Source: a virus. From it: 64,000 nt of DNA. The stretch spans positions 7,446-71,445 of IMG/VR virus record IMGVR_UViG_3300045044_000009. One strand, written 5' to 3'. Position 1 is the stretch's first letter, and every line of letters begins with the position of its first letter. Under the pieces are notes generated by a model. The model searched no databases, had not been told where the DNA came from, and worked only from the letters and a program-made list of their open reading frames with translations. Positions 1 through 64,000 of the stretch are shown one piece after another. A program made the translations under genes and the position numbers.

Positions 1-3000
1 CCTGTCGTGCGCCAGCCGTTCGCCTGAAGCGCGACATCCTGACCGTTGGCGAAGATATTCATCCGGTCGATGGTCGCGCCATAGCCGAGGTTCATTCCGC
101 CGTTCGCGCGGATGTTGCCGCTGCGCGTATCGAAGGCGATGCCGGTCAGGCCCACAGGGATCGCCTGACCGCCGCATACCGTGGACAGGCCAACGCCAAA
201 CCATGAGTTCAGGACGAGGTTCGCGCCAGCGAGCCATGCACCATCGACCTTGCCCGGCGCATTGATGAAATTGGCCCCGCTTCCAAAGTTGATCGGCACC
301 GATCCGCTCATGGTGATCGGGCCGGTCATCGTGCCCCCTGAGAGGGGCAGGTAGTTGTTCAGCAGTGCGCGGATCGCGTCGGCATACTGCTTGGTGCAGG
401 CTTGCAGCGGCGCGGTCGGATCACCGGGCAGATTGATCGGCGTCCATGCCCAGATGCCGTTGCTCGCGACGCGGAGCATCAGCGACGTGTTGCAGTAGAA
501 GTCGTGGACGCCGCCGGAATTGTAATTCAGCGTGTTTCCGGTGATGCAGAAGCCGTAATTCGGTGCCCACAGGGTGATGTAGCCTTGCAGGTCTTGTGGG
601 TTCTGCGCGATCGGATTGCTGAAGGTGATGCCGGTGTTGTTGGTGAACCGGAGCGGGCCGGTGAGCGTATCGCCCGCCTTGAACACATACAGCGCATCGC
701 CCGTGCTCTGGTCGAGGATGCCGCCGGAATACACATCGTAGCGGTTCTCGACCGACGACCAGATGATGCGATCGCCCTCATGGATGAGCATCCCCGAGAT
801 GCCGGGGATGTTCGGCGCTGTCTCGGGCACTGCCGGATTGGCGAGCTTCGCATACCACTCATAGGCGTTGGCGTTGGTCGCAATTTTCGCGTTGAGGTCC
901 GGGATGTTCGGCGCGACCTGCCACTCGCCCTGATAGGACGCCGCACTGATCAAATCGACATAGAACTTGGTGGCGGCGTCGTCGGGCTGCACGGGCGCGC
1001 GCAGTGTGCCGAGTTGATACCCGTTCATCTGCAACGGGCCGAGCATCGTGTCGCCCGTGATCAGGACGTATTTTCCGGCAGGACTGTTGAGGTCCACGTA
1101 TTGCTTGGTGGCGGCTTCGAGCAGCAGGGTGGGGTTGTGATCCAGCATCAGGTTGACGCCGTTGAGAACCTGGATGGACCACGGCAAGGCATCGGCCTGG
1201 AAATACAGCAGATCGCCTTGGTAGGAACCGGCGTTGTTGAACACACTCACATAGAAGTAGCCGCCATAATTTTCGATCGACCAGCCGTTGCTCGATGTAT
1301 CGAGGAAGCGGATCGCTGGCCGGGTGCCCTGGATGATGAATTGCGCGCCGAAGCCGCCGGTTCCTTGGGTATTGGACGCGATCGTCAGCGGCCCGGTGAG
1401 TGAGCCACCTGTGAGCGGCAGGAAGTTGTTATCGACATACTGCTTCGGCACGGCCTGTAAGGGCGTGGACGGATTGCCTGCAAGGGTGACGGTGCTGCCG
1501 AACGTCGCCTGCTGATTGACCTGAAGCGTGGTTTGCAGCGTCGTTGCGCCCGAGACGGTGAGTGTGCCGCTGACGCTGAGAGCGTAACCGAAGGCGGCGT
1601 CGCCTGTGGCCCGCGAGACGGTGAACGGCGAGCCGAGATTGCTGCCGGTGTCGGAGAACCGCTGCATGACCCAATCGGAGCCGACATTGCCGCCGGTCTC
1701 AGAAGACGATCCGACATTGGTGCCGATGACCCAGCGCAGGGTGTTCGCCGCATTGGTGAACCAAAGCTGCTTCGCTGTGTCCGTCCGCACGATAAGGCTA
1801 TTCTGCGCAGTGATATTGTAGGTCGCGAGCAAGGAGCCGTTGACCGTCGTGGAGCCGGTGGTCAGCGTGCTATCGAAGGTGACCGCGCCTGTGGCGTGCA
1901 GGGTGCCATTGAGAGTGCTGTTGCCGTTGACGGTCAGTGGGCCGTTGATGCGGAACTCGGCGGTCTGTCGCACGATCCTGAAATACGGCAGTGAGCCGAT
2001 TTGCGCCCCGGTATCGTCGAAGGCCCAGAGGATGACATCGCTGCCTACGTTGCCCCCGGTCTCCGGGTCGGTGGACGGCATCATCAGACGCCACCGCGCG
2101 AGGCCGCCTTTCAGCGCATAGATATTGGCTGACGTGTTGCCTGCCGGGGTGTTCATTTGCAGCGTCACCCAGGCCGTGGCGACGCCTGCGCCCAGCACCA
2201 GCGGCGCGACGTTGGTGCTCGGGATGATCTGCAATTGTCCGGTCAGGGTGCCGCCGGTCAGCGGGAGATAATTCGCCAGCGCAGCGGAGATGGCGTTGTC
2301 GGTGTATTGCTTGGTTGCCGCCTGCATCGCCGAGGCCGGATCGTGCGCCAGCGTGAGCACCGACGATCCGGCGAGGGTGAGCGGCTGATTGTTGACGAAG
2401 ACCCCGGTGCCGCCGGTCTGGAACGTCGTGCTGCCGCTGGTGAATGTCTGGTTGCCCTGGAACAGCGAGTTGCCGACGGTCGTGATAGCGTAGCCGGAGC
2501 TAGGGTTGAATGTCACCGGGCCGGTGAAGGCACCCCCGGTGAACGGCATGAAGGTGTTGTTCGTATAGGTTCGCAGCGCATCGACGTATTGCTTCGTGCT
2601 GGCCTGCAAGGGCTGCGTCGGGTCTGCGGCAAGCGTGGCGGTCGAGCCGAACAGCACCGGGGTGTTCAACTGGATGGTGCCGTTCTGACGGCTGATGCGG
2701 AAGGGATAATCGATCAGACTGCCGTCGTCGTGGTGGCGATGCAGAATGAAGTCGCTGCCAGTGTCACTGCCGGTTTCTTGGTCGGTCGAGGCGAGTTCCA
2801 AGCCCCAGCGCACAGTGCCGAATTTGAAGCCGAAAAATGCTGCGGCGGTGCCGGCCTGGGTCGCGTTGAGCCGGATCGTGGCCCACGCCCCGGCAGTGGG
2901 ATTGGTAATGATTAGGCCGGGGCTGTTGGAGTTCGGCGAAATGGTGAGCGGGCCGCTCATGCTGTCGCCGGTCTTCATCACATAGCCGCCGCCAGCGATC

Positions 3001-3803
3001 GGTGCGTAATTTGCCTGCACCCAATGCATCGTCGCGGCTTCCATCGGCGCTTGCGGATCGCGCGACAGATAGAAGGGCGCATTGACGGTGATCTGGGATT
3101 GCGTGAGCGACGTGACCCAACGGAACTGCATCCAGACGTTGTCGCCACCGCTGAGATTGTAGATGAACTGGAGAAAATTGCTGTAGGCGCCGATGCCGAA
3201 ATAAGTGTTCGCCGTAGGCGATTTCCACCAGATCGCCGGGTAGTGGTTGGTGGGAGTGTCCAGTATGAGGTTGCTGCCCCAGCCTGCCGGGCCATTCTCC
3301 GGCGCGTTGATGGTGATCCCGCCACTCATCGTGCCGCCCGTCAGCGGCAGGTAGTTCCCCAGGCTGGTATTGAGGGCATCGATCTGCTGCTTGGTCGCGG
3401 CACCAAGCGGGTCTGTCGGATTGCCCGACAGGACCAACGGTCCGGTCATCGTGGCACCAGTGAGTGGGATCACCGGCTGCCATGTCTCATCCGACCCGCG
3501 ACGGCCATATGCCTGTCCGTCCGTCGGCGCATCGGGGATGCCCGCCGAGACGCTGCGATCGAACATGATCTTCTGGCCGGTCGGATCGATGCTGGTCGGC
3601 ACCCCGATCCACACCCGCATAGGGGTGCCCATTTCGACGCAGAATTCGCCTTCTGCCAGCGAGTTCGGCGCAGGCGAATGATTGTTGGTCGCGGTGCGGT
3701 AGTGCTGGACGATATTGGTCCGTCCGGCGCTATCGACCGTGCTCCTGCCCGCAGGGCCAGGAATGAACGCAGCCGGGAAGAAGGTGCCACCGTCCATCGG
3801 CAT
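1..3803 (-). CDS. Long fibre/whisker-like structural protein, >1260 aa, truncated at the window edge
   Basis: Absent from the ORF track because there is no stop inside the window. ATG at 3803 (MPMDGGTFFPAAF...). The track lists no complete ORF in this frame, and the frame still reads as protein at base 3 (...VALQANGWRTT). Contains repeated YLPLTGGTMSG / AATKQYxD fibre motifs and a foldon-like GIPDAPTDGQAYGRRGSDETW. Confidence 0.85.
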   Translation of the reverse strand, partial: MPMDGGTFFPAAFIPGPAGRSTVDSAGRTNIVQHYRTATNNHSPAPNSLAEGEFCVEMGTPMRVWIGVPTSIDPTGQKIMFDRSVSAGIPDAPTDGQAYGRRGSDETWQPVIPLTGATMTGPLVLSGNPTDPLGAATKQQIDALNTSLGNYLPLTGGTMSGGITINAPENGPAGWGSNLILDTPTNHYPAIWWKSPTANTYFGIGAYSNFLQFIYNLSGGDNVWMQFRWVTSLTQSQITVNAPFYLSRDPQAPMEAATMHWVQANYAPIAGGGYVMKTGDSMSGPLTISPNSNSPGLIITNPTAGAWATIRLNATQAGTAAAFFGFKFGTVRWGLELASTDQETGSDTGSDFILHRHHDDGSLIDYPFRISRQNGTIQLNTPVLFGSTATLAADPTQPLQASTKQYVDALRTYTNNTFMPFTGGAFTGPVTFNPSSGYAITTVGNSLFQGNQTFTSGSTTFQTGGTGVFVNNQPLTLAGSSVLTLAHDPASAMQAATKQYTDNAISAALANYLPLTGGTLTGQLQIIPSTNVAPLVLGAGVATAWVTLQMNTPAGNTSANIYALKGGLARWRLMMPSTDPETGGNVGSDVILWAFDDTGAQIGSLPYFRIVRQTAEFRINGPLTVNGNSTLNGTLHATGAVTFDSTLTTGSTTVNGSLLATYNITAQNSLIVRTDTAKQLWFTNAANTLRWVIGTNVGSSSETGGNVGSDWVMQRFSDTGSNLGSPFTVSRATGDAAFGYALSVSGTLTVSGATTLQTTLQVNQQATFGSTVTLAGNPSTPLQAVPKQYVDNNFLPLTGGSLTGPLTIASNTQGTGGFGAQFIIQGTRPAIRFLDTSSNGWSIENYGGYFYVSVFNNAGSYQGDLLYFQADALPWSIQVLNGVNLMLDHNPTLLLEAATKQYVDLNSPAGKYVLITGDTMLGPLQMNGYQLGTLRAPVQPDDAATKFYVDLISAASYQGEWQVAPNIPDLNAKIATNANAYEWYAKLANPAVPETAPNIPGISGMLIHEGDRIIWSSVENRYDVYSGGILDQSTGDALYVFKAGDTLTGPLRFTNNTGITFSNPIAQNPQDLQGYITLWAPNYGFCITGNTLNYNSGGVHDFYCNTSLMLRVASNGIWAWTPINLPGDPTAPLQACTKQYADAIRALLNNYLPLSGGTMTGPITMSGSVPINFGSGANFINAPGKVDGAWLAGANLVLNSWFGVGLSTVCGGQAIPVGLTGIAFDTRSGNIRANGGMNLGYGATIDRMNIFANGQDVALQANGWRTT

Positions 3804-3806
3804 GTC

Positions 3807-4346
3807 TTATGACCCCCACGCCAAAAACACGCCCCTGGCCCAAGTATTCACCGTGCCGGACAGATCGACCCCCGGCGTGGTGTCCATCAAGACTTCGTAG
3901 CCGCCTGTGCCGACCAGCATCGCCCAATAGGCGTATTGCTGACCGTAGATGGTGTAATTCCACGGTCCCCATCCCTCCATCATGAACGACGCGATGTCGG
4001 AGCCGACGCTGACCTTCGACACGCTCTTGGAGGTCGGTATCCCCATCGCCATGCCGGCGGGGAACGGCATCCCCTGGCTGCGATACAGGAAGTAGCTCTG
4101 CATGGTCAGGAAGTGCGCCGTGATCAGTTCCATACCCATCGTGGAGAGACAGCCCCAGCGGCACGCATTGATCATGCAGCCCGACACATCCAGGAAGCGC
4201 TGTATCTGGGCATCCGGGAACTTCACGGTGTCGCCGAAGGCGGGGAAGTCGGTGCGGAACTGACCGACGGTCACATAGGGATTGGTCTGCGGCTGATAGG
4301 GTGGCTGGGTGGGATACGGTGCGCTAGTGAGCACGACCGCGCTCAT
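3807..4346 (-). CDS. Head-tail adaptor protein (DUF4054-like)
   Basis: FRTDFPAFGDTVKFPDAQI...WG...ELITAHFL and TIYGQQY...GTGG motifs; lies downstream of the major capsid gene. Confidence 0.75.
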   Translation of the reverse strand: MSAVVLTSAPYPTQPPYQPQTNPYVTVGQFRTDFPAFGDTVKFPDAQIQRFLDVSGCMINACRWGCLSTMGMELITAHFLTMQSYFLYRSQGMPFPAGMAMGIPTSKSVSKVSVGSDIASFMMEGWGPWNYTIYGQQYAYWAMLVGTGGYEVLMDTTPGVDLSGTVNTWARGVFLAWGS

Positions 4347-5017
4347 CGCTTGCCTGCCGCCGTCGCATAGTCGCGCGCCCTGCCGACGATCTTGTCGGGA
4401 GGACGGTCGGCGGCGAGGTTGCGCTGGCCAGCGGCGTCCTTCTTCGGTGACGGCGGTGCCTTCGGCTCCGGATAGGTGGTCGGCGTATAGCCCACTCCCG
4501 AGCCTAGGGAGCCCCAGGACGGCGGTGACCGCCTCTGGGGTGGGGAGGATAGGGACAGGCCGCCTGCGGCGTCTGTGCCGCCTGTGACCGGCTGCGCGGT
4601 GGCAGGTGGCGGTGCAGCGGGAGGCATGCTGGCGCTCGTTGGCGTCGCGGCGGCGGGCGGCATAGCCGGCGTCTGATCGCGCTCCACCGGCTTCTTCTGC
4701 CAGGGATACCCCTGCTTGCGCGCAGCGACGACCATGCGGCGGATGTCGTCCGGCTCCTCCGAGCGTTCCTCGGCGTCCGGCGTCCCGACTGGCGGCGTAG
4801 GGCTTTCGGTCTTGACTGGTCCTTCGTTCGGCAGGTTGCTATGCGTGCCGAAGATGCCTTCATCCAGACCCGGCCCGGCCTCGCCGAAGGTGGCGTCGAT
4901 GCCGGTGATCTTGCCGGCGTTCTTGGAAGCATACAGCACCGACTTCGCCTTCTTCTCCGAGCCGTAGGTCTCCTCCATCGCGTTGAGGATCTTTTCGCCC
5001 TTGGCGTTCAACGGCAT
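4343..5017 (-). CDS. Hypothetical head-region protein, Pro/Ala-rich
   Basis: ORF coupled within the operon; N-terminus MPLNAKGEKILNAMEETYG...LYASKNAGKI followed by low-complexity sequence. Confidence 0.6.
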   Translation of the reverse strand: MPLNAKGEKILNAMEETYGSEKKAKSVLYASKNAGKITGIDATFGEAGPGLDEGIFGTHSNLPNEGPVKTESPTPPVGTPDAEERSEEPDDIRRMVVAARKQGYPWQKKPVERDQTPAMPPAAATPTSASMPPAAPPPATAQPVTGGTDAAGGLSLSSPPQRRSPPSWGSLGSGVGYTPTTYPEPKAPPSPKKDAAGQRNLAADRPPDKIVGRARDYATAAGKR

Positions 5018-5019
5018 GG

Positions 5020-5235
5020 CTATGACCCCTCTGTCCTGAGAACATCATTGACGGCTTCGACCATCGCTTCGTAGCGCTCGGCGATCTGGAGCGTGAGGCG
5101 CTTGAATTCCGCGATGCCTTCCGGGGTGATCGCGTGCGCCGCCATACCGACCTGGAATGGACCGATCATGTGCGTGCAGAGCGCAGCGCGCAGTCCATCC
5201 AATATGGCGACTTTGGTGTCGTCCCTGAATGGCAT
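5020..5235 (-). CDS. Hypothetical protein
   Basis: 71-aa ORF abutting both neighbours in the head operon. Confidence 0.55.
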   Translation of the reverse strand: MPFRDDTKVAILDGLRAALCTHMIGPFQVGMAAHAITPEGIAEFKRLTLQIAERYEAMVEAVNDVLRTEGS

Positions 5236-5672
5236 CAGTGACCTACCCAGGATGGCACGGGCGGTGCGGGCTGGTCTTCCAGCTTGTGCCCGGCGAAGTA
5301 GTGCGCCGCAGGAACGCCCCTCGGACTTACAGCGGGCGGGGGTGCCGCCTCATCGACCGACGTGTTGTTGCGCGCTGCCCGCGCCGCGAGCAACTGGCGC
5401 TGGGCGAAGTCGGCCATGGTCGGCTTTGGCGGCGGTTCCACGAAGCCTTCCAGATGCGCCTGGACATACCAGTGGTTGGCGATGTGCTCAGGCACGTCTA
5501 CCGGGCCAGGAACGAACTCGACCCGCTCGCCCTCCTGCGCATAGACCGGCTTTTCCTCCTTGGTCTTGTCATCGATCACCGTGCCGATCTGCTTGGGATC
5601 GAGTTGCAGGCTGAACGCTTTCAAGACGTTGATCACTGGCACAGGGAGCCTCCTGACAAGGTGGCCTGACAT
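5235..5672 (-). CDS. Hypothetical virion protein downstream of the capsid gene
   Basis: 145-aa ORF with one-base stop/start coupling to the next gene. Confidence 0.55.
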   Translation of the reverse strand: MSGHLVRRLPVPVINVLKAFSLQLDPKQIGTVIDDKTKEEKPVYAQEGERVEFVPGPVDVPEHIANHWYVQAHLEGFVEPPPKPTMADFAQRQLLAARAARNNTSVDEAAPPPAVSPRGVPAAHYFAGHKLEDQPAPPVPSWVGH

Positions 5673-5788
5673 TTTGGCCTGACGATGTGACAGGACATTC
5701 TGTCAGGCCATTTTGTCCGGCGGAATGGGGTGCGGCTGGCGTGCGCTCTCGCGGGATAATCTGCCCGCCGCTTAGCTCAGAGGGGAAG

Positions 5789-5872
5789 ATGAGACGTTGG
5801 TTGCCGCAGGACCGACTGGATTGGATATTGGTCGTGGTGGCTGTGATAGCGGTTGTCGGTCTGCTGTGGTGA
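5789..5872 (+). CDS. Putative antisense small membrane peptide (27 aa)
   Basis: AGGGG RBS-like sequence, then MRRWLPQDRLDWILVVVAVIAVVGLLW; sits in the gap after the capsid stop codon. Confidence 0.35.
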   Translation: MRRWLPQDRLDWILVVVAVIAVVGLLW

Positions 5873-5875
5873 CGG

Positions 5876-6886
5876 TCAGATGCCGTCGCGATAGCCGATC
5901 AGTTCGGGATACACGACCTCGATCATGCCGAGGCGCCCCCAGTAGGTCGTGATATTGTAGAGGCTGCGCCACTCCAACGGCGTCCTTTGCAGCGGCGTCA
6001 TCGGATAGCGGATGTAGTCGTAGTTCTTGGTATACGCGACCATGCGGTTCGCACCCGCAGCACCGCGTCCAGTCAGCCACTTGGCGGGCTGGATCTCCAG
6101 GGTCTTGCCCGCCGTGGCGGCGAGGTTGTTGTCCTGGAGGAACCGCAGGATCGACACGTTGCCCGCGCTGCTGACGATGTTGGACACCAGCAGCGAGAAG
6201 TCCGCAGGCGGCACCAGAACACGGTCTGGCATCACAGCGAAGGCGGAAGTCTGCCATACGCTGGTCAGCAGTTCGTTGATCTGGTTCAGGATGACGCCGG
6301 GGGTCTGCGCGGTGATCGCCGCCGCCCAGGTGCCTCCGGTGACGTTGGTGAGATTGGTCACCAGAGGATGATTGACCAGTCCCGCCGCGCCGACCGTGCT
6401 GTCGCCGATATACACCAACTGGTCGATGTCCATCTGGTGCTTCGTGCGGATGACCTGGAACTTCTGGTCATCGATCGGACGGCCTAGCTGCATCGCCGAC
6501 GCCAGCTCGGGCATGGTGTAGCTGAGTTCCATCCCCCAGAGGAACAACGGCTGCGGTGTCTTGCCGATGTCCAACTGAGCGCCTGTGATCGTGTTGGTGT
6601 CCTTGGCGATCCAGGCGATGCCAGCGGGGTTGATGCCACCAGCGGCAGCGAAGCTGCTGTTGGTGTAGGACGAATATTCATCGCCCACCGTCACGTCTTC
6701 GCGGAGGTCGATGTCGCGGCCCCAGGTCACCGTGAACAGCGGGCCGTGCAATGTCTGGTCGAGGCGTTCGAGTTCCCCGATCAGGAAGGCACCTGTGCTG
6801 TCCTTGGTATACAGGCCGTCGTAGGTGAACATCGGCGACCTGCCCATCGGCGGGCCGCCGTTGTGGCCGATCATGTCCAAAGGCAT
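5876..6886 (-). CDS. Major capsid protein (DUF2184 family)
   Basis: GAFLIGELERLD...TWGRDI...GMELSYTMPEL motifs, 336 aa, follows the scaffold and cement genes. Confidence 0.9.
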   Translation of the reverse strand: MPLDMIGHNGGPPMGRSPMFTYDGLYTKDSTGAFLIGELERLDQTLHGPLFTVTWGRDIDLREDVTVGDEYSSYTNSSFAAAGGINPAGIAWIAKDTNTITGAQLDIGKTPQPLFLWGMELSYTMPELASAMQLGRPIDDQKFQVIRTKHQMDIDQLVYIGDSTVGAAGLVNHPLVTNLTNVTGGTWAAAITAQTPGVILNQINELLTSVWQTSAFAVMPDRVLVPPADFSLLVSNIVSSAGNVSILRFLQDNNLAATAGKTLEIQPAKWLTGRGAAGANRMVAYTKNYDYIRYPMTPLQRTPLEWRSLYNITTYWGRLGMIEVVYPELIGYRDGI

Positions 6887-6900
6887 GACCTATCCTTTCA

Positions 6901-7404
6901 TCAGAGGTTGTAGGCGATCTCGGTCATGCCGTTGGCATCCGCCGGACCCATGAATGTGCCGTTGACCGCGAGCACGGTAGCTCCCGGTGCCGCGCCGGTC
7001 ACACCGCCCGCAGGATTGCCTGCCGACGCCGTGCCGATGAACACCCCGAGCGGCTGTCCCTTGGCGACCGCAGGACTGGCGGCGTTGAGCTTCACCGTCA
7101 TGTAGCCCCGCTTCAGCACGTCGCCATGGCCGGTCGTCGGCGGCGTGGCCTGATATAGCGGGTCGTTCATGGACAGGTTGCTCTGGCGCGGATACGGACG
7201 GACGAAGAAGCCCGCGAACGTCGCCGCCGTGTCGGTCCCGGTCGGCGGCCTGACCGTGCCCGTCGCGGCATCCATGACCAGCATCACGCCGTATCCGAGC
7301 GGCGGCGTGGTGGTGTTGAGCAGTTCGGCCTGGACGGTCGCATCGTGGATGCGATTGACCGCCCCCGGATAGCCGACATCCATGCGGTAGAGGAAAGCTA
7401 CCAC
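6901..7404 (-). CDS. Capsid cement/decoration protein
   Basis: FLYRMDVGYPGAVNR...FVRPYP...LKRGYMTV...GPADANGMTEIAYNL; immediately upstream of the capsid gene. Confidence 0.75.
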   Translation of the reverse strand: MVAFLYRMDVGYPGAVNRIHDATVQAELLNTTTPPLGYGVMLVMDAATGTVRPPTGTDTAATFAGFFVRPYPRQSNLSMNDPLYQATPPTTGHGDVLKRGYMTVKLNAASPAVAKGQPLGVFIGTASAGNPAGGVTGAAPGATVLAVNGTFMGPADANGMTEIAYNL

Positions 7405-7430
7405 TTGTTGCCTCCTAGGTTGTCAGTGGA

Positions 7431-7916
7431 TCAGTGCTGCGATGCAGCGGGGGGAGCCTGCCGTGCCTGCGCTGCCTGCGCCGCACGGTGCTCGGCACGC
7501 TCGCGCGCCGCGTCCCTGGCGTCCTGATGACCGGCAGGGGCGACGGTGCCAGGGGTCGGTTCGTCGGGCGGACGCCTGCCGAGAACCGCGTCACGGATCA
7601 CCGCGAAGTCTTCCGGCGGTTCGTGGGGGTTCTCACCGACCTCGGCGCGCGCGCCTCGGACCAGCGGGCTTTCCCAGGGGAACATACCGATCGGCAGGAC
7701 TTGCTCCTGCTGACCGGCGCCATAGACCTCGGGATAGATCGCCCAATTCTCCAGGGCATACGCCAACCTATCCTGCGGTGACGCATCCTCCGGAAGCGGC
7801 TGGTGCAGCGGTCCGGGACGCGGCATCACGCCTGCCCCATGCGGCTGCGGCTCCTGCGGTGCATTCGGCGGCGGTGCAGGCGGATTGCCCTGCATCGCGC
7901 CGGGTGTCAGTGCCAT
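7431..7916 (-). CDS. Hypothetical Pro-rich protein
   Basis: ATG with GGAGG RBS; in operon between scaffold and cement genes. Confidence 0.5.
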   Translation of the reverse strand: MALTPGAMQGNPPAPPPNAPQEPQPHGAGVMPRPGPLHQPLPEDASPQDRLAYALENWAIYPEVYGAGQQEQVLPIGMFPWESPLVRGARAEVGENPHEPPEDFAVIRDAVLGRRPPDEPTPGTVAPAGHQDARDAARERAEHRAAQAAQARQAPPAASQH

Positions 7917-7917
7917 G

Positions 7918-9012
7918 TTATGCGACCCTCCTTGGTCCCATGTTGGTCACGCCCTGCTTGGTCCAGTAATCGTGGTTGGCGGAGTTGATGCCGCGCACGA
8001 TCTCGACCTGCCTGCTGCGATGGGCGCGCAGATCGCCCGCCATGTCACCGAACATCGGTGACGGCACGCTGGCGGCATTGTTCATGGCACGCATCTTCGC
8101 CGAAGCGTCCGCGAAGATGATGCGCATGGCGTCGTAAGACATGCCGCCGACCGACGGTGCATAGTTGCCGAGGATCTCCTTGCCCTTGTCGGTCTTCGCC
8201 AATTCCACCAGAGCGTTGCGCCGCAGGCCGTGCAGACGCTTCTGGGTCTCCGGCCACTTGGCCTCGCCGCCTGCATCCAGCGTCGGAACCTTGATGCCGG
8301 GATGCAGGATTTCGGCCCGAGCGACAGTATCGCGGACGATATTGCCGATCGCCTGGAGGGTGCGGCTCTTGTAGGCAGCATCACCCATCCGGGTCTTCTC
8401 CTGCTTCAAGGCAGGATCGGCCTCGACCAGTTCTGCGGACGATGCGGGCGGCTTGCTCATGGTGAGACCGCTTTCGCCGTTCTCATTGCCCATGTGCATG
8501 AGATCGCCACCGAGGTCGCTGTCCTCAGACTTCTGCTCGAAGTGCTCCTTGACCTCTGCCGGCATCTCGCCGTCTTCGGTCTCGGGTGTCTCCGGCTTGT
8601 CCTCGCCCTCTTTGCCCCAGTTCTTCTTGAAGCCTTCGGGGAGGTCGGCATCGCGGATGCCCATCTTGTCCGCCATGCGGCCAAGCACGGCACCGATGCC
8701 CTTCACGCCGTCTTCCAGCTTCGTCACGCGATCAGCCAGAGCGCTGTCGCCGTTGCCGCCCGCATGCTCGACATGGATGTGGACATTCTGCGGGTGCTTG
8801 CCCTCATCCCCGTCCGGCTCCCTGTGGCCGGTGTCTTCGTCAGGCGGCACCTGGACGGTGGCCTCCTGTTCTTCCGCCTCATCGGCGAGGCGCGCGAATG
8901 TCGCCTTGTCCTTGGCAAAAAACGCGCGGCTCATCCAATCGCGGATGTTCCGCTTACTCACGTCTATGGCCCTCCTTTTCGCCACGCAGCGATCACACAG
9001 ACAGTCGCTCAT
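7918..9012 (-). CDS. Probable capsid scaffolding protein
   Basis: Acidic, charged and helical; AEILxPGIK and INxANxxYW-type C-terminus resembles the scaffold region of DUF2213 proteins; position upstream of cement and capsid genes. Confidence 0.6.
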   Translation of the reverse strand: MSDCLCDRCVAKRRAIDVSKRNIRDWMSRAFFAKDKATFARLADEAEEQEATVQVPPDEDTGHREPDGDEGKHPQNVHIHVEHAGGNGDSALADRVTKLEDGVKGIGAVLGRMADKMGIRDADLPEGFKKNWGKEGEDKPETPETEDGEMPAEVKEHFEQKSEDSDLGGDLMHMGNENGESGLTMSKPPASSAELVEADPALKQEKTRMGDAAYKSRTLQAIGNIVRDTVARAEILHPGIKVPTLDAGGEAKWPETQKRLHGLRRNALVELAKTDKGKEILGNYAPSVGGMSYDAMRIIFADASAKMRAMNNAASVPSPMFGDMAGDLRAHRSRQVEIVRGINSANHDYWTKQGVTNMGPRRVA

Positions 9013-9215
9013 ATCTCGGCATCCTCGGGTGGCGTATCGAGGCCGAGCATTCCGTAGAACTGGTTGTCATCATCGAACGGGACGCCGATCTGCGCAGCTA
9101 TCGCCAGCAGTTCCATCGCCGCCTCCAATTGCTCCTGCGACAGCCCGGAGATAGTCGGGCAATCGCCGAATTTGTCCTTGTAGTCGTGAGCGGCCTGCAA
9201 CGGATCGTCGCTCAT
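9009..9215 (-). CDS. Small acidic protein (possible immunity or partner of the upstream metallopeptidase)
   Basis: 68 aa, D/E-rich, 4-nt overlaps with both neighbours. Confidence 0.5.
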   Translation of the reverse strand: MSDDPLQAAHDYKDKFGDCPTISGLSQEQLEAAMELLAIAAQIGVPFDDDNQFYGMLGLDTPPEDAEI

Positions 9216-10723
9216 GGCTTCCTCGTTTGCTCGTATTTGCCGCTGCCGATGTCGGCGATGATCCGGTCACACTCGGCGCAGAAGTTCGGTGCCAGCGAAT
9301 GCATGACCGCGCGATACACCTTACCGCCAGGCCCGTTGGTCAGATCGACGTAATTGGCGAATGCTTCGGAGCACTTGGTGTGCGGTCGCGCTGCGTAATA
9401 GCTGTCCGCATGCCCCTGGCCGACCACGTTGCCGGTGAGCGACCCGATGAAGTCCTCGAAGTTGGTCCGCTCCTGACCGACCGCAGCGCCACGCGACACG
9501 TTGCGCCAGCCTGCCAGCGATCCGCCAGAGAGCACCGCATTCAAGGACGCGATACGCATCGGTTCGGACTGCGCGTGGATTTCCAAATCATCGTATGACA
9601 GACCGAGTTGCTTGGCGGTCTTCGACAACGCTCCCTCGGCCCCCACTGTCGGGAACATACCGCCCTTGCGATAGCGTTCGATGATGCTCGCAGCGTCCTT
9701 CTTGCGCGCCTCCTCGCCACGGATAAACGACAGCGGCTTCTTGTCCCAGCCAGTCTCCGGCGCGTTGCCGTAGTCCATCGCGTGACCGAATTCATGGCGC
9801 CATGTATTGGCGTTGCCCCGATCGGGTTGGCCCATACTGATCATGTGCTTATTCGCCATGTAGTAGGCCCCGGCCTTTTCCCGGTGGCTGATCTCGGTCA
9901 GCCTCGGCGTGCGCTGCACCGCCGCCATCGTTGTCCCGGACGCATTGCCCCAGGACTGCTCGTGATAGGCCCGCTCGCGCGGGAGCCAGTCCGTCCTGTT
10001 GGCGATGACCTCGGCGATGTTCTTCGGCGCATTCGCGATCGGCGGCGGTGGTTCCAGCTTGGGCGGCGGTTCGATCGCCCTCGGCGGCGTCTTCGGTGGC
10101 TCGGGTTCGCTCGGCGCAGGCGGCAGCTTCGGCGGCGTCCTGCCCGCCTCCTTGTAGATGTGCGCCACCAGCTTGCGGGCGTAGCCCTGGACGCCGCTGT
10201 GCTTCCACCTGGAAGCCATCTGCATGATCTGGACTTCCGCCTCGTGCGGATCTGTGCCTTTGTCCAGAAGCGCTTGAGCGAGCTGCGCCAGCTTCGGTGC
10301 CGCCGTCTTCGACCAGGATGACTTCGGTGGCGGCTCGGGGATCGGTGCCGCGTCCGGTCCCTCCTCCTTCGCCGCACGCGCCTCCCTGCCCGCTGCCGCC
10401 CGCTCCCTGCCCGCTGCCGCTGCCTCGGCGGCTCCCGCACCGCCTTCGCCCTTGCGGACGAACTGACCGCCCTTGCCAGAGCCTTTCATCCCTCGTGGAT
10501 GCTGGTTTTCCAGCCACGAGGCGTCGTCCTCGGTGTCGATGTCATCGTCCTGCGGATAGTCGATGTCCTCGGCGCTGGCGAATTGCTGGTCGAGCATCGC
10601 GCGCAGTTCTTCCTCGTAGGCGTCCAGGTCCTTCTGGAACTCGGCAAGCACCTCGGGTGGCACATCGACCTCTGTGCCCTCCGGGACTTCGATGTCGTCG
10701 GCGTCGGGCGCGTCGCTCACCAC
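9212..10723 (-). CDS. Virion-associated polyvalent-type protein with zincin metallopeptidase domain
   Basis: HEFGHAMD (HExxH, 9782-9796) plus distal SEAFANY; acidic N-terminus, HPR linker and Pro-rich spacer. Confidence 0.7.
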   Translation of the reverse strand: MVSDAPDADDIEVPEGTEVDVPPEVLAEFQKDLDAYEEELRAMLDQQFASAEDIDYPQDDDIDTEDDASWLENQHPRGMKGSGKGGQFVRKGEGGAGAAEAAAAGRERAAAGREARAAKEEGPDAAPIPEPPPKSSWSKTAAPKLAQLAQALLDKGTDPHEAEVQIMQMASRWKHSGVQGYARKLVAHIYKEAGRTPPKLPPAPSEPEPPKTPPRAIEPPPKLEPPPPIANAPKNIAEVIANRTDWLPRERAYHEQSWGNASGTTMAAVQRTPRLTEISHREKAGAYYMANKHMISMGQPDRGNANTWRHEFGHAMDYGNAPETGWDKKPLSFIRGEEARKKDAASIIERYRKGGMFPTVGAEGALSKTAKQLGLSYDDLEIHAQSEPMRIASLNAVLSGGSLAGWRNVSRGAAVGQERTNFEDFIGSLTGNVVGQGHADSYYAARPHTKCSEAFANYVDLTNGPGGKVYRAVMHSLAPNFCAECDRIIADIGSGKYEQTRKP

Positions 10724-10836
10724 CGTGGCTCCTCAGGGGCCACCTTGTCGGCGACAAGAAGCGCCATCGTCATGATCCCGATGAAGCCACCGGAGAAGAA
10801 AGCGGCGAACAGCCAGGGCCACCAGATCATCGGCAT
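10717..10836 (-). CDS. Small membrane protein (39 aa)
   Basis: Read by eye: MPMIWWPWLFAAFFSGGFIGIMTMALLVADKVAPEEPRW; its stop overlaps the start of the metallopeptidase gene. Confidence 0.4.
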   Translation of the reverse strand: MPMIWWPWLFAAFFSGGFIGIMTMALLVADKVAPEEPRW

Positions 10837-10936
10837 TCCTGTCGGTCAAAGGTCTCACCGGCAAACGCCTCACAGGAAGGGGCAAGCGGAGACTGTCTCG
10901 CACAGGCCGCGAGGAGACACAGGACCACGATCCATC

Positions 10937-11239
10937 TCATGGCATCTCGGTCCCGGAAGCGGCGGCGTAGAACGCCATCTCCGCGCCGAGGTTCACGCCA
11001 TAGTCCCGCTGGAACGTCTGCACGCCGGCCTGATGCAGCTTATCGTGGTGGTAGCGGCACAACGGCACCACGTCCTTGTCGGACGGCTTCAATGCGGTCC
11101 CGGCATTCGCGGCACTGCGGACATGATGCGCCTCGGACGGCCACCTGCCGCACTCGGGCACACAGCACGGCTGGTGCCTGATCCAGGCCAGATGGTCAGT
11201 ATTTGAACGAGCCGACGTAGGCTTTCTGCGCTGCCGCAT
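10937..11239 (-). CDS. DUF968 / HNH-like zinc-binding protein
   Basis: WIRHQPCCVPEC...EAHHVR...PLCRYHHDKLH pattern. Confidence 0.7.
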   Translation of the reverse strand: MRQRRKPTSARSNTDHLAWIRHQPCCVPECGRWPSEAHHVRSAANAGTALKPSDKDVVPLCRYHHDKLHQAGVQTFQRDYGVNLGAEMAFYAAASGTEMP

Positions 11240-13256
11240 TGTTATATCTCAGGTGTAGGTGGAAACCGTCATAGCGATAGATGTCGGCGGTCTTGGTGTC
11301 AGGGTTCAGGATGGTGGTCATCGTGATACCTTTGACCTTCGGACCATACTTCTTCTTGTATTCGTCCAGGACCGCCTGCTTGCGATCCATGATGGCTTGC
11401 AGCTTCTTTTGGTTCCACGCAGCCTTCTTCACCGGACTGGCTTTTGCCAGCCACGCGCGCTCGGCCTTCCCCGGCATGCCGATGGTCGCGCGCCACTTCT
11501 GCGCCCCCTTGCTGTTACTCACCAGCCCGGTCTTCGCCTCGATCAGCATGTGGTCGCCGATCAGGTCGACCGGGAAGTTCGTGGTCTTCAGGTTCAACGG
11601 CCTCGCGTCCTTCAGGCCCATGAACTGCTTCAGGTAATTGACGATCACCGCCTCGCCGATTTCGCCGGTCTCCAATTTGGATAGCTGCGTCTTGGTCGGG
11701 ATCGGCTCTCCGGTGAAGGCTCGGGTGCTAGTCTGTTTCAGGCTGCCGACCTGCTTCGCGAGTGCCGCAGATCGCTGCGCCGCCTCGGTGTGCTTGACCG
11801 CCGCCTCCTGGGCCTTGCCCGCCTGCTCGCGCGCCTCGGCCTTGCCCTCGCGGCCTGACGCCTCGCGCTCCTTCTTCGCCTGCACGCCCTCGCCGATGCC
11901 GCCGCCGGAGCCTTTGACGAACTCGCCGCCCTTGCTGGTCCCCTTGGCCCCGCGTGGGTGCTTGGTCTCCTCGAAGGCGTCTTCGGTGGTCGCCCCGCCG
12001 ATGATATGTGCCACGACATGCGTGCGACCGCCCTCATTGCTCTTGCTGGCGATCCGATACTGATGACCGCCTAGCAGGACTTCGTGTTCGTCGCGAGTGC
12101 CGCCCTGCTGCAAGCCCTGGACATACAGACCATGCGTGCCCTTCGGGGCATGCAATTCCAGGAGACCGGGATCGGCATAGTCCATATTGCCGTGCGCGAC
12201 CTCGTGAGACAGGCTGGTCGAGGTCATGCGCCGGTTGTTATAGGTCTCCCCGACCTTCATCCGCCGCAGCCGTGCGCCGAGCGTGCCGTGATAGAGCGTC
12301 GCGTCGACCGGCGTCCGCGCCTCGCCGATCGCTGTCGAGAGGTTCCGCCGCTGCGTGGGCGACAGGTAATTCGCCCCCCTGGTGTAGGTCTCCACGGCCT
12401 CGCGATGCTCCGGCGGCATCCTGGCGATGTGCGCCGCGGCGTGCTCTGCGAACTTGCCCGCTTGGTCCCGAGGATGTTCGCTCTCCTCGAAACCGTCACC
12501 AAAAGGGTGATCGATGTCCTCGTCCCACCAGGGATCGATGTCCGTCAGCCACTCGGGCCGGGAGAACTCGCGTTCGATGTCCAATTCTGCGTTGTGATAG
12601 CCCTCACGGAACCGCTCGACCTCGCCATGCTCGCCGACATGGAATTCGCCCATGCCGGTCTCGACATGGATGCGGTGACCGCTCGTGGTCTTCCCAGGAA
12701 AGTCCAGGTCGCCCGTGTAGACCGTGAAGCCGTCCATGATCGTGCAGCGACCGCCGCAGCGGCCTTCGTCCACCAGCGCCACATGGTTGCAGTGGATGTC
12801 CTTCTGCCGCCCGAGGCCCGGTGCCGTCTGCTCATAGAAGGCGTTGTATCCAACGCTGATCGCCCGCTTGCCGCCCTTCACGGCATCGATCCCACGCTGA
12901 CAGGTGAAGATCATGTCGGCGATCAGCAGATCGTCGTTCAAGTTCGTGCCCCGACGCGGGTTGCTCACATAGCCGATGGCGAGTTCGTGCCAGTTGCCCG
13001 GACCCACCGGCTCGGACGGATGGTCGTCGCAGATCGGTTTGCCGATGAAACTCTGGACGCTGGCAGGCTTGAACACCTCCGAGGCGTCCCGCGCGACATG
13101 CACCCTGCCGCCCGCGTCGCCTTGCAACGGCGGCACCTCGTGTTCAAAATAAATCTGCGTCCCGGTGCGGGCGATCGGCACATCACGGACGACCAGATAG
13201 CCTTCATCCGTCAGTTCCATGTGCGGCGACAGCCGGGAGACCGTGTGCCACTCCAT
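11196..13256 (-). CDS. DUF2213 (putative prohead protease) fused to an ADP-ribosyltransferase-like domain and a PD-(D/E)xK nuclease-like domain
   Basis: Likely start MEWHTV at 13256 after a GGGGG RBS. N-terminal TDEGYL..RDVPIARTG..Y / SVGY / NHVALVDEGRCG is DUF2213. LYHGT, STS and EHE form an ART core. GEIGE..PVDLIGDHMLIEAKTG is a restriction-endonuclease-fold motif. Confidence 0.8.
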   Translation of the reverse strand: MEWHTVSRLSPHMELTDEGYLVVRDVPIARTGTQIYFEHEVPPLQGDAGGRVHVARDASEVFKPASVQSFIGKPICDDHPSEPVGPGNWHELAIGYVSNPRRGTNLNDDLLIADMIFTCQRGIDAVKGGKRAISVGYNAFYEQTAPGLGRQKDIHCNHVALVDEGRCGGRCTIMDGFTVYTGDLDFPGKTTSGHRIHVETGMGEFHVGEHGEVERFREGYHNAELDIEREFSRPEWLTDIDPWWDEDIDHPFGDGFEESEHPRDQAGKFAEHAAAHIARMPPEHREAVETYTRGANYLSPTQRRNLSTAIGEARTPVDATLYHGTLGARLRRMKVGETYNNRRMTSTSLSHEVAHGNMDYADPGLLELHAPKGTHGLYVQGLQQGGTRDEHEVLLGGHQYRIASKSNEGGRTHVVAHIIGGATTEDAFEETKHPRGAKGTSKGGEFVKGSGGGIGEGVQAKKEREASGREGKAEAREQAGKAQEAAVKHTEAAQRSAALAKQVGSLKQTSTRAFTGEPIPTKTQLSKLETGEIGEAVIVNYLKQFMGLKDARPLNLKTTNFPVDLIGDHMLIEAKTGLVSNSKGAQKWRATIGMPGKAERAWLAKASPVKKAAWNQKKLQAIMDRKQAVLDEYKKKYGPKVKGITMTTILNPDTKTADIYRYDGFHLHLRYNNAAAQKAYVGSFKY

Positions 13257-13799
13257 GATGTCCCCCTTCCGGCGTCGTATCAGCGATCTTCTGAGGCGAC
13301 CGCGCACAGCGCGCTACGACCAGCCATGGCCGCCTGTGCGGCGTCCGCCGTTCTGGCCGTGGGTCATCGTCGCCGTGCTATTCGCGGTCGGTCTGGCGTG
13401 GACGATCTTTCGTGCTGTCACTCATGGTCTGTAGCCAGAGTGCCTTCGCCTGAGTGATCGCCGTCTCCCGCAGCACCTCCAGATGTTCGGCTGCTACCTC
13501 CCGGCCACTCGCTAGATACGGTGCCAGCATAGCTGCGTAGAGCGGCGCGGCGAGCAGACTGATATGCGTGGCGAAGTCGTCAGTCATCCTCGGGCACCGG
13601 ATCACCCCGCAAGGCCGCCGCCGCGCACTCATCAGCCGGCGCGAAGCGACCCTGGATATAGGCCAGCCAGCCGCGCAGCCGCTCAATCTCCAGTTTCTGG
13701 GCGTCGATCACCGCCCATGAGCCGGTGCCCGACATAGGTTTTGGCGGGCGCGATCCTCGCCAGAACCTATACTGTCTCGATGCAGCCACTGACCCGCCA

Positions 13800-14078
13800 T
13801 CAGTCGAAGCCACAGCGCTGGCCGGTCATCCGCTGCACCGCCTCCCAGAACGCCTGCGCCGCCTCGCTCATGGTCAGATTGGTCGGGATGCTGACCTCGC
13901 CGGTCTGCAAGTCAATGCTGATCCCGCATAGGCCGAGACGCAGATAGTTTGGTGGATTAGCTTGAATGGTCATGATCTCGTGCCTGGGGAAGACGTTCTG
14001 CTCAGCGATCAGCGTGGACGGCACATCCACAAATACCTCATCCCACTGATGGTCGTTATCCATGTCACTCACCTCCAT
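13800..14078 (-). CDS. Hypothetical protein
   Basis: 92-aa ORF; one of several small coupled genes between the PEP-CTERM gene and DUF2213. Confidence 0.5.
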   Translation of the reverse strand: MEVSDMDNDHQWDEVFVDVPSTLIAEQNVFPRHEIMTIQANPPNYLRLGLCGISIDLQTGEVSIPTNLTMSEAAQAFWEAVQRMTGQRCGFD

Positions 14079-14213
14079 GCGGCAGGCAAGCGGGATGCTC
14101 GCCTGCCCTCACCTGCGCGATGTCAGCCGCACCGCAATGGCTGTGCCAGTATGGATCGCGCCACGACACCGCCGCCATCGCGATCATCCCGATCGCAAAC
14201 ACCAGCAGGGCGA

Positions 14214-14921
14214 TCAGTGGTGATCGCAGACCCGGCCTCGCAGGCAACCGAGAAGGACTAGACCAACGCCGAGCAGCGCGAGGGACGCAGGCTCGGGCGC
14301 ACTGGTCTGCTGAACCTGGCAATCGACACCGAGCGTGCAAGCAAGGATGCGCGGCTGCTTCAGATCATTCCAGCCGAATTGCTGGGTGCCATTCTGCACG
14401 CTCTCGAAAATCTTCACGTCGGTGATCGCCTCGTTGGTGCCGCTCACCGCATCAACGCGGAAGAAGTTGGAACCCTGCGTCAACGTGTCAGTGAAGATGT
14501 TGCCGAAATTGTCCTCGGCAACGATGCCGACGATGCCTTCGCCAAAGTCCAGGTTGAAGATCATGGTGGTGGCCGCGACAGGCGCGACCATCCTGATCTC
14601 CAGTCCGGTCAACTGCGCACCGTTAGCGCCGCCCTGGCTGAATGGATTGCAATTCGCCGTGCAGATGATATCCGCCTGCCCCGCGCCGGTAGTGCCGATT
14701 TCCTCTGGACCGTAGGTCGAGCCGTTGCGGTTCAGGTTGAGGAACTGGACAGTGTTGGCACCCTTGTTGGTGTCGCCGCTGATGGTTCCCTGGTTCGAGG
14801 TGTGCTGCTCGAATTGCACGACATCGCCGGTCGATCCACCGGCGGCGGTGATCACAAGCGTAGCATTAGCGGCAGCAGGCAGCATGGTCGCGAAGGCACT
14901 GGCGAGTAGCAATCTGCGCAT
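14214..14921 (-). CDS. PEP-CTERM sorting-domain protein
   Basis: N-terminal signal peptide (MRRLLLASAFATMLPAAANA) and C-terminal APEPASLALLGVGLVLLGCLRGR. Confidence 0.85.
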   Translation of the reverse strand: MRRLLLASAFATMLPAAANATLVITAAGGSTGDVVQFEQHTSNQGTISGDTNKGANTVQFLNLNRNGSTYGPEEIGTTGAGQADIICTANCNPFSQGGANGAQLTGLEIRMVAPVAATTMIFNLDFGEGIVGIVAEDNFGNIFTDTLTQGSNFFRVDAVSGTNEAITDVKIFESVQNGTQQFGWNDLKQPRILACTLGVDCQVQQTSAPEPASLALLGVGLVLLGCLRGRVCDHH

Positions 14922-14937
14922 GGAACGTTCCCCCTGT

Positions 14938-16386
14938 TCACGGAGTGATCGTAAGCACCCGCACCGTCGCCGGCAAGGCGATCTGCAACGCGTCGGTGGC
15001 GCCGTGGTCCGTCTGCGCCCCAGAGAGCAGATCGGTCTCGGTGACGGTCATCCGATACGGCAGGGATACGCTCACCGTCTCCGCCTGTCCGCCCGCCTCC
15101 GGCTCGCTGTGCCAGAGGAACAGGGAGAACCTGCCGACGGCGCTCTCCGCCAGCAGCCAGTCGCAGCGCTCAGAACCTCCGGAGACCTGCACGTCCAGGC
15201 TGTCAGGCTCGAATGTCCGCCGCTCATCGTCCTTATCGGGGCAGGCGGTGCAGAGGTTGCGGATCGCCTGCGCAGCCGGACGTGGATTGCTGGCGTTCAC
15301 CGGGAACAGGCCGCAGATATACACCGTGCCGTAATCGAACAGCGCATACCACCACAGGCCGTCCACGCCGCATTTCGCCGCACGCAGCAACGCCAGCAGG
15401 GTGTAATACGCGTCCCGATCGCCGCTCCATGCCTGATTGACCGGAACCTCCGTCTTGCGTTCGCCGACCGCCGACTGACCCCGCTTCGGCCCCACGCGCT
15501 GCGCCTGTGCCGACATCGCTTGCGCCGATGGCTGATGGCCGTCCGAATTATACAGCGTCGGATGGAACTCGGTCAGCGCGATCACGTGCTGGCCATACGC
15601 CGTCCAGAGGCCGCCGACATATTCGCTGAGGCTGGTGCCGTCGCCCGTGAGATCGGGACAATGCGGCGGATAATAGTGGCCGTTGCCGATCGCCATCGCC
15701 TCGTTGACCTCGGCCATGCGGTCCCCGAAATAGCCGGTGATCCAGCCCTCCGGATGCGGCATCCCGGCGACCACGCTCGGCCCCATGGTCGGTGTGGCGT
15801 CCTTGTAGACCGCATGCTGGATCGCCATCGTCTGCTCGACCGGCACCATGCCTGAGCCGAAATCCGTGTTCGGCTCGTTCAGCCCCTCGAACCAATCGGC
15901 GAAGTCCGCCATCGACAGCATCGACGGCACATCATCCACGTTGCCGTTCGCCGCCACACAGAGGGTGATCCGCGTGTCCGGCAACGCCGCCCTGATCTGC
16001 GCCAGCCAGGGCTGCTGGAAGCTCTCGTATCCACTGTAGTGATACTCGCGCAGCCGCAGACTGTGCCCGCTGTCGTTGGTCATCCATTGCAGCGCAGCGA
16101 TCACCTGCTCCGGTCGATAATCGGCAGGCCAACTGCCCCAGCGATTATTTTCGTCCATCGAGGAGAACGTGTTGACGCCGAACGTCTCCACCACATCGGC
16201 GATGCGCATGGCCTTCGTGCCGGTCCCGGACGATGGCGGTCGGTCTGGCTCCGGTGGTTGCGGAGCGGTGCTGCCGTCCCCCTCCAACACCGCGACGCGG
16301 CCTTCCAGATCGTCCACACGGACGACCAGGGCATCGAACTCCTCGCGGGTCGGCACATCGACCTGCGGCGTCGGGCTGCGTGCCAT
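14938..16386 (-). CDS. Putative clan GH-A glycoside hydrolase with short N-terminal coiled coil
   Basis: EGLNEPN acid/base motif (15872-15880), later LTEFH candidate nucleophile, TIM-barrel-sized core and beta-rich C-terminus; N-terminal heptads REEFDALVVRVDDLEGRVAVLEG. Confidence 0.65.
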   Translation of the reverse strand: MARSPTPQVDVPTREEFDALVVRVDDLEGRVAVLEGDGSTAPQPPEPDRPPSSGTGTKAMRIADVVETFGVNTFSSMDENNRWGSWPADYRPEQVIAALQWMTNDSGHSLRLREYHYSGYESFQQPWLAQIRAALPDTRITLCVAANGNVDDVPSMLSMADFADWFEGLNEPNTDFGSGMVPVEQTMAIQHAVYKDATPTMGPSVVAGMPHPEGWITGYFGDRMAEVNEAMAIGNGHYYPPHCPDLTGDGTSLSEYVGGLWTAYGQHVIALTEFHPTLYNSDGHQPSAQAMSAQAQRVGPKRGQSAVGERKTEVPVNQAWSGDRDAYYTLLALLRAAKCGVDGLWWYALFDYGTVYICGLFPVNASNPRPAAQAIRNLCTACPDKDDERRTFEPDSLDVQVSGGSERCDWLLAESAVGRFSLFLWHSEPEAGGQAETVSVSLPYRMTVTETDLLSGAQTDHGATDALQIALPATVRVLTITP

Positions 16387-16390
16387 GGGT

Positions 16391-17269
16391 TCACTCCGTC
16401 ACGATGGGAAGCGCCACACACCGGCAGTTCCAAATCTGGCCGGGATGGCTGTGGTGGTCGGGCGGATCGGACAGCGGCGGATCATCCCAGCGCTGCACCG
16501 TGTTATTCAGCTTGCGATGGCTCTCCCGGACCCGCGCATCGCCTGCCGTCTTCCAGATATAGCTGTCCACGCCGATCGATCGCGCCCGCGCCTCGGTCAG
16601 CACGCTCGCCGTCCTGGCGGTCTCGGTGCGGGCAATCAGCGTGGCGCGGCTGCGCACCCATTCCTCCGTCGCCTTCGGATGCGCTTGCGCGAGCATGGCT
16701 TCGATTTCGGCCTGCTGCTCGGGATAGCGCGAAGCGTGGTTCAGCGCCTCGATGGTCCGTTCGTGGATCCTCTGTGCGGCTTCCAGCGGCAGGCTGGTGA
16801 TGAGTTGCACCTGATACGCCATCAGGGCCTCGACCATGCCACCGACATACGATCCGGTGCTGCGCAGTTCGGCCCGCAGCGCCGCCGACATGCCGCGCGT
16901 ATGCCGTTCCCAGGCGGTGCGGTTCCTGCGATCGACCTCAGCGATCATCCGTGCGGTCGCCGCTCTGGCCCACGGGGCGATGGCGGCGGAATACTGGCGC
17001 ATCGCATGGTCGATGCGGGCGATCTGACCGGGCTGGAACGGCTCTCCCGGTGGCGGTGCATGCGCCTCCACGATATGGGCGACGTGCTGTGCCAGACGAC
17101 GGAGCGCGGCACCGAAAGACCGCTGGGCGGCATGCTGACGGGAAAACCGCTCCTCGGCGCGCGCCTCTGCCTGCTCCCGCCGCTGGCGCTCGCGTCGCTC
17201 CCGTGGTGTCTCAGGACGCCGGGCCACTCTGCGGCACCTGATCCTTGTCATAGACCGAGACGCCGCCAT
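16391..17269 (-). CDS. Minor head / head morphogenesis protein (MuF, SPP1 gp7-like), short form
   Basis: RATLIARTET...YIWKTAGDARVRESH...HPGQIWNCRC motifs; no C-terminal extension. Confidence 0.9.
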   Translation of the reverse strand: MAASRSMTRIRCRRVARRPETPRERRERQRREQAEARAEERFSRQHAAQRSFGAALRRLAQHVAHIVEAHAPPPGEPFQPGQIARIDHAMRQYSAAIAPWARAATARMIAEVDRRNRTAWERHTRGMSAALRAELRSTGSYVGGMVEALMAYQVQLITSLPLEAAQRIHERTIEALNHASRYPEQQAEIEAMLAQAHPKATEEWVRSRATLIARTETARTASVLTEARARSIGVDSYIWKTAGDARVRESHRKLNNTVQRWDDPPLSDPPDHHSHPGQIWNCRCVALPIVTE

Positions 17270-17441
17270 CCAACGCCTGGATCGCCTTGCCCAGCCGCAT
17301 CGAAGCGTCTTCCAGGTGCCGATAAGCCAGCATGACGTTGGCGACGGCCTCGCCGTTCCATTCGTTCTGCACCAGAGGCCGCAGGCGATCAGCGGTGGAT
17401 TTGATTTCGCGCCGCAGCGCCTCGCAGTCCGCGACCTTCAT
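17211..17441 (-). CDS. Small helical-hairpin protein, possibly Acb2/Tad1-like
   Basis: 76 aa, two predicted helices; LAYRHLEDASMRLGKAI resembles the AxTxLEEAxMWxxxAI helix of Acb2/Tad1-type proteins. Confidence 0.4.
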   Translation of the reverse strand: MKVADCEALRREIKSTADRLRPLVQNEWNGEAVANVMLAYRHLEDASMRLGKAIQALDGGVSVYDKDQVPQSGPAS

Positions 17442-18994
17442 TCCTTGCCTCCTACGCTACGCAATGTCGGCTGCGGGGGCGTCCCGCCGCTCGGAGGCCG
17501 CATACCACCCGGCTGACCGCCGCCACCACCACCGAACGGTGACGGTTTGCCTTGGCCCTGTGCCCCAAGCATCCCAGGCATCCCCTGCTGCTGCGCCTCC
17601 GGGTCCCATGGTGCCGGGGCTTCCTCGCTGTCCTTGATGTCCTTGTCCGTGATGTTGGTGAACCGCCCGGTCATGATGGAATTCTGTTTGAGTTCTTTCA
17701 GGGCGATCGTCGTGGTGATGATCCCGGCGTCGTGCAGGAGTTTCAACGTATCGGCGTCGCGCTGGGCGATCTCGGCCTTGGCGTTCTCGTCCGGCTCATC
17801 GATCGATCGGAAGCCGAAGTTCCAGGTATCCGGCGGCTGCCTGCCGAGTTCGCTCTGCCACATGACCTTGAATATCCGGGTCAGCGGTCGGCGCACGCGT
17901 GCCTCCTGCGTCGCCTTGATCATGCTCTCGTAAATCCGCCAGTCGCTATCGCCCGTGGCATTCATCCCCGCAGGCGATTGTCCGAACAGGCGGGTGAGCG
18001 GAATGCCGAGTGCGCCAGCGATCTGCTGGCCGATCATCTGCAAGGTGTCGGGGACGCCTGCGAAGGAATACTGATGCGTCTCGAACTCGTCTTCCTTGTC
18101 GATGACCGTCAGGCCCTCATTGGTTTGCAGATACCGCATCAACTCCATGGTGCGATGGAAGCGCTGCTCCAATTCACCGCCGGCACCAATTAGCTTGCGG
18201 TAGCCATCTACCTTGTAGGTTCGGAGATAAGCCTTATAGAGAAGCTGGCTGGCGCCCATGGTGCCGCTGTCGAAGGCCAGCAATCGGTCGTAGAGCCGTT
18301 CGATGACGGACATGCCCCAGCCGTTTTCTGCGAGACGCTGACGGAATGGCAGGGCGATGCCGTCCATTCTGAGGATACGGCTGTAGTGGATGCGCTGCTT
18401 CGGCATGAACGGGGCCGACTGCACCACGTCATAAAAGACCGGAAGGCCATAGTCGGGTCCAAATTCCTGGATCAGGTGGCTATAGGTCGGCTGCACCATC
18501 CAACGATCCAAGACGATGAAGCCCTTCAAAGCTCCTTGTGGCACGCGTTCGGGAATGAGCGGCGTCGCCATGTCCTGGCCATCGATCGCCAACACCATCA
18601 GCGCGCCGCCATAAAGCCGGGACCATTTGATGGTCTCATTCAGACTTTGCCACAGATACAGGTTATTCATCGCCGTCTGTATCTGTTCAATCTGGTCGGG
18701 CGGCGTCTCCGAGTTCATCTGCACACCAGACCGCGTCATGTCGTCCGCCACCACATCGACCGCAGCGCCGACCACCCATGAGCCGCGATATGCCCATTCG
18801 AGCAACTGCTGAAGGCGGCTGATCGGGAAATAATTCTGCGTGGTCTCGGTCAGCAGATTGCCAGCGCCCAATCCGATGCGGGCGGCGAAATTCACCACAT
18901 TGTCCCCGACATAGATCAGCCGCTCGCCCTCGGGGTTCGCTGCGGTGCCAGCGCGCATAGTGATACGAGGCTTCGGTGGCACTTGGTCACTCAT
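17438..18994 (-). CDS. Portal protein (DUF1073 family)
   Basis: YRGSWVVGAAVDVVADDMTR...WSRLYGGA...GIPLTRLFGQSPAGMNATGDSD motifs. Confidence 0.9.
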   Translation of the reverse strand: MSDQVPPKPRITMRAGTAANPEGERLIYVGDNVVNFAARIGLGAGNLLTETTQNYFPISRLQQLLEWAYRGSWVVGAAVDVVADDMTRSGVQMNSETPPDQIEQIQTAMNNLYLWQSLNETIKWSRLYGGALMVLAIDGQDMATPLIPERVPQGALKGFIVLDRWMVQPTYSHLIQEFGPDYGLPVFYDVVQSAPFMPKQRIHYSRILRMDGIALPFRQRLAENGWGMSVIERLYDRLLAFDSGTMGASQLLYKAYLRTYKVDGYRKLIGAGGELEQRFHRTMELMRYLQTNEGLTVIDKEDEFETHQYSFAGVPDTLQMIGQQIAGALGIPLTRLFGQSPAGMNATGDSDWRIYESMIKATQEARVRRPLTRIFKVMWQSELGRQPPDTWNFGFRSIDEPDENAKAEIAQRDADTLKLLHDAGIITTTIALKELKQNSIMTGRFTNITDKDIKDSEEAPAPWDPEAQQQGMPGMLGAQGQGKPSPFGGGGGGQPGGMRPPSGGTPPQPTLRSVGGKE

Positions 18995-19319
18995 CCGCCG
19001 CCTCCTTCAGGGTTTCATCGTCCCAGATGCCGGGTCCAAGATCGGGCCAGCGCATCATGGCGTCACCGCACCGCTGGCAGAATGCCTGGAAGACCTGGAG
19101 CCTCCTGGCTTTCGGCACCGTCTGGGCAAACAGGCCGGTCACCAAGTGCCCCAGGATGGTCTCCACGCTCTCCGGGCTGAAACGCTCGCCCAGGCTCTCG
19201 GCCAGCGCCTTATAGACCGCACGCTGCGCATCCTGCCGCCATTGCTCGGTGCCACCGAGACGGTGCCTGCCGTCCCGGCGCATGACATAGGCCGGTGCAG
19301 CGAACCGAGGCGGCTTCAC
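18987..19319 (-). CDS. Hypothetical protein
   Basis: Overlap-coupled ORF between TerL and portal. Confidence 0.45.
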   Translation of the reverse strand: MKPPRFAAPAYVMRRDGRHRLGGTEQWRQDAQRAVYKALAESLGERFSPESVETILGHLVTGLFAQTVPKARRLQVFQAFCQRCGDAMMRWPDLGPGIWDDETLKEAADE

Positions 19320-19615
19320 TCCGATCGACCCATCGGCACTGCGGGAACCTTGCGGTCCTCCCAGGTAGCCAGCGGTGCCGAGAGAATGGCGAAATAGGCG
19401 GCGTCCTTGTCCTCGGCGTAATAGCCGTCCTCGATCGGCCCGGGTTTCTTCAGTCTCTCATAGCGCCAGCGCAGCTTGGGGAACGCCGCCTTCACCGCCT
19501 TCATCGACGGATAGACCTGCGGCAGGAACGCGCCGTCGCCTCCGTCGGTATAGCGCATGATCCGTATGATCCGCTCGGGCATCCGCCGATGCGCGGCATC
19601 GCTGATCCGCTTCAT
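19316..19615 (-). CDS. Hypothetical protein
   Basis: Probable start MKRISD at 19615 just after the TerL stop; 4-nt overlap with the next gene. Confidence 0.45.
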   Translation of the reverse strand: MKRISDAAHRRMPERIIRIMRYTDGGDGAFLPQVYPSMKAVKAAFPKLRWRYERLKKPGPIEDGYYAEDKDAAYFAILSAPLATWEDRKVPAVPMGRSE

Positions 19616-19652
19616 AGCACATCTGTATCCACGGGCGCCGTAGAACGCCGCC

Positions 19653-21068
19653 TCACAGCCGCAGCCATTCCGCCAGCCTTCCGTCCGCCACGAGATTGAA
19701 CGCACGTGCCGTCGCGTCGCAATCGTCGTCGTGCGGCAATTCCGGGAAGCCTTCGAGCATCTGGAACCACCGCTCGTTCCAATCGCCCCGCAGCACCAGC
19801 ACGTTGCCAGCCTCACACTGCGCTGAGAACGGGCTGAAGCGGGTGATCTTGTCGCCGGTCTCCGGGCTGAATTCCACGCTATAGCCGGCGAGCATACGCA
19901 CCATGGCACTGACCTGCGCCTTGCCTGCCTGACCGGGGTCCTGCGGGATGCCGACCTTGCACTGATAGCCGTCGTGCGACGCCATGTTCATCACCCGCCG
20001 CTCCACGTCGGCAGGAGTGCCACGGAAGGATGTGGCGTCCATGACAAGATACCGACCGTCGCCGAGCCGCCCCATCTTGACGCTGGTGGTGTAGTCTGGA
20101 TCGTTCTCGGCGGTCTCTGGCGTGGCAGCCAAGTCCCAGCCTCGCACCACGTCGAGAACCTTCGGCGCGATGTCCACCACCTGGACCCAGGCACGGTTGA
20201 AATACAGACCCGCCGAGGGACGGATCTTCCAATTGCCGTTGAGCAGTCGCTCCCGCTCGACCGCCGGCAGCATCATCAGGTTCCCCAGATATTGGGGATC
20301 GTTGCGCATCAGCGCCGGATTGTCTGATAGCTTGGCCGCGATAAACGTGGCGCTCTTGATCGTCTCCGCCGATCGACCGGTGGCTGCCATCGCCTGTCGC
20401 TTGGTGTCGAACCAGATCAACTGATCATCCGGCCCGCGCACGAAATACCGCTTGGTGCCGCTGCGCTCGGGGATCGGATAGCCGGTGACCGGGTCCCACC
20501 ACCACTGGATGAATTCCGCCACCCAACTGCCTGCGTCGGCGTTGCACGAGGCTCTGATGTATGGCCGGACGCCGGTCATGCCACGGTTTCTCGATAGCAG
20601 GTAGAAGAACTGATACCGGGTGAACGTGGTCAATTCATCGAAGCAGATGCATGGCACCTGCGAGCCGTGCCAGTCCAGCACGGTGTGCTCGTATTCCAGG
20701 TGCGACAGCTTCACCGCTCCGCCATGCGGCCATTTCCAGGACAGCGTGTGCGAGATCGGATAGGCACCTGCGTAGGGGAACAGCTTCATGCTCTCGGACC
20801 ACAGGCCACCGGGGCGGCGTATGTCGGTGGTGTTGCGGCGGAACATGACGCTATCGAAGCCGGGATACCGCTTGTCGCCTGGATAGCGCATGGCTTCCAG
20901 CATGAGTGCCCAGGACTTGCCTGAGCCGGCTGCGCCGCCGAACAGGGCGATGTCTGCGTTGCTGCTCAGGAACCGGCGCTGCGGTCCTGGCTGCGGGATG
21001 ATGCGCCGTTCGCCCTCAGGATCAGGACCGAAGTCGCGATCCATGTCCCAGGTGAAGCTGTCAGGCAT
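19653..21068 (-). CDS. terL: Terminase large subunit
   Basis: Walker A GGAAGSGKS, Walker B ICFDELT, nuclease-domain WDLA and HDDDCDA. Confidence 0.95.
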   Translation of the reverse strand: MPDSFTWDMDRDFGPDPEGERRIIPQPGPQRRFLSSNADIALFGGAAGSGKSWALMLEAMRYPGDKRYPGFDSVMFRRNTTDIRRPGGLWSESMKLFPYAGAYPISHTLSWKWPHGGAVKLSHLEYEHTVLDWHGSQVPCICFDELTTFTRYQFFYLLSRNRGMTGVRPYIRASCNADAGSWVAEFIQWWWDPVTGYPIPERSGTKRYFVRGPDDQLIWFDTKRQAMAATGRSAETIKSATFIAAKLSDNPALMRNDPQYLGNLMMLPAVERERLLNGNWKIRPSAGLYFNRAWVQVVDIAPKVLDVVRGWDLAATPETAENDPDYTTSVKMGRLGDGRYLVMDATSFRGTPADVERRVMNMASHDGYQCKVGIPQDPGQAGKAQVSAMVRMLAGYSVEFSPETGDKITRFSPFSAQCEAGNVLVLRGDWNERWFQMLEGFPELPHDDDCDATARAFNLVADGRLAEWLRL

Positions 21069-21451
21069 CGCCGCGCCGCTTTGCGCCGTCCGCCGTCCAC
21101 GACAGCGTGTGACTGATGCTCGGCCTGGGTGGATCGCCGGTCAAATCCGCCGTGGCGACCTCGCCTCGCATGCCCATGTGCGCCTTGATACTCTTGGGTC
21201 CGATGCCGCCGAGATTGATGCGGCGACCTGTGCGCTTGCCCTTGTGGCTGCCGCCCTTGCCTGCCTTCATACGCCCCATCCGTGATATTTGGGCGGGGCG
21301 AACCAGCCGGGAGCCAGATGCACCGCCCATTCCGGGACGCCGACACCGCCTTGCTGGCGGATGAAGGTGTTGGTCCAGCGGTCGGTATCGCTCAGCTTCT
21401 TGGTCGGATCGTCGCAGACCAGCTTGCCCCTGCGATGGTTGCCGTCCGTCG

Positions 21452-21772
21452 TCAGATGCCGAGTAAGCGGTTGACGGTCATCCATATCGGCTCCCCAGGC
21501 CGTTGTGCGCATTTCACCAGTTCAGCAGCGGCGGGCGAGACGTTCAAGGTGGCCCTCGGTGGGTCGCCTCGCTTCGTCCTGACGTTGGCCAATGCCAGTG
21601 CCACGGCGTCCTCCGGCAGCCCCATCTCCTCGGCGACCTCCCATATCTCCAGGCCGGTCTGTCGCCACTGCTTTGCCCGTCTGCGCTGCTCCGGTGTGAG
21701 GATCAGATCGGCACGGATTGCCAGTGTGGCTTTGGCGGTATCGCCGGCATGTGCGCCGACATCGCGTCTCAT
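21452..21772 (-). CDS. Small HTH-containing protein
   Basis: GLEIWEVAEEMGLPEDAV helix-turn-helix pattern; coupled to TerS. Confidence 0.5.
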   Translation of the reverse strand: MRRDVGAHAGDTAKATLAIRADLILTPEQRRRAKQWRQTGLEIWEVAEEMGLPEDAVALALANVRTKRGDPPRATLNVSPAAAELVKCAQRPGEPIWMTVNRLLGI

Positions 21773-22170
21773 GCTGCCTCCTCTGCGGTGCCCTCGATCA
21801 TCGGTGCGTCATCATCGTCCGGTTGATCCCGGCCATTCGACGGCATGTAGAACCTGACCGTTTCGCCTTGCTGGGTCACGGTGCCGGGCGGTGGGTCGTC
21901 GTCATCCTTCACCCGCCATTCCTTGTAGTGGACCGACATCCAGTATTTGGCTGCGTTCAGATCGCCGCCCAGACCTTTCTTGACGATCGCCGCCGCCATA
22001 CGCGCCTTGATGTGCTCACGGGCGTTCTCGAAGTCCTTGCGGTAATACCGTCGCAGCGTGGCTGGTGAGATGCCGAGGATTTCGGCGATGACCTCGTGGG
22101 AGATGGCATTCGCCGAGAGGACCTTGACCAATTGTCGGCTGTCCTCGGTGGCCAAGTGTCGCGCTACCAT
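21769..22170 (-). CDS. terS: Terminase small subunit
   Basis: HEVIAEILGISPATLRRYY HTH followed by GDLNAAKYWM; upstream of TerL. Confidence 0.75.
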   Translation of the reverse strand: MVARHLATEDSRQLVKVLSANAISHEVIAEILGISPATLRRYYRKDFENAREHIKARMAAAIVKKGLGGDLNAAKYWMSVHYKEWRVKDDDDPPPGTVTQQGETVRFYMPSNGRDQPDDDDAPMIEGTAEEAA

Positions 22171-22211
22171 CCCCTTATAGTCCTTACCATCATAGGTTGC
22201 CGAGCCGTGCC

Positions 22212-22553
22212 ATGAGTTCCCGTATCAAGCGACCGCCGCTGTTCATGCCGCTGCGCAGCCGTTGGTTCGATGCGTTCGCCTGGGGCGTGCGGACGGAAGA
22301 ATGGCGCAGGCTCGGTCCTCGGCACAACCTGGAGACCTGCGTGCCGGGACGGGGCGTCATCCTGTCGCGTGGCTATGGCGGCCCAAGGCTGCGCGCCAGG
22401 ATCGCCTCGGTGCGTGTGGCACAGTCGGACGACAACGAAGGCGCCCGTGCCGTCTACGGTCCTGCGGTGGCGTGCGTGGTGCTGGCCCTCTCCGACATCC
22501 GACCGATCAAGCGCCGAGCGACCTCGCGGTCTTCCATCGCCGGGCCGCAATAG
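22212..22553 (+). CDS. ASCH/PUA-like domain protein
   Basis: LFMPLRSRWFDAFAWGVRTEEWRR...VILSRGYG matches the ASCH LxLxxxWFDxIxxGxKTxExR signature; convergent with and overlapping the ATPase-GNAT gene. Confidence 0.6.
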   Translation: MSSRIKRPPLFMPLRSRWFDAFAWGVRTEEWRRLGPRHNLETCVPGRGVILSRGYGGPRLRARIASVRVAQSDDNEGARAVYGPAVACVVLALSDIRPIKRRATSRSSIAGPQ

Positions 22554-23617
22554 GCAAAGTTGGCGTTGGGCCGTCCACCAAAGCCTCGGCGGGGAACACG
22601 GGGGTTGATGGACGGCTTGAGGTTCGGCGTCGAGATACCTGGTTTCTTGTGCAGCCGCCAGTTGGGACTGCGGTCGAAGGCTCGGGTGAACGACGGATGC
22701 GCCGTCGGCATGTGATAGCGGTAGCCGATCGCCTTGAACGCCGAGGCGATGGTGTCGTTGAGCACGAAGGCCAGACCGAGGCCCTGGAAGTCTGGCAGGG
22801 TCACGAGGCGCGACACGCCGAAGATGTCGTCGGCTTTCACCGCAGGCCGCCACATCACGCCGAGGAAGGCAGCCGGCTCTCCGTTGACGCTGAGCACGAA
22901 GCACCGGGCATTCACATGCAGGTTGGCGGTCAGATAGTGAAAGCGAGAGAAGGGTATCCAGGCAGAATGGGCAACGCGCTGGATCGTGCAATGGAGCGCT
23001 GGTCGCCGTAAAACCGACCTCCATCGGAAGGTCATGGTCGCCGGCTCAAGGATCCAGTCCGGCTGAAGCCATTCTTCCAGGTCGAAGTGACAGGTGGCTG
23101 CGACGAAGCGGTGGCTCGGGTCCTGCCGGATGTATTTCGCCACCGCGTGTGCGCCGATCTGTGCCACCTGACGGTCCACGACGGAGGTGAATTCGTCGCA
23201 CAGGACCAGATCGCCGCCTTCCAGCAGCCGCCGAGCGAGGTCTACACGGAACCGCTCCCCGTTGCTGAGCACGCCATACGGACGCAGCCATGCCGGTATG
23301 GTGTTGAAGCCGACAGCTTGGCAGATACGTGCCAGCGCTTCAATCGTGATCGAGGGGTCGAAGTCATCGATCACCGACGGCGCTTGCCATGCGAAGTCCA
23401 GAGGCTCGCCGAAGGTCTGGCGCAGGATGGTGCTCTTGCCTGATCCAGACGGTCCGACGATCAGACCGATCTGCCAGGGTTTCAGATCGATCGGCAGTTC
23501 GCCGTGCCATTCCAGGTGTGCGCGGTCGGCAGCCGGCACATCGAACATCGATGACACCTGCTGGGCGCGGATGGACGTGGAGATCGGGGTGTCCACGGCG
23601 ATGTCGATACGTGGCAT
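22454..23617 (-). CDS. ABC-class ATPase fused to GNAT acetyltransferase
   Basis: GPSGSGKST, LSNGE, DEFTS ABC motifs; C-terminal VSRLVTLPDFQGLGLA acetyl-CoA-binding motif; no transmembrane partner nearby. Confidence 0.85.
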   Translation of the reverse strand: MPRIDIAVDTPISTSIRAQQVSSMFDVPAADRAHLEWHGELPIDLKPWQIGLIVGPSGSGKSTILRQTFGEPLDFAWQAPSVIDDFDPSITIEALARICQAVGFNTIPAWLRPYGVLSNGERFRVDLARRLLEGGDLVLCDEFTSVVDRQVAQIGAHAVAKYIRQDPSHRFVAATCHFDLEEWLQPDWILEPATMTFRWRSVLRRPALHCTIQRVAHSAWIPFSRFHYLTANLHVNARCFVLSVNGEPAAFLGVMWRPAVKADDIFGVSRLVTLPDFQGLGLAFVLNDTIASAFKAIGYRYHMPTAHPSFTRAFDRSPNWRLHKKPGISTPNLKPSINPRVPRRGFGGRPNANFAYCGPAMEDREVARRLIGRMSERASTTHATAGP

Positions 23618-23619
23618 GG

Positions 23620-24000
23620 CTATGGCTCGTAGGTGATGCTGCCGTCAGGCCAGACGATGGTGAGGAGGCGTCCTGCCGCCCTGGCGTAGCGTATCGTCGC
23701 CCAGGTGCCGCTGCGTAGCTCCTCGACCATGCGCGCCGGGGTGGCCACCAGTTCCTCGACCGCCAGGGCGATGTCACGGTCACGCCGCAGATAGTCCGCC
23801 GACTTGATCCCTTTCGCCTTGTGCTCGATCAGCCTGTCCGCCGGGATGCCGAGGGAGAGCGCGATGCCGACCGCCTCCCGATCCGACCCTCTGGCGCCCC
23901 CGTGGTGGACGTAGGAGGCCCTGCGCAGGATGCCCCGCACCGCATCGGCCTGCGCCGCCGTCATGCCCTCACGGGTGCCCGTAAAGCCGAGCACGGTCAT
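23620..24000 (-). CDS. SLOG-superfamily protein (DprA/YspA-like)
   Basis: GFTGTR, HHGGARGSD and SGTWATIRYA motifs. Confidence 0.7.
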   Translation of the reverse strand: MTVLGFTGTREGMTAAQADAVRGILRRASYVHHGGARGSDREAVGIALSLGIPADRLIEHKAKGIKSADYLRRDRDIALAVEELVATPARMVEELRSGTWATIRYARAAGRLLTIVWPDGSITYEP

Positions 24001-24590
24001 AGGATCAGCGGCCTCGCCGCCAAGCCTCTGGCCTGGAGGTCTGCGATCAGATCGGCTTGTTGCCGTTCACCGTCTGGACACTCTATGACCACCTGATAGC
24101 GCAACGTGCCGTCCAACATCGGTGATGCCGCTGTAGACCGTCCGAGCAGCACATCCAACTGATCCTTCGGGAAGCCGGTCAGCGACACGTCGAAATTGTC
24201 CATGGACAGCGCCTTCATTTCGTCCATGAGCAACGCACGATCCCAACCACCGTCCATCGCCAGACGATTGTCTGCGATCACGTAGGCGCGGCGCTCGGTC
24301 GCGGTCAGGTGCGACAGGTCGATGGTCGGTCCCTGCCAGGGGTCGGTCGCCCCTTTGATCGCCTCACCTTCGTGGGCCATGAGCAGCGCTGCCGACAGGC
24401 GCGCATGCCCGGCAATCATCGTGTCATCCGCGATGAGCATGGGGTTAGTCCAGCCGAAGCGCGCCAGGGACGCTCTGATCTTCCGTATCTGGTCGGCAGG
24501 GTGCGTGCGGGCGTTGCGCGCATACGGCAGCAGTTCACGCAGGTCGCGATAGACGACCGCCAAAGGCCGCGTGGATACCTCTGTGATCAT
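23997..24590 (-). CDS. ParB/Srx-like N-terminal domain protein
   Basis: LLPYARNARTH...FGWTNPMLI...IAGHARL...YVIADNRL; no methyltransferase domain attached. Confidence 0.85.
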   Translation of the reverse strand: MITEVSTRPLAVVYRDLRELLPYARNARTHPADQIRKIRASLARFGWTNPMLIADDTMIAGHARLSAALLMAHEGEAIKGATDPWQGPTIDLSHLTATERRAYVIADNRLAMDGGWDRALLMDEMKALSMDNFDVSLTGFPKDQLDVLLGRSTAASPMLDGTLRYQVVIECPDGERQQADLIADLQARGLAARPLIL

Positions 24591-24599
24591 TCCCGTATC

Positions 24600-25500
24600 C
24601 CCGTCCGCGAGTTTCCCCTGTGGCAGCGACGCTAGAGCGGATCAGCGCTGAATTCCAGCCTGTGAAATAAAATTGCGCGTTTCCGCTCGTTTTTCGTTTG
24701 GAGAGCACAGCGAGCGTCTGGAAGTCATTGATTTTGCAGGCGAATAATAGCGATTGAACCACCACCCCAGGGTGCTAGCATGTCAATGAATTCAGCTAAG
24801 ACGTTGAATTGACTAGCTCTTTGACAAGTGAATACGGGTTGCATGTCCTCTCACCCATGCGGGTGACGCGGACGGGAACCGCTTCGGGAAGCCGGGAGGC
24901 CAAGCGCGCGAGCGCAGGTTGAGCCAACCGCCCGGCAACATAGCGAGCGGCCACGTCAGAGAATTGCCGCGATGGACTGCCGACGACCACTGCCGACTAA
25001 CGCGAGGGCAGCGGTCACGCAACCCGGTGACTTGTCAGGGTTCTCGCCCTGATATTTGACAAGTGTATATGCAATGTCTGCCACGATCCTTCGGAGCGCC
25101 GTGAGGCCGCCCCGCATTGACGATCGCCGCAACACCCGTGCCGATGGGGCCGCGCGCACCGCTGCGCATCTAGCGTCCGCGCCTAAGACGAAAGCCGCAC
25201 CCCTGAAAGCCAGTCGTTGCCGTCTGTAGAAGACCGATCCGCCGTGTCGCATGAGAGGCAGCGTTGCATCCCTCACTTGTCAGAGCCGCTTTGTCATTGT
25301 GCATCGCCTGATCAGACCGCTGCCGCAGATACATGCGGGACACGGTCCGATCCCTTTGGTGTGTCCTTTAACCTCTGTTCAAAAACAAACGTATCCACGG
25401 AGCCAAGCGCGTGAGCGCAGGTCGATCCAACTCCGTGGGTGCGTGGGTAATCAGCTTGATACCAGTTGCCAAGCCTGGCGCCGCGTTGTGCGGATCGAGA
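24600..25500. promoter_or_regulatory. Divergent control region between late (minus) and early (plus) operons
   Basis: About 900 bp without a convincing CDS, locally AT-richer; TTGACA at 24821 and 25056; four TGACAAGT copies; 21-bp direct repeat at 24899 and 25402. Confidence 0.55.
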
Positions 25501-25526
25501 GGCCCCATTGAACAAAGGACTAAGCC

Positions 25527-25727
25527 ATGTCTGCCCAGACCATCACCGAGCGTTTCGCCAATCGTGCCGTCACTCTCGCCCGCCGCAAGGTTGGCGTGAC
25601 ACGGGTTGAACTGAAGAAGTTCAACAAGAGCGTCGGCTGGTTCACTTACCTGCAACGCGCGGCATTCGAGACCGAGACGGTCGAGAGCCGCAACATTGAC
25701 GGCGTGACCACCTACTTCGTCCGCTAA
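25527..25727 (+). CDS. Small winged-helix-like early protein, paralogue 1
   Basis: LARRKVGVTRVEL...GWFTYLQR...TYFVR; strong AAAGGA leader. Confidence 0.75.
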   Translation: MSAQTITERFANRAVTLARRKVGVTRVELKKFNKSVGWFTYLQRAAFETETVESRNIDGVTTYFVR

Positions 25728-25740
25728 GCGATCAGCGATT

Positions 25741-25777
25741 TCCCCGGCGCGCCGAGCGTCGGGGATTTCGTGTGCTC
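25741..25777 (+). repeat. GCCGA-loop hairpin + GGGGATTTCGTGTGCTC element, copy 1
   Basis: tccccggcgc-gccga-gcgtcgggga then tttcgtgtgctc. Confidence 0.8.
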
Positions 25778-25809
25778 ACTTTCGAGCGTTGAACAAAGGA
25801 CCAAAGACC

Positions 25810-26010
25810 ATGACTACCCAGAACATCTCCGCGACCTTCTCAGCCCGTGCCGTTCGCATGGCGCGTCGTATCAACGGCGTGCGTCGCAGCGAACTCGCGA
25901 AGCTGGCGAAGAACATCGGATGGTTCACTTACTTGCAGCGCGCGGCGCTGACGACCGAAACCGTGACCAGCGTGCCGCTCGGTCGCGATGTCGTCTATTT
26001 CGTGCGCTGA
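25810..26010 (+). CDS. Small winged-helix-like early protein, paralogue 2
   Basis: Same length as paralogue 1 and shares RAV..ARR..GV.R.EL and GWFTYLQRAA..TETV.S......YFVR. Confidence 0.75.
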   Translation: MTTQNISATFSARAVRMARRINGVRRSELAKLAKNIGWFTYLQRAALTTETVTSVPLGRDVVYFVR

Positions 26011-26022
26011 AGGAGACGGCCA

Positions 26023-26226
26023 GTGAACCTGAACATGCACAACGGCTACGTGATCCCGGTCACGACGGCTTACAGCCGGTTCGAGCAGCGCGACAAGCTG
26101 TCCCGTATCTGGCTGCTAGAAGCCATCGAAAGCCTGGAAGACGCCGCCGATCGCGATGAATACTCCCACATCGCCGATGATTGCCGCGCGATGGCGACTG
26201 TCCTGCGCGTCCAGATCGGCGCGTAA
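26023..26226 (+). CDS. Hypothetical early protein
   Basis: AGGAG RBS; 67-aa ORF. Confidence 0.55.
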   Translation: MNLNMHNGYVIPVTTAYSRFEQRDKLSRIWLLEAIESLEDAADRDEYSHIADDCRAMATVLRVQIGA

Positions 26227-26237
26227 CACGAAACCCA

Positions 26238-26273
26238 CCCCGCTACGCCGAGTAGCGGGGATTTCGTGTGCTC
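26238..26273 (+). repeat. GCCGA-loop hairpin element, copy 2
   Basis: Perfect 9-bp stem ccccgctac/gtagcgggg, loop gccga, then atttcgtgtgctc. Confidence 0.8.
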
Positions 26274-26335
26274 GCACACCTGCGAGCTATTGAACAAAAG
26301 GACAAGAGTATGACTACCAAGAACCGGGCGTCGCC

Positions 26336-26812
26336 ATGAGTGACGCCCTGACGCAACTCTCTCGCGTCCTCGGTATGCTTGGCTCGCAGCACGACGGCGA
26401 AGTCCTGAATGCTGCCAGACATGCTGAGAGGCTGCGCGTGAGGTTGAACAAGTCCTGGCCCGACCTGCTGAAAGGCGGCGGCGGTTCCGATGCCGACTAC
26501 ATGATGCGAGCGCTGCGGGCCGAACGGCTAGTGGCGCAATTGACGCAACGTGTAGAAGCATTGGAGCGCGAACTGCGCGGTCGTGCCGGGTCGATCACCG
26601 ACAGTCCCGATAATGGTGGGCTGTCGGCTGAGAAGGAGCGCGACTTGGTCGCTGCGCTGTCCCGATACTCGCATGACAGCGCGTGGGTCCGCGCCTTCAC
26701 TGGCTGGCCGAAAGGTGTCGTCGTCCTTTACACGCTGCAACGCATCGCCGCCAAACACGGCATGCGCGTGCAACAGTATGGACGCGGCAGCTATAAGTTC
26801 GTCCCTATCTGA
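26336..26812 (+). CDS. Protein with DUF2786-like N-terminus and winged-helix-like C-terminus
   Basis: RVLGMLGSQHDGEVLNAAR N-terminus (shared with 43625-44155); C-terminal FTGW...LQRIAAKHGMRV...SYKF. Confidence 0.6.
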   Translation: MSDALTQLSRVLGMLGSQHDGEVLNAARHAERLRVRLNKSWPDLLKGGGGSDADYMMRALRAERLVAQLTQRVEALERELRGRAGSITDSPDNGGLSAEKERDLVAALSRYSHDSAWVRAFTGWPKGVVVLYTLQRIAAKHGMRVQQYGRGSYKFVPI

Positions 26813-26821
26813 GAACGGAAA

Positions 26822-26857
26822 CCCCGTCGCGCCGAGCGGCGGGGATTTCGTGTGCTC
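26822..26857 (+). repeat. GCCGA-loop hairpin element, copy 3
   Basis: ccccgtcgc-gccga-gcggcgggg then atttcgtgtgctc, directly followed by the TTGAACAAAGGAC leader. Confidence 0.8.
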
Positions 26858-26880
26858 ATTGAACAAAGGACCAAATCACC

Positions 26881-27252
26881 ATGACATTCCGTGCATGGCT
26901 ATTTTGCATGGGCGCTTTCGTCATCCTGGCGCATCTTGTCGTATCGTCCATCGATCCGACCGCCGATCGCCTGCACGATGCACAGGACAAGGTTGAAACC
27001 TTGCAGCGTGCCAGCGCGAATGATCCGCCGTTGACTGCGGATCAGCGGCGTTACAACGCCCGGACGATCCAATGTCTCGCCGATGACCAAACGCTCGGCG
27101 CAGACCGCAATGTCTTCTTTCGACCTCCCTGCGGCCACACGATTGCTGGCGGCGGTGAGCGTGGCGAAGAAGCCCGCAAGCAATTGCCAGTAGCGTTGCG
27201 CGAGCTAGCAGCGGCGAAAGCCGCCTATGCGCAAGCTCACAAGCCGAACTGA
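26881..27252 (+). CDS. Putative membrane-anchored/exported early protein
   Basis: Hydrophobic N-terminus AWLFCMGAFVILAHLVVSS; leader motif upstream. Confidence 0.6.
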   Translation: MTFRAWLFCMGAFVILAHLVVSSIDPTADRLHDAQDKVETLQRASANDPPLTADQRRYNARTIQCLADDQTLGADRNVFFRPPCGHTIAGGGERGEEARKQLPVALRELAAAKAAYAQAHKPN

Positions 27253-27358
27253 ACACAGATGGCAGCGTCCGAAAGGGCGCTGTAATGGGCCACGCGTCCT
27301 GCGTGCCGGTCCACAGCCCGGATCAAACCATTCCATTGAACAAAGGACCAACCGACTA

Positions 27359-27655
27359 ATGTCTGCCAAGAACCATCCGTTTACCGTCGTGCTGATTGAG
27401 GGCAACGACAACGCGTCTCCGCATGAAATGGCGACCGAACCTGTGGTCTCCGTCGTGCGCGTATTCGCGAAGGGCAAAAGATCAGCCGTGACGGCTGCGG
27501 TCAAACAGGTCTCCGATGAAATCGCCGCAGGTTGCAGCGATAACGAAGATCCTGCCGAAATCCTGAGCGATTACCGCTGGCTGCCGATCGCGATATTTCG
27601 GGGTCATCCCGACGATCTCGCGGACGGCACCACATATGACTGGATGACCGCATAG
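27359..27655 (+). CDS. Hypothetical early protein
   Basis: ATG after the TTGAACAAAGGAC leader. Confidence 0.65.
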   Translation: MSAKNHPFTVVLIEGNDNASPHEMATEPVVSVVRVFAKGKRSAVTAAVKQVSDEIAAGCSDNEDPAEILSDYRWLPIAIFRGHPDDLADGTTYDWMTA

Positions 27656-27785
27656 AGTAGAGGCGACCTGCGACCGAGCGGGCCACGATGCGCGAGCGTC
27701 GTCGCCCCCTCGGCCTGGGCCGCAGTTGGCTACAGGGGCGACCGCCGAGCGCGGCGTCTAGCGTTGAACAAAAAGGACCAAAGCT

Positions 27786-28145
27786 ATGGCTACCAAGAAC
27801 ACTGCCCAGACTGCACCGCTGTCTCCGATCCAGAAGATGGCGGCTCGTGGGTTCGACCTCTTGCAGCGTGCCAACGGTGTCACGCGTGCGGAGTTGGTCG
27901 AACTGGGCAAGTCAGGCGGCGCGATCGGTTGGAAGAAGTATCTGACCATAATCGCTGCCAAGCAGGGTTTCGGCGACGAAGCCGTGAAGTCCTCCGACAT
28001 CGTGGAGGACGGCTACATCGTCGGCACCCGCTACACTCTCGCTGCCAAGAAGAAGGCGGCGAAGGTGGCGGCGACGCGCACCGCTTCGGCGGGACGCAAG
28101 GTCGCGGCAAAGAAGTCCGCTGCGAAGCGGACGCGTCGCGGCTGA
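27786..28145 (+). CDS. Winged-helix-like paralogue with histone-H1-like Ala/Lys tail
   Basis: LLQRANGVTRAEL...GWKKYL core, then AAKKKAAKVAATRTASAGRKVAAKKSAAKRTRRG. Confidence 0.7.
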   Translation: MATKNTAQTAPLSPIQKMAARGFDLLQRANGVTRAELVELGKSGGAIGWKKYLTIIAAKQGFGDEAVKSSDIVEDGYIVGTRYTLAAKKKAAKVAATRTASAGRKVAAKKSAAKRTRRG

Positions 28146-28167
28146 CCACACCAGTCTGACAGAAATC

Positions 28168-28196
28168 GGCGGGGGCTTCGGCTCCCGCCTTTTTTT
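28168..28196 (+). terminator. Rho-independent terminator
   Basis: ggcgggggc-ttcg-gctcccgcc followed by T7. Confidence 0.9.
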
Positions 28197-28327
28197 GTGT
28201 TCATGCGGTGGATACAAAACCATCCACGGCAGACAGTGTGCATACGAATGTGTCCCCTAGATAGAAGCATCGTGCGCGGTGCTTCTACCTCGGGTGACCG
28301 AGGGTCCAAGAACAGAAAGGACCATGC

Positions 28328-28837
28328 ATGCCAGACTTCAAGTCCATGAAAGACTTGTGGAACGAAACCTGGGCGTCACGCGATGAAGGCGAAACCGAAT
28401 TGAAGAAGGCTGGTTTCCCTGTATCGAGCGACGATCACGAATTAGGCGAGATAGGCGACGGTCGATGGCATCTGCGCAAGCCACTTGCGAAGAAGGCCAG
28501 CGGTCCGAAGCCCGGTCGCGAGACGTTGCGCAAGAAGGCGGCGCGGATGGCACAGGCAGATGAGCAAGCGCCCGCGTTCGCACAGGAGCCGGAGCCGAAG
28601 AAGAAGGCGAAGGCGCCTGCGAAGAAGGAGCGCGCTGTGCCGAAGCTGGACGCGATTGCCCGAGAGGGCGTTGAACTGGCGAAGCGCAAGCAGGGCGTTC
28701 CACGGCCTGATTTGCTGAAGCTCAACGATAACATCGGGTGGAAGTCCTATCTCGCACGCTACGGCAAGCGCGAAGGCTTGCGCGTAGAGGTCGAGAAGAA
28801 CAAGGACGACGTTATCGTCTACAAACTGGTCAAGTAG
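28328..28837 (+). CDS. Early protein with C-terminal winged-helix-like paralogous domain
   Basis: C-terminal LAKRKQGVPRPDL...IGWKSYL...VYKLVK matches paralogues 1-3; Lys/Ala-rich linker. Confidence 0.7.
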   Translation: MPDFKSMKDLWNETWASRDEGETELKKAGFPVSSDDHELGEIGDGRWHLRKPLAKKASGPKPGRETLRKKAARMAQADEQAPAFAQEPEPKKKAKAPAKKERAVPKLDAIAREGVELAKRKQGVPRPDLLKLNDNIGWKSYLARYGKREGLRVEVEKNKDDVIVYKLVK

Positions 28838-28847
28838 CCGAAACTCG

Positions 28848-28907
28848 GACGGAGTGGGCGCGGCATCTGCGGGTGTCGTGGCCCACTCCGCCTCAGTTTC
28901 GCTGGGG
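28848..28907 (+). repeat. Two-hairpin intergenic element (GA-stem1-stem2), copy A
   Basis: GA cggagtgggc...gcccactccg | cctcag-tttcg-ctgggg. Confidence 0.75.
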
Positions 28908-28951
28908 CCGCCGTAGAACGGCGGGGATTTAGAGCAGAAAGGTTATGCACC

Positions 28952-29185
28952 ATGAAACCCGACAAATCGGCGGGCGGTCGCTATTGGATGGGCAGTCAGC
29001 CCGAGCAATGCGACCTCTGCCAAGCGCCGCTGGACGGCGAGTTCGTTGACGGTGCCACAGTGCGTGGTCCGTGGGCGATGATGTGCGTCAAGTGTCATCG
29101 CATGTTTGGTCACGGCCTCGGAATGGGTCGCGGCCAGAGATATGAACTCGGCGATCAGGATCGCTGGTGGAAGACGGGAGGCTGA
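28952..29185 (+). CDS. Small zinc-finger protein
   Basis: CDLC...CVKCH. Confidence 0.65.
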   Translation: MKPDKSAGGRYWMGSQPEQCDLCQAPLDGEFVDGATVRGPWAMMCVKCHRMFGHGLGMGRGQRYELGDQDRWWKTGG

Positions 29186-29361
29186 CATGATGACAGTCGA
29201 TGAAGCCCGGCGGATTTGGAAGAGACTGCCGACGCCAGAAATCGAGGCAGAAGCCGAACGTCTAGTCGGAGAGGCACTGGATCACGGCTACGAACTCGAT
29301 CTGTCCGATCTGCTGTTCCTGGCCTTTTCCGCTGGCTTGAACGCCGCCGACAAGAACGCCT

Positions 29362-29424
29362 GACCCGAGAGGCGCGCATCCGAACAGGGTGCGTTGCCTC
29401 TCGGGCCTGTCGTTCACCGACAGG
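29362..29424 (+). repeat. Two-hairpin intergenic element, copy B
   Basis: GA cccgagaggc...gcctctcggg | cctgtcg-ttcac-cgacagg; both basal stems perfect. Confidence 0.8.
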
Positions 29425-29450
29425 GTTTCCGAACACGAAAGGACACGACT

Positions 29451-29813
29451 ATGGCAAGACCTGCCAAACCAAACCTTGATGCCTTGCTCCATCAACTGAA
29501 GCTGGCGTCCAACTCCGCACGCTCGGCGGTCCACGCCATGCAACTGCGTCAGTTGGAGCTTAACGAGCGGCAGATGCTTTCGCTGACCAACATGGCGGAA
29601 GAACTGATGGAGACGCGTCGTCGGTGCTTTGTATTGGCGACCGCCACCAGTGATCGCCTGTATGGCATCGTGGTTCCGAGTGCCGCCCGTTCCGGGTCGA
29701 TTGTCCACGCCCTGTCCCCTCGCGAGATCGATCGCAGGCGGCGCAAGGCGAAGGTGCCACCGACGAAGGAACAGGCCGAGCGTGACACCACACGGCGCAG
29801 CGCTCGCAGATAA
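29451..29813 (+). CDS. Hypothetical early protein
   Basis: ATG after the GAACACGAAAGGAC leader. Confidence 0.6.
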   Translation: MARPAKPNLDALLHQLKLASNSARSAVHAMQLRQLELNERQMLSLTNMAEELMETRRRCFVLATATSDRLYGIVVPSAARSGSIVHALSPREIDRRRRKAKVPPTKEQAERDTTRRSARR

Positions 29814-30059
29814 ACGGCACGAACGAGGACGGAGAAGACGTGAGTATGTCTATGGGGGAACTAGACATCAGGCGGCAATCGCGGCGGTTCGCTTTGTCGC
29901 TGCAATTGGATCAGCAGATCAGACGGAGCCGGGCGCTCCGTGTCTGGTCTGACATGCTCCGAATGGAAGCGGTGCAGGCGATCCTGCGATCGATCGAAGC
30001 CTGCACCGAAGCCAGACTTGCACGCCTGGGCAGGACGAAGAACCTGCCAGACTGACCGT

Positions 30060-30121
30060 GACGGAGCGGGCCTGCGTGGCAACGCGCAGCGCCCCCTCCG
30101 CCTCAGCCAGTCGGCTTGAGG
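30060..30121 (+). repeat. Two-hairpin intergenic element, copy C
   Basis: GA cggag...(GCAA loop)...ctccg | cctcagcc-agtc-ggcttgagg. Confidence 0.75.
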
Positions 30122-30155
30122 ACGTGCCTACCATTGAACAAAGGAACTACGGACT

Positions 30156-30647
30156 ATGAGTGAAACTACCACACCAGAGATATGCTCGATTTGCGGACGC
30201 CCGATCCCTCTTGTGGGAGATTGGGCGCATGGCGACAACGCTATGCCAATCACCGATGGACGTTGCTGCGGCGATTGCAATCAGAACATCGTCGTTCCGG
30301 AGCGGCTGAAGCGGATGCGAACCAAACAGGACCCGCGTCAAGTTAAGCCGTTTCATCCATTCCCCGGCACCGACGAACAGGTGGCGAAGGGGTGGATGAA
30401 TATCCTGCTGGAGCCGGAAGGCGACGGCGCTGCGGGCTACACTCAGCCATGCCCAGTGTGGCTGAATACCGCAGAGGTCCACAATCTGATTGTGATCTTG
30501 CAGAAGGATATCGATGGCCGTTCCTACTATGCCGAAGACGGCACGTATCTGCACGCCAAGCGGATGCTGGTCGAATTAGCAGAGAAGCTGGATGCGTCGT
30601 TTAAGTCGGCGCTCCGGGGTCACTATCGGGACGGACGGCGGCGATGA
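30156..30647 (+). CDS. Zinc-finger-containing early protein
   Basis: CSIC...CCGDC; leader motif upstream. Confidence 0.65.
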   Translation: MSETTTPEICSICGRPIPLVGDWAHGDNAMPITDGRCCGDCNQNIVVPERLKRMRTKQDPRQVKPFHPFPGTDEQVAKGWMNILLEPEGDGAAGYTQPCPVWLNTAEVHNLIVILQKDIDGRSYYAEDGTYLHAKRMLVELAEKLDASFKSALRGHYRDGRRR

Positions 30648-30928
30648 GATCACATTACTTCCTGATCGAGCATCCCACACGCGGCGTGTATTACTCGACC
30701 GAATACGAGTTCCATCCGCGTGGCTCTGTGCCGAAACATCACTTCTCCTGGTCCAAGCCGCGCACCGATCCTGGCATGAAGAGGTTCTACAACCTCGAAG
30801 AAGCCAAGCGGGTGTGCAGTTTGATGATGATCCGGGGATGCTACGTGCTCGAACTTTTCCGCGAGCGCGGCAAGCATCCGGTTCGTCATGTGCCGACCAA
30901 GGATGGATGGGTCGAGCGTAGCGACTGA
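30644..30928 (+). CDS. Hypothetical early protein
   Basis: ATGA-coupled to the upstream gene. Confidence 0.55.
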   Translation: MRSHYFLIEHPTRGVYYSTEYEFHPRGSVPKHHFSWSKPRTDPGMKRFYNLEEAKRVCSLMMIRGCYVLELFRERGKHPVRHVPTKDGWVERSD

Positions 30929-30932
30929 CCGT

Positions 30933-30989
30933 GACGGGGACGGCGCAGGCGAAAGTCTGTGGCCGTCGCCGCCTGGGCCAGTGTCCAGG
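30933..30989 (+). repeat. Two-hairpin intergenic element, copy D
   Basis: GA cgg...gacggc-gcaggc-gaaa-gtctgt-ggccgtc...ccg | cctgg...ccagg. Confidence 0.7.
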
Positions 30990-31028
30990 CACGCGTGAGC
31001 GTGTGAACAGGAAAGGACAAACTACACG

Positions 31029-31538
31029 ATGAAAGCCATTTTCATCGATGCCGTTAAGCAGGAATTCCGTGAGGTCGAATATGACGCCCTGGCATCCGCC
31101 AGCGGTGCCCCGACCATGCAGGATCACCTGGGAGGCTGGATCGACTGCGCTTTCCGGTTTCCGAACGGCGATGTGCTCTATGTGGACGAGGAAGGGTATC
31201 TGAAACCGACGATGCACTTTTTCATCTGCTCATTCCGCGCCGACCAGCCGATGGCTGGATGCGGAATAATTGTAGGCCGGGAAGTCGAGGACGACGATGC
31301 GCCGGGCGGGTTCTACACCCTTCCGCCGCAGACCAAGATCGACTGGCTGAAACGCAACATCGCCTGGATGACCCGCGAGGGTTTCGACCACTGGATGTCG
31401 CTGCACAAAGACGATCCTGCCGGTTACATCAAGATCGTGAATAGCAAGGGCGAGGTGGTTCGCACCGAAGTCCTGCACACGTATGGCGAACTGCATGACG
31501 GCATGAAGAAGGAGGCGGACAATGATACCGGGGCGTGA
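31029..31538 (+). CDS. DUF3846-like protein
   Basis: MKAIFID...LGGWID...GDVLYVDEEG.LK...MAGCGIIVG. Confidence 0.65.
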   Translation: MKAIFIDAVKQEFREVEYDALASASGAPTMQDHLGGWIDCAFRFPNGDVLYVDEEGYLKPTMHFFICSFRADQPMAGCGIIVGREVEDDDAPGGFYTLPPQTKIDWLKRNIAWMTREGFDHWMSLHKDDPAGYIKIVNSKGEVVRTEVLHTYGELHDGMKKEADNDTGA

Positions 31539-31941
31539 CAATCCAGACCTCGGCAATCAGATCCGTCGCCATCGCGAGCGGGCGAAACTGACCCGTTTCC
31601 AACTCGCCGAAAAGCTGGGCTGTTCCGACGCATTCATCGCCATGATTGAGCGCGGTAAGGGAAGGCCGGGACCGGACATCTACAATGGGTTGGTCGAGAT
31701 ATTCAACCACCCCGAGGTGGCCGAGCCTGCGACGCGTGTGCCGTTCAACGAGCGGGCGCAGGCAGCGGCGATACTGCACGAGCAGGATGGCATCCTGCGA
31801 CAGCAGCAAGAGGCCAGAGAGGTCACCGCCTTGCGCGAATTGACCGCTCGGGCAAGCGAGGTTCTGTCACTCGAAACCCTGATCCAGATGATTGTGGAGA
31901 AAGGCTACGAGGTGACGGTGACGAAGCGGACTTCGTCGTAG
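31522..31941 (+). CDS. XRE-family HTH DNA-binding protein
   Basis: IRRHRERAKLTRFQLAEKLGCSDAFIAMIERG; no S24 peptidase domain. Confidence 0.75.
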   Translation: MIPGRDNPDLGNQIRRHRERAKLTRFQLAEKLGCSDAFIAMIERGKGRPGPDIYNGLVEIFNHPEVAEPATRVPFNERAQAAAILHEQDGILRQQQEAREVTALRELTARASEVLSLETLIQMIVEKGYEVTVTKRTSS

Positions 31942-31954
31942 CGTTCCTGACCAG

Positions 31955-32019
31955 GACCAGAGCACCCCATGCAGCGATGCGTGGCGGTGCTGTGGCCTCG
32001 GCCAGACAATCTGCCGGGG
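31955..32019 (+). repeat. Two-hairpin intergenic element, copy E
   Basis: GA ccagagcacc...(GCGA loop)...ggtgctgtgg | cctcggc...gccgggg. Confidence 0.75.
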
Positions 32020-32053
32020 ACTTCACATTGAACCAGAGAGGACACTACACACC

Positions 32054-33223
32054 ATGGCTAAGAAGCCAGACAAGCGTGACAAGAGAGGACCCACGCTTGC
32101 CGACCGTGTGCTGGCTAGGACGCTTTCGGCGCATGAGAAAATCATCCATCCGAAGACCTACGACCAGCTTATGCAAGGCGTCCGCAGCGCCCACCGTTTC
32201 GTCTTTGACGAAGAGGCGGCGCGGCGGGTCGCCCAGGTCGTGCTGGACATCCCCTCGTTGTTGGTTCGCGAGCATGGCTTTGCCCGCGCGCCATTCGAGG
32301 TCACCTGGATCGAGTATCCTTCATACGCATACTGGAACAGGCTGCACGACGCCGACCCGGAACGCTATACCGGGCAAGGCGAATGGGGCGACAAATCGAC
32401 CGCCGATCACACGGTCGGCTACCTGATCGACCACAACCGCATCAACACGTTCGTTGGCGGCACGGTGACGGAGCCTGATCTGCTGCCGGATATCACGCCG
32501 ATGCAGTATCGGCTGCGCACCGAGTGGGATGTCAACGACCAGATCGAGTTCGCTCGGCTGGTCGGGTGCTCCCGCATGATGCTGGACATGATCATGTGGG
32601 GCAGCACCTATGACGTGCTGTCCGACGACGAACGCAGGCTGCTCCGTGCCTACAACGTGATGGAGCAGACGCCGCTGAACCCGAGCCATCGCACATATCA
32701 CACCCTGACGGCAGATGCCGGCATGGGGGCGGCAGCGCGTGGCTCGGTCGGCGACATGCGCACCATCATCGCCCTGCTGTTGATGCTCAACCGACCGTCG
32801 CTGACCACCTACAAGCAGACATTGCCCAATTCGCACGGGTTCATCCGTGGCAAATACCGGGCGTATCTGAACCATACGACAGTGACGATTGCGATCGATC
32901 CGGTGCCGACCCTACGATTGGTCGGGACGCCTGCCGGTGACGCGGTGGCGCGTCGCAGACATGAGGTGCGCGGTCACTACGCGCACAACAGGGAAGCGCG
33001 AGACTATGCCAAGATCGCCGGTTGCATCCACAATTTCGAGCCGAACCACGGACCGCCCAAGTGGCTGCCGTGGCCCGATGCCGGACCTGACGACCCGGAC
33101 AATTGGGTGTGCTCGGAATGCGGCGGCAAGCGCTGGTGGATACCGGAGCACGAGCGTGGGGACGAAAGCCTCGGCTACGTCATCCACGACGAATACAATG
33201 TGGTCCGTCGCCATAAATACTGA
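32054..33223 (+). CDS. Uncharacterised phage protein with C-terminal RRHEVRGH and CxxC motifs
   Basis: 389-aa ORF with leader motif; RRRHEVRGHYAH, CSECGG, WWIPEHERG. Confidence 0.7.
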   Translation: MAKKPDKRDKRGPTLADRVLARTLSAHEKIIHPKTYDQLMQGVRSAHRFVFDEEAARRVAQVVLDIPSLLVREHGFARAPFEVTWIEYPSYAYWNRLHDADPERYTGQGEWGDKSTADHTVGYLIDHNRINTFVGGTVTEPDLLPDITPMQYRLRTEWDVNDQIEFARLVGCSRMMLDMIMWGSTYDVLSDDERRLLRAYNVMEQTPLNPSHRTYHTLTADAGMGAAARGSVGDMRTIIALLLMLNRPSLTTYKQTLPNSHGFIRGKYRAYLNHTTVTIAIDPVPTLRLVGTPAGDAVARRRHEVRGHYAHNREARDYAKIAGCIHNFEPNHGPPKWLPWPDAGPDDPDNWVCSECGGKRWWIPEHERGDESLGYVIHDEYNVVRRHKY

Positions 33224-33227
33224 TCCT

Positions 33228-33292
33228 GACGGAAACAGCGGCGCCCGTAGAACGCGGGCGTCGGCTGCTTCCGCCTCGATCAGAGATCGAGG
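33228..33292 (+). repeat. Two-hairpin intergenic element, copy F
   Basis: GA cggaa.cagc...gctg.ttccg | cctcgatc-aga-gatcgagg. Confidence 0.75.
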
Positions 33293-33332
33293 GCATCGGC
33301 ATAGTGCCGGTGTGACAGAGGGAAAACACCAT

Positions 33333-33995
33333 ATGAAGAAAGCACTGCTAGCCGCAAGTGTGCTCGGCGGGATGGCGCTTGCCGTCTCGCCTGTGCATGC
33401 TGGTCAGATCATCAATTTTGCCCAGGTGGGCAATGCCTCTGATGTGACGGCCACGGACACCGCTGGGGTGACAACCATCTCCATCAGCGGCGCTCTGGTG
33501 ACGGTATCGGCTATCTCCCCAGATAGCTCGATCTCTGCGCCAGTGGCGGCAGACGTGACGTTGAATGCCACGAGCATCGATGCCGCCCAGGCTATCGGGG
33601 CGTCGATCTTGCAGCACTACAGCGGCACGTTCTCGGTGACGACGGCGGTTGGCGGCGTCAACCTCCTGAGCGGTTCCTTCACTGACGCGGCGTTTGGCGC
33701 TGGTGGCGGTCCTGGTCTGGTGGTGAACGTCAACAATCCGCCTGACACCCTGAACTTCAACAGTGCGACGATACCGGCGAAGGATTTGCTACCGCCGTCA
33801 TCGTTGAACTTTGGGTTCACGGCGTTGACGAACCCGCTGGCGATCGTCAACGGGTCGATCGGTAGCTTTGGCGCGGCCTTCATCGGCAACGCCAGTGCCA
33901 CCCCGCAGGCTGCGGCTCCGGAGCCTGCGACGCTCGGGCTGCTCGGTGTCGGTCTGCTTGGCACCGTCGCACTCGCGCGCCGTCGTCGCGCCTAA
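33333..33995 (+). CDS. PEP-CTERM sorting-domain protein
   Basis: Start MKKALLAASVLGGMALAVSPVHA (signal peptide); C-terminal APEPATLGLLGVGLLGTVALARRRRA. Confidence 0.9.
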   Translation: MKKALLAASVLGGMALAVSPVHAGQIINFAQVGNASDVTATDTAGVTTISISGALVTVSAISPDSSISAPVAADVTLNATSIDAAQAIGASILQHYSGTFSVTTAVGGVNLLSGSFTDAAFGAGGGPGLVVNVNNPPDTLNFNSATIPAKDLLPPSSLNFGFTALTNPLAIVNGSIGSFGAAFIGNASATPQAAAPEPATLGLLGVGLLGTVALARRRRA

Positions 33996-34022
33996 CAAGT
34001 CTCGTTTACGCTAGACTAACGG

Positions 34023-34052
34023 GGGAGGGCCTTGTGCCCTCCCTTTCTTTTT
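34023..34052 (+). terminator. Rho-independent terminator
   Basis: gggagggc-cttgt-gccctccc then tttcttttt, after the PEP-CTERM gene. Confidence 0.85.
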
Positions 34053-34060
34053 CTGATCCG

Positions 34061-34107
34061 GACGCAGGTAGCATACGCTATCTGCGCCTCGACCAGAGTG
34101 GACGGGG
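34061..34107 (+). repeat. Two-hairpin intergenic element, copy G
   Basis: GA cgcaggtagc-atac-gctatctgcg | cctcg...cgggg. Confidence 0.75.
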
Positions 34108-34127
34108 AATGAACAGAAGGACACTGA

Positions 34128-34610
34128 ATGACAATACCACCAGCATTTTTCGAGGCCATCGAGGATACGTCTGTGCCGTTCAGAAAGCGGCTACAGCACG
34201 CGATTTCGATGACCACTGGCGATGCGGAACACGCCGCCGAAATCAAGGCACATCCCCGCTGGGATGCCTGGGTCAGTAAGAACCGGGCCGCCCTGACAAG
34301 GTTTCGCAACCGCATGGCTGAGAAGATCGAGAAGGGCGATGCCGACGGTGTTCCCTTCTCGGAGATGGTCGAAAGGCCGTTGATCCGAGCGATCCTCGAA
34401 AGGATGCGACAGACCGGCGAAATCGACCGCACTCTGTCCAAGGTTATCGATGGCGTGACACCGGCTCATTGGACCCTGATTTACACCAGCGATGAAGGTG
34501 TCAGCATCCTCACGTCCCTGTCGGTCGAAAATACCATCGACCTCCTGGAAAACACCGTGGAGGGGATGAAGAGTGGGGACAAATTGATCAATCGGGGTCG
34601 ACCCCGATGA
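34128..34610 (+). CDS. Hypothetical early protein
   Basis: ATG after the TGAACAGAAGGAC leader. Confidence 0.65.
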   Translation: MTIPPAFFEAIEDTSVPFRKRLQHAISMTTGDAEHAAEIKAHPRWDAWVSKNRAALTRFRNRMAEKIEKGDADGVPFSEMVERPLIRAILERMRQTGEIDRTLSKVIDGVTPAHWTLIYTSDEGVSILTSLSVENTIDLLENTVEGMKSGDKLINRGRPR

Positions 34611-34876
34611 CGCTCGGTGAATATGTCGCTGACCGCTCCCTCAAGGAAATAATTGAGGGGAAGGCGCAGAAACCGACCACCAAGCGGATACTGCGTCGCT
34701 GCCTGCCGTCGCTGAAACAGGTGGTCGATAGCGTCGCCTCGCCAGAAGCGGGCGGCATGGCGCTTTCCAGAACCTCAGGCACAAGCAGCTTAGAAGTCCT
34801 GACGCCAGGGGCCTGCGCTTAACGGCGCAGCGCCCTTTGCGCCAGCACTTCGCTGGAAACTGAGAAAGGACACCAA

Positions 34877-35314
34877 ATGCTTAAAGACAAGCTGCCGCCC
34901 AGGGGGTCGTTTGACTACCTTCTGGACGGCAACGCCTACCACGATGAACCGCCGCAACCGCCTCGCAAAGAGGATCCACGGCGGGTCAAGATCGAGATCG
35001 AGATCATCGAACGGCAGCAAGGCCGCAAGGCCGAGCGCCGTCAGGATCGTCGCTCTGCGCTGTGGTGGATTGTCGGCGCGATGATCGGCGTGGCGCTGGT
35101 CGCATCGATGCGGCACGCACACGGCGAGCAGCGCTGGCAGGAGAACCGCGTGGGCAATCAGACCTACTGGTATAACCCAGAGACCGGCGTGCGAGGCCAG
35201 GAGTGGCCGATGCCGGACGGGTCTGTGCGCAGCACTTGGCAGGACCCGTCAGGTCACGTCAAGGACTGCGTGGTCCAGCGGTTCGGAAACGCCGTCAGCA
35301 CAAGGTGCCAGTGA
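34877..35314 (+). CDS. Single-pass membrane protein
   Basis: ALWWIVGAMIGVALVASM transmembrane segment, then a small Trp-rich domain with two Cys; followed by two tiny TM ORFs (35311-35406, 35403-35510). Confidence 0.65.
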   Translation: MLKDKLPPRGSFDYLLDGNAYHDEPPQPPRKEDPRRVKIEIEIIERQQGRKAERRQDRRSALWWIVGAMIGVALVASMRHAHGEQRWQENRVGNQTYWYNPETGVRGQEWPMPDGSVRSTWQDPSGHVKDCVVQRFGNAVSTRCQ

Positions 35315-35514
35315 GGCGCTGGATACCGGCGGCTGTGATGGCCGCCGTTGTCTGGGCGGTCGTAATCGTCTGCCTCCTCGTTCTGAAGGAGCTTCATCAA
35401 CGATGATCGGGTTTCTGATAGCTGGCGGCGTAGTCATCGCGCTCGCCGTGCTGATCTATATCGTCATGTGCGTAGCAGGACAGGCAGTCGAAGACCACTC
35501 CAACGACTGATCTG

Positions 35515-35565
35515 GATGAGAGCAGCGCGGGCCTCGCCCGTGGCTGCTGTCACCCCGATCAGGGG
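35515..35565 (+). repeat. Two-hairpin intergenic element, copy H (covariant)
   Basis: GA tga.agcagc...gctgct.tca | cccc-gatca-gggg; the basal CGG/CCG pair is replaced by TGA/TCA. Confidence 0.65.
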
Positions 35566-35585
35566 AACAGCAGAGGGACACCAAA

Positions 35586-36206
35586 ATGACCAAACCAAAG
35601 ATGCGTCGTGCCGTCGATAAGGACGGCAATATCGATTGGCTGAAGCAGACGCGCTTCGATTACCACTTTGCCAAGACGGCGCTACTTTCGCAGGGCAGCG
35701 TGGCTCCGATGTATATCGTCCACAGCAGGAACGGCATCATACCGATCCTGGCGACATATAACGACGGCGCGCAGAAGAATGCCGTGCATAACGTGGTGCG
35801 GATGTTCTGCATCGCAGAAGACGCCGACGCCGTCGGATATATCGGTGAGGCGTGGTCTGCGAAAGCGATGCCAGAAGATGCCGCACACCCCGATCGACCG
35901 ACCGTGATGCCGAAAGACCGCGAGGATCGCATGGAGGTCGTCGTGTGCCAGATTATCTATCGTGGCCTGGATGGCCCTATGGGCACATTCATGCAAGGCG
36001 AGATCGACCGTGATACCAGCGGCAAGGCAGTTGGGCTCATCAACGAGATGTCGGCACAAAGCCATCAGATCGGTGGCTCATTCGCCGATTTACTGCCACC
36101 GCGTCGCCCAACACCAGCAGAGCAACAGGCGGCGCGAACGCTGCTGAAGATGTTCCAGCAGCACGGCGGCATGCAGCAATTCGATGACCCGGCAGGTCGC
36201 GCATGA
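35586..36206 (+). CDS. Hypothetical early protein
   Basis: 206-aa ORF with leader motif; YIGEAW motif. Confidence 0.65.
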   Translation: MTKPKMRRAVDKDGNIDWLKQTRFDYHFAKTALLSQGSVAPMYIVHSRNGIIPILATYNDGAQKNAVHNVVRMFCIAEDADAVGYIGEAWSAKAMPEDAAHPDRPTVMPKDREDRMEVVVCQIIYRGLDGPMGTFMQGEIDRDTSGKAVGLINEMSAQSHQIGGSFADLLPPRRPTPAEQQAARTLLKMFQQHGGMQQFDDPAGRA

Positions 36207-36392
36207 TCAATCCACGCGACTGCGCCATGGTGGTCGAGGGTATCACCGTGCTCTCCGATCTGCTGCTGGATATGGCAGACGGTGCCGAGGACAGTGATGC
36301 CGACTTCCTGCAAGCCCTCGCGGGCAAGCTACGCGAAATCATGGCGGTGATCGAAGCCTACGAGCGAAAGGGACGACGGATGAACTGACTTT

Positions 36393-36451
36393 GACGGGGA
36401 CAGCGCCGCAGACGCCGCGCTTTCCTCGCCTCAGCCAGGAGCGGTCTGAGG
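36393..36451 (+). repeat. Two-hairpin intergenic element, copy I
   Basis: GA cgggga.agcgc...gcgct.tcctcg | cctcag...ctgagg. Confidence 0.7.
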
Positions 36452-36476
36452 AAACTGAACAGAAAGGACAAACTGA

Positions 36477-37526
36477 ATGGTAACTCCGGGTTTTATCAAG
36501 TCACCGGACGGATCGGTCGTGTTCGGTGCCGAGATGCCCTTCGACCCGCTGAACCTGGAATGGCGACCGACCGTCGCCCAGGTGCGCGAAGCCATCCTGG
36601 CGTATCACGTCACCGGCTTCAACGACACCGGATTGCCGCTCTTGCCGGAAAGCAAGGACTACGCGGCGACCCAGTGGGAGGTGCATCGCATGAGTGCCTT
36701 GTGCCGCGATGCGGTGCAGGCTGGGCGGTTCATCGATTTCGGCCATCTGCCGAATGCGGTGATCAAGTCCTGCTCGATGCGTGGCGGCGATATGTGGAAC
36801 GCGGGTGCCCTCGGGTTTCCGTTTCGCGATCCATGGATCTGCTACCACACATGGGATCATGACGTGCCGCGTTTGGCTGAGATAGAAGCCGAATTCGGCC
36901 CACGCGATCCTGCGCCAGCCGTGGCGGTCTATCTGGTCAATCAGCCCGCAGATGAGATATTCGAGGTCTGCGAGCTACAGCCGATCAGGTTCGCCACCGA
37001 ATGCCTTCTGGTGATCGGTGACCGCGGGCATTTCAAGGTGCCGGAAAGTCGCGTCGGCCATTTATCGATGATCGCACCGAGCATGGTGCGGTTCATTGAT
37101 GATGACCACGCCCGATCGATCCAGAACAACGGCCAGACGCCGCATCAGGCAGCCGCAGCGAATATCGGTGATCCGGTAATTACCTGCGTGCTGATCCTGG
37201 CGACGCGCGGTGTCGGTCGTGAGACCATCAAGGCTGATGCCAAGCTACAGCGTGCCAGGGCGAAGAACCGCAAGCCACCAATCCCTGACTATGATCGGGT
37301 GGATACCAAGCCGTATGTTACCGCCGTTCTGTCCCGAGGACAGCGCGAACGGAGCGAGGGCCTGGGCGGCACACACGCCAGTCCGCAGTTTCACATCCGC
37401 ATGGGCCATCCGAGGCACTACGCCACGGGTCGGTCGATCTGGATCGCGGACACCTTGGTCAACGCGACCGAGGAGCAGCGGCGCAGCTTCAAGTCGAACC
37501 GCAGTCACTACGCGGTGCGGCCATGA
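36477..37526 (+). CDS. Uncharacterised phage protein with C-terminal HASPxxHxRxGH motif
   Basis: 349-aa ORF after the TGAACAGAAAGGAC leader; HASPQFHIRMGHPRHY. Confidence 0.7.
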   Translation: MVTPGFIKSPDGSVVFGAEMPFDPLNLEWRPTVAQVREAILAYHVTGFNDTGLPLLPESKDYAATQWEVHRMSALCRDAVQAGRFIDFGHLPNAVIKSCSMRGGDMWNAGALGFPFRDPWICYHTWDHDVPRLAEIEAEFGPRDPAPAVAVYLVNQPADEIFEVCELQPIRFATECLLVIGDRGHFKVPESRVGHLSMIAPSMVRFIDDDHARSIQNNGQTPHQAAAANIGDPVITCVLILATRGVGRETIKADAKLQRARAKNRKPPIPDYDRVDTKPYVTAVLSRGQRERSEGLGGTHASPQFHIRMGHPRHYATGRSIWIADTLVNATEEQRRSFKSNRSHYAVRP

Positions 37527-37949
37527 CCAGGACGACGGAATGCCTACTGATGACGATCATCGTCCTGTCGGTGATCGACAGCGCCGTTATGACCTTCCGG
37601 ATAATGGCATGGTTTGTGCGATGAGCGATGACAAGGAAGACTTCGCCGAGGTGTTCGAGGTAGTCGCCAAAATCAGACCGTTGCTTGCAGGCAGGAGCCC
37701 TGCGTTCCAAGGCTCCGTCATTGCCGAACTGGCATCGATCTGGCTGTCTGGATACATCGGCGAAAACGACGAACATACCGCCAAGATACGGGCAAAAGTC
37801 CTCTCACTGCATATGAATATGATCCTGGACCTGACCCTCGCGGAGGACATAGCGCGCGAGGCGACGAAACACTGATGCCTGGGGCCGGTGCGGCAACGCA
37901 CCGTGCTCCATGCACCAGCGCTTCGCTGGGAACCGAGAAAGGACACCGA

Positions 37950-38183
37950 ATGACGGACAGTCGTCTACTGACATCCGAATTGATAGTGGACTTCATGAGC
38001 CACACGATGCCGGAACCGGCAGAGTGGATTTTGGTCTGGCGACCTACTCACAACAGCGTCGGTCAGGCCATCTCGCATCTCGATCGCCAAACCGCGATGG
38101 ACCTGCTGAGAATGGCACTCCATCGGCTTGATACGTTGGCTCCTGCCGACGTTTACGTGGTCAAGCCGAGGGAGCCGCACTGA
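37950..38183 (+). CDS. Hypothetical early protein
   Basis: ATG after the GAACCGAGAAAGGAC leader. Confidence 0.55.
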   Translation: MTDSRLLTSELIVDFMSHTMPEPAEWILVWRPTHNSVGQAISHLDRQTAMDLLRMALHRLDTLAPADVYVVKPREPH

Positions 38184-38516
38184 TGGAAGGCATCGCAAAA
38201 GGCACGCTGCACAGCAGGGCGGAATGGATCGAAATCCTACGGAACCAGCCATTGTTCAACATGACGCGGCTGATCCTCAATAGCCTGTCGGGCTACGGCG
38301 TGAACCACGACCAGGATCGGATGACGCTGAGCGCCGCCCTGGAAGCGGTGGTTCAGATCGCTCGGGACGTTCCGACATGGAAGGAACACCCATGATTAGC
38401 TTCAAGACGTGGCTCATGACCGGCACCAGCCATCGGTCGGTGATGTGGCTCGAACTGCCGATGATACTGCGCCGCTGGCTGATGCAGATGGCGGCACACG
38501 CAAGGGAGGGGCAGGC

Positions 38517-38729
38517 ATGAGCGATCACCCCTGCCGCATCTTTCAATACATGCACTGCCGTAAGTGCCTGGAGGAACTGCCCGCTGGGGTCTCGCCACAA
38601 ACGTGGTCGAGAAACGAGTGCGGCTGGACGCCGCAGGGCTTCCAGGTGTGGTGCCGACGACACGACTGCAATGTGGTCGATCTAGACTTCATGGGGCAGA
38701 AGGTGCAGCCATGGCGACCGCGTAGCTGA
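38517..38729 (+). CDS. Small Cys-rich protein
   Basis: HCRKC...VWCRRHDC; last gene before the terminator. Confidence 0.6.
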   Translation: MSDHPCRIFQYMHCRKCLEELPAGVSPQTWSRNECGWTPQGFQVWCRRHDCNVVDLDFMGQKVQPWRPRS

Positions 38730-38766
38730 CATACCAAAGGGATCAGATCAGGCGATAACGCAATGC

Positions 38767-38800
38767 ACCCCGCATGGCTTCGGCTGTGCGGGGGTTTTTT
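38767..38800 (+). terminator. Rho-independent terminator ending the early region
   Basis: ccccgcatggc-ttcg-gctgtgcgggg followed by T6. Confidence 0.9.
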
Positions 38801-39080
38801 GTGCTCCGCCGTCAGAGCCACCTATCCGTGACGGTAAGAAACCCTGCCACCGCTCATATTGCGCGGTCAAGCGTTCGTGTGCCCAAGATGTGGCACCGAG
38901 CCGGGCCGAGGGACATGCGACCTCGACCCGACTGGCTCATTGAACAGAAAGGACACCTGACGGGAGCGGCGACCCTGCGGGGTATAGCTCCCCGCACCAC
39001 CATCCTGGCTTGCGCTTTCACCGAGCCACCGTGGTCAAGTGCCACGACTATGTGGTCTCACCACGAGTTATGCAAGCAAA

Positions 39081-39617
39081 TCATGGCTTTCGGGTAGCTC
39101 CTAACCATCGCTTGCCGCGCAAGTCCTGGCTGCCTCTGCGAGGCCCCATGCGCAGATAGCCATCGATCACGGGCGGCGTCGCCGGACCGATGTAGTCCAG
39201 ATGTGCCATATCCTTCGGTTCCACGAAGCAGCCCAGGTAGCTGATCACCCACATTTCCAGGCTGTCGTCCCAGGGGCGCTTGCCCTGATCATCAGACAGC
39301 ACGCCAACGCCTGACCACTGCGCCATCATGAGCACGCCGGTCTCCGGCCACATGACCCAATGGAAGCCGTGGTCGGTCTTCGGCGGCACACCGGGTCGGC
39401 GAGGGTCGGGCCAACCGCGCCCGACGCTGCGAGCTGGATCATCCTCTAGCGGAGTGCCCATGGCTGGGACGTGCTGCCACAGCCAGCGCGCCGTCTCGAA
39501 CCGCGTCGTAGGCTCGCCGTCTATGTCCTTGATCCTCACCCCGTCCGGGCCGATGGCGTCCATCAGCTTCACGAAGGCAGTATGAGCCTCCTCGATGTCC
39601 TTCCTGCCGACCATCAC
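39081..39617 (-). CDS. Hypothetical protein
   Basis: 178-aa ORF coupled to the DUF6456-like gene. Confidence 0.55.
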   Translation of the reverse strand: MMVGRKDIEEAHTAFVKLMDAIGPDGVRIKDIDGEPTTRFETARWLWQHVPAMGTPLEDDPARSVGRGWPDPRRPGVPPKTDHGFHWVMWPETGVLMMAQWSGVGVLSDDQGKRPWDDSLEMWVISYLGCFVEPKDMAHLDYIGPATPPVIDGYLRMGPRRGSQDLRGKRWLGATRKP

Positions 39618-40237
39618 GCCGCCACCCCTGCCTGGATGTCCTCCCGGACCTCGGTATCGAAGTGCTCGACCAGACGGTTCAACGAACCCACCAGCCGCGC
39701 CATCTCTCGTTGTGGCGTTGTCTGCTCGTGCAACCTGCGGGATCTAGTCCAATAAGTAACCGACAAATTCTTCAACACAATGGTGTAGAGCATAGCCCGA
39801 CCGAGATCATCAAACATGGCCCAAGCTCGGCGAAATTCCCGATCCGCCCGCCACATAGCCATTGCCTGGGCTGTGGGGCCGCTACGCGGGCTTTGGAACT
39901 TATGCTCGCCATGCTGTATCCCCCCTAGCCAGGAAGGCCCTGGCAGCCCTCCTAGCCGCCCTTGATCGTAGGCGCGACGCAGGCGGTCGGCGGCGACCAC
40001 GTGCTCCTCGGTGATCTGCGACCTGTCACCGTGACGGGCGCGGATGCGGCGCAGGGGATCATACGCCCTGAACCCTCGGATCGTGCGGGCCTGTCGTGCC
40101 GCCGTGGGCGTGGTATCGGTCGGATCACGCCAGTCCGCCTGCATGACTGCGATAGGACCATGGCTCAGGAGCAGCCGGTTCGCGGCGGGGATCAGTTCGT
40201 CCGGCACCAGGACCGGACGGGTGCGACGCTTCTTCAT
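39614..40237 (-). CDS. DUF6456-like protein (possible late transcription regulator)
   Basis: DPLRRI...ITEEHVVAADRLRRAY...LNRLVEHF; located at the end of the replication operon, where Q-like genes usually sit. Confidence 0.55.
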   Translation of the reverse strand: MKKRRTRPVLVPDELIPAANRLLLSHGPIAVMQADWRDPTDTTPTAARQARTIRGFRAYDPLRRIRARHGDRSQITEEHVVAADRLRRAYDQGRLGGLPGPSWLGGIQHGEHKFQSPRSGPTAQAMAMWRADREFRRAWAMFDDLGRAMLYTIVLKNLSVTYWTRSRRLHEQTTPQREMARLVGSLNRLVEHFDTEVREDIQAGVAA

Positions 40238-40725
40238 GGCCGCCTCCGATGCGCCGCGTCGGGCGGCGGCTTCTCGAATAGCGACGGCGGCGGCTCTGTC
40301 CCGGTCAGGATTTCCTGCGCCATCGCCGCCCCGATCGTGGTGGGGTCGAGTTTCAGATGCGGTGCCAGCCACCGCGCGACCGCCTGCCCGAGCCAACAAA
40401 CCGACATCAGCAAAGTCTCTGCGTCCATCTTGGGCGGTAATTGGGCAGCCCAGCGACGCACCAGGGCAGCAGCCTTGTCGTGGTCGCCGTCCTGCATGAG
40501 TGCCACCAGTTCATCGATCGCCGCATTCACGGCGTCGTCGGTGTCATCCTCTACCATGGCTGCTGCCTGGACCTGCTTTCCGCTTCTGCGGCGAAGCGTT
40601 CCAAGACTGTCGCGAGATCGATGCGCTGATACAGGTCAAGACGCTCTCCCAGCGTCCGTTCGATTTCCTCAACCGTCCGGTCGATGGCTTCGTCGCGCGG
40701 GTTTTGTGACATAGTTTCCCCCTTT

Positions 40726-42558
40726 TCATGCCGAAAATTGTTCGTCCGCGTCCTCGTTCCTTTCATAGTAACTGCCCTTCGGCGGGTCTTTGGGTGTCGT
40801 CTCTGGCTTGATCGGCTGATGATAGGTGCCGGTGTCGGCCTTGAAGAACGCCGAGGTCATGGAATTACTGACGCCCCACCGTTGCGTGCGGGACTTCCAG
40901 ATGTGCAATTCGACATCACCCGCCGCACCTGGACGCCAGACGGTAAATCCCAGATCGGGTTTATTTGCCCAATTCGCCGAACCCGCGCAGTCGTATCCGT
41001 CTGGCGGCTTTCGCTCGTAACCCTGCGGCTTTGCTGGATGCGCGACGATCCAGACATTGCACGAGTTCTCCCGCGCGAAGGCTTTGGCACGCTGTAGCGT
41101 CCTGCCGATGTGCTGGGTCTGGGTCATGGTGCCGTGTTCGTAGGCGTCCTCGACCTCGTTGAACGGGTCGATCAACAGATCGGTCGTGCCATCTTGCAGG
41201 ATCGAGAACCGTGCCCGCTCGAAGATTTTGTCCATGGTCGGTGCGCTGCGCTCGCCATCGAATTGCAGGATGCGCAGTGCGCCGTTCATAAACAGCTTGC
41301 CAGCAGACTTGCGATCCTCTGGCCGGATTTCGGTGAACGCCCGCTCGGCATGGATCTTGGTGCAGTCGATCACGTAGTCCTCGAAGTCGTCCTCCTGGAC
41401 GAACGCCAGCCAACGCCGCTTGTGTCGCATGATGGTGCGGACAGCGACGAAGCGCATGAACGTGGATTTACCGTGCGAAGGGACGCCAGTAATTACGATC
41501 AGCTTGCCCTCTGCCGGGAATTTCAGACGGTCATCGATGCCCGAAACACCAAGCGTGAGAACGCCAGGGTGCGTGCGTGTGAAGGCGAAGTCGATGACCT
41601 CTGGCGTCAGATCGAGAACGCCTTCCAGAGGAAACCGCCGTGCATCAGCTATCGCCGAGTGGATCGAAATCGCCTGGGCGTCATCGAAGCCAACTTCTGA
41701 TGCCATGCGCAGGGTATCAGAGGCATCCTTGCGCCCTTTCGGCCAACGCACAAAGCGACATTTGTGCCGACCGAGACGCCGCGATAGTTCTTCCAGCCAC
41801 GCGTCGCCTGGACTGTCGCTATCTGGGCACAAGATATGCTCGGATGCGGTTGCCAGAATTTCGGCGTGGGTGTGCAGTGCCTCGAACCGCTTGTCGCCCT
41901 GCCCCACCTTCTGCGGCGCTCCGTCGCGAAGGCTGACGGTGGCGGGATACCCGGCTTCGTGCATCGACATAACGTCGATCTCGCCTTCGACCCAATACAA
42001 CGGTTGATCGGCAACAACGGCATCGATGTTATAGATCGTTGGCGTGCTGCCAGCCTCGTTGCGAAAATCCTTGTTCGGATAGGCGCGGAATTTGCGATTG
42101 ACCTGCTTGCCCTGCCAGACATACGGGAAGACGATGCAGTCGCCGAGGTCTTTGCGATTGCTGGCATAGACGCCGAAGTGCCGCAGGGTCTTAGCGCCGA
42201 TGTGCCTGTCGTCCCAGAACTTCCAGAACCACTCGGGCTGAATTTCTGGGTTGCGCTCATAGGAGCGCGAGAATGGTCCGGCATATTTCCCTTCCGGTGG
42301 CGGACCAGGACGGGGTTCAGATTGTGCCCGACGTTCTCGCACCACGACCTTACCCGAGAACCCGTCGCAATTGCCACGGTGACACTGCCACATGGCACTC
42401 ATGCCATCGCTCCCGATAGTCACCGACAGGCAGTGATCCTTGGTGCGACCGCCACCGCAGCGGGGACAGACCAGCTTTTCGGTGGCACCTGGGGCGTAGG
42501 ATTTCAGCCGTGGCACCCCGGCGTCGGCGAGCAGTTCGAACAGGGTCTTGTCAAGCAT
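40726..42558 (-). CDS. Primase-helicase (Zn-binding + TOPRIM + DnaB-like; T7 gp4/Twinkle type)
   Basis: CPRC...CHRGNC, VEGEIDVMS, CPDSD, Walker A TGVPSHGKS, LIDP, VAHPAK; probable start MLDKTL at 42558. Confidence 0.9.
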   Translation of the reverse strand: MLDKTLFELLADAGVPRLKSYAPGATEKLVCPRCGGGRTKDHCLSVTIGSDGMSAMWQCHRGNCDGFSGKVVVRERRAQSEPRPGPPPEGKYAGPFSRSYERNPEIQPEWFWKFWDDRHIGAKTLRHFGVYASNRKDLGDCIVFPYVWQGKQVNRKFRAYPNKDFRNEAGSTPTIYNIDAVVADQPLYWVEGEIDVMSMHEAGYPATVSLRDGAPQKVGQGDKRFEALHTHAEILATASEHILCPDSDSPGDAWLEELSRRLGRHKCRFVRWPKGRKDASDTLRMASEVGFDDAQAISIHSAIADARRFPLEGVLDLTPEVIDFAFTRTHPGVLTLGVSGIDDRLKFPAEGKLIVITGVPSHGKSTFMRFVAVRTIMRHKRRWLAFVQEDDFEDYVIDCTKIHAERAFTEIRPEDRKSAGKLFMNGALRILQFDGERSAPTMDKIFERARFSILQDGTTDLLIDPFNEVEDAYEHGTMTQTQHIGRTLQRAKAFARENSCNVWIVAHPAKPQGYERKPPDGYDCAGSANWANKPDLGFTVWRPGAAGDVELHIWKSRTQRWGVSNSMTSAFFKADTGTYHQPIKPETTPKDPPKGSYYERNEDADEQFSA

Positions 42559-43195
42559 GGTAGCCGCCTCCCCACATCGGTCGGACGGCGCTGACGGTCT
42601 TCTCTGTTGCTTTGCGTGCCGCTTCCTCCTTGAACCGAACGTAATTCGCGCACCACGAAATCCACGACGCCGCCCAACTGGCAGACAATGTGCCATTGCG
42701 CTGATGGTAGTTTACGAACTTTGCAACCTCTGATCGTGGGACATTGCGTTCGTTGGCATAGACCTGCCCCCTCTTGTCGGGCCACCAGTTGTCCGGCACG
42801 GGAGTTCTGGGAAGCTGGCGCACACGCACACGCCTGCCTGTTGGTTTGTCTGTCTGTTGGTTGTTTAGGGGTAAGTAAGGTATAGAAGTAGAGGTCTGAG
42901 TAGGGACCTGTGACAAATGTCCCAGGTTTGTCCCAGGTGATGTCACAGGTGATGTCCCAGGTATCGGTGATTGCAATACTCGTAAGTAGGGATCCAAATT
43001 GTATATGCTGGGATACCCATTCCGCCGTGTGACCTCGATGCCAACGGCACATATCGCAGGTTGCAATCGCAGCACCGTCTTGCGATGCACACCCGCCTTA
43101 TTGGCAATGGTCTGATCGCTATGCGCGCCGTTGCCCAACTCACGAAGCGCATGAAGAACCGCCTCCAAGGCGGACATAGCGGCGCTCATTGGCAT
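42551..43195 (-). CDS. Replication initiator-like protein (N-terminal HTH, C-terminal DnaT-like)
   Basis: SDQTIANKAGVHRKTV HTH; VPDNWWPD...EVAKFVNYH...WAASWISWC C-terminus; internal iterons. Confidence 0.65.
   Translation of the reverse strand: MPMSAAMSALEAVLHALRELGNGAHSDQTIANKAGVHRKTVLRLQPAICAVGIEVTRRNGYPSIYNLDPYLRVLQSPIPGTSPVTSPGTNLGHLSQVPTQTSTSIPYLPLNNQQTDKPTGRRVRVRQLPRTPVPDNWWPDKRGQVYANERNVPRSEVAKFVNYHQRNGTLSASWAASWISWCANYVRFKEEAARKATEKTVSAVRPMWGGGYHA
42906..42962. repeat. Iteron-like repeats, putative replication origin
   Basis: TGTC(C/A)CAGGT at 42918, 42929, 42941 and 42953, plus an inverted copy ACCTGTGACA at 42906; adjacent lower-GC strand-biased tract at 42841-42900. Confidence 0.7.
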
Positions 43196-43624
43196 CCGCT
43201 CCACTCCCGCACCCAGCGTTCGACCTTCTCCATGTCCTCGAACATGTCGGGGTAGGGTGTGAAAACGCCGTCCTTGCAGCGCGGGCGGATGACTATCTGA
43301 TCGATCCAATAGTCGATCACATCGTCTAGTCTCTGATCGTTCACCGGAAATTCAGGCATCTGTCGCACTCCCCTATTGCAATCAGGCAGGAAGTGCGCTT
43401 ATGTCCGCGTCGAAGGGTTCGGCGCTCGCACTAGCGCACGGCTTTCGACTTGGCCCCGGTGTCCAACGCCGGGGCTTAGTCGTCTCTGGGGTCAGAGAAC
43501 CTTCACGATACGCGCACCCGAACGGCAGTCAAGCACGAAGATCGGCAATAACTTATCCACAGGATTGCTGTATCCGCGAATAAATCCACACAGACTTAAC
43601 GCGCGGAGGAATAACGAAATATGG

Positions 43625-44155
43625 CTATGCCGCCGACGCTGCCATCCCGCATTTGGTAGCCAGCCGCGTCAGCACCGCCCGCTGCTTGTCTGACAGGCTT
43701 GGGAACCGGTGCAGCCCTTCCAGAAACTCGATCTCCCATTCGTTGAACAGGGCACGGTGGTGCCAGAGCATGGAGCGGACGAGGTGGTTCCAGTAGCCGC
43801 CAGGGCGTGGCGGGTCCTGGTGCCCCTGCGCCTGGAACGGCGGCGGCTCGGGCTTCGGGCGCTTCTTCTTCCGCTTGTGCTGAGGATCGTAGTCTGCCGC
43901 CGTGGGCTGCGGGGCGTCGCGGTAGATCACCCGGTCGCGATAGACCACCCGGTCACGATAGACGATCCTGACCTCGGGCACGGCGAAGCGGGCCGCCGAT
44001 CCGTTGCTGAGTGCCTGTGACCAGTCACAGCCCCGCTCCCGGATCAGCTTGTTCGCTAGTCGTGCCGCATTCAGCGCCTCGCCGTCCGAAGACGAACCGA
44101 TCATGCCGAGCAGTTTGACCAGTCTCTCGCGGTCATTCTGATCCAGGGGCATCAT
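43625..44155 (-). CDS. Protein with DUF2786-like N-terminus
   Basis: RLVKLLGMIGSSSDGEALNAARLA; C-terminal WEIEFL...LSDKQRAVL. Confidence 0.6.
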   Translation of the reverse strand: MMPLDQNDRERLVKLLGMIGSSSDGEALNAARLANKLIRERGCDWSQALSNGSAARFAVPEVRIVYRDRVVYRDRVIYRDAPQPTAADYDPQHKRKKKRPKPEPPPFQAQGHQDPPRPGGYWNHLVRSMLWHHRALFNEWEIEFLEGLHRFPSLSDKQRAVLTRLATKCGMAASAA

Positions 44156-44344
44156 CTTCGCCCGACAGTTCGTCCTCGGACAAGAGTTCCTCCCGCAAGA
44201 GTTCTTCGATGCGGTCTAGCATGGTCTCGAATGCTACCGCGACGGCGATCTGCTGGCGATTGTCCAGCTTAGCCGCCTTGTGAACCTCGATCTTGCAGTC
44301 GCCGACGTGTTCTTCGATCGCCTGCATCATTTCATCGATGGTGT

Positions 44345-44869
44345 TCATGCCGCTTCCCACAGAGGCCCTGGAATGTGCCCTACGCGGTAGCGGTGCCAGA
44401 GCCAGATCACCGCCGCATCGGCTGCGTCATGTCGCTTGGCATCGATCTTCTTCTGTCTGATCCGCTTGAGGATTTCGGTCTTCCGGTGCTTGTCGGTCAT
44501 GCCCATCAGGGTCGTGCCAAGAACCTCCCGACGCGCCGTGATGGCGTCGATTTCCGACACGCTGATCGACTGGTTATACGCTTCTGCGTAGACCATATAC
44601 GCCATCCCGAATGCCTGGAGGGCAGCGCTGCGGTTGTTCAGCGCGGGGAGCGGCAGCGTGCTTTCCATGATGATGTGCCCCGGCTTCACCTCTTTCAGGA
44701 ACTCGAATAGCGTCTCCTGGAAGCTATAGCCGATGCAGCCAGTGCCGCCGAATTTCGGCATTTCCCAGGTGTCGGAGTGGATCGGTATGCGCTCGGTCAG
44801 CGGGCCGTATGCCACGCCGATGAACCGGGCGAGGTCGAGCGCCAGCAATCCACCCCGAGGTAGCTTCAT
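44345..44869 (-). CDS. RuvC-like Holliday junction resolvase
   Basis: LALDL, IIMES and HDAADA catalytic pattern. Confidence 0.8.
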   Translation of the reverse strand: MKLPRGGLLALDLARFIGVAYGPLTERIPIHSDTWEMPKFGGTGCIGYSFQETLFEFLKEVKPGHIIMESTLPLPALNNRSAALQAFGMAYMVYAEAYNQSISVSEIDAITARREVLGTTLMGMTDKHRKTEILKRIRQKKIDAKRHDAADAAVIWLWHRYRVGHIPGPLWEAA

Positions 44870-45088
44870 TCAGCGGCCTGGGCGAAGGGTTCCTCCTCCT
44901 TCTTGCCCGTCCTGGTCGGTCGCAGGCGATAGACCTCGCAGCCCGCCCACTGGATTTCGCCGTTGAACTCCGTGGCGTTGGGACTGTGCAGGACGTGGCT
45001 CAGATCCTTCATCACCGCATCCTGGGCAATGTCGCCCTCGACCACGACGGCGACGCCCAACCTGACGATCCTCATACTCGGTCTCCTC

Positions 45089-45748
45089 TCACTGTGCCGC
45101 GTGCGGAAAATCAACCACTTGCGGCGTGTTGCGCATCTTCCGTGGGCCACGCTTCTGACCCGCGTCCGAGCGCTGCTTGCGCTTGGCCTTCTTCGACCGT
45201 CGCATCGCCCGGCGCGGGCTGTCCTGGGTGGCCTCGGTGCCTTCCATACGCGTCTGGCGGCCTTTGCGACCCCGTGGCACCGACTTCATCTTGGACCCCG
45301 GCTGTTCGACGGCGCGCTGCTCGACCCCGTTCTTCCACCACTTGCGCCAGGACTGGATCAACTCCGGGTCGGAATACGGACAGTCGTCGCGCGTCTTGCC
45401 CATGCGACCGTCCTGGAAGCCCCGGCTCTCTGCGCTCATCACGTCGTCGGCGTGGCGGGTGCTGTTGGTCACCTGGGTGTCCAGGCCGTCCAAGAGGTCT
45501 GCGCCGCTGAGATCGAGGCGCATGAACAGCCGAGCGTAGTGCAGTTCGTCGGTCAACTGCTTGACGACCTCCTCCGGGGTCATCCTTCCGGCCATCCCGA
45601 TCATTCGGGTTAGTGCTTTGGTATTAACCCCCTGGTCGCCATACTTCTTCAGGCCAGCGCGCAGCTTGCCCTGGTTGCTATCCCGCGTCCGCCGGTTTTG
45701 CCGATACTCCCGCCCAGCCTCGCAGATCAGATCGTTGCTTGTTGCCAT
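45089..45748 (-). CDS. GapR (DUF2312)-like protein fused to a ribosome-modulation-factor-like motif
   Basis: N-terminal helical region (KKYGDQGVNTKALTRMI...LHYARLF); AESRGFQDGRMGKTRDDCPY...SWRKWWKNG resembles RMF; basic tail. Confidence 0.55.
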   Translation of the reverse strand: MATSNDLICEAGREYRQNRRTRDSNQGKLRAGLKKYGDQGVNTKALTRMIGMAGRMTPEEVVKQLTDELHYARLFMRLDLSGADLLDGLDTQVTNSTRHADDVMSAESRGFQDGRMGKTRDDCPYSDPELIQSWRKWWKNGVEQRAVEQPGSKMKSVPRGRKGRQTRMEGTEATQDSPRRAMRRSKKAKRKQRSDAGQKRGPRKMRNTPQVVDFPHAAQ

Positions 45749-46199
45749 AGTCTGGTTCCTTCATACGTTGCCGTGCGCACGCCTTCATCGTGCGCAGTGT
45801 GAGATTGTGGATGCCCGCCTGACGCCCGGCTTCCAGGAAATCGTCCCAATACTGCACCGGGACGGCATTCCTGATCGCCCATGATCGCACCGTGCCAGGG
45901 GCGACCTGGACGGCGCGCGCGAGCCACGTCACGGTCGGGAATAGGTCGATCAGTTCGGCGAAGCTGGTGACGTTCATCGCAGTCGGTAGGCGACGCAGTA
46001 GCGTGGTCGTCACCCCCTTGACCCCGGCACGTTTCGCGCCCCGTATCAGCGCACCCCATTGCTCCTCGGGCACCCTGCCGATGTGCAGCCAATAGACCGC
46101 CTCGGCGTGTCGAATACCGCACGCGGCAGAGACCTCTTTCGCCCCACCGATCAAGGCGAGGACTTGCTTGAAGTTCGTTGAATTCTGAGCGTTTCCCAT
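45678..46199 (-). CDS. Tandem Cro-like HTH protein
   Basis: Two similar units: LIGGAKEVSAACGI...YWLHIGRVPEEQWGAL and LFPTVTWLARAVQV...SWAIRNAVPVQYWDDF. Confidence 0.7.
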   Translation of the reverse strand: MGNAQNSTNFKQVLALIGGAKEVSAACGIRHAEAVYWLHIGRVPEEQWGALIRGAKRAGVKGVTTTLLRRLPTAMNVTSFAELIDLFPTVTWLARAVQVAPGTVRSWAIRNAVPVQYWDDFLEAGRQAGIHNLTLRTMKACARQRMKEPDYGNKQRSDLRGWAGVSAKPADAG

Positions 46200-46330
46200 G
46201 CCGTGCGCAAATTGCGCGCTATCGCCCGGATATGTCAATCGTTCTGCGATTTATTCGCCGCCGCATGATTGACATCGTGTCGCGTATCATGCAAGCATCA
46301 TGTCGTGTTCTTGGTAGACACATAACTGGC
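46200..46330. promoter_or_regulatory. Divergent promoter region
   Basis: Outward-facing TTGACA hexamers (minus strand 46233-46238, plus strand 46269-46274) between divergent operons; -10 boxes not clear. Confidence 0.5.
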
Positions 46331-46723
46331 ATGGCACGTTCTGAAAGGCATGCTTTAGGACAGGAACGACAGGTCGATCATGTCGATCCGGGGTTCTACC
46401 GGCTTGCTCTCGTAAAGGGGGGATGGCGGGTGCCATGTCGCATTTGTCACGAGGACAACGGCTTCGACCCCTACTGGTGGGGCGAGATCGACGGCGAGGC
46501 GAACGGACTGCGCGTGCGTGATCCGTTCGACTGCCCGGTCATCGTCCAAATCCACGAGTGGGGCGAGAAGATCAGCGACCGGCAATTCGACTGGCTGGTC
46601 GCCATCAAGCAATGGGCTGCGCAGCACGACCCATCGCATCCGTGCCTACACCCGCGCAGGCGCATCGATCACATGAACCTGCGCCCACTCATACCGAGGA
46701 AACCATGGCAGAAGGACACCTGA
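46331..46723 (+). CDS. Hypothetical protein
   Basis: First gene of the plus-strand operon; GFYRLALVKGGWRVPCRI. Confidence 0.6.
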   Translation: MARSERHALGQERQVDHVDPGFYRLALVKGGWRVPCRICHEDNGFDPYWWGEIDGEANGLRVRDPFDCPVIVQIHEWGEKISDRQFDWLVAIKQWAAQHDPSHPCLHPRRRIDHMNLRPLIPRKPWQKDT

Positions 46724-47304
46724 TAAACGAGCCACAGCGCCCCGCTGTGTGCAGTGCGCAGGAGATGGCCGACTGGATCGCGTTCATCTCCGATCCCCTG
46801 GTGCGTCGCTGGGCCGAGCTAGCGCCGACGCTGCAACAGATGCCAGAGAAGATCACCGACGACGAAACGGCGGGCGTATTTGCCGAGAATATCAAGATGG
46901 CGAATGCGGTCCTCGCAGAGATCGCCGATCTGCATCGCGCCGAGAAAACTCCCTACTGGGATCACGGCAAGACGTGGGACTACTGGAAGAACGACTTCGT
47001 GGCACAGATCGATGCGGTCATGGAGCCGCTGCGTGCCACGCTGAAGGCATACGGCGAGCGCAAGGAGGCTGCCAGCCTGTTCGATGAGCCGCGCCCGGTG
47101 CGCGGGGTGTATGGCAGCACGGCATCGATCAAGCATTTCTGGACCTACGAGGTAGTGGACATCACCAAAGTCCCCATGGACTACATGATGGTGGACGACG
47201 ATGCCGTGAAGCGGACGATGCGTGTCAAGGATAAGTCGGGTCGTCCGAGGGTGGAAATCCCCGGCATCAGATGGGTGCAGAAGACCCAACTGGCGGTGTC
47301 CTGA
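46705..47304 (+). CDS. Gam-like / recombination-associated coiled-coil protein
   Basis: Helical N-terminus (HRAEKTPY) and WTYEVVDITKVPMDYMMVD...IPGIRW C-terminus, typical of genes beside SSAPs. Confidence 0.55.
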   Translation: MAEGHLINEPQRPAVCSAQEMADWIAFISDPLVRRWAELAPTLQQMPEKITDDETAGVFAENIKMANAVLAEIADLHRAEKTPYWDHGKTWDYWKNDFVAQIDAVMEPLRATLKAYGERKEAASLFDEPRPVRGVYGSTASIKHFWTYEVVDITKVPMDYMMVDDDAVKRTMRVKDKSGRPRVEIPGIRWVQKTQLAVS

Positions 47305-47612
47305 TGGGCAGGAAACCGAACATCAATCCGCCGACGCGCCCTGGCCTGAGCGTGCAACTGATGCTGCACGAGGTTCGCAGACTGAAGATCAACAAGACGC
47401 AGGGCGGCTGGCAAGACCTGGAGAATTGGATCGTGGGCAACATCGACAGCAATCTGTCGATCTTCCTCGATCCCGTGCATCTGGAACGCATCGAACGGTG
47501 CTGCCTGAACTACGGACCCGGAGGACCGAACGCACGCATCCGTGGCGTATTCATCCCTGCGCTGCGCCGACACGGCATCGATCTGGCACCTGAATGGAGG
47601 AACGACCCATGA
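47304..47612 (+). CDS. Small hypothetical protein
   Basis: GGWQDL...LERIERCCLNYGPGGPNARIR. Confidence 0.6.
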   Translation: MGRKPNINPPTRPGLSVQLMLHEVRRLKINKTQGGWQDLENWIVGNIDSNLSIFLDPVHLERIERCCLNYGPGGPNARIRGVFIPALRRHGIDLAPEWRNDP

Positions 47613-47954
47613 GGATTGTCAACGTCATGATGCGTATTGTTGTCAGTGACGACACGAAGCTGGAAGCCCTGCTTCACCTGATCCCTGATCTGCTGCGTCA
47701 GGAGCGGCATGGAACGATCCTGGACGCGGAAGTCACGTCCATCGAGGCGGAGACCGATCGAGGTGACCCATGACCGACATCGAGCGCGTGCTGTTCGCCA
47801 CCATCGACCCCGAGACGCTGATAGACGGTCGCCCGGTCATGGCTCTGACCACCATGCTTTATCGGGTGTGCGACGGCGATGACCGCAAATACAAGGAGGC
47901 CACTCGGCTGGTCGAACTGTTCATCGCCGAAGCATTGAAAAGGAGGACACCGAC

Positions 47955-49433
47955 ATGAGTGAACAAGTGATCGAGAAAACCAACGGCAACGGACAGCATG
48001 CCGTCGAACCTGCGCCCGCCCGCGATCTATCGTTCATGGAGCGGATGATCGCCAGTGCCATCGACCGAGGGGGCGAGGTCGAGACGCTGAAAGGTCTACT
48101 GGCAGCGCGCAATGGGGAAATCGACCGCGAGCGGGAGATTGCCTTCAATCAGGCGTTCGTCAGGATGCGCAACAAAATCCCGGTGATCAAGGGCACGGAG
48201 AAGGCGGGCGGCACGACACGGCGCGGCGCTGATTTCCAATACGGCTACGCCGATCTTGCCAAGGATATCGATCCTATCATCCAGCCGATCATGAAGGAGG
48301 ACGGCTTCGCGTTCACCTTCCTGCCGATCGAACAGACAACCGACTATGTGGTGGTCGAAGGCAGGCTGATTTACGAGCGCAACGGCTGGATGATCACCGC
48401 GCGCAAGCGGGAATACATCGACAAGGAAGCGTCGATGGGCCTTAACCAGAAAGGCGGCGCTGCGCAGACCTATGCGATCAGATACCTCACTGTGGCAATG
48501 CTTTCCTTGCGTATCCTCGGTGAGGACACTGATGGCAAGGGAAGGTCCGTAGAACGCGGGCCTGCGAAGTCGCCACCACCATCGCAGAAGTCGCACGAGA
48601 ACGCCTGGGCGAAGGAGCGCGAGAAAGCCCTGGCAGGCGAGGAATGGTGGCGCACTGCGATGGAGACATTCGCCGCCGCCGAGACCAGCGAAAACTTGGA
48701 AGCCTTTGTCGATCTGATCCGCAATGAGGTCGGCAAGGAGAGCGAACAGGTGCAAAACGAGATGGGCACAGCACTACAGAAGGCGCGGCTGCGTTTGAGC
48801 AGGGCGAAGGAGACGCATGCGGCGACCTCGCATTTCGATCACCCGGTTCATGACGCCCAGGGCGAAACCGACGGCGAGATATTCACTGACCACAAGGCGT
48901 GGGCGAGCGAGTTCATGAACTACTGGGCGGCTGCGAAGAACGCCGACGACCGGGAGAACCTCATTCACCACAACACCGACGCCCTGGCGCAGGCGATGCA
49001 GGCCGGCGCCTCACACCAGCTTGCCGAGGTCAAGCGTTGGATGGACGACGTGGCCTCCGGTCAGCAGACGACCGAAGACCCGGAGTTTCCCTTCGAGGCG
49101 TGGGTGGAGACGCAGCGCGAGGTTCTGCCTCGCCAGCCGATCCTGGACCGACAGATCACCATTCGCGAAATCGCCGCGAGATGCAACGGGAGGGAGATTG
49201 TGCCGCCCGCATGGCTGCGCGAGATGATCCTGCCGGTGAAAGCCGCTGGCAGCCACCAGGAATGGGCAGAAGCGCGTCTCGCAGACTTGGAGTTCATCGC
49301 TGACAAACCGGCGTTCCTTGAGGCGGTGAAGGCAGCCAAGCCGCGCATGGCGATCATCAAGAAGGACGACCCGAAGCTATGGGATCGGGTCAACGCCGCC
49401 TTCACTGCCAAGCAGGCAGAAATCAAGGAATGA
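47955..49433 (+). CDS. erf: ERF-family ssDNA-annealing recombinase with long C-terminal extension
   Basis: YGYADL...GFAFTF...QKGGAAQTYAIRY...EDTDG ERF core in the first ~200 aa. Confidence 0.85.
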   Translation: MSEQVIEKTNGNGQHAVEPAPARDLSFMERMIASAIDRGGEVETLKGLLAARNGEIDREREIAFNQAFVRMRNKIPVIKGTEKAGGTTRRGADFQYGYADLAKDIDPIIQPIMKEDGFAFTFLPIEQTTDYVVVEGRLIYERNGWMITARKREYIDKEASMGLNQKGGAAQTYAIRYLTVAMLSLRILGEDTDGKGRSVERGPAKSPPPSQKSHENAWAKEREKALAGEEWWRTAMETFAAAETSENLEAFVDLIRNEVGKESEQVQNEMGTALQKARLRLSRAKETHAATSHFDHPVHDAQGETDGEIFTDHKAWASEFMNYWAAAKNADDRENLIHHNTDALAQAMQAGASHQLAEVKRWMDDVASGQQTTEDPEFPFEAWVETQREVLPRQPILDRQITIREIAARCNGREIVPPAWLREMILPVKAAGSHQEWAEARLADLEFIADKPAFLEAVKAAKPRMAIIKKDDPKLWDRVNAAFTAKQAEIKE

Positions 49434-49699
49434 AGCCGAACCGCGATCTCATGGCGCTGCTATCCCGGCGCGGCGTCATGACGATGGCAGAGATGGCGGG
49501 GAACCTGGGTCTGTCGAAGGCCCAGGTGTCTCGCCTGTGCCGGGATTTGGTGCGTCGTGGCTGGGTCGAGCGACAATCCGATCCGGACGATCGCAGACTG
49601 TCATGGTTCGCGCTGACCAAAGCGGGCCGTGCCGAGATGAAAGGAGGCAGAGATGATCGGCGTGGTGTGTATCGTCTGTCAGGAGCGGCAGCAGACTGA
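49430..49699 (+). CDS. MarR-type winged HTH protein
   Basis: MTMAEMAGNLGLSKAQVSRLCRDLVRRGWVERQSDPDDRR...LTKAG. Confidence 0.8.
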   Translation: MKPNRDLMALLSRRGVMTMAEMAGNLGLSKAQVSRLCRDLVRRGWVERQSDPDDRRLSWFALTKAGRAEMKGGRDDRRGVYRLSGAAAD

Positions 49700-49755
49700 C
49701 GGCGGTATGATCTGCAACGAATGTCGGGACGACGGCTATCGGGAGGGGGAGATCG

Positions 49756-50190
49756 ATGGCAGCGGTATGGACACCCGAGATGTATGTGATCCTCGATCAG
49801 ATGTGGATCGAGGGGCACTCTCTGACCGTCATCGGCAAGAAATTAGGCGTTTCCAAGAACGCGGTCGCCGGAAAGCGCTGGCGCAGACCGCACCTGAGCC
49901 CCCGGAGGCCGCATAGGAACCTGATACCGGGCGGCGGCAAGGCCAGGAAGCTGAAACCTGCGCGCCCTGTCCTGGCGCTCGTGCCGATGGAGGAACCGGT
50001 GCCGAAGAAGGTCGAACCGCCGAAGCCACCGAAGCCGCCGAGCAAGTGTCTGTGGCCCACAGAACCGACGGGCAAGCGTGGCTGGCTCTCCTGCGACGCC
50101 GCCACCGAACCAGGAAAGGTCTACTGCCCGGATCACTGCAAGATGGCCTACGTGAGGGTGCGCGACCGGAGGGAGGATCAGGCGGCATGA
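49756..50190 (+). CDS. gcrA: GcrA-like cell-cycle regulator
   Basis: WTPE...LDQMWIEGHS...LGVSKNAVAGK N-terminus; CLWP...C...YCPDHCKMAY C-terminus. Confidence 0.85.
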   Translation: MAAVWTPEMYVILDQMWIEGHSLTVIGKKLGVSKNAVAGKRWRRPHLSPRRPHRNLIPGGGKARKLKPARPVLALVPMEEPVPKKVEPPKPPKPPSKCLWPTEPTGKRGWLSCDAATEPGKVYCPDHCKMAYVRVRDRREDQAA

Positions 50191-50467
50191 AAGACCAATG
50201 GACTGATGCCCTGCAATACGAATTCACCGCAATCGAGAACGTGCCGTCGCACATCCTCGCGCTGAGCCACGGCATGCATAGCTTTCTCGATGCGGCAATG
50301 GACCACGGCTACCATCCGAGCGAACTGCTGACGGTGCTGATGCAATGCACGGTGGACAGCGCCGTGCGTCTGTCCATCGCTGCCCAGCTACCACAAGGAG
50401 AACTGCTGAAGATGGTCGTCCACTATTTCATGGACGCCATGAAGCATCACGCCCCGGAGCAGATGCA

Positions 50468-50989
50468 ATGAGCCGATGGATCAAGGTCGTGGAGCACGGC
50501 TATGGGCGCGAGACCTACGTCAACCTCGATCATGTCGTGAAGGCGGCGTCCGTTCGCGAGCGGGCGGGCGAGCCGAACATGGGTGAGAAGTGGTGGTGGG
50601 GCTGGCGGCTCACTTTAAGCAACGGCGAGGTCGAGCAGACCGAATTGCACGCGCACTCGCCGTCCTGGGATGAGGTTGCTGGGGAAATCATTCCGGCATT
50701 CAGCCAGGAAGTCCTCATGGTTGAAACGGGCATAGGTAGTCGGCGACCAACCAAGTGCTATTCGACCCGCATGCAGGTGATCGCGTGGCGGGTGTTCGGA
50801 GATCAGATCGATCCGCTCTTCCTGGAACCGATGCCGGATAACGTCGATTGGCTGCTGATTTTGCCCGACGGGCACTTTCTGGCACCGAACGACTGCGAAT
50901 ACGAGACCATGGAACTGGTCGAGGAAGAATATCTGCGCAGGTTGCAAAAGGCATGGGATGCGGCACATGAAGCGACCGCCCAAAGTTAA
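50468..50989 (+). CDS. Hypothetical protein
   Basis: ATGA-coupled; YVNLDHVV motif. Confidence 0.55.
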   Translation: MSRWIKVVEHGYGRETYVNLDHVVKAASVRERAGEPNMGEKWWWGWRLTLSNGEVEQTELHAHSPSWDEVAGEIIPAFSQEVLMVETGIGSRRPTKCYSTRMQVIAWRVFGDQIDPLFLEPMPDNVDWLLILPDGHFLAPNDCEYETMELVEEEYLRRLQKAWDAAHEATAQS

Positions 50990-51222
50990 GATGCCGGTGC
51001 CGATGCGGCGAGACTTCGGTCTTTCCTGCACCCGCTGCGGCGCAGACGCATCGTTCGGCTACACCAAGGCACAGAACCCAAAGATCCGTGACGGCGTGCG
51101 CCTGTGCATGAATTGCTATCAGCGCGCCAAGGTCGCTGAAACAAAGAAGGCCCCGCTGGGAGAGCGGGGCCGATAGGTGAGAGGAGGAAACGTCCTAAGC
51201 CTCTAGACGGTCACAGGCTACC

Positions 51223-51393
51223 TTAGAGGTAGCCCAGCAGCAACAGAATAATCAGGATGATCAGGATCACCCCGATGATGCCGAAGCCAGGACCGGCATA
51301 GGCGTAAGGCGCATACCATCCCCGATAGTAGCCGCCGCCGCCGAGCAGCGCGACCACCACGAGGATGATAATGAGGACGACGAGCAGGTTCAC
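51223..51393 (-). CDS. DUF3309-like small membrane protein
   Basis: Read by eye: VNLLVVLIIILVVVALLGGGGYYRGWYAPYAYAGPGFGIIGVILIILIILLLLGYL. Confidence 0.7.
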   Translation of the reverse strand: MNLLVVLIIILVVVALLGGGGYYRGWYAPYAYAGPGFGIIGVILIILIILLLLGYL

Positions 51394-51620
51394 GACGGAA
51401 GTTGCCTGTGCGGGCTGTCCTCGCCGTTGCCGCGTGGCTGCTGCTGCGCCTCGAACTGCTGAAGCTGTTGGTTGCCCTGTTCTTCCAGCATGCGGATGAT
51501 ACCGCTTACCTGCTCATACGGCTGCTTGGCGACGATGGACAGGACGGTGCGCGCGATCGACAGCGGCATGGTCCAGGTAATATCCGGCTCCTGCATGGGA
51601 CGGGTGGCGGTGCCTGACAT
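51390..51620 (-). CDS. Hypothetical protein downstream of the tail fibre
   Basis: LSIVAKQPYEQVSGIIRML; coupled ORF. Confidence 0.55.
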   Translation of the reverse strand: MSGTATRPMQEPDITWTMPLSIARTVLSIVAKQPYEQVSGIIRMLEEQGNQQLQQFEAQQQPRGNGEDSPHRQLPS

Positions 51621-51825
51621 CAGTGCATTCTCCTTTCAGGGTGGGGTCGGCGGGTCGGGAGGGGGGTCGGTGATCGGCGGCAGGACGACATCGTTGAGCG
51701 GTCGTCCGTGCGCAGGCGGTGGTGGCGGTGGCTGCGACGGGGGCACCGCAGGGTGCTCGGGCACATGATCCGGCGGCGTGGGCGGATCGACCGGCGGCGG
51801 ATCGCGCGGCGCCGGTTCCGGCTTG

Positions 51826-53685
51826 TCAGACATGAGACCTCCTTAGCTGATCGATAAGATCGGCAAGCTGGCTTATCGCCTTGAAAGCGTGGCAAAGCAA
51901 CGCGGTGTGATCCATGTAGTCCATGTCGTCTATCCCCGGCACGATGGCGTCGGGCAGGACGCGCTTGATTTCGTCGGCGATCATCCCGACCGGCACAGCG
52001 ACGCCTTTCATCTTGTAGCTGTGCATATCAATACGACGGATGGCATCCAGGCTGTCGAATTGGGCTGGTTCGATGTCAGTTTTCAACCTGCGATCTGACG
52101 GGGTGCCGACATGGCCGGAAACGAACAGCCATCCTGCATCCGTCAGCACCAACGCCACGTTGTAGATGCTGCCGTCACCGCCCGCGAGGCCAATCGAGTA
52201 AGAACTGGAACCATACGCGTTCGGCCCGTAGGATGTCGCAATCGCGCCATATGCCACGCCGAGATTGGTCGCCCAGGTCGTGATGGAGGGGTAGCCCGAG
52301 GCGATGATGAGGCGGTCGGTGCCATAGAACCTGCCACCGGCTGTGACCTGTCCGCTCGCCTGCATGGATCCGTAGGTGACGATGCCGTTCCAGACCGTGT
52401 ATGTGCCGTCGTTGCCGAGCAGGGCGAGGCCGCGTGTCGGATTGCCGTCGGTGCCTGACCAGCCGAACCACAGGCCGGACGGATCGGCCCACATACCCTG
52501 GCTGGTGCTGCCTGATTGCACGGTGACTGCGCCGTTGTTCAGTCCGACGAAGTGCCCGCCATAGGCGATGAAGTTACCCGAGGAGGTCAGCGACGCGGTG
52601 CCGGGGTCCATCGTCATGCTGGTGCCGTTGTAATTCACCCAGGACCGGGCACCGCTGCTGCCGTTCCAATAGTCATACCAATAGCTGGCCCACTGCCGGA
52701 AGCGGTTGCCGCCGCTCTGGAAGTTGGCGAAGTCACCCGCGTTCGCGAAGGCCACGGAGGAGCGGAACAGCACGCCGCCCGTGACCCACATGGAGCCTTC
52801 GATGTCGAGATTGCCGGGGTTCTGTAGCGTGCCGCCAGTGAGCGGCAGATAGCCTGCGGCGACGCTCTGCACCCAGTTGACCGAGGCGATCGCATAGACC
52901 GCCGTGCCGTCCACTACAGCCCATTCCCAGGTGCCATCCCAGAAGAACTGATGGCTGTGCGCGTAGCCGCCGTAATTGAACTGAATGCCGGGTGATCCAA
53001 GAAAGCCGGTCATGCGACCGCCGCTGATCGGCACGTAAGGCAGGAACCCGCCATTGACCTGTGGTGGCTGCGAGAAATTCACCACGCCGGTTCGACGGCT
53101 GATACTGATCGGCTCATCCAGGAAAGCGCCGGTGTCGTTGTAGCGGGCGATGCCGAAGTTGCTTCCGGCATTGCCGCCGCTTTCCGTCTCCAGGCTGGCC
53201 AGCACGACCATCCAGCGCAGTGACGCATTGCTCTGCGCGAATATCTGCGCCTGCTGACCTGGATTGCGGCTGATGCCGAAGCTGGCGTCCTGTCCGGTCG
53301 TCGCATTGATCGCGAGTTGCGTCGCCCCGCAAGTGATATTGAGCGCGCCGGACAGCGTGCCGCCTGCGAGCGGGAGATAGTTGCCTGCGAGGCCCGCGCC
53401 GCTCGCGGCATGGATGGCATTCTTGAAGTTCGTGAGCAGCGTTGCCTGTCCGGCTGTGCTGCCGTCATCCAGCATGTCTGCGCCGGTTTCATCGACGGTG
53501 AATTGGCTGACCATCGCCGCGATCAGCGACGACTGCCGCCAGACCTTATTCAACTGATTGGAGATCGCAGTGCCGGTCTGGAAGCCGAGGATGCGCGGCG
53601 TGAAGCCCCCGGCGATATAGTCGGTCTGTAGCATCACGTTAGCCGCAGGGTCGGCTGCGAACGGCATGAAATCGTTGGTCGCCAT
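51826..53685 (-). CDS. Tail fibre with C-terminal intramolecular chaperone (peptidase S74-like)
   Basis: MATNDFMPFA...NKVWRQSS baseplate-anchor N-terminus; YLPLAGGTL repeats; SDRRLKTDI...GMIADEI C-terminus. Confidence 0.9.
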   Translation of the reverse strand: MATNDFMPFAADPAANVMLQTDYIAGGFTPRILGFQTGTAISNQLNKVWRQSSLIAAMVSQFTVDETGADMLDDGSTAGQATLLTNFKNAIHAASGAGLAGNYLPLAGGTLSGALNITCGATQLAINATTGQDASFGISRNPGQQAQIFAQSNASLRWMVVLASLETESGGNAGSNFGIARYNDTGAFLDEPISISRRTGVVNFSQPPQVNGGFLPYVPISGGRMTGFLGSPGIQFNYGGYAHSHQFFWDGTWEWAVVDGTAVYAIASVNWVQSVAAGYLPLTGGTLQNPGNLDIEGSMWVTGGVLFRSSVAFANAGDFANFQSGGNRFRQWASYWYDYWNGSSGARSWVNYNGTSMTMDPGTASLTSSGNFIAYGGHFVGLNNGAVTVQSGSTSQGMWADPSGLWFGWSGTDGNPTRGLALLGNDGTYTVWNGIVTYGSMQASGQVTAGGRFYGTDRLIIASGYPSITTWATNLGVAYGAIATSYGPNAYGSSSYSIGLAGGDGSIYNVALVLTDAGWLFVSGHVGTPSDRRLKTDIEPAQFDSLDAIRRIDMHSYKMKGVAVPVGMIADEIKRVLPDAIVPGIDDMDYMDHTALLCHAFKAISQLADLIDQLRRSHV

Positions 53686-53694
53686 TGTTTCCCC

Positions 53695-54378
53695 TTACGT
53701 CGATTGGATCACGACGCCCCAAGAGCCGTGGTCGAAACCACCGATGATGTTGTTGTCCACGTCGAAGCCGAAGATGGCGGTCTGGGTGACCGTGCTTTCA
53801 ATGACGTTGACATGCACGCCAGACGGTTTGATCGGGAAGTCCTGTTCGAGTGCCGCGAGTTCCAGGCTGTTCATCTCGATGCCGGGGATCAGCACTTCCA
53901 TCGTCATGATGCCGCCGGCCACGTCGCCCCGGTCGTTCACCACGACGCCTGGGTAGACTGCGTTGAACGCCGCCTGGATCGACGGGATGGTGCCGTCCCA
54001 CTCGTTGGCGATGGCTTGCAGCTTGAGGATTTTGCGATAGGTGCCGTCGTCCATCGCGACGATGCCGGTGGTCGGATCGTAGGGTCCGAGCCAGACGCCC
54101 TGATCGAAGCCGTCGCGCTGCACGGTGTCAGTCGGCGCATGGAGGGTGAAATAGACGCCAGTGATCGGCACTTGCAGATAACGTGTGCGGCCGATCCACT
54201 GGCCCACGATGTCGAGTTGCACGCCGACGGCGGTGTCGAGGTCGAAGTCTGCGGTCAGCGCGGCGAGGACTTCCTGGGCATCCAGGACTGGCTGCAACAG
54301 CGCGGCCAGCATGTTCATGAAGCGTGGCTTGGTCGCGTTGAACGGCGGGACCAGCGCCAGATATTCTTCCAGGGTCAT
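53695..54378 (-). CDS. Baseplate wedge protein (DUF2612)
   Basis: FDLDTAVGVQLDIVGQWIGRTR...DDGTYRKILK. Confidence 0.85.
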   Translation of the reverse strand: MTLEEYLALVPPFNATKPRFMNMLAALLQPVLDAQEVLAALTADFDLDTAVGVQLDIVGQWIGRTRYLQVPITGVYFTLHAPTDTVQRDGFDQGVWLGPYDPTTGIVAMDDGTYRKILKLQAIANEWDGTIPSIQAAFNAVYPGVVVNDRGDVAGGIMTMEVLIPGIEMNSLELAALEQDFPIKPSGVHVNVIESTVTQTAIFGFDVDNNIIGGFDHGSWGVVIQST

Positions 54379-55622
54379 GAGGCGGTGACGATCACGTCAG
54401 CGGCCTTGCACTGCGCGACCTCGAAAATGGTGATCGGAATATTCGCCATGCCGTAGGTGGCACCGGAGTGGTCGACCGGGGTGCCGCTGGTCAGGCTGGT
54501 GATGTCATAGCTGGCGGTCGCGTTGCCGGGCAGCGCGAGGCCGGTGGTCGCATCGCAGAGGTTCGCGGGCAGCCACAGCTTCGACCAGACGACCGGCTCT
54601 CCCGATCCGAGGCCGTTGATGTAATCCGCCACCGCCTGCGAGATGCCGTTGCCGATGATGGTGCTGTAGCCCGCCCCGGCTTTCAGGGCGATGTTGACGC
54701 CGACCTGGACCACGGTGGGGATGAAGAAACCGATGTCGTGCGGCAGACCGTAATTGTCGTCCACCGTGTGACGCGTGGTGCCGTAGGTGTAGCAGCCGGG
54801 CGTCTTGTGATCGAGGATGGTCTGGCAGATCGCCACCGGATCGCCGCCCTCGACCACCATGGAGATGCTATGGGCGGGTAGCGGATCGACACCGATCGGC
54901 GGTGTGATCCCGGTGTAGTCGGTGCCGGTGTCGTTCTCATAGGGCTTGCAGGCGGTGACACCGGGCAGCGCCAGGATGGCGCCGACGATCCCCGACAGGA
55001 CGGTCATGGACGGCTCTGCGGTGCTGGTCGCCTGTCGCTGTCGCAGCGCCGCATCGCTCTCTAGCGGGGCACCGAGCACGGCGGCGGCGGGGTTCGTCAC
55101 CGCCTGCCAACCGAGGGTGACCGTGGCGATCCGGGTGATGGTATTCGGGAGCGCCTGCGTGGCACCAGGGACGGTGCATGTGCCGGTGACGGTGATCTGG
55201 CCCGAGGCGGGGATTTCGACCGCCGCAGGCAGCGCCCAGGAATTGCCAGCATCATCCTGGGCGATGCCGTTGGTGATGACGGTGTAAGCCTCGCCCGTCA
55301 GCAGAAGTTGCACTGTAGACTGGCTGGGAACCTCGCGCGCCAGTCCATTGATTTTGACCACCGACGACAGGCCGACGCCTTGTGCGGTGCTCGGGCTGAA
55401 GGAGTTGTAGACCGCGATGCAGGCGGCGTTGAGATCGCTGATCGCCAGGGCGAAGATGCCGATCATCTGCCCGTCCTGGCTGTCCGGCGTGGTCACGATG
55501 TCCTGGCCGTAGATCGCCTGGAACTGCGAAGTCAGGTAGTTGACCACCTGGACGTAGCTCGGCGCATGGATGCCGGTGGCATCGACATAGGCGGCGGTCG
55601 GGCTTCCCTGCGTGCCACTCAT
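54375..55622 (-). CDS. Baseplate J-like protein
   Basis: YGQDI...DSQDGQ...FSPSTAQG..L...ESDAALRQR...YENDTG. Confidence 0.9.
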   Translation of the reverse strand: MSGTQGSPTAAYVDATGIHAPSYVQVVNYLTSQFQAIYGQDIVTTPDSQDGQMIGIFALAISDLNAACIAVYNSFSPSTAQGVGLSSVVKINGLAREVPSQSTVQLLLTGEAYTVITNGIAQDDAGNSWALPAAVEIPASGQITVTGTCTVPGATQALPNTITRIATVTLGWQAVTNPAAAVLGAPLESDAALRQRQATSTAEPSMTVLSGIVGAILALPGVTACKPYENDTGTDYTGITPPIGVDPLPAHSISMVVEGGDPVAICQTILDHKTPGCYTYGTTRHTVDDNYGLPHDIGFFIPTVVQVGVNIALKAGAGYSTIIGNGISQAVADYINGLGSGEPVVWSKLWLPANLCDATTGLALPGNATASYDITSLTSGTPVDHSGATYGMANIPITIFEVAQCKAADVIVTAS

Positions 55623-56026
55623 CAGAAGGTGCCTGCGTCGAGGCTGTTGATGGTGAAGTCGGCGATGTAGGTGATCGGGCCGATCATGAGGTTAGCTGGC
55701 GTGCTTGTCACGTTGGTTCCGCCTGCCGGGACAAGTGCCACAGATGTCGCGAAGTTGGTCGGGCCATAGATGATCGGTGGCGGCGTCGGCGGCGGCGTCG
55801 TGGTCAACGGCATCGGTGCCTCGCGTCCGGGGACGCTGACCTGCGGCTCCTCGAATGCCATGCGCCAGCGCTGCGGCGGCGCTGGGCGGCTCTCGGCGGC
55901 CTGGACGGGTCGGAGGTGCGGGGCCGGCTCAGGAGCCGCCAGCGACCGCCTGGGCGGCGGGAACAGGGGCATCGGGTTCCTGCCGGGCACGATGACCATC
56001 GGCGATGGGGCGAGCACCGTGTTCAT
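55622..56026 (-). CDS. Pro-rich hypothetical baseplate-region protein
   Basis: In-operon ORF; C-terminus IADFTINSLDAGTF. Confidence 0.5.
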   Translation of the reverse strand: MNTVLAPSPMVIVPGRNPMPLFPPPRRSLAAPEPAPHLRPVQAAESRPAPPQRWRMAFEEPQVSVPGREAPMPLTTTPPPTPPPIIYGPTNFATSVALVPAGGTNVTSTPANLMIGPITYIADFTINSLDAGTF

Positions 56027-56598
56027 CAGAACCTCCCGCTTTCGACCCTGGTGATCTGGAAGTCGGCGATCTGCGCCTGACCGGGCTGCGAGAGGTCGGC
56101 GGGGCGCATGACGGTGCCGGTGCGCGGGATGCCCCCGCCGACCAGTCCGAGAAGCTGTGCACTCCCGCTCGGTCGCGGCAGCGGGGGCACCGTGGCCGGC
56201 AGGGCCGGGGCGATGATCTGCACGCGGGCACCGTAGGCCGTGTCTATCGTCACGGCGGCGGCGAAGGAGCGGGTGTTCGGATTGACCGCCGACGCATAGG
56301 CGGCGATCCCGGTGACGCCGAAGGTGGTCTGCACGCGCTCCTGGACCACGATGTCACGGGTCCAGCGGGTGCCGGTGCCGAGAACCTGGGCGGCCCAGGG
56401 AGTGCCCTCCGTGAGGTCGGCGAACCACTGCCCGGTCCAGAGCATCAACCGGGTGTAGACGCTCTGGCCGACACCCTCTGGCTGATTGATGAAGAAGTCG
56501 CCCTGGCCCCTGCCGAAGCTATAGTCGCCAGTGCCGGGTTCCAGCTTGCGATAGCGCATGGCTATTGCCTCACTGCGGCGGGTCCGTGGTGGCGGCAC
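56026..56598 (-). CDS. Baseplate wedge initiator (gp25/gp46-like) with C-terminal extension
   Basis: MRYRKL...GDYSFG...RLMLWTGQWFADLTEGTPW. Confidence 0.75.
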   Translation of the reverse strand: MPPPRTRRSEAIAMRYRKLEPGTGDYSFGRGQGDFFINQPEGVGQSVYTRLMLWTGQWFADLTEGTPWAAQVLGTGTRWTRDIVVQERVQTTFGVTGIAAYASAVNPNTRSFAAAVTIDTAYGARVQIIAPALPATVPPLPRPSGSAQLLGLVGGGIPRTGTVMRPADLSQPGQAQIADFQITRVESGRF

Positions 56599-57412
56599 CG
56601 CGAACGATGCCGGTGTGGACGTGGTGCGCGCCAGACTTTCCAGCGGCTACGACATCGGTGTCCGCGGTGACGGTCTCGGTGGCATGCAAGTTGCCGATAA
56701 GATCGACGGCGTTGGACGCGTTGTTCTGGTTGTTCACGGTCAGATAGCCGGTGATCTCTACGATCGGTGCATCCAGCACGACGCGGAGCGGCGCGGTCAC
56801 CGTGATCTGGTTCTTGCTCATGTCCATATCGACCACCAGCGTGCCGTCGTCACTGCGTAGCTGGCAGGTGCCGGAACTGGCTGGTGGCGTGCTGCCGCGA
56901 AGCTGCCCGCTGCCGCCGAGGACGCGCTTCTGGCTGCGCACGCCCATGACCACGAAGGCGTCGGTGATGTCGTGCATACGCCAGTCGGACGGCGACTGCG
57001 TGCCACCGTGCGCGAACCAATTGTCGATCGAGCGCTCGGAGAAGCAGATCAGGCATTCATCGCCAGCGGCGACCGGGAATGTCAGGATGTAGCCACCGCC
57101 CTGCGGGAAGTGGACCGGGCAGTCCTGGATCGGCTTGATGTCGAAGGACGTGCGTTTGCCGTTCTTGTTGAGTTGGATGGCCTTGATCGCCGGCTGCACC
57201 GTCGCCGTCATCTTCGCGGCGTTGTAGCTGACGATGTATCCCGGCATCGACGTGTGGGTCTGCGCCTGTCTGCCATCCATTGCCGCCTGGAGCACCTCGA
57301 TGTCGTGCGGAAACCGCTCGCGATCATCGAAGGCGTCCTGGCTGGTGCTCTGGTTCTTGGCGGTGACGACCGTATCGTTCATGGCGACGGTGATCCGGGG
57401 AAGGGGATCCAA
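56570..57412 (-). CDS. Baseplate central spike (Gp138-like)
   Basis: PGYIVSY..ATVQP...PVHFPQGGG...GDECL..FSERSID.W; C-terminal HHVH metal-binding apex. Confidence 0.85.
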   Translation of the reverse strand: MDPLPRITVAMNDTVVTAKNQSTSQDAFDDRERFPHDIEVLQAAMDGRQAQTHTSMPGYIVSYNAAKMTATVQPAIKAIQLNKNGKRTSFDIKPIQDCPVHFPQGGGYILTFPVAAGDECLICFSERSIDNWFAHGGTQSPSDWRMHDITDAFVVMGVRSQKRVLGGSGQLRGSTPPASSGTCQLRSDDGTLVVDMDMSKNQITVTAPLRVVLDAPIVEITGYLTVNNQNNASNAVDLIGNLHATETVTADTDVVAAGKSGAHHVHTGIVRGAATTDPPQ

Positions 57413-57726
57413 TAGAGATGCCCACCGGGCACCGTGCCGAGGGTGGTGAAACCCGGCACCGCATCGGGGAAGCCGTCCGACTGCACCACCAGCGCGCCGC
57501 CAAATTCCAGATAGCGATACTGCGCCAGCAGATCGGCTCCGGTGACCAGCGGCACCCCGCAGAGGATGGGCACCCCGGCAGCGTCGGCGAAGTCCACGAC
57601 CCAGCCGCCCATGCCGATCTGGCTGTCGCGATAGCTGAAGGTCAGCGTCAGACGATTGCCCGCTAGCGTGATCGGGAAGACCTGCGGCTGTCCTGTCAGC
57701 GGTATCTCATAGATCGAACCGCTCAA
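57379..57726 (-). CDS. Baseplate plug / tail-tip small protein (DUF6983-like)
   Basis: IYEIPL...GVPLVTGADLLAQY.YL..GG.L.V. Confidence 0.7.
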   Translation of the reverse strand: MSGSIYEIPLTGQPQVFPITLAGNRLTLTFSYRDSQIGMGGWVVDFADAAGVPILCGVPLVTGADLLAQYRYLEFGGALVVQSDGFPDAVPGFTTLGTVPGGHLYWIPFPGSPSP

Positions 57727-58547
57727 TCATTGCCTCCGCCGAAGATGCCACGGAAAATCGTGCCAAGCGTGCCGCCCATCGGCAGTTTGCCCTGACTGCC
57801 TCCCGTGGCATGCAGGATGCTCTCGGGCTGGGTCTGGCCGGTGCTCTCGGGCGATTGCGTCTGGCTGGGCTTGCTCTGGTTGCTGCTCGCGGGCTGCTGC
57901 GTCGTGCTCGCCTGGGCGAACATGATCTCCTGCATCCTGACTTCGAGGATACAGGCGTATTCCGTGTGATGGTCGTTGCGCACGGAGATGTTGGTGATCA
58001 CCATCGCCGGATAGGTGCGCTTGCCCGCCGTCAGTTGGAACGGCTTCACCGACCCGACCGGGCTGGTCTGGTTCTGCGTGACGTTCGTGGTGTATTGCAG
58101 ATCCAGGAGCTTCTTATACATCTCCTTGGCGCGCTGCTCGGTCGCAGAACTCCATAGGCTCTGTCCCGCCGACAGCAAGCCGCTGCCGATGTCACCTGTC
58201 GAGATGCCGGTGGAGATGCCCGTGCTGATCGCGCTGCCGATCGCCCCCGAATTCGAGAACCCGATCCGCATCGTGCATTGGCTCGGCTGACGGAACGCAT
58301 GGTCGTTCATCGGCGAGCCGGTGGCGACCGGATGTGACGTGACTTCCAGCCGATCCTCGAAATTCTCCTCGATCGTTACATCCGGGATGATGGACCCGAT
58401 GCTGCGGGGCTGGCGGATGAAGGCGAGTGCCTGCCCGAGCAGGCTGTCCGTGCCGACCTGCTGGGCGACAGCGGGGAGCGCCTGCAAGCCGATATTGGTG
58501 AGCGTGCTGCCTGCGCCGCCGAACGCACCGGAGATCAGCCCGCTCAT
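57723..58547 (-). CDS. Tail tube initiator / Dit-like baseplate protein
   Basis: EENFEDRLEVTSHPVATG..MNDHAF...YPAMVITNI. Confidence 0.7.
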   Translation of the reverse strand: MSGLISGAFGGAGSTLTNIGLQALPAVAQQVGTDSLLGQALAFIRQPRSIGSIIPDVTIEENFEDRLEVTSHPVATGSPMNDHAFRQPSQCTMRIGFSNSGAIGSAISTGISTGISTGDIGSGLLSAGQSLWSSATEQRAKEMYKKLLDLQYTTNVTQNQTSPVGSVKPFQLTAGKRTYPAMVITNISVRNDHHTEYACILEVRMQEIMFAQASTTQQPASSNQSKPSQTQSPESTGQTQPESILHATGGSQGKLPMGGTLGTIFRGIFGGGND

Positions 58548-60712
58548 CGGACAGCCTGTCGCAGACTGCGGACCTGTTCGCGATTGACCTGGGTCTGCTT
58601 ATCAGCCACCGCCGTCGCCGTCGAAGGCGCATTCGGGCCGTGCTGAAGGTTGATATTAGTGTTGTTGTTCTGCACCACCTGAGAACCCTTGCCACCGACG
58701 CCGCTGACCGGAGCTACACTCGGCATCGCGGTAAGCGGCCCATAGCGTGCCACGTGACCAGGGCCATACTTTTCCAATCCGGGATCGCCGCCGCTCTCGC
58801 CTTCATGAAAGACGGTCCAGGCTTTCTCCTGCCCGTGCGCGCGTGCCAGATGTTCCCAGATGCGACGATACTGCGGGCTATGGCTTTCCTCCCACCAGAA
58901 CGCCAACTGCGTATCCAGCTTGCGGATATCCATGTGATGCTCTGCGGCGAATTTGCGCAGCGCAGCGAGGCGTGGGCCGATCCACTGCATGAGACCGTAG
59001 GCCCGACTGCTTGCTTCGTTGTAGCCGCCACCGCCCGAGGTGATGTCGGGCCGCAGACCGCTTTCAGCTTCCCAATTGCTGACCCAGGCGGCAGCATCCT
59101 CCTTGGACAGCCCGTATTTGCTTTGCAGGATACCCATGACCTCGGCTTCTTTCGCCGGGTCGCCTGATGGGCCAACGCCACCAGCGCCTTGGAACAACCG
59201 ACCGACGATGCCCTGCGGCTGCTGCACCGATCCGGTCGTCGGGTCCATCTCGCTCTGGTTCTGGAAGATCGATTTGAGGAAGTCCCAGAAGCCCTCCGCG
59301 CCCTCCTTCAGGACCTCCTGCACCTCCTTGTTGGTGAACAGCCATTCGCCCGCCTTGTAGATCAGTGCCGCAATGGCTGCGCCGATCAGTATCTCGCCGA
59401 CACCGGATGCGAAGGCCGCGACACCCGTGCCCGCAGCAAGCGCGCCACCAGCCGCCGCGCCCGCTCTTCTTGCGGCGACGCCGCCGAGCAGACGACCGAG
59501 GCCACCGAGACCGAGCGCCCCGCCGACGCGACCGAGGATGCCGCCGATCATCCGGAAGAAACCGCGCGGGCCGAAGATCAGCATGCCCCACAGCGCGATG
59601 TTCTCCAGGTGCCCGGCGACCTTCTCCAACCAACCGAGCCACCCGTCATCCGGCTTCGACTTGAACGCCTTGTCAAAGGCGCTCCAATCGAACATCGATT
59701 TGCCCTTCTGCTGCCAGACCATGTAATCGTCCAACAACAAGAGCAGCATCGACAGCGCGGCGATCGTTTTGCCGAACGGGGTGCGTAGGAGCGCAAGGCC
59801 GAGCAGAGCGATGGCATCGAAGACGTATTTCAGCCCGGTCGGTAGTCGCTCGAACCACGTCAGCATGCGGTCGAAGACGCTGGCCGCGACATCCAGCAGC
59901 CGGAAGAACATGCCCACGAGATCAGCCATGATCCGCAGGAAGTCACGGATCGTCGGCATGTGCTTCTGGATGAGTTCAAACCAGTGCTGGAAGACCGGGA
60001 TCAACTGGTTGAATAGCTGCGCCCCGAAATACTGGCGCATCGCCGAGAACATGATGCCGAATTCCCGGAAGACGTGCATCATCTTCTCGGCCTGTTCGGA
60101 CCATGTCTTCATCCAGCTATCGACGCCGCCGGCACCGACACCGAAAACGTTGCCGCGTATGCCTCGGGCCTCTTCTTCCTCTCGGGCGAACCTCCCCGTC
60201 GCCAGTCGCAGACCGAGTTCAGGCGAGATGCCCATGCGCTGCTCCCAGCGCAGCGCCAGCCAGTAATTCGGATTGTTGGGATCGGCCCCGCCCATGCGGG
60301 CCAGGATCGGACCGAGTTGCCGTAGCTGCCCGACCGTATCGGTCGCGGTGACGCCGAGGCCGCGCATCAATGACTGCGCAGCAGGCCCCATGTAGCGCGT
60401 CCAATTGCTGAAGCCTGCGAGACTGGCATTGGCGGCATCGGTGGACATGCCGAGCAGTTGCAGAGCATCGGAGGCGGCCATCAGGTCGCCAACGCTCTGG
60501 CCCATCTGCTGACCCATCCAATACCATTTCTCGCCGGTCTCAGCGAGCTTCTTGGTCAACTCCGTCAGGCCACCGATCAGCGTGGCGATTTCGAGGTTGA
60601 TGCCGAGCGCCGAATGGGCGAAGTGCTTTAGACCTTCGAGGAACTTGTTCTCGGACGCCTTATCGACGACGTATTTAACCGATACGAGATATTCTTCGAG
60701 GATGTTTGCCAT
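58544..60712 (-). CDS. Tape measure protein with C-terminal phage-tail-lysozyme domain
   Basis: Helical, Ala/Gly-rich with hydrophobic stretches; AAAWVSNWEAESG...AYGLMQW..PR...LDTQLAF. Confidence 0.85.
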   Translation of the reverse strand: MANILEEYLVSVKYVVDKASENKFLEGLKHFAHSALGINLEIATLIGGLTELTKKLAETGEKWYWMGQQMGQSVGDLMAASDALQLLGMSTDAANASLAGFSNWTRYMGPAAQSLMRGLGVTATDTVGQLRQLGPILARMGGADPNNPNYWLALRWEQRMGISPELGLRLATGRFAREEEEARGIRGNVFGVGAGGVDSWMKTWSEQAEKMMHVFREFGIMFSAMRQYFGAQLFNQLIPVFQHWFELIQKHMPTIRDFLRIMADLVGMFFRLLDVAASVFDRMLTWFERLPTGLKYVFDAIALLGLALLRTPFGKTIAALSMLLLLLDDYMVWQQKGKSMFDWSAFDKAFKSKPDDGWLGWLEKVAGHLENIALWGMLIFGPRGFFRMIGGILGRVGGALGLGGLGRLLGGVAARRAGAAAGGALAAGTGVAAFASGVGEILIGAAIAALIYKAGEWLFTNKEVQEVLKEGAEGFWDFLKSIFQNQSEMDPTTGSVQQPQGIVGRLFQGAGGVGPSGDPAKEAEVMGILQSKYGLSKEDAAAWVSNWEAESGLRPDITSGGGGYNEASSRAYGLMQWIGPRLAALRKFAAEHHMDIRKLDTQLAFWWEESHSPQYRRIWEHLARAHGQEKAWTVFHEGESGGDPGLEKYGPGHVARYGPLTAMPSVAPVSGVGGKGSQVVQNNNTNINLQHGPNAPSTATAVADKQTQVNREQVRSLRQAVR

Positions 60713-61737
60713 CAGCCACCTCCTCCCGGCGGCACGATGGGATTGGTCACGATGTCTGTATACCAGGGCTGCCCGCGATTATCGCCGTGGTGATGCACCG
60801 AGTAGACGCCATATTTGCCGTCGTCCTCGACCGGCGCTGTGGCGGACAATTCAGCCACGGTGTCGGCATCCGGGCTGACCGATGAGCCGTCGCTTTTCTG
60901 AACCTGCTTGATGATGTCCTTGTTGTTGATCCGGATGGTCATGCCGGGACGGATCTGATAGTGCAGCAGGCATTGCACATGCAGACCTTGGCCGATTTCC
61001 TGCGATGGGATGTTGATCAGGCCGTTGCCGATGTTCAGTTCGATGTCGCTGGTGGACAGTTGCTCGCCGGGGCCGAGCATGTAGAGTTTGCCGCCGTCGA
61101 TGAAGCAGCGCGCATCCAAGGTCTGCGAGAGGTCGCGCAGGATGTCCATCGGCATGCCGTAGAGCGTGCGACCACGCGGATCGGCGGGCATGTTTTTGGC
61201 GAGAGCGGTGATCTGCCCCTTGGTCACACCGTAGGGTGCCATCACCGCCAGGACGGCGTTGATCACGTCCTCCCCGGTGCTACCGGCGGGCAGCGCATGA
61301 TTGACCGGGGTCCAATTATAGATTTGGTCCTTTGTCGCAGCGAAGATTTCCAACACGGTATCGACCGGACTGGACTTGCCCTTCTTGAAGTAGGTGATGG
61401 TGCCGCTGAATAGCTCGCCGTAGCGTGCCTTCTCGTAGCCGCCATAGAGCGAGACGCTGCTGTATTGCTGAAGCACGTCCTTGACCAGCAATTCCGGCGG
61501 CGGGTTATGGACCACCATGTGCGCGGTCTGGAAGGTCTGCATGCAGGCGAGATTGACATCGAATTGGATGTGGAAATTCGCCAGCGATGTCGCATCGGCC
61601 TCGGTCTTCTCACCGCTGTCGGTCGCGATCACCAAGTCCCAACGGCGCATCCACAGCGCGGACGGCGGCGGGGGATCGCGCTTCGCGGTGACGACGGTTT
61701 CCGGCAGGGTGGCGTTGACATCGCTATTGTCGGTCAT
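60712..61737 (-). CDS. Baseplate hub protein
   Basis: FHIQFDV...VVHNPP...LYGGY..LFSGTI...G.Y.VYSVHHHGDNRGQPWYT. Confidence 0.75.
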   Translation of the reverse strand: MTDNSDVNATLPETVVTAKRDPPPPSALWMRRWDLVIATDSGEKTEADATSLANFHIQFDVNLACMQTFQTAHMVVHNPPPELLVKDVLQQYSSVSLYGGYEKARYGELFSGTITYFKKGKSSPVDTVLEIFAATKDQIYNWTPVNHALPAGSTGEDVINAVLAVMAPYGVTKGQITALAKNMPADPRGRTLYGMPMDILRDLSQTLDARCFIDGGKLYMLGPGEQLSTSDIELNIGNGLINIPSQEIGQGLHVQCLLHYQIRPGMTIRINNKDIIKQVQKSDGSSVSPDADTVAELSATAPVEDDGKYGVYSVHHHGDNRGQPWYTDIVTNPIVPPGGGG

Positions 61738-61991
61738 CGGTCACGGTTCCGCTCCTGCCATTCATGGAGACGATATTCGTTTTCGTCGGTAACGTTCAGA
61801 GCGTCGTTGGCGACCAGGACGTATTCGAGGTCTAGCGTGCCATCCAGCAGGCTCTCCATGCGATAGACGCCGCGTATCGCCGGTCGCATGAGATACATTT
61901 CGCCGTCATCTAAGGAGACGAACTCAATGTCTGGAGTTCGGTCTGGACCTCGTTGCCGACCCCCTCCGGCAAGACGCCGAAGAAAAAACCC
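61734..61991 (-). CDS. Tail assembly chaperone C-terminal (-1 frameshift) segment
   Basis: The -1 frame is open from slippery G GGT TTT (61991-61985) to TGA at 61734; encodes YLMRP..RG...LLDGTLDL..V..ANDAL.V. Confidence 0.65.
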   Translation of the reverse strand, partial: GFFLRRLAGGGRQRGPDRTPDIEFVSLDDGEMYLMRPAIRGVYRMESLLDGTLDLEYVLVANDALNVTDENEYRLHEWQERNRDR

Positions 61992-62422
61992 GTCAGATTG
62001 TCCTGCAAGACCTCATTGCAGATACGCATGAGCGTCGGCAGGTTGTCGATGTCGTCGAACATGATCCGGTTCGCCCTGGGGTTCCACACATCGGCCCAGG
62101 TGGCTGCCGAGCCGTTGGCCCCTGATAGCCTCTGGGTCATTTGCAGGCACATTTGCAGGACGTAGTTACAGTCCTCATCGGTGACGTGACTGAGCGCGCG
62201 GGCGAACGGCTTCGCCACCACCAGGAAACCCTTCAGTCCATCCAGCCCGGTCGTAGCGTCGTCCTGGCGCGTCGCCTGCGCCGCTTCCAGGGCCTCCCGT
62301 AGCTCCTCGTTGGTAAAGACTTCCGAGATCACCGGAGCCAGCCTGCGAGCGCAGTGGAACTGCTGGAAGGCATTCATCTTGCGCGCCCGGTAGTTATGCG
62401 CGCCCACCTTGAACTCGATCAT
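61910..62422 (-). CDS. Tail assembly chaperone
   Basis: YRARKMNAFQQFHCARRLAP...VLQDNLTGFF; directly after the tube gene. Confidence 0.8.
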   Translation of the reverse strand: MIEFKVGAHNYRARKMNAFQQFHCARRLAPVISEVFTNEELREALEAAQATRQDDATTGLDGLKGFLVVAKPFARALSHVTDEDCNYVLQMCLQMTQRLSGANGSAATWADVWNPRANRIMFDDIDNLPTLMRICNEVLQDNLTGFFFGVLPEGVGNEVQTELQTLSSSP

Positions 62423-62424
62423 GA

Positions 62425-62883
62425 TCAGTTACCTGTGCCGTCTCCGAGGATGTGATTGATCGCACCGCAATCGAATACCCATTCGAGTATGCCGCCGTCC
62501 TTCGCGTAGGCGATATTCGGTGCCCTCTGGATCGCGACACCGCTGCAAGTGATCGTATCGCCACGTGCCGGATCAGATACCTGGATGGTGTTCTGGCCCC
62601 ACAGCGCCGACGACACCCGCTGCGTGTCATAGAGTTGCATGAGCATCTGATTGGTCGGCGAGGTCTTCAGGAACCGGATGGTCGCCGTGCCACCGTTGCC
62701 TGCGTGCAGGCTGTGCATCCATGAGCCGTCTGCGCCCATGGTCATCGTGTTCTTCGGTTCCAGCATCGCGACGGTGATGCCCTCTTCGGCATTGGCGCTG
62801 CCGTAGCCAAGTGCGAAGGAGCCGCCCGGCCCGACGATCGAGGCGGTGACATCCATGAACGAGTATGTGCTGCCGGTTGCCAT
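62425..62883 (-). CDS. Tail tube protein (DUF3277)
   Basis: TYSFMDV.A...AEEGI..AM...KNTMT.GADG..MHSL...LLKTSP.N. Confidence 0.9.
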   Translation of the reverse strand: MATGSTYSFMDVTASIVGPGGSFALGYGSANAEEGITVAMLEPKNTMTMGADGSWMHSLHAGNGGTATIRFLKTSPTNQMLMQLYDTQRVSSALWGQNTIQVSDPARGDTITCSGVAIQRAPNIAYAKDGGILEWVFDCGAINHILGDGTGN

Positions 62884-63065
62884 CAGGGCTTCCTTTCAGG
62901 AGCAGGACCGATTGTGACATGGTTTGGGTCCGCGACGACAGGTTCAGGATCGCAGAAGACCCGGACGTTCCACCCGAAAATGTAGCAGATAGAGTGCCCT
63001 GGCGGAGCAGAGCAGGCTGTCAGAGACAGCAGCGCCGCCCACAGCCATAGCCATGAGCGGCGCAT
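62883..63065 (-). CDS. Small putative lipoprotein
   Basis: MRRSWLWLWAALLSLTAC lipobox; Pro-rich mature part. Confidence 0.55.
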   Translation of the reverse strand: MRRSWLWLWAALLSLTACSAPPGHSICYIFGWNVRVFCDPEPVVADPNHVTIGPAPERKP

Positions 63066-63080
63066 GAAGGTCAGTCTAGA

Positions 63081-63704
63081 TTACTTGTGCGGGGTCGGGT
63101 GCTCGCCTTCGGGTAGCTGCGAGCCGACCGGGATGACGACATAGCCCACGCCCGGCACCCAGACAACGATCATGCCTGGATTGCCCGGAGGTGCCGGATC
63201 ACCCGGAGGCGGGATCACGATGGGATGCGAGGGAATGCCAACGATAGGATGCGTCGGATACACCGGAGCATCGCCGCCCGGAGGATTGTAGATCGGGTGC
63301 TCAGGCTTACCGCCAGAAGGAGGCGGCTCGACAATCGGATGCGTCGGCTGCCCTGGCGGTGGCGTCGGCTGGATCGGATGCGTCGGCTGACCCGGAGGCG
63401 TCCCACCGGACGGCGGCTGCTCGCCACCCTCACCAGGAGGCACGATAGGATGTGCTGGGTGCGGTGGCTTCGGCCAGATACCCACGGGCGGATCAGGCGG
63501 CAGCACGATGGGATGACCTGGCAGGATCGGCCAGATCATATCGGGCGGCGGCGGGATCGGCGGCAGGACGATCGGATGGCCCGGCGAAGGCGGGATCGGG
63601 TGGGTCGGATACCCTGGCGATCCTCCTCCTGGCGGGACTATCGGCCCGCCGCCGACCTCCGGCAGATGGACCTTGCCGACGATAACGGCATCGAAGGTAG
63701 GCAT
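63081..63704 (-). CDS. Pro-rich PxHPI-repeat protein
   Basis: Probable start MPTFDA at 63704 after AAGGA; nine P-x-H-P-I repeats. Confidence 0.7.
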   Translation of the reverse strand: MPTFDAVIVGKVHLPEVGGGPIVPPGGGSPGYPTHPIPPSPGHPIVLPPIPPPPDMIWPILPGHPIVLPPDPPVGIWPKPPHPAHPIVPPGEGGEQPPSGGTPPGQPTHPIQPTPPPGQPTHPIVEPPPSGGKPEHPIYNPPGGDAPVYPTHPIVGIPSHPIVIPPPGDPAPPGNPGMIVVWVPGVGYVVIPVGSQLPEGEHPTPHK

Positions 63705-63755
63705 ACAGGTTCCTTTCAGTTGGTGATGCGTCAGTGCCGCGTGTAGCATGGATGC

Positions 63756-63881
63756 ATGGAGCGTGTCTCGGTCTCTCTCACGACCCAACAGTTGGCATGG
63801 CTCCGCAAGGAGGCGAAGCGGCTCGGGATCAGTATCGGAGAGCTTTTGCGCCGCCTCATAGATCAGTCGAGGAGCAGATGA
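63756..63881 (+). CDS. Ribbon-helix-helix (CopG-like) protein
   Basis: Read by eye: MERVSVSLTTQQLAWLRKEAKRLGISIGELLRRLIDQSRSR. Confidence 0.7.
   Translation: MERVSVSLTTQQLAWLRKEAKRLGISIGELLRRLIDQSRSR

Positions 63882-64000: not shown

Follow-up and report, generated by a model that had tools for sequence, protein, structure and literature searches.

The DNA analysed here is a window of 64,000 nt from the 75-kb genome of an uncultured soil phage. An early operon occupies its + strand from about 25,400 to 39,000 (window coordinates); most of the early proteins lack Pfam matches, and the phage also encodes an Erf-like annealing protein. At the start of every gene block of the operon stands the leader (U)GAACA(G)AAAGGAC(A/C)..AUG, which is conserved even beyond its SD sequence. 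No sigma-70-like promoters were found between 25,000 and 39,500, where 3.9 were expected, and none in the gaps between genes, suggesting that the early genes are co-transcribed. Intrinsic terminators are present within the operon at 28168, 34021 and 38768. In one RNA library, only three contigs of 165-280 nt touch the early region, with three short matches of 33-280 nt.

The gaps hold copies of a structured element, placed strictly between the upstream stop codon and the SD leader. The initial annotation proposed a family of at least nine such elements; they do form one real family, with 12 members in the window (G of the GA at 27672, 28848, 29362, 30060, 30933, 31955, 33228, 34061, 34801, 35515, 36393 and 37874), as the three copies it had listed as weaker (near 27660, 34820 and 37880) have the same architecture as the nine firm ones. 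A covariance model identified about 44 copies in five phage contigs. The window accounts for 12 of them and one relative for about 17; the other three are metagenome contigs, which carry 9, 5 and 1. In all five contigs the element is restricted to the sense strand of early operons, and matches to model R1 across the 75-kb genome are likewise confined to the sense strand of the early operon, antisense echoes scoring about 30 bits lower. Some more distant relatives have compact operons with no gaps, and the relative L420 (57% identity) carries promoter repeats in its gaps instead of the element. No Rfam 15 family matches the element, in line with the earlier remark that it was not a described motif, and on sequence comparison it appears to be a structured RNA without previous description.

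The consensus begins with six nucleotides containing the upstream stop codon (usually C-UGA-Y-N), followed by NN, GA and stem 1, and continues with CC, NN, a second set of six nucleotides and, further on, GG-A before the purine-rich leader, SD and ATG. Stem 1 consists of 3 bp, a 1x1 loop, 6 bp, a 3' bulge and a variable top. The layout originally described (GA, stem 1, a CC...GG hairpin without spacer, and an optional third hairpin) holds, except that the stop codon is itself part of the element and that a third helix had been missed. When 25 copies are aligned with MAFFT, pairing in stem 1 amounts to 98% and nine of ten pairs change on both sides, a level of covariation matched by 0/500 shuffles; slid controls were 39-57% paired. 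In the cmsearch alignment of 41 rows, pairing reaches 98.4% and compensatory changes occur at all nine varying pairs, which confirms the basal-pair covariation noted at first. The CC..GG closure of hairpin 2 is present in 36/36 copies, its outer four pairs are formed in 36/36, 36/36, 35/36 and 36/36, and its pairs 3 and 4 occur as four standard types (U.G 14, U-A 9, A-U 7, C-G 5) and two types (C-G 23, G-C 13), respectively. The 36 copies also fold more strongly than dinucleotide shuffles (mean MFE z-score -3.7, range -6.1 to -1.4). Such folding, with an unstructured leader after each copy, and the observation that orthologous genes are preceded by elements which themselves look orthologous and drift through compensatory changes, might be expected of generic structural spacers that insulate ribosome-binding sites, pause RNA polymerase or block exonucleases without specific recognition, their shared sequence reflecting descent from one duplicated unit. 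This explanation is improbable, as stability alone hardly accounts for the invariant GA/CC, for fixed irregularities such as the 1x1 loop and the bulge, or for two mutually exclusive helices that are each kept by covariation.

The missed helix, termed L, is formed by the six nucleotides with the stop codon and the first six nucleotides of the hairpin 2 region, so that the two-hairpin form has a competitor in one long hairpin; both the helix and the competition are new relative to the earlier description. In the alignment used for this test (A3), whose model was built without the L helix, all six pairs change on both sides (e.g. CUGAUC/GAUCAG, GAAACU/AGUUUC and CUAACC/GGUUAG), pair 7/75 being C-G 21 times and U-A 19 times. 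Slid controls were 26-45% paired, and two independent permutation tests gave 0/10,000 and 0/5,000. The partner strand tracks the stop codon, UGA being paired with YCA, and UAA with UUA in L419. Two folds of the element RNA, both well supported, compete with each other. In the L form a single long hairpin with interruptions runs from the 6-bp helix with the stop codon at its base, through a 4x4 internal loop (NNGA/CCNN), into stem 1, whose 3 bp, 1x1 loop and 6 bp make up a fixed segment of 10 positions ending at the 3' bulge; in the T form stem 1 abuts hairpin 2 with its invariant closure. Their energies are 0-8 kcal/mol apart in the 36 copies, L being the unconstrained MFE structure in 13/36 and better than the T-constrained fold in 15/36. 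In 11/36 copies the L helix and hairpin 2 are mutually exclusive, since the linker would be only 0-1 nt.

The copies in the window, all on the + strand, illustrate this variation. The divergent copy at 27663-27738, parsed by hand around a partial R1 match (27672-27721, 21.5 bits), comprises GA (27672-27673), stem 1 (27674-27713), CC (27714-27715) and a candidate L helix, GCGACC (27663-27668, with a 3-nt spacer) with GGCCGC (27718-27723). At 28840-28907 (R1 46.5 bits; z = -5.5) the L helix is wholly different, GAAACU/AGUUUC, and stem 1 (28850-28890) and hairpin 2 (28891-28907) are followed by a third hairpin. The GA is supplied by the stop codon UGA in two copies: one at 29354-29424 (G at 29362), missed by R1 and parsed by fold and sequence into stem 1 (29364-29405), hairpin 2 (29406-29424) and L helix GAACG/CGUUC, and one at 37866-37929 (37.6 bits), with a GAU..ACC base and hairpin 2 CCAGCG CUU CGCUGG. 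The copy at 30052-30121 (57.3 bits) shows the order CUGACC (stop UGA), GU, GA, stem 1 (30062-30100), CC, UC, AGCCAG and hairpin 2 to 30121. The L helix CUGACC/GGCCAG is found at 30925-30989 (60.1 bits; stem 1 30935-30971, GAAA loop, then a third hairpin) and at 31947-32019 (55.0 bits), the latter copy preceding a 389-aa gene and having C-G, not G-C, at columns 14/68 above the closing C-G (GACC..GGCC). Perfect CUGAUC/GAUCAG helices occur at 33220-33292 (53.8 bits; z = -5.8; stem 1 33230-33273), before a PEP-CTERM gene, and at 35507-35565 (57.4 bits), where hairpin 2 is short (CCCC GAUCA GGGG) and the predicted minimum-energy fold is the long hairpin (L -39.1 vs T -33.1 kcal/mol). The shortest copy, at 34053-34107 (53.0 bits; stem 1 of 10 bp), is located directly 3' of the terminator at 34021-34045, keeps CUGAUC with no ORF ending there, and is homologous to L125:9900-9997. 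At 34793-34856 (40.4 bits; L helix GAAGU/ACUUC, hairpin 2 CCAGC..GCUGG) the upstream stop codon UAA (34820-34822) is in the stem 1 apical loop. The copy at 36385-36451 (51.8 bits), which precedes a 349-aa gene, has a U-A pair in place of the usual C-G in its L helix, CUGACU/AGCCAG.

The involvement of the stop codon raises the possibility, in our view a doubtful one, of a termination-sensing switch that couples cistrons. A ribosome stopping at the UGA would have to melt the base of stem 1 as well as the L helix, and in the resulting two-hairpin form the abutting bases of stem 1 and hairpin 2 would bring the stop codon within a few nucleotides, in space, of the next SD, favouring re-initiation or otherwise setting downstream translation. 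Such a device would make sense of the fixed stop-codon register (in most copies UGA begins 7 nt ahead of GA, and in the rest the two overlap), of its pairing with a partner that changes along with the codon, of the near-isoenergetic folds and of the exclusion of hairpin 2 by the L helix in 11/36 copies. However, the SD and purine-rich leader are unpaired in both folds, so that an output is not apparent, the 5' flank and the leader show no cognate signal in their complementarity (p = 0.33), and the stop-codon overlap could be mere compaction. Moreover, copies immediately 3' of terminators retain CUGAUC or CUGAUU although no ORF ends there.

Several nucleotides are conserved beyond the needs of pairing. 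GA and CC are invariant in 39/39 sense-strand copies, and in the cmsearch alignment the stem 1 pairs C22-G60 (39/41 rows) and G21-C61 (36/41) are nearly so, with the 3' bulge at a fixed 10-position distance. Together with the leader conservation beyond the SD and the terminators within the operon, this might suggest an operator at which a trans-acting protein recognises the GA/CC loop and, within stem 1, the AGC/bulge/GCU segment, either an early translation regulator like T4 RegA or a processive-antitermination factor or RNA polymerase contact like HK022 put. An operator is nevertheless unlikely: no RNA-binding protein candidate was identified, 12-17 copies are far above the usage of put or nut systems, and several copies are downstream, not upstream, of terminators. 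HK022 put consists of two adjacent stem-loops with irregularities in the nascent phage transcript, and to that extent resembles the element. Put, however, has two copies per genome, which precede terminators, and its target is RNA polymerase, whereas the element is present in 12-17 copies that each keep a locked position relative to a stop codon and SD, several of them lying just past a terminator. No match to a put model was found in Rfam, and put is set apart from the element by description. The initial reading was upheld as to a structured element on the transcribed strand; its put and PeSL analogies fail as memberships, nothing linking the element to RNA polymerase in the case of put.

PeSL of T4-type phages combine an early promoter with a terminator stem-loop (Arbiol et al. 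2010, PMC2839356; PMC4122927), and share with the element the repetition of composite motifs at the edges of small early genes and an association with modular shuffling, for which the element offers one element-leader block joined to different genes in two phages. The gaps studied here contain neither promoter-like hexamers nor a U-tract, and an element without a promoter is not a PeSL. In Cluster K mycobacteriophages, a conserved start-associated sequence with an SD (SAS) follows, at many genes, an inverted repeat of variable spacer length (ESAS); there are 11-19 copies per genome, in one orientation and at non-structural genes only, with no assigned function. RNA pairing finds no support in how the two ESAS arms depart from the repeat, and DNA-binding proteins are the explanation preferred in that study (Pope et al. 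2011, PMC3203893). The element is similar in having a conserved SD-containing start sequence preceded by an inverted repeat, in many copies and one orientation, but differs in sequence and host phylum and in its pervasive compensatory changes.

As to the strand on which the element acts, assignment by G.U against A.C counts was rejected (32 vs 73 in stem 1 and the L helix), and folding is equally good on both strands. Stem 1 is capped by a GNRA loop in 9/36 copies and by a UNCG loop in 6/36, much as the initial annotation had indicated, and together with the U.G pairs of hairpin 2 these tetraloops favour RNA of the sense strand; covariation and loops alike support an element under structural constraint on the transcribed strand. 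A DNA-level site, attC-like or PeSL-like in effect, at which an imperfect palindrome folds in single-stranded DNA or provides a homology patch for recombinational shuffling of early cassettes, would fit the equal folding of both strands, the Erf-like protein, and two conserved A.C mismatches that become G.U pairs on the antisense strand. Early-gene content is mosaic among three phages, and at least one terminator-element-leader block is joined to different genes in two phages: the relative has it before a 385-aa gene, and its homologue in the window precedes another gene. This provides some evidence that units of element plus leader re-assort relative to genes, in the direction of the portable modules suggested initially. 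Even so, we regard a DNA-level site as very unlikely: the attC core (GTTRRRY/RYYYAAC) is absent, no reverse complement of the 15/36 tetraloops qualifies (by inspection), the U.G pairs are mismatches on the opposite strand, the stop-codon and SD register indicates mRNA, and shuffling may be a by-product of repeated sequence.

An equivalent gap of the same operon is occupied by a type-P5 twister ribozyme (27254-27321, + strand; Rfam RF02684, full model, 40.9 bits vs gathering score 37.6), which starts 2 nt past the stop codon of the gene at 26881-27252 and is followed by the same leader and an ATG at 27359. The relative has a hammerhead-like match between two genes and a twister-like match 5' of its first early gene. 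Arrays of self-cleaving ribozymes flank genes in prophage polycistronic RNAs (Perreault et al. 2011, PMC3088659). Arrays of hammerhead, twister and pistol ribozymes resemble the element in their slot between a stop codon and the ribosome-binding site that follows it, in their many copies per operon and in their occurrence in soil and alphaproteobacterial-type phages, and twister and hammerhead-like motifs coexist with the element in these genomes. The element differs in matching no Rfam 15 ribozyme model and in having very few invariant nucleotides. It could represent a new self-cleaving class, in which the L helix and outer hairpin 2 form an H-type pseudoknot around stem 1 with the invariant GA strand in its core; the shared slot, the clustering of known classes in phage operons, the lack of an Rfam match and a linker long enough in 19/36 copies are compatible with this. 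A new class is improbable, however, with merely four invariant nucleotides, far below known small ribozymes, with highly variable stem tops, and with a pseudoknot impossible in 11/36 conserved copies. Self-cleaving ribozymes in equivalent slots accord with a role in RNA processing or stabilisation, and an element in the ribozyme slot of related phages most likely marks cutting or stabilisation of the early message.

We tentatively prefer, at somewhat less than even confidence, to regard the element as an intercistronic punctuation signal of polycistronic early transcripts that defines and protects mRNA ends. The L form would arise first during transcription, because its strands precede the 3' arm of hairpin 2 in synthesis, and with about 20-32 stacked positions it would suit a double-strand-specific endonuclease, most likely host RNase III, as the phage encodes none. 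When RNase III cuts a single strand at an internal loop, a stabilising 3' hairpin remains (PMC3867540). A cut at or near the conserved internal loop on the 3' side, as at T7 early sites, would leave the upstream mRNA ending in stem 1, a hairpin that protects its 3' terminus, and the freed downstream RNA could refold into hairpin 2, placing a base-paired 5' end before the unstructured purine-rich leader and SD. The twister ribozyme would fill the same role through self-cleavage in one gap. Invariant nucleotides are rarely required at RNase III sites, and against processing the invariant GA/CC, the AGC/GCU segment with its bulge and the stop register hint at a more specific partner or at translation coupling. 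Two further observations run counter to processing: three copies come immediately 3' of intrinsic terminators, so that their upstream RNA already ends in a 3' hairpin, and both DNA strands fold equally well.

The T7 early-region RNase III sites (R0.3-R1.3) are likewise gap hairpins of a polycistronic early transcript, with a lower stem, internal loop and upper stem, and the 3'-terminal protective hairpin proposed here for the upstream mRNA is a further likeness. The two have no sequence relation, and RNase III cleavage of the element is a proposal. Only in the element are GA/CC invariant, does hairpin 2 compete for the 3' strand of the lower stem, and is the stop codon part of that stem.

Early operons of phages commonly yield messages of gene size by cutting, which in T7 is done by host RNase III and in many uncultured phages by self-cleaving ribozyme arrays. 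The two-hairpin element is a candidate RNA punctuation of phage early operons, and a third, previously undescribed occupant of the same gap slot as ribozymes and RNase III sites. Folding of each gap gave GA, a long irregular stem 1, an adjoining hairpin 2 closed by CC..GG, an optional third hairpin and a purine-rich leader. This single architecture, which the initial annotation had described for nine gaps within 28848-36451, fits all nine and also the three copies regarded there as weak. The element is compact and modular (55-80 nt), and the anatomy of its stem 1 is fixed (3 bp, a 1x1 loop, 6 bp ending in RGC/GCY and a single 3' bulge), with a top above the bulge that varies in length and sequence.

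When 25 copies taken from the window and from the relative L125 (IMGVR_UViG_3300036846_000489) were aligned with MAFFT, the ten aligned stem 1 pairs proved 98% paired, and nine of them have changed on both sides, a level of covariation reached by none of 500 shuffles, with slid controls only 39-57% paired; the covarying stems proposed from the sequence are thus borne out. Likewise, 36 parsed copies are on average 3.7 SD more stable than their dinucleotide shuffles, so that the folds exceed shuffled expectation as anticipated. The outer four pairs of hairpin 2 are formed in 36/36, 36/36, 35/36 and 36/36 copies, with four standard pair types at pair 3 and two at pair 4. Stem 1 is capped by a GNRA loop in nine copies and by a UNCG loop in six (15 of 36), in agreement with the earlier remark that such loops are common in the family. 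The only invariant nucleotides are G, A, C and C, and the flanks are conserved as CUGAYN ... NRYCAG and GA ... CC. Stem 1 and the L helix described below contain 32 G.U against 73 A.C wobbles on the sense strand; these counts do not discriminate between the strands, both of which fold equally well, and the argument that G.U pairs prove the sense strand was withdrawn. Sense-strand RNA is favoured by the tetraloops, the U.G pairs of hairpin 2 and the fixed register of stop codon and SD.

The flank upstream of GA takes part in a second, competing fold. Paired to the inner hairpin 2 segment of the same copy, its 16 nt give -7.8 kcal/mol, against -6.0 kcal/mol with that of other copies, and this cognate advantage was reached in 0 of 5,000 permutations; masking of the SD by the 5' flank was rejected, as it gave no cognate signal. 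The resulting L helix joins two 6-nt strands in a fixed register, one at -8 to -3 relative to the G of GA and the other at +5 to +10 after stem 1. Its 5' strand is usually C-UGA-Y-N, which includes the stop codon of the upstream gene. Common versions are CUGACC with GGCCAG, and CUGAUC with GAUCAG or GACCAG; others are CUGACU with AGCCAG, CUGAUU with AACCAG, GAAACU with AGUUUC (at 28840), GAAGU with ACUUC, CAAAC with GUUUG, GAACG with CGUUC (at 29354) and, in the metagenome contig L419, CUAACC with GGUUAG, where the stop codon is UAA. Among 41 cmsearch matches aligned with a model that did not contain the L helix, all six of its pairs have changed on both sides, and pair 7/75 is C-G in 21 and U-A in 19 with one exception. 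In the same alignment 85.8% of L helix cells are paired, against 26-45% in slid controls, almost all of the shortfall being a recurrent A.C opposite the A of UGA.

With the L helix added beneath stem 1, across a 4x4 internal loop (NNGA over CCNN), a single long hairpin results, termed the L form. The L helix and the inner part of hairpin 2 need the same nucleotides; hairpin 2 and stem 1 together make up the T form. For the L helix and the four outer pairs of hairpin 2 to join in an H-type pseudoknot the linker must be long enough: 19 of 36 copies, with at least 4 nt, would allow it, 11, with 0-1 nt, would not, and six have 2-3 nt. Under constrained folding the L and T forms lie 0-8 kcal/mol apart; of 36 copies, 13 have an L form equal to the unconstrained MFE, and in 15 the L form is better than the T-constrained fold. 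Both folds have been maintained in evolution, and the element is presumably bistable, with predicted interconversion of L and T in vivo.

By analogy with T7, the element may be an intercistronic processing and stability signal, which is our tentatively preferred reading. The L form resembles a T7-type RNase III site in being an interrupted duplex of about two turns (lower stem, internal loop, upper stem), as its 6-bp helix, 4x4 loop and stem 1 (23-48 nt) add up to ~20-32 stacked positions. A single-strand cut by RNase III at an internal loop is reported to yield a stabilising 3' hairpin (PMC3867540). For the element, we infer a cut-and-refold mechanism as a whole: host RNase III would cut one strand at the internal loop, the upstream mRNA would then be capped by stem 1, and the freed 3' strand would refold as hairpin 2, with the new 5' end buried by the invariant CC..GG immediately ahead of the open leader. 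The enzyme would have to be that of the host, since no RNase III gene was found in the phage; a search for a phage-encoded DUF3489 gave no match, its controls being silent as well. The main rival is that the element senses upstream translation, in that a terminating ribosome must melt L and would thereby favour T; the stop codon is indeed paired in the L form, but the SD is unpaired in both folds, and we regard such a sensor as unlikely. That the elements are generic spacers is a quite improbable rival.

Ribozymes occupy equivalent gaps. A search of the window against Rfam 15 at gathering thresholds, including the twister, hammerhead, pistol, hatchet, twister-sister, HDV-like and hairpin ribozyme families, returned a twister-P5 ribozyme at 27254-27321 as its sole match, and the element matched no family, consistent with the initial view that it is not a described motif. 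When 25000-39500 was scanned permissively (E up to 10), nothing fell on the 12 elements except one chance-level antisense match (mir-1538, 21.7 bits, E 2.4, 35515-35554). The twister-P5 ribozyme (RF02684, 40.9 bits against a gathering score of 37.6) is full-length with the P5 stem included and lies on the + strand in the gap 27253-27358, between genes 26881-27252 and 27359-27655, where the element is absent; it begins 2 nt past the stop codon, and the leader common to the early gene blocks comes after it. Its loop reads CCACAGCC against the consensus CCCAAGCC, and the activity of the predicted ribozyme is therefore uncertain. In L125, a hammerhead type III-like sequence at 902-956 (+) scores 41.5 bits, below the gathering score of 48.5, with the core CCGAUGAG and C at position U4, and lies between two + strand genes behind a capping hairpin. 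A twister-P1-like sequence at 3355-3418 (+) of L125 (32 bits, well below the gathering score) lies ~20 nt 5' of the first early gene; no twister was found in the 5' UTR of the first window gene. Hammerhead arrays flank genes in prophage polycistronic RNAs, and processing to gene-length mRNAs has been proposed for them (Perreault et al., PMC3088659). The element itself could belong to a new self-cleaving ribozyme class, with a core formed by the invariant GA strand and a CC..GG pseudoknot, which we consider doubtful. It is a similarly distant prospect that most of the twister and hammerhead ribozymes found in early operons of related soil phages have in this lineage given way to the element, as a small self-cleaving ribozyme of a hitherto unknown class or as a ribozyme-like site with an active fold under the control of the terminating ribosome.

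Several known systems share the layout or the position of the element. The PeSL cassettes (PMC2839356), to which it had been likened, are parallel in gap position, but they consist of an early promoter (-35/-10) and a stem-loop terminator, and neither a sigma-70-like promoter nor a terminator was found in the element. A scan for intrinsic terminators called none of the 12 elements, although it did detect those at 28168, 34021 and 38768 and also hairpins with a GCCGA loop; the elements are followed by purine-rich sequence, not a U-tract. The SAS/ESAS of Cluster K mycobacteriophages are analogous in layout; however, SAS is a 13-bp GGGATAGGAGCCC at starts, whereas the leader of the element is GAACAGAAAGGAC, and ESAS is a 17-bp inverted repeat of conserved sequence whose arms are without RNA-type covariation (PMC3203893), unlike those of the element. 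HK022 put, compared by layout alone, is a pair of stem-loops whose binding to RNA polymerase suppresses terminators further downstream; the copy number of the element and its positions past terminators speak against put, and a put-like antiterminator or a protein operator is improbable. Integron attC sites have R''/R' cores RYYYAAC ... GTTRRRY and fold as the bottom strand with extrahelical bases; the element flanks do not contain GTTRRRY, and its GNRA/UNCG loops point to the sense strand. The proteins seen (terminase, portal, tape measure, primase-helicase) are those of a siphovirus, with no virion RNA polymerase among them, and N4-type hairpin promoters were therefore discarded. An RNase P substrate (Y|G..C-R-CC as -1/+1/72/73-75) was dropped, as CC pairs with GG in hairpin 2 and GA/CC lie in the internal loop.

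The source record (75,005 bp, IMG/VR, rated 100% complete), of which the window comprises bases 7446-71445, encodes a large terminase, portal, head protease, tape measure, tail fibres, primase-helicase and Erf-like annealing protein, and the phage is therefore a siphovirus. The closest cultured terminases are those of Rhizobium phages (56% identity), megablast against GenBank phages gave no match, and the DNA runs containing the phage sequence are soil metagenomes. No RNA runs matched a 10-kb stretch of the phage; one soil metatranscriptome gave three matching contigs of 165-280 nt. Two contigs of the soil metatranscriptome run X7 match 32851-33130 and 38929-39093 at 100% identity, which indicates presence in an RNA library only, and they may be carried-over DNA.

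Small, mostly unannotatable genes form a run on the + strand at ~25,400-39,000, the annotated exceptions encoding an HTH protein, a DUF3846 protein and a PEP-CTERM protein. The three intrinsic terminators split this early operon, and 25000-39500 contains no sigma-70-like sites against 3.9 expected, for a consensus that may not be the promoter type of the host. Every early gene block opens with the conserved leader (U)GAACA(G)AAAGGAC(A/C)-N-AUG. Its reverse complement, TGAACAGAGGTTAAAGGACACACCA, heads a divergently transcribed gene at ~25357-25385 (-), so the leader serves both sides of a divergent control region, and it is likewise found on the divergent side at ~3300-3330 of L125. The gaps of the first transcription unit, from which the two-hairpin element is absent, hold three GCCGA-loop hairpins (25741-25765, 26238-26260 and 26822-26844, all +) that are terminator-like by consensus scan, each followed by ATTTCGTGTG(CTC) and then the early leader; the optional third hairpin of an element, at 28908-28930, resembles them, with the tail GGGGATTT.

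Across the whole genome, the covariance model of the element matches the sense strand of the early operon only. L125 (75,088 bp; its 385-aa and 347-aa proteins are 72% and 63% identical) has ~17 copies, and the same model found nine in the metagenome contig L288, five in L419 and one in L289, a contig that is richer in GC and has a leader of another kind. No other IMG/VR contigs qualified by the model, and a pattern scan followed by covariance-model screening left no convincing site in species-representative genomes (GTDB). The loose DNA pattern TGACGG..CCGCCTCRG, the leader alone and the GTDB scan gave mostly chance matches in GC-rich DNA, and none of the candidates from GTDB or from a stricter viral-contig pattern was retained by the model. 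Matches in three further contigs (L387, L330, L366) were rejected as they lie inside coding sequence, and G002, from the same metagenome and with one leader match, is unrelated as to the element. Relatives carrying the 389-aa protein at ~54% identity have tightly packed operons from which the gaps are absent. In L420 (JGI Ga0495477_0010011; 57% identity in this protein), gaps near 860, 1930 and 5030 contain, in place of hairpin elements, a repeated promoter-like motif, CTTGACAGAATC-N-TTCCGTGGTA, also written CTTGACAGAATC..GTGGTA. The element is therefore an innovation of a narrow lineage.

Gene content is mosaic among the window, L125 and L288. A terminator-element-leader block at 9900-9997 of L125, before the gene for the 385-aa protein, is 76% identical to 34022-34124, which precedes an unrelated gene, and the element 5' of the gene for the 389-aa protein matches L125:4783-4850, there before another gene. 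Element units therefore re-assort, in line with the portable modules suggested at the outset, although this may be a by-product of repeated sequence; a DNA-level recombination site is most improbable.

The element is unusually testable, as it has two alternative folds that are each preserved by compensatory mutation, and the pairing of the upstream stop codon in one of them is a built-in link from translation termination to RNA structure. If it is an RNase site, ribozymes and nuclease sites would be interchangeable solutions inside one operon; if it is self-cleaving or senses termination, it would represent a new RNA mechanism. As a compact modular element it is also a candidate insulator or processing part for synthetic operons.

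Two of the early genes deserve mention. The 389-aa protein (32054-33223, +) is conserved, without a Pfam domain, and has >130 metagenomic relatives; its homologue in Planktothrix phage Pag-Yong1 (39% identity) carries the GenBank annotation 'anti-CRISPR protein', and its C-terminus has CxxC motifs, one fragment being named rubredoxin by JGI. The PEP-CTERM gene unit (33333-34045, +) has an element on one side and a strong intrinsic terminator on the other; 7 nt past the terminator the next element begins, and the unit looks like an inserted moron.
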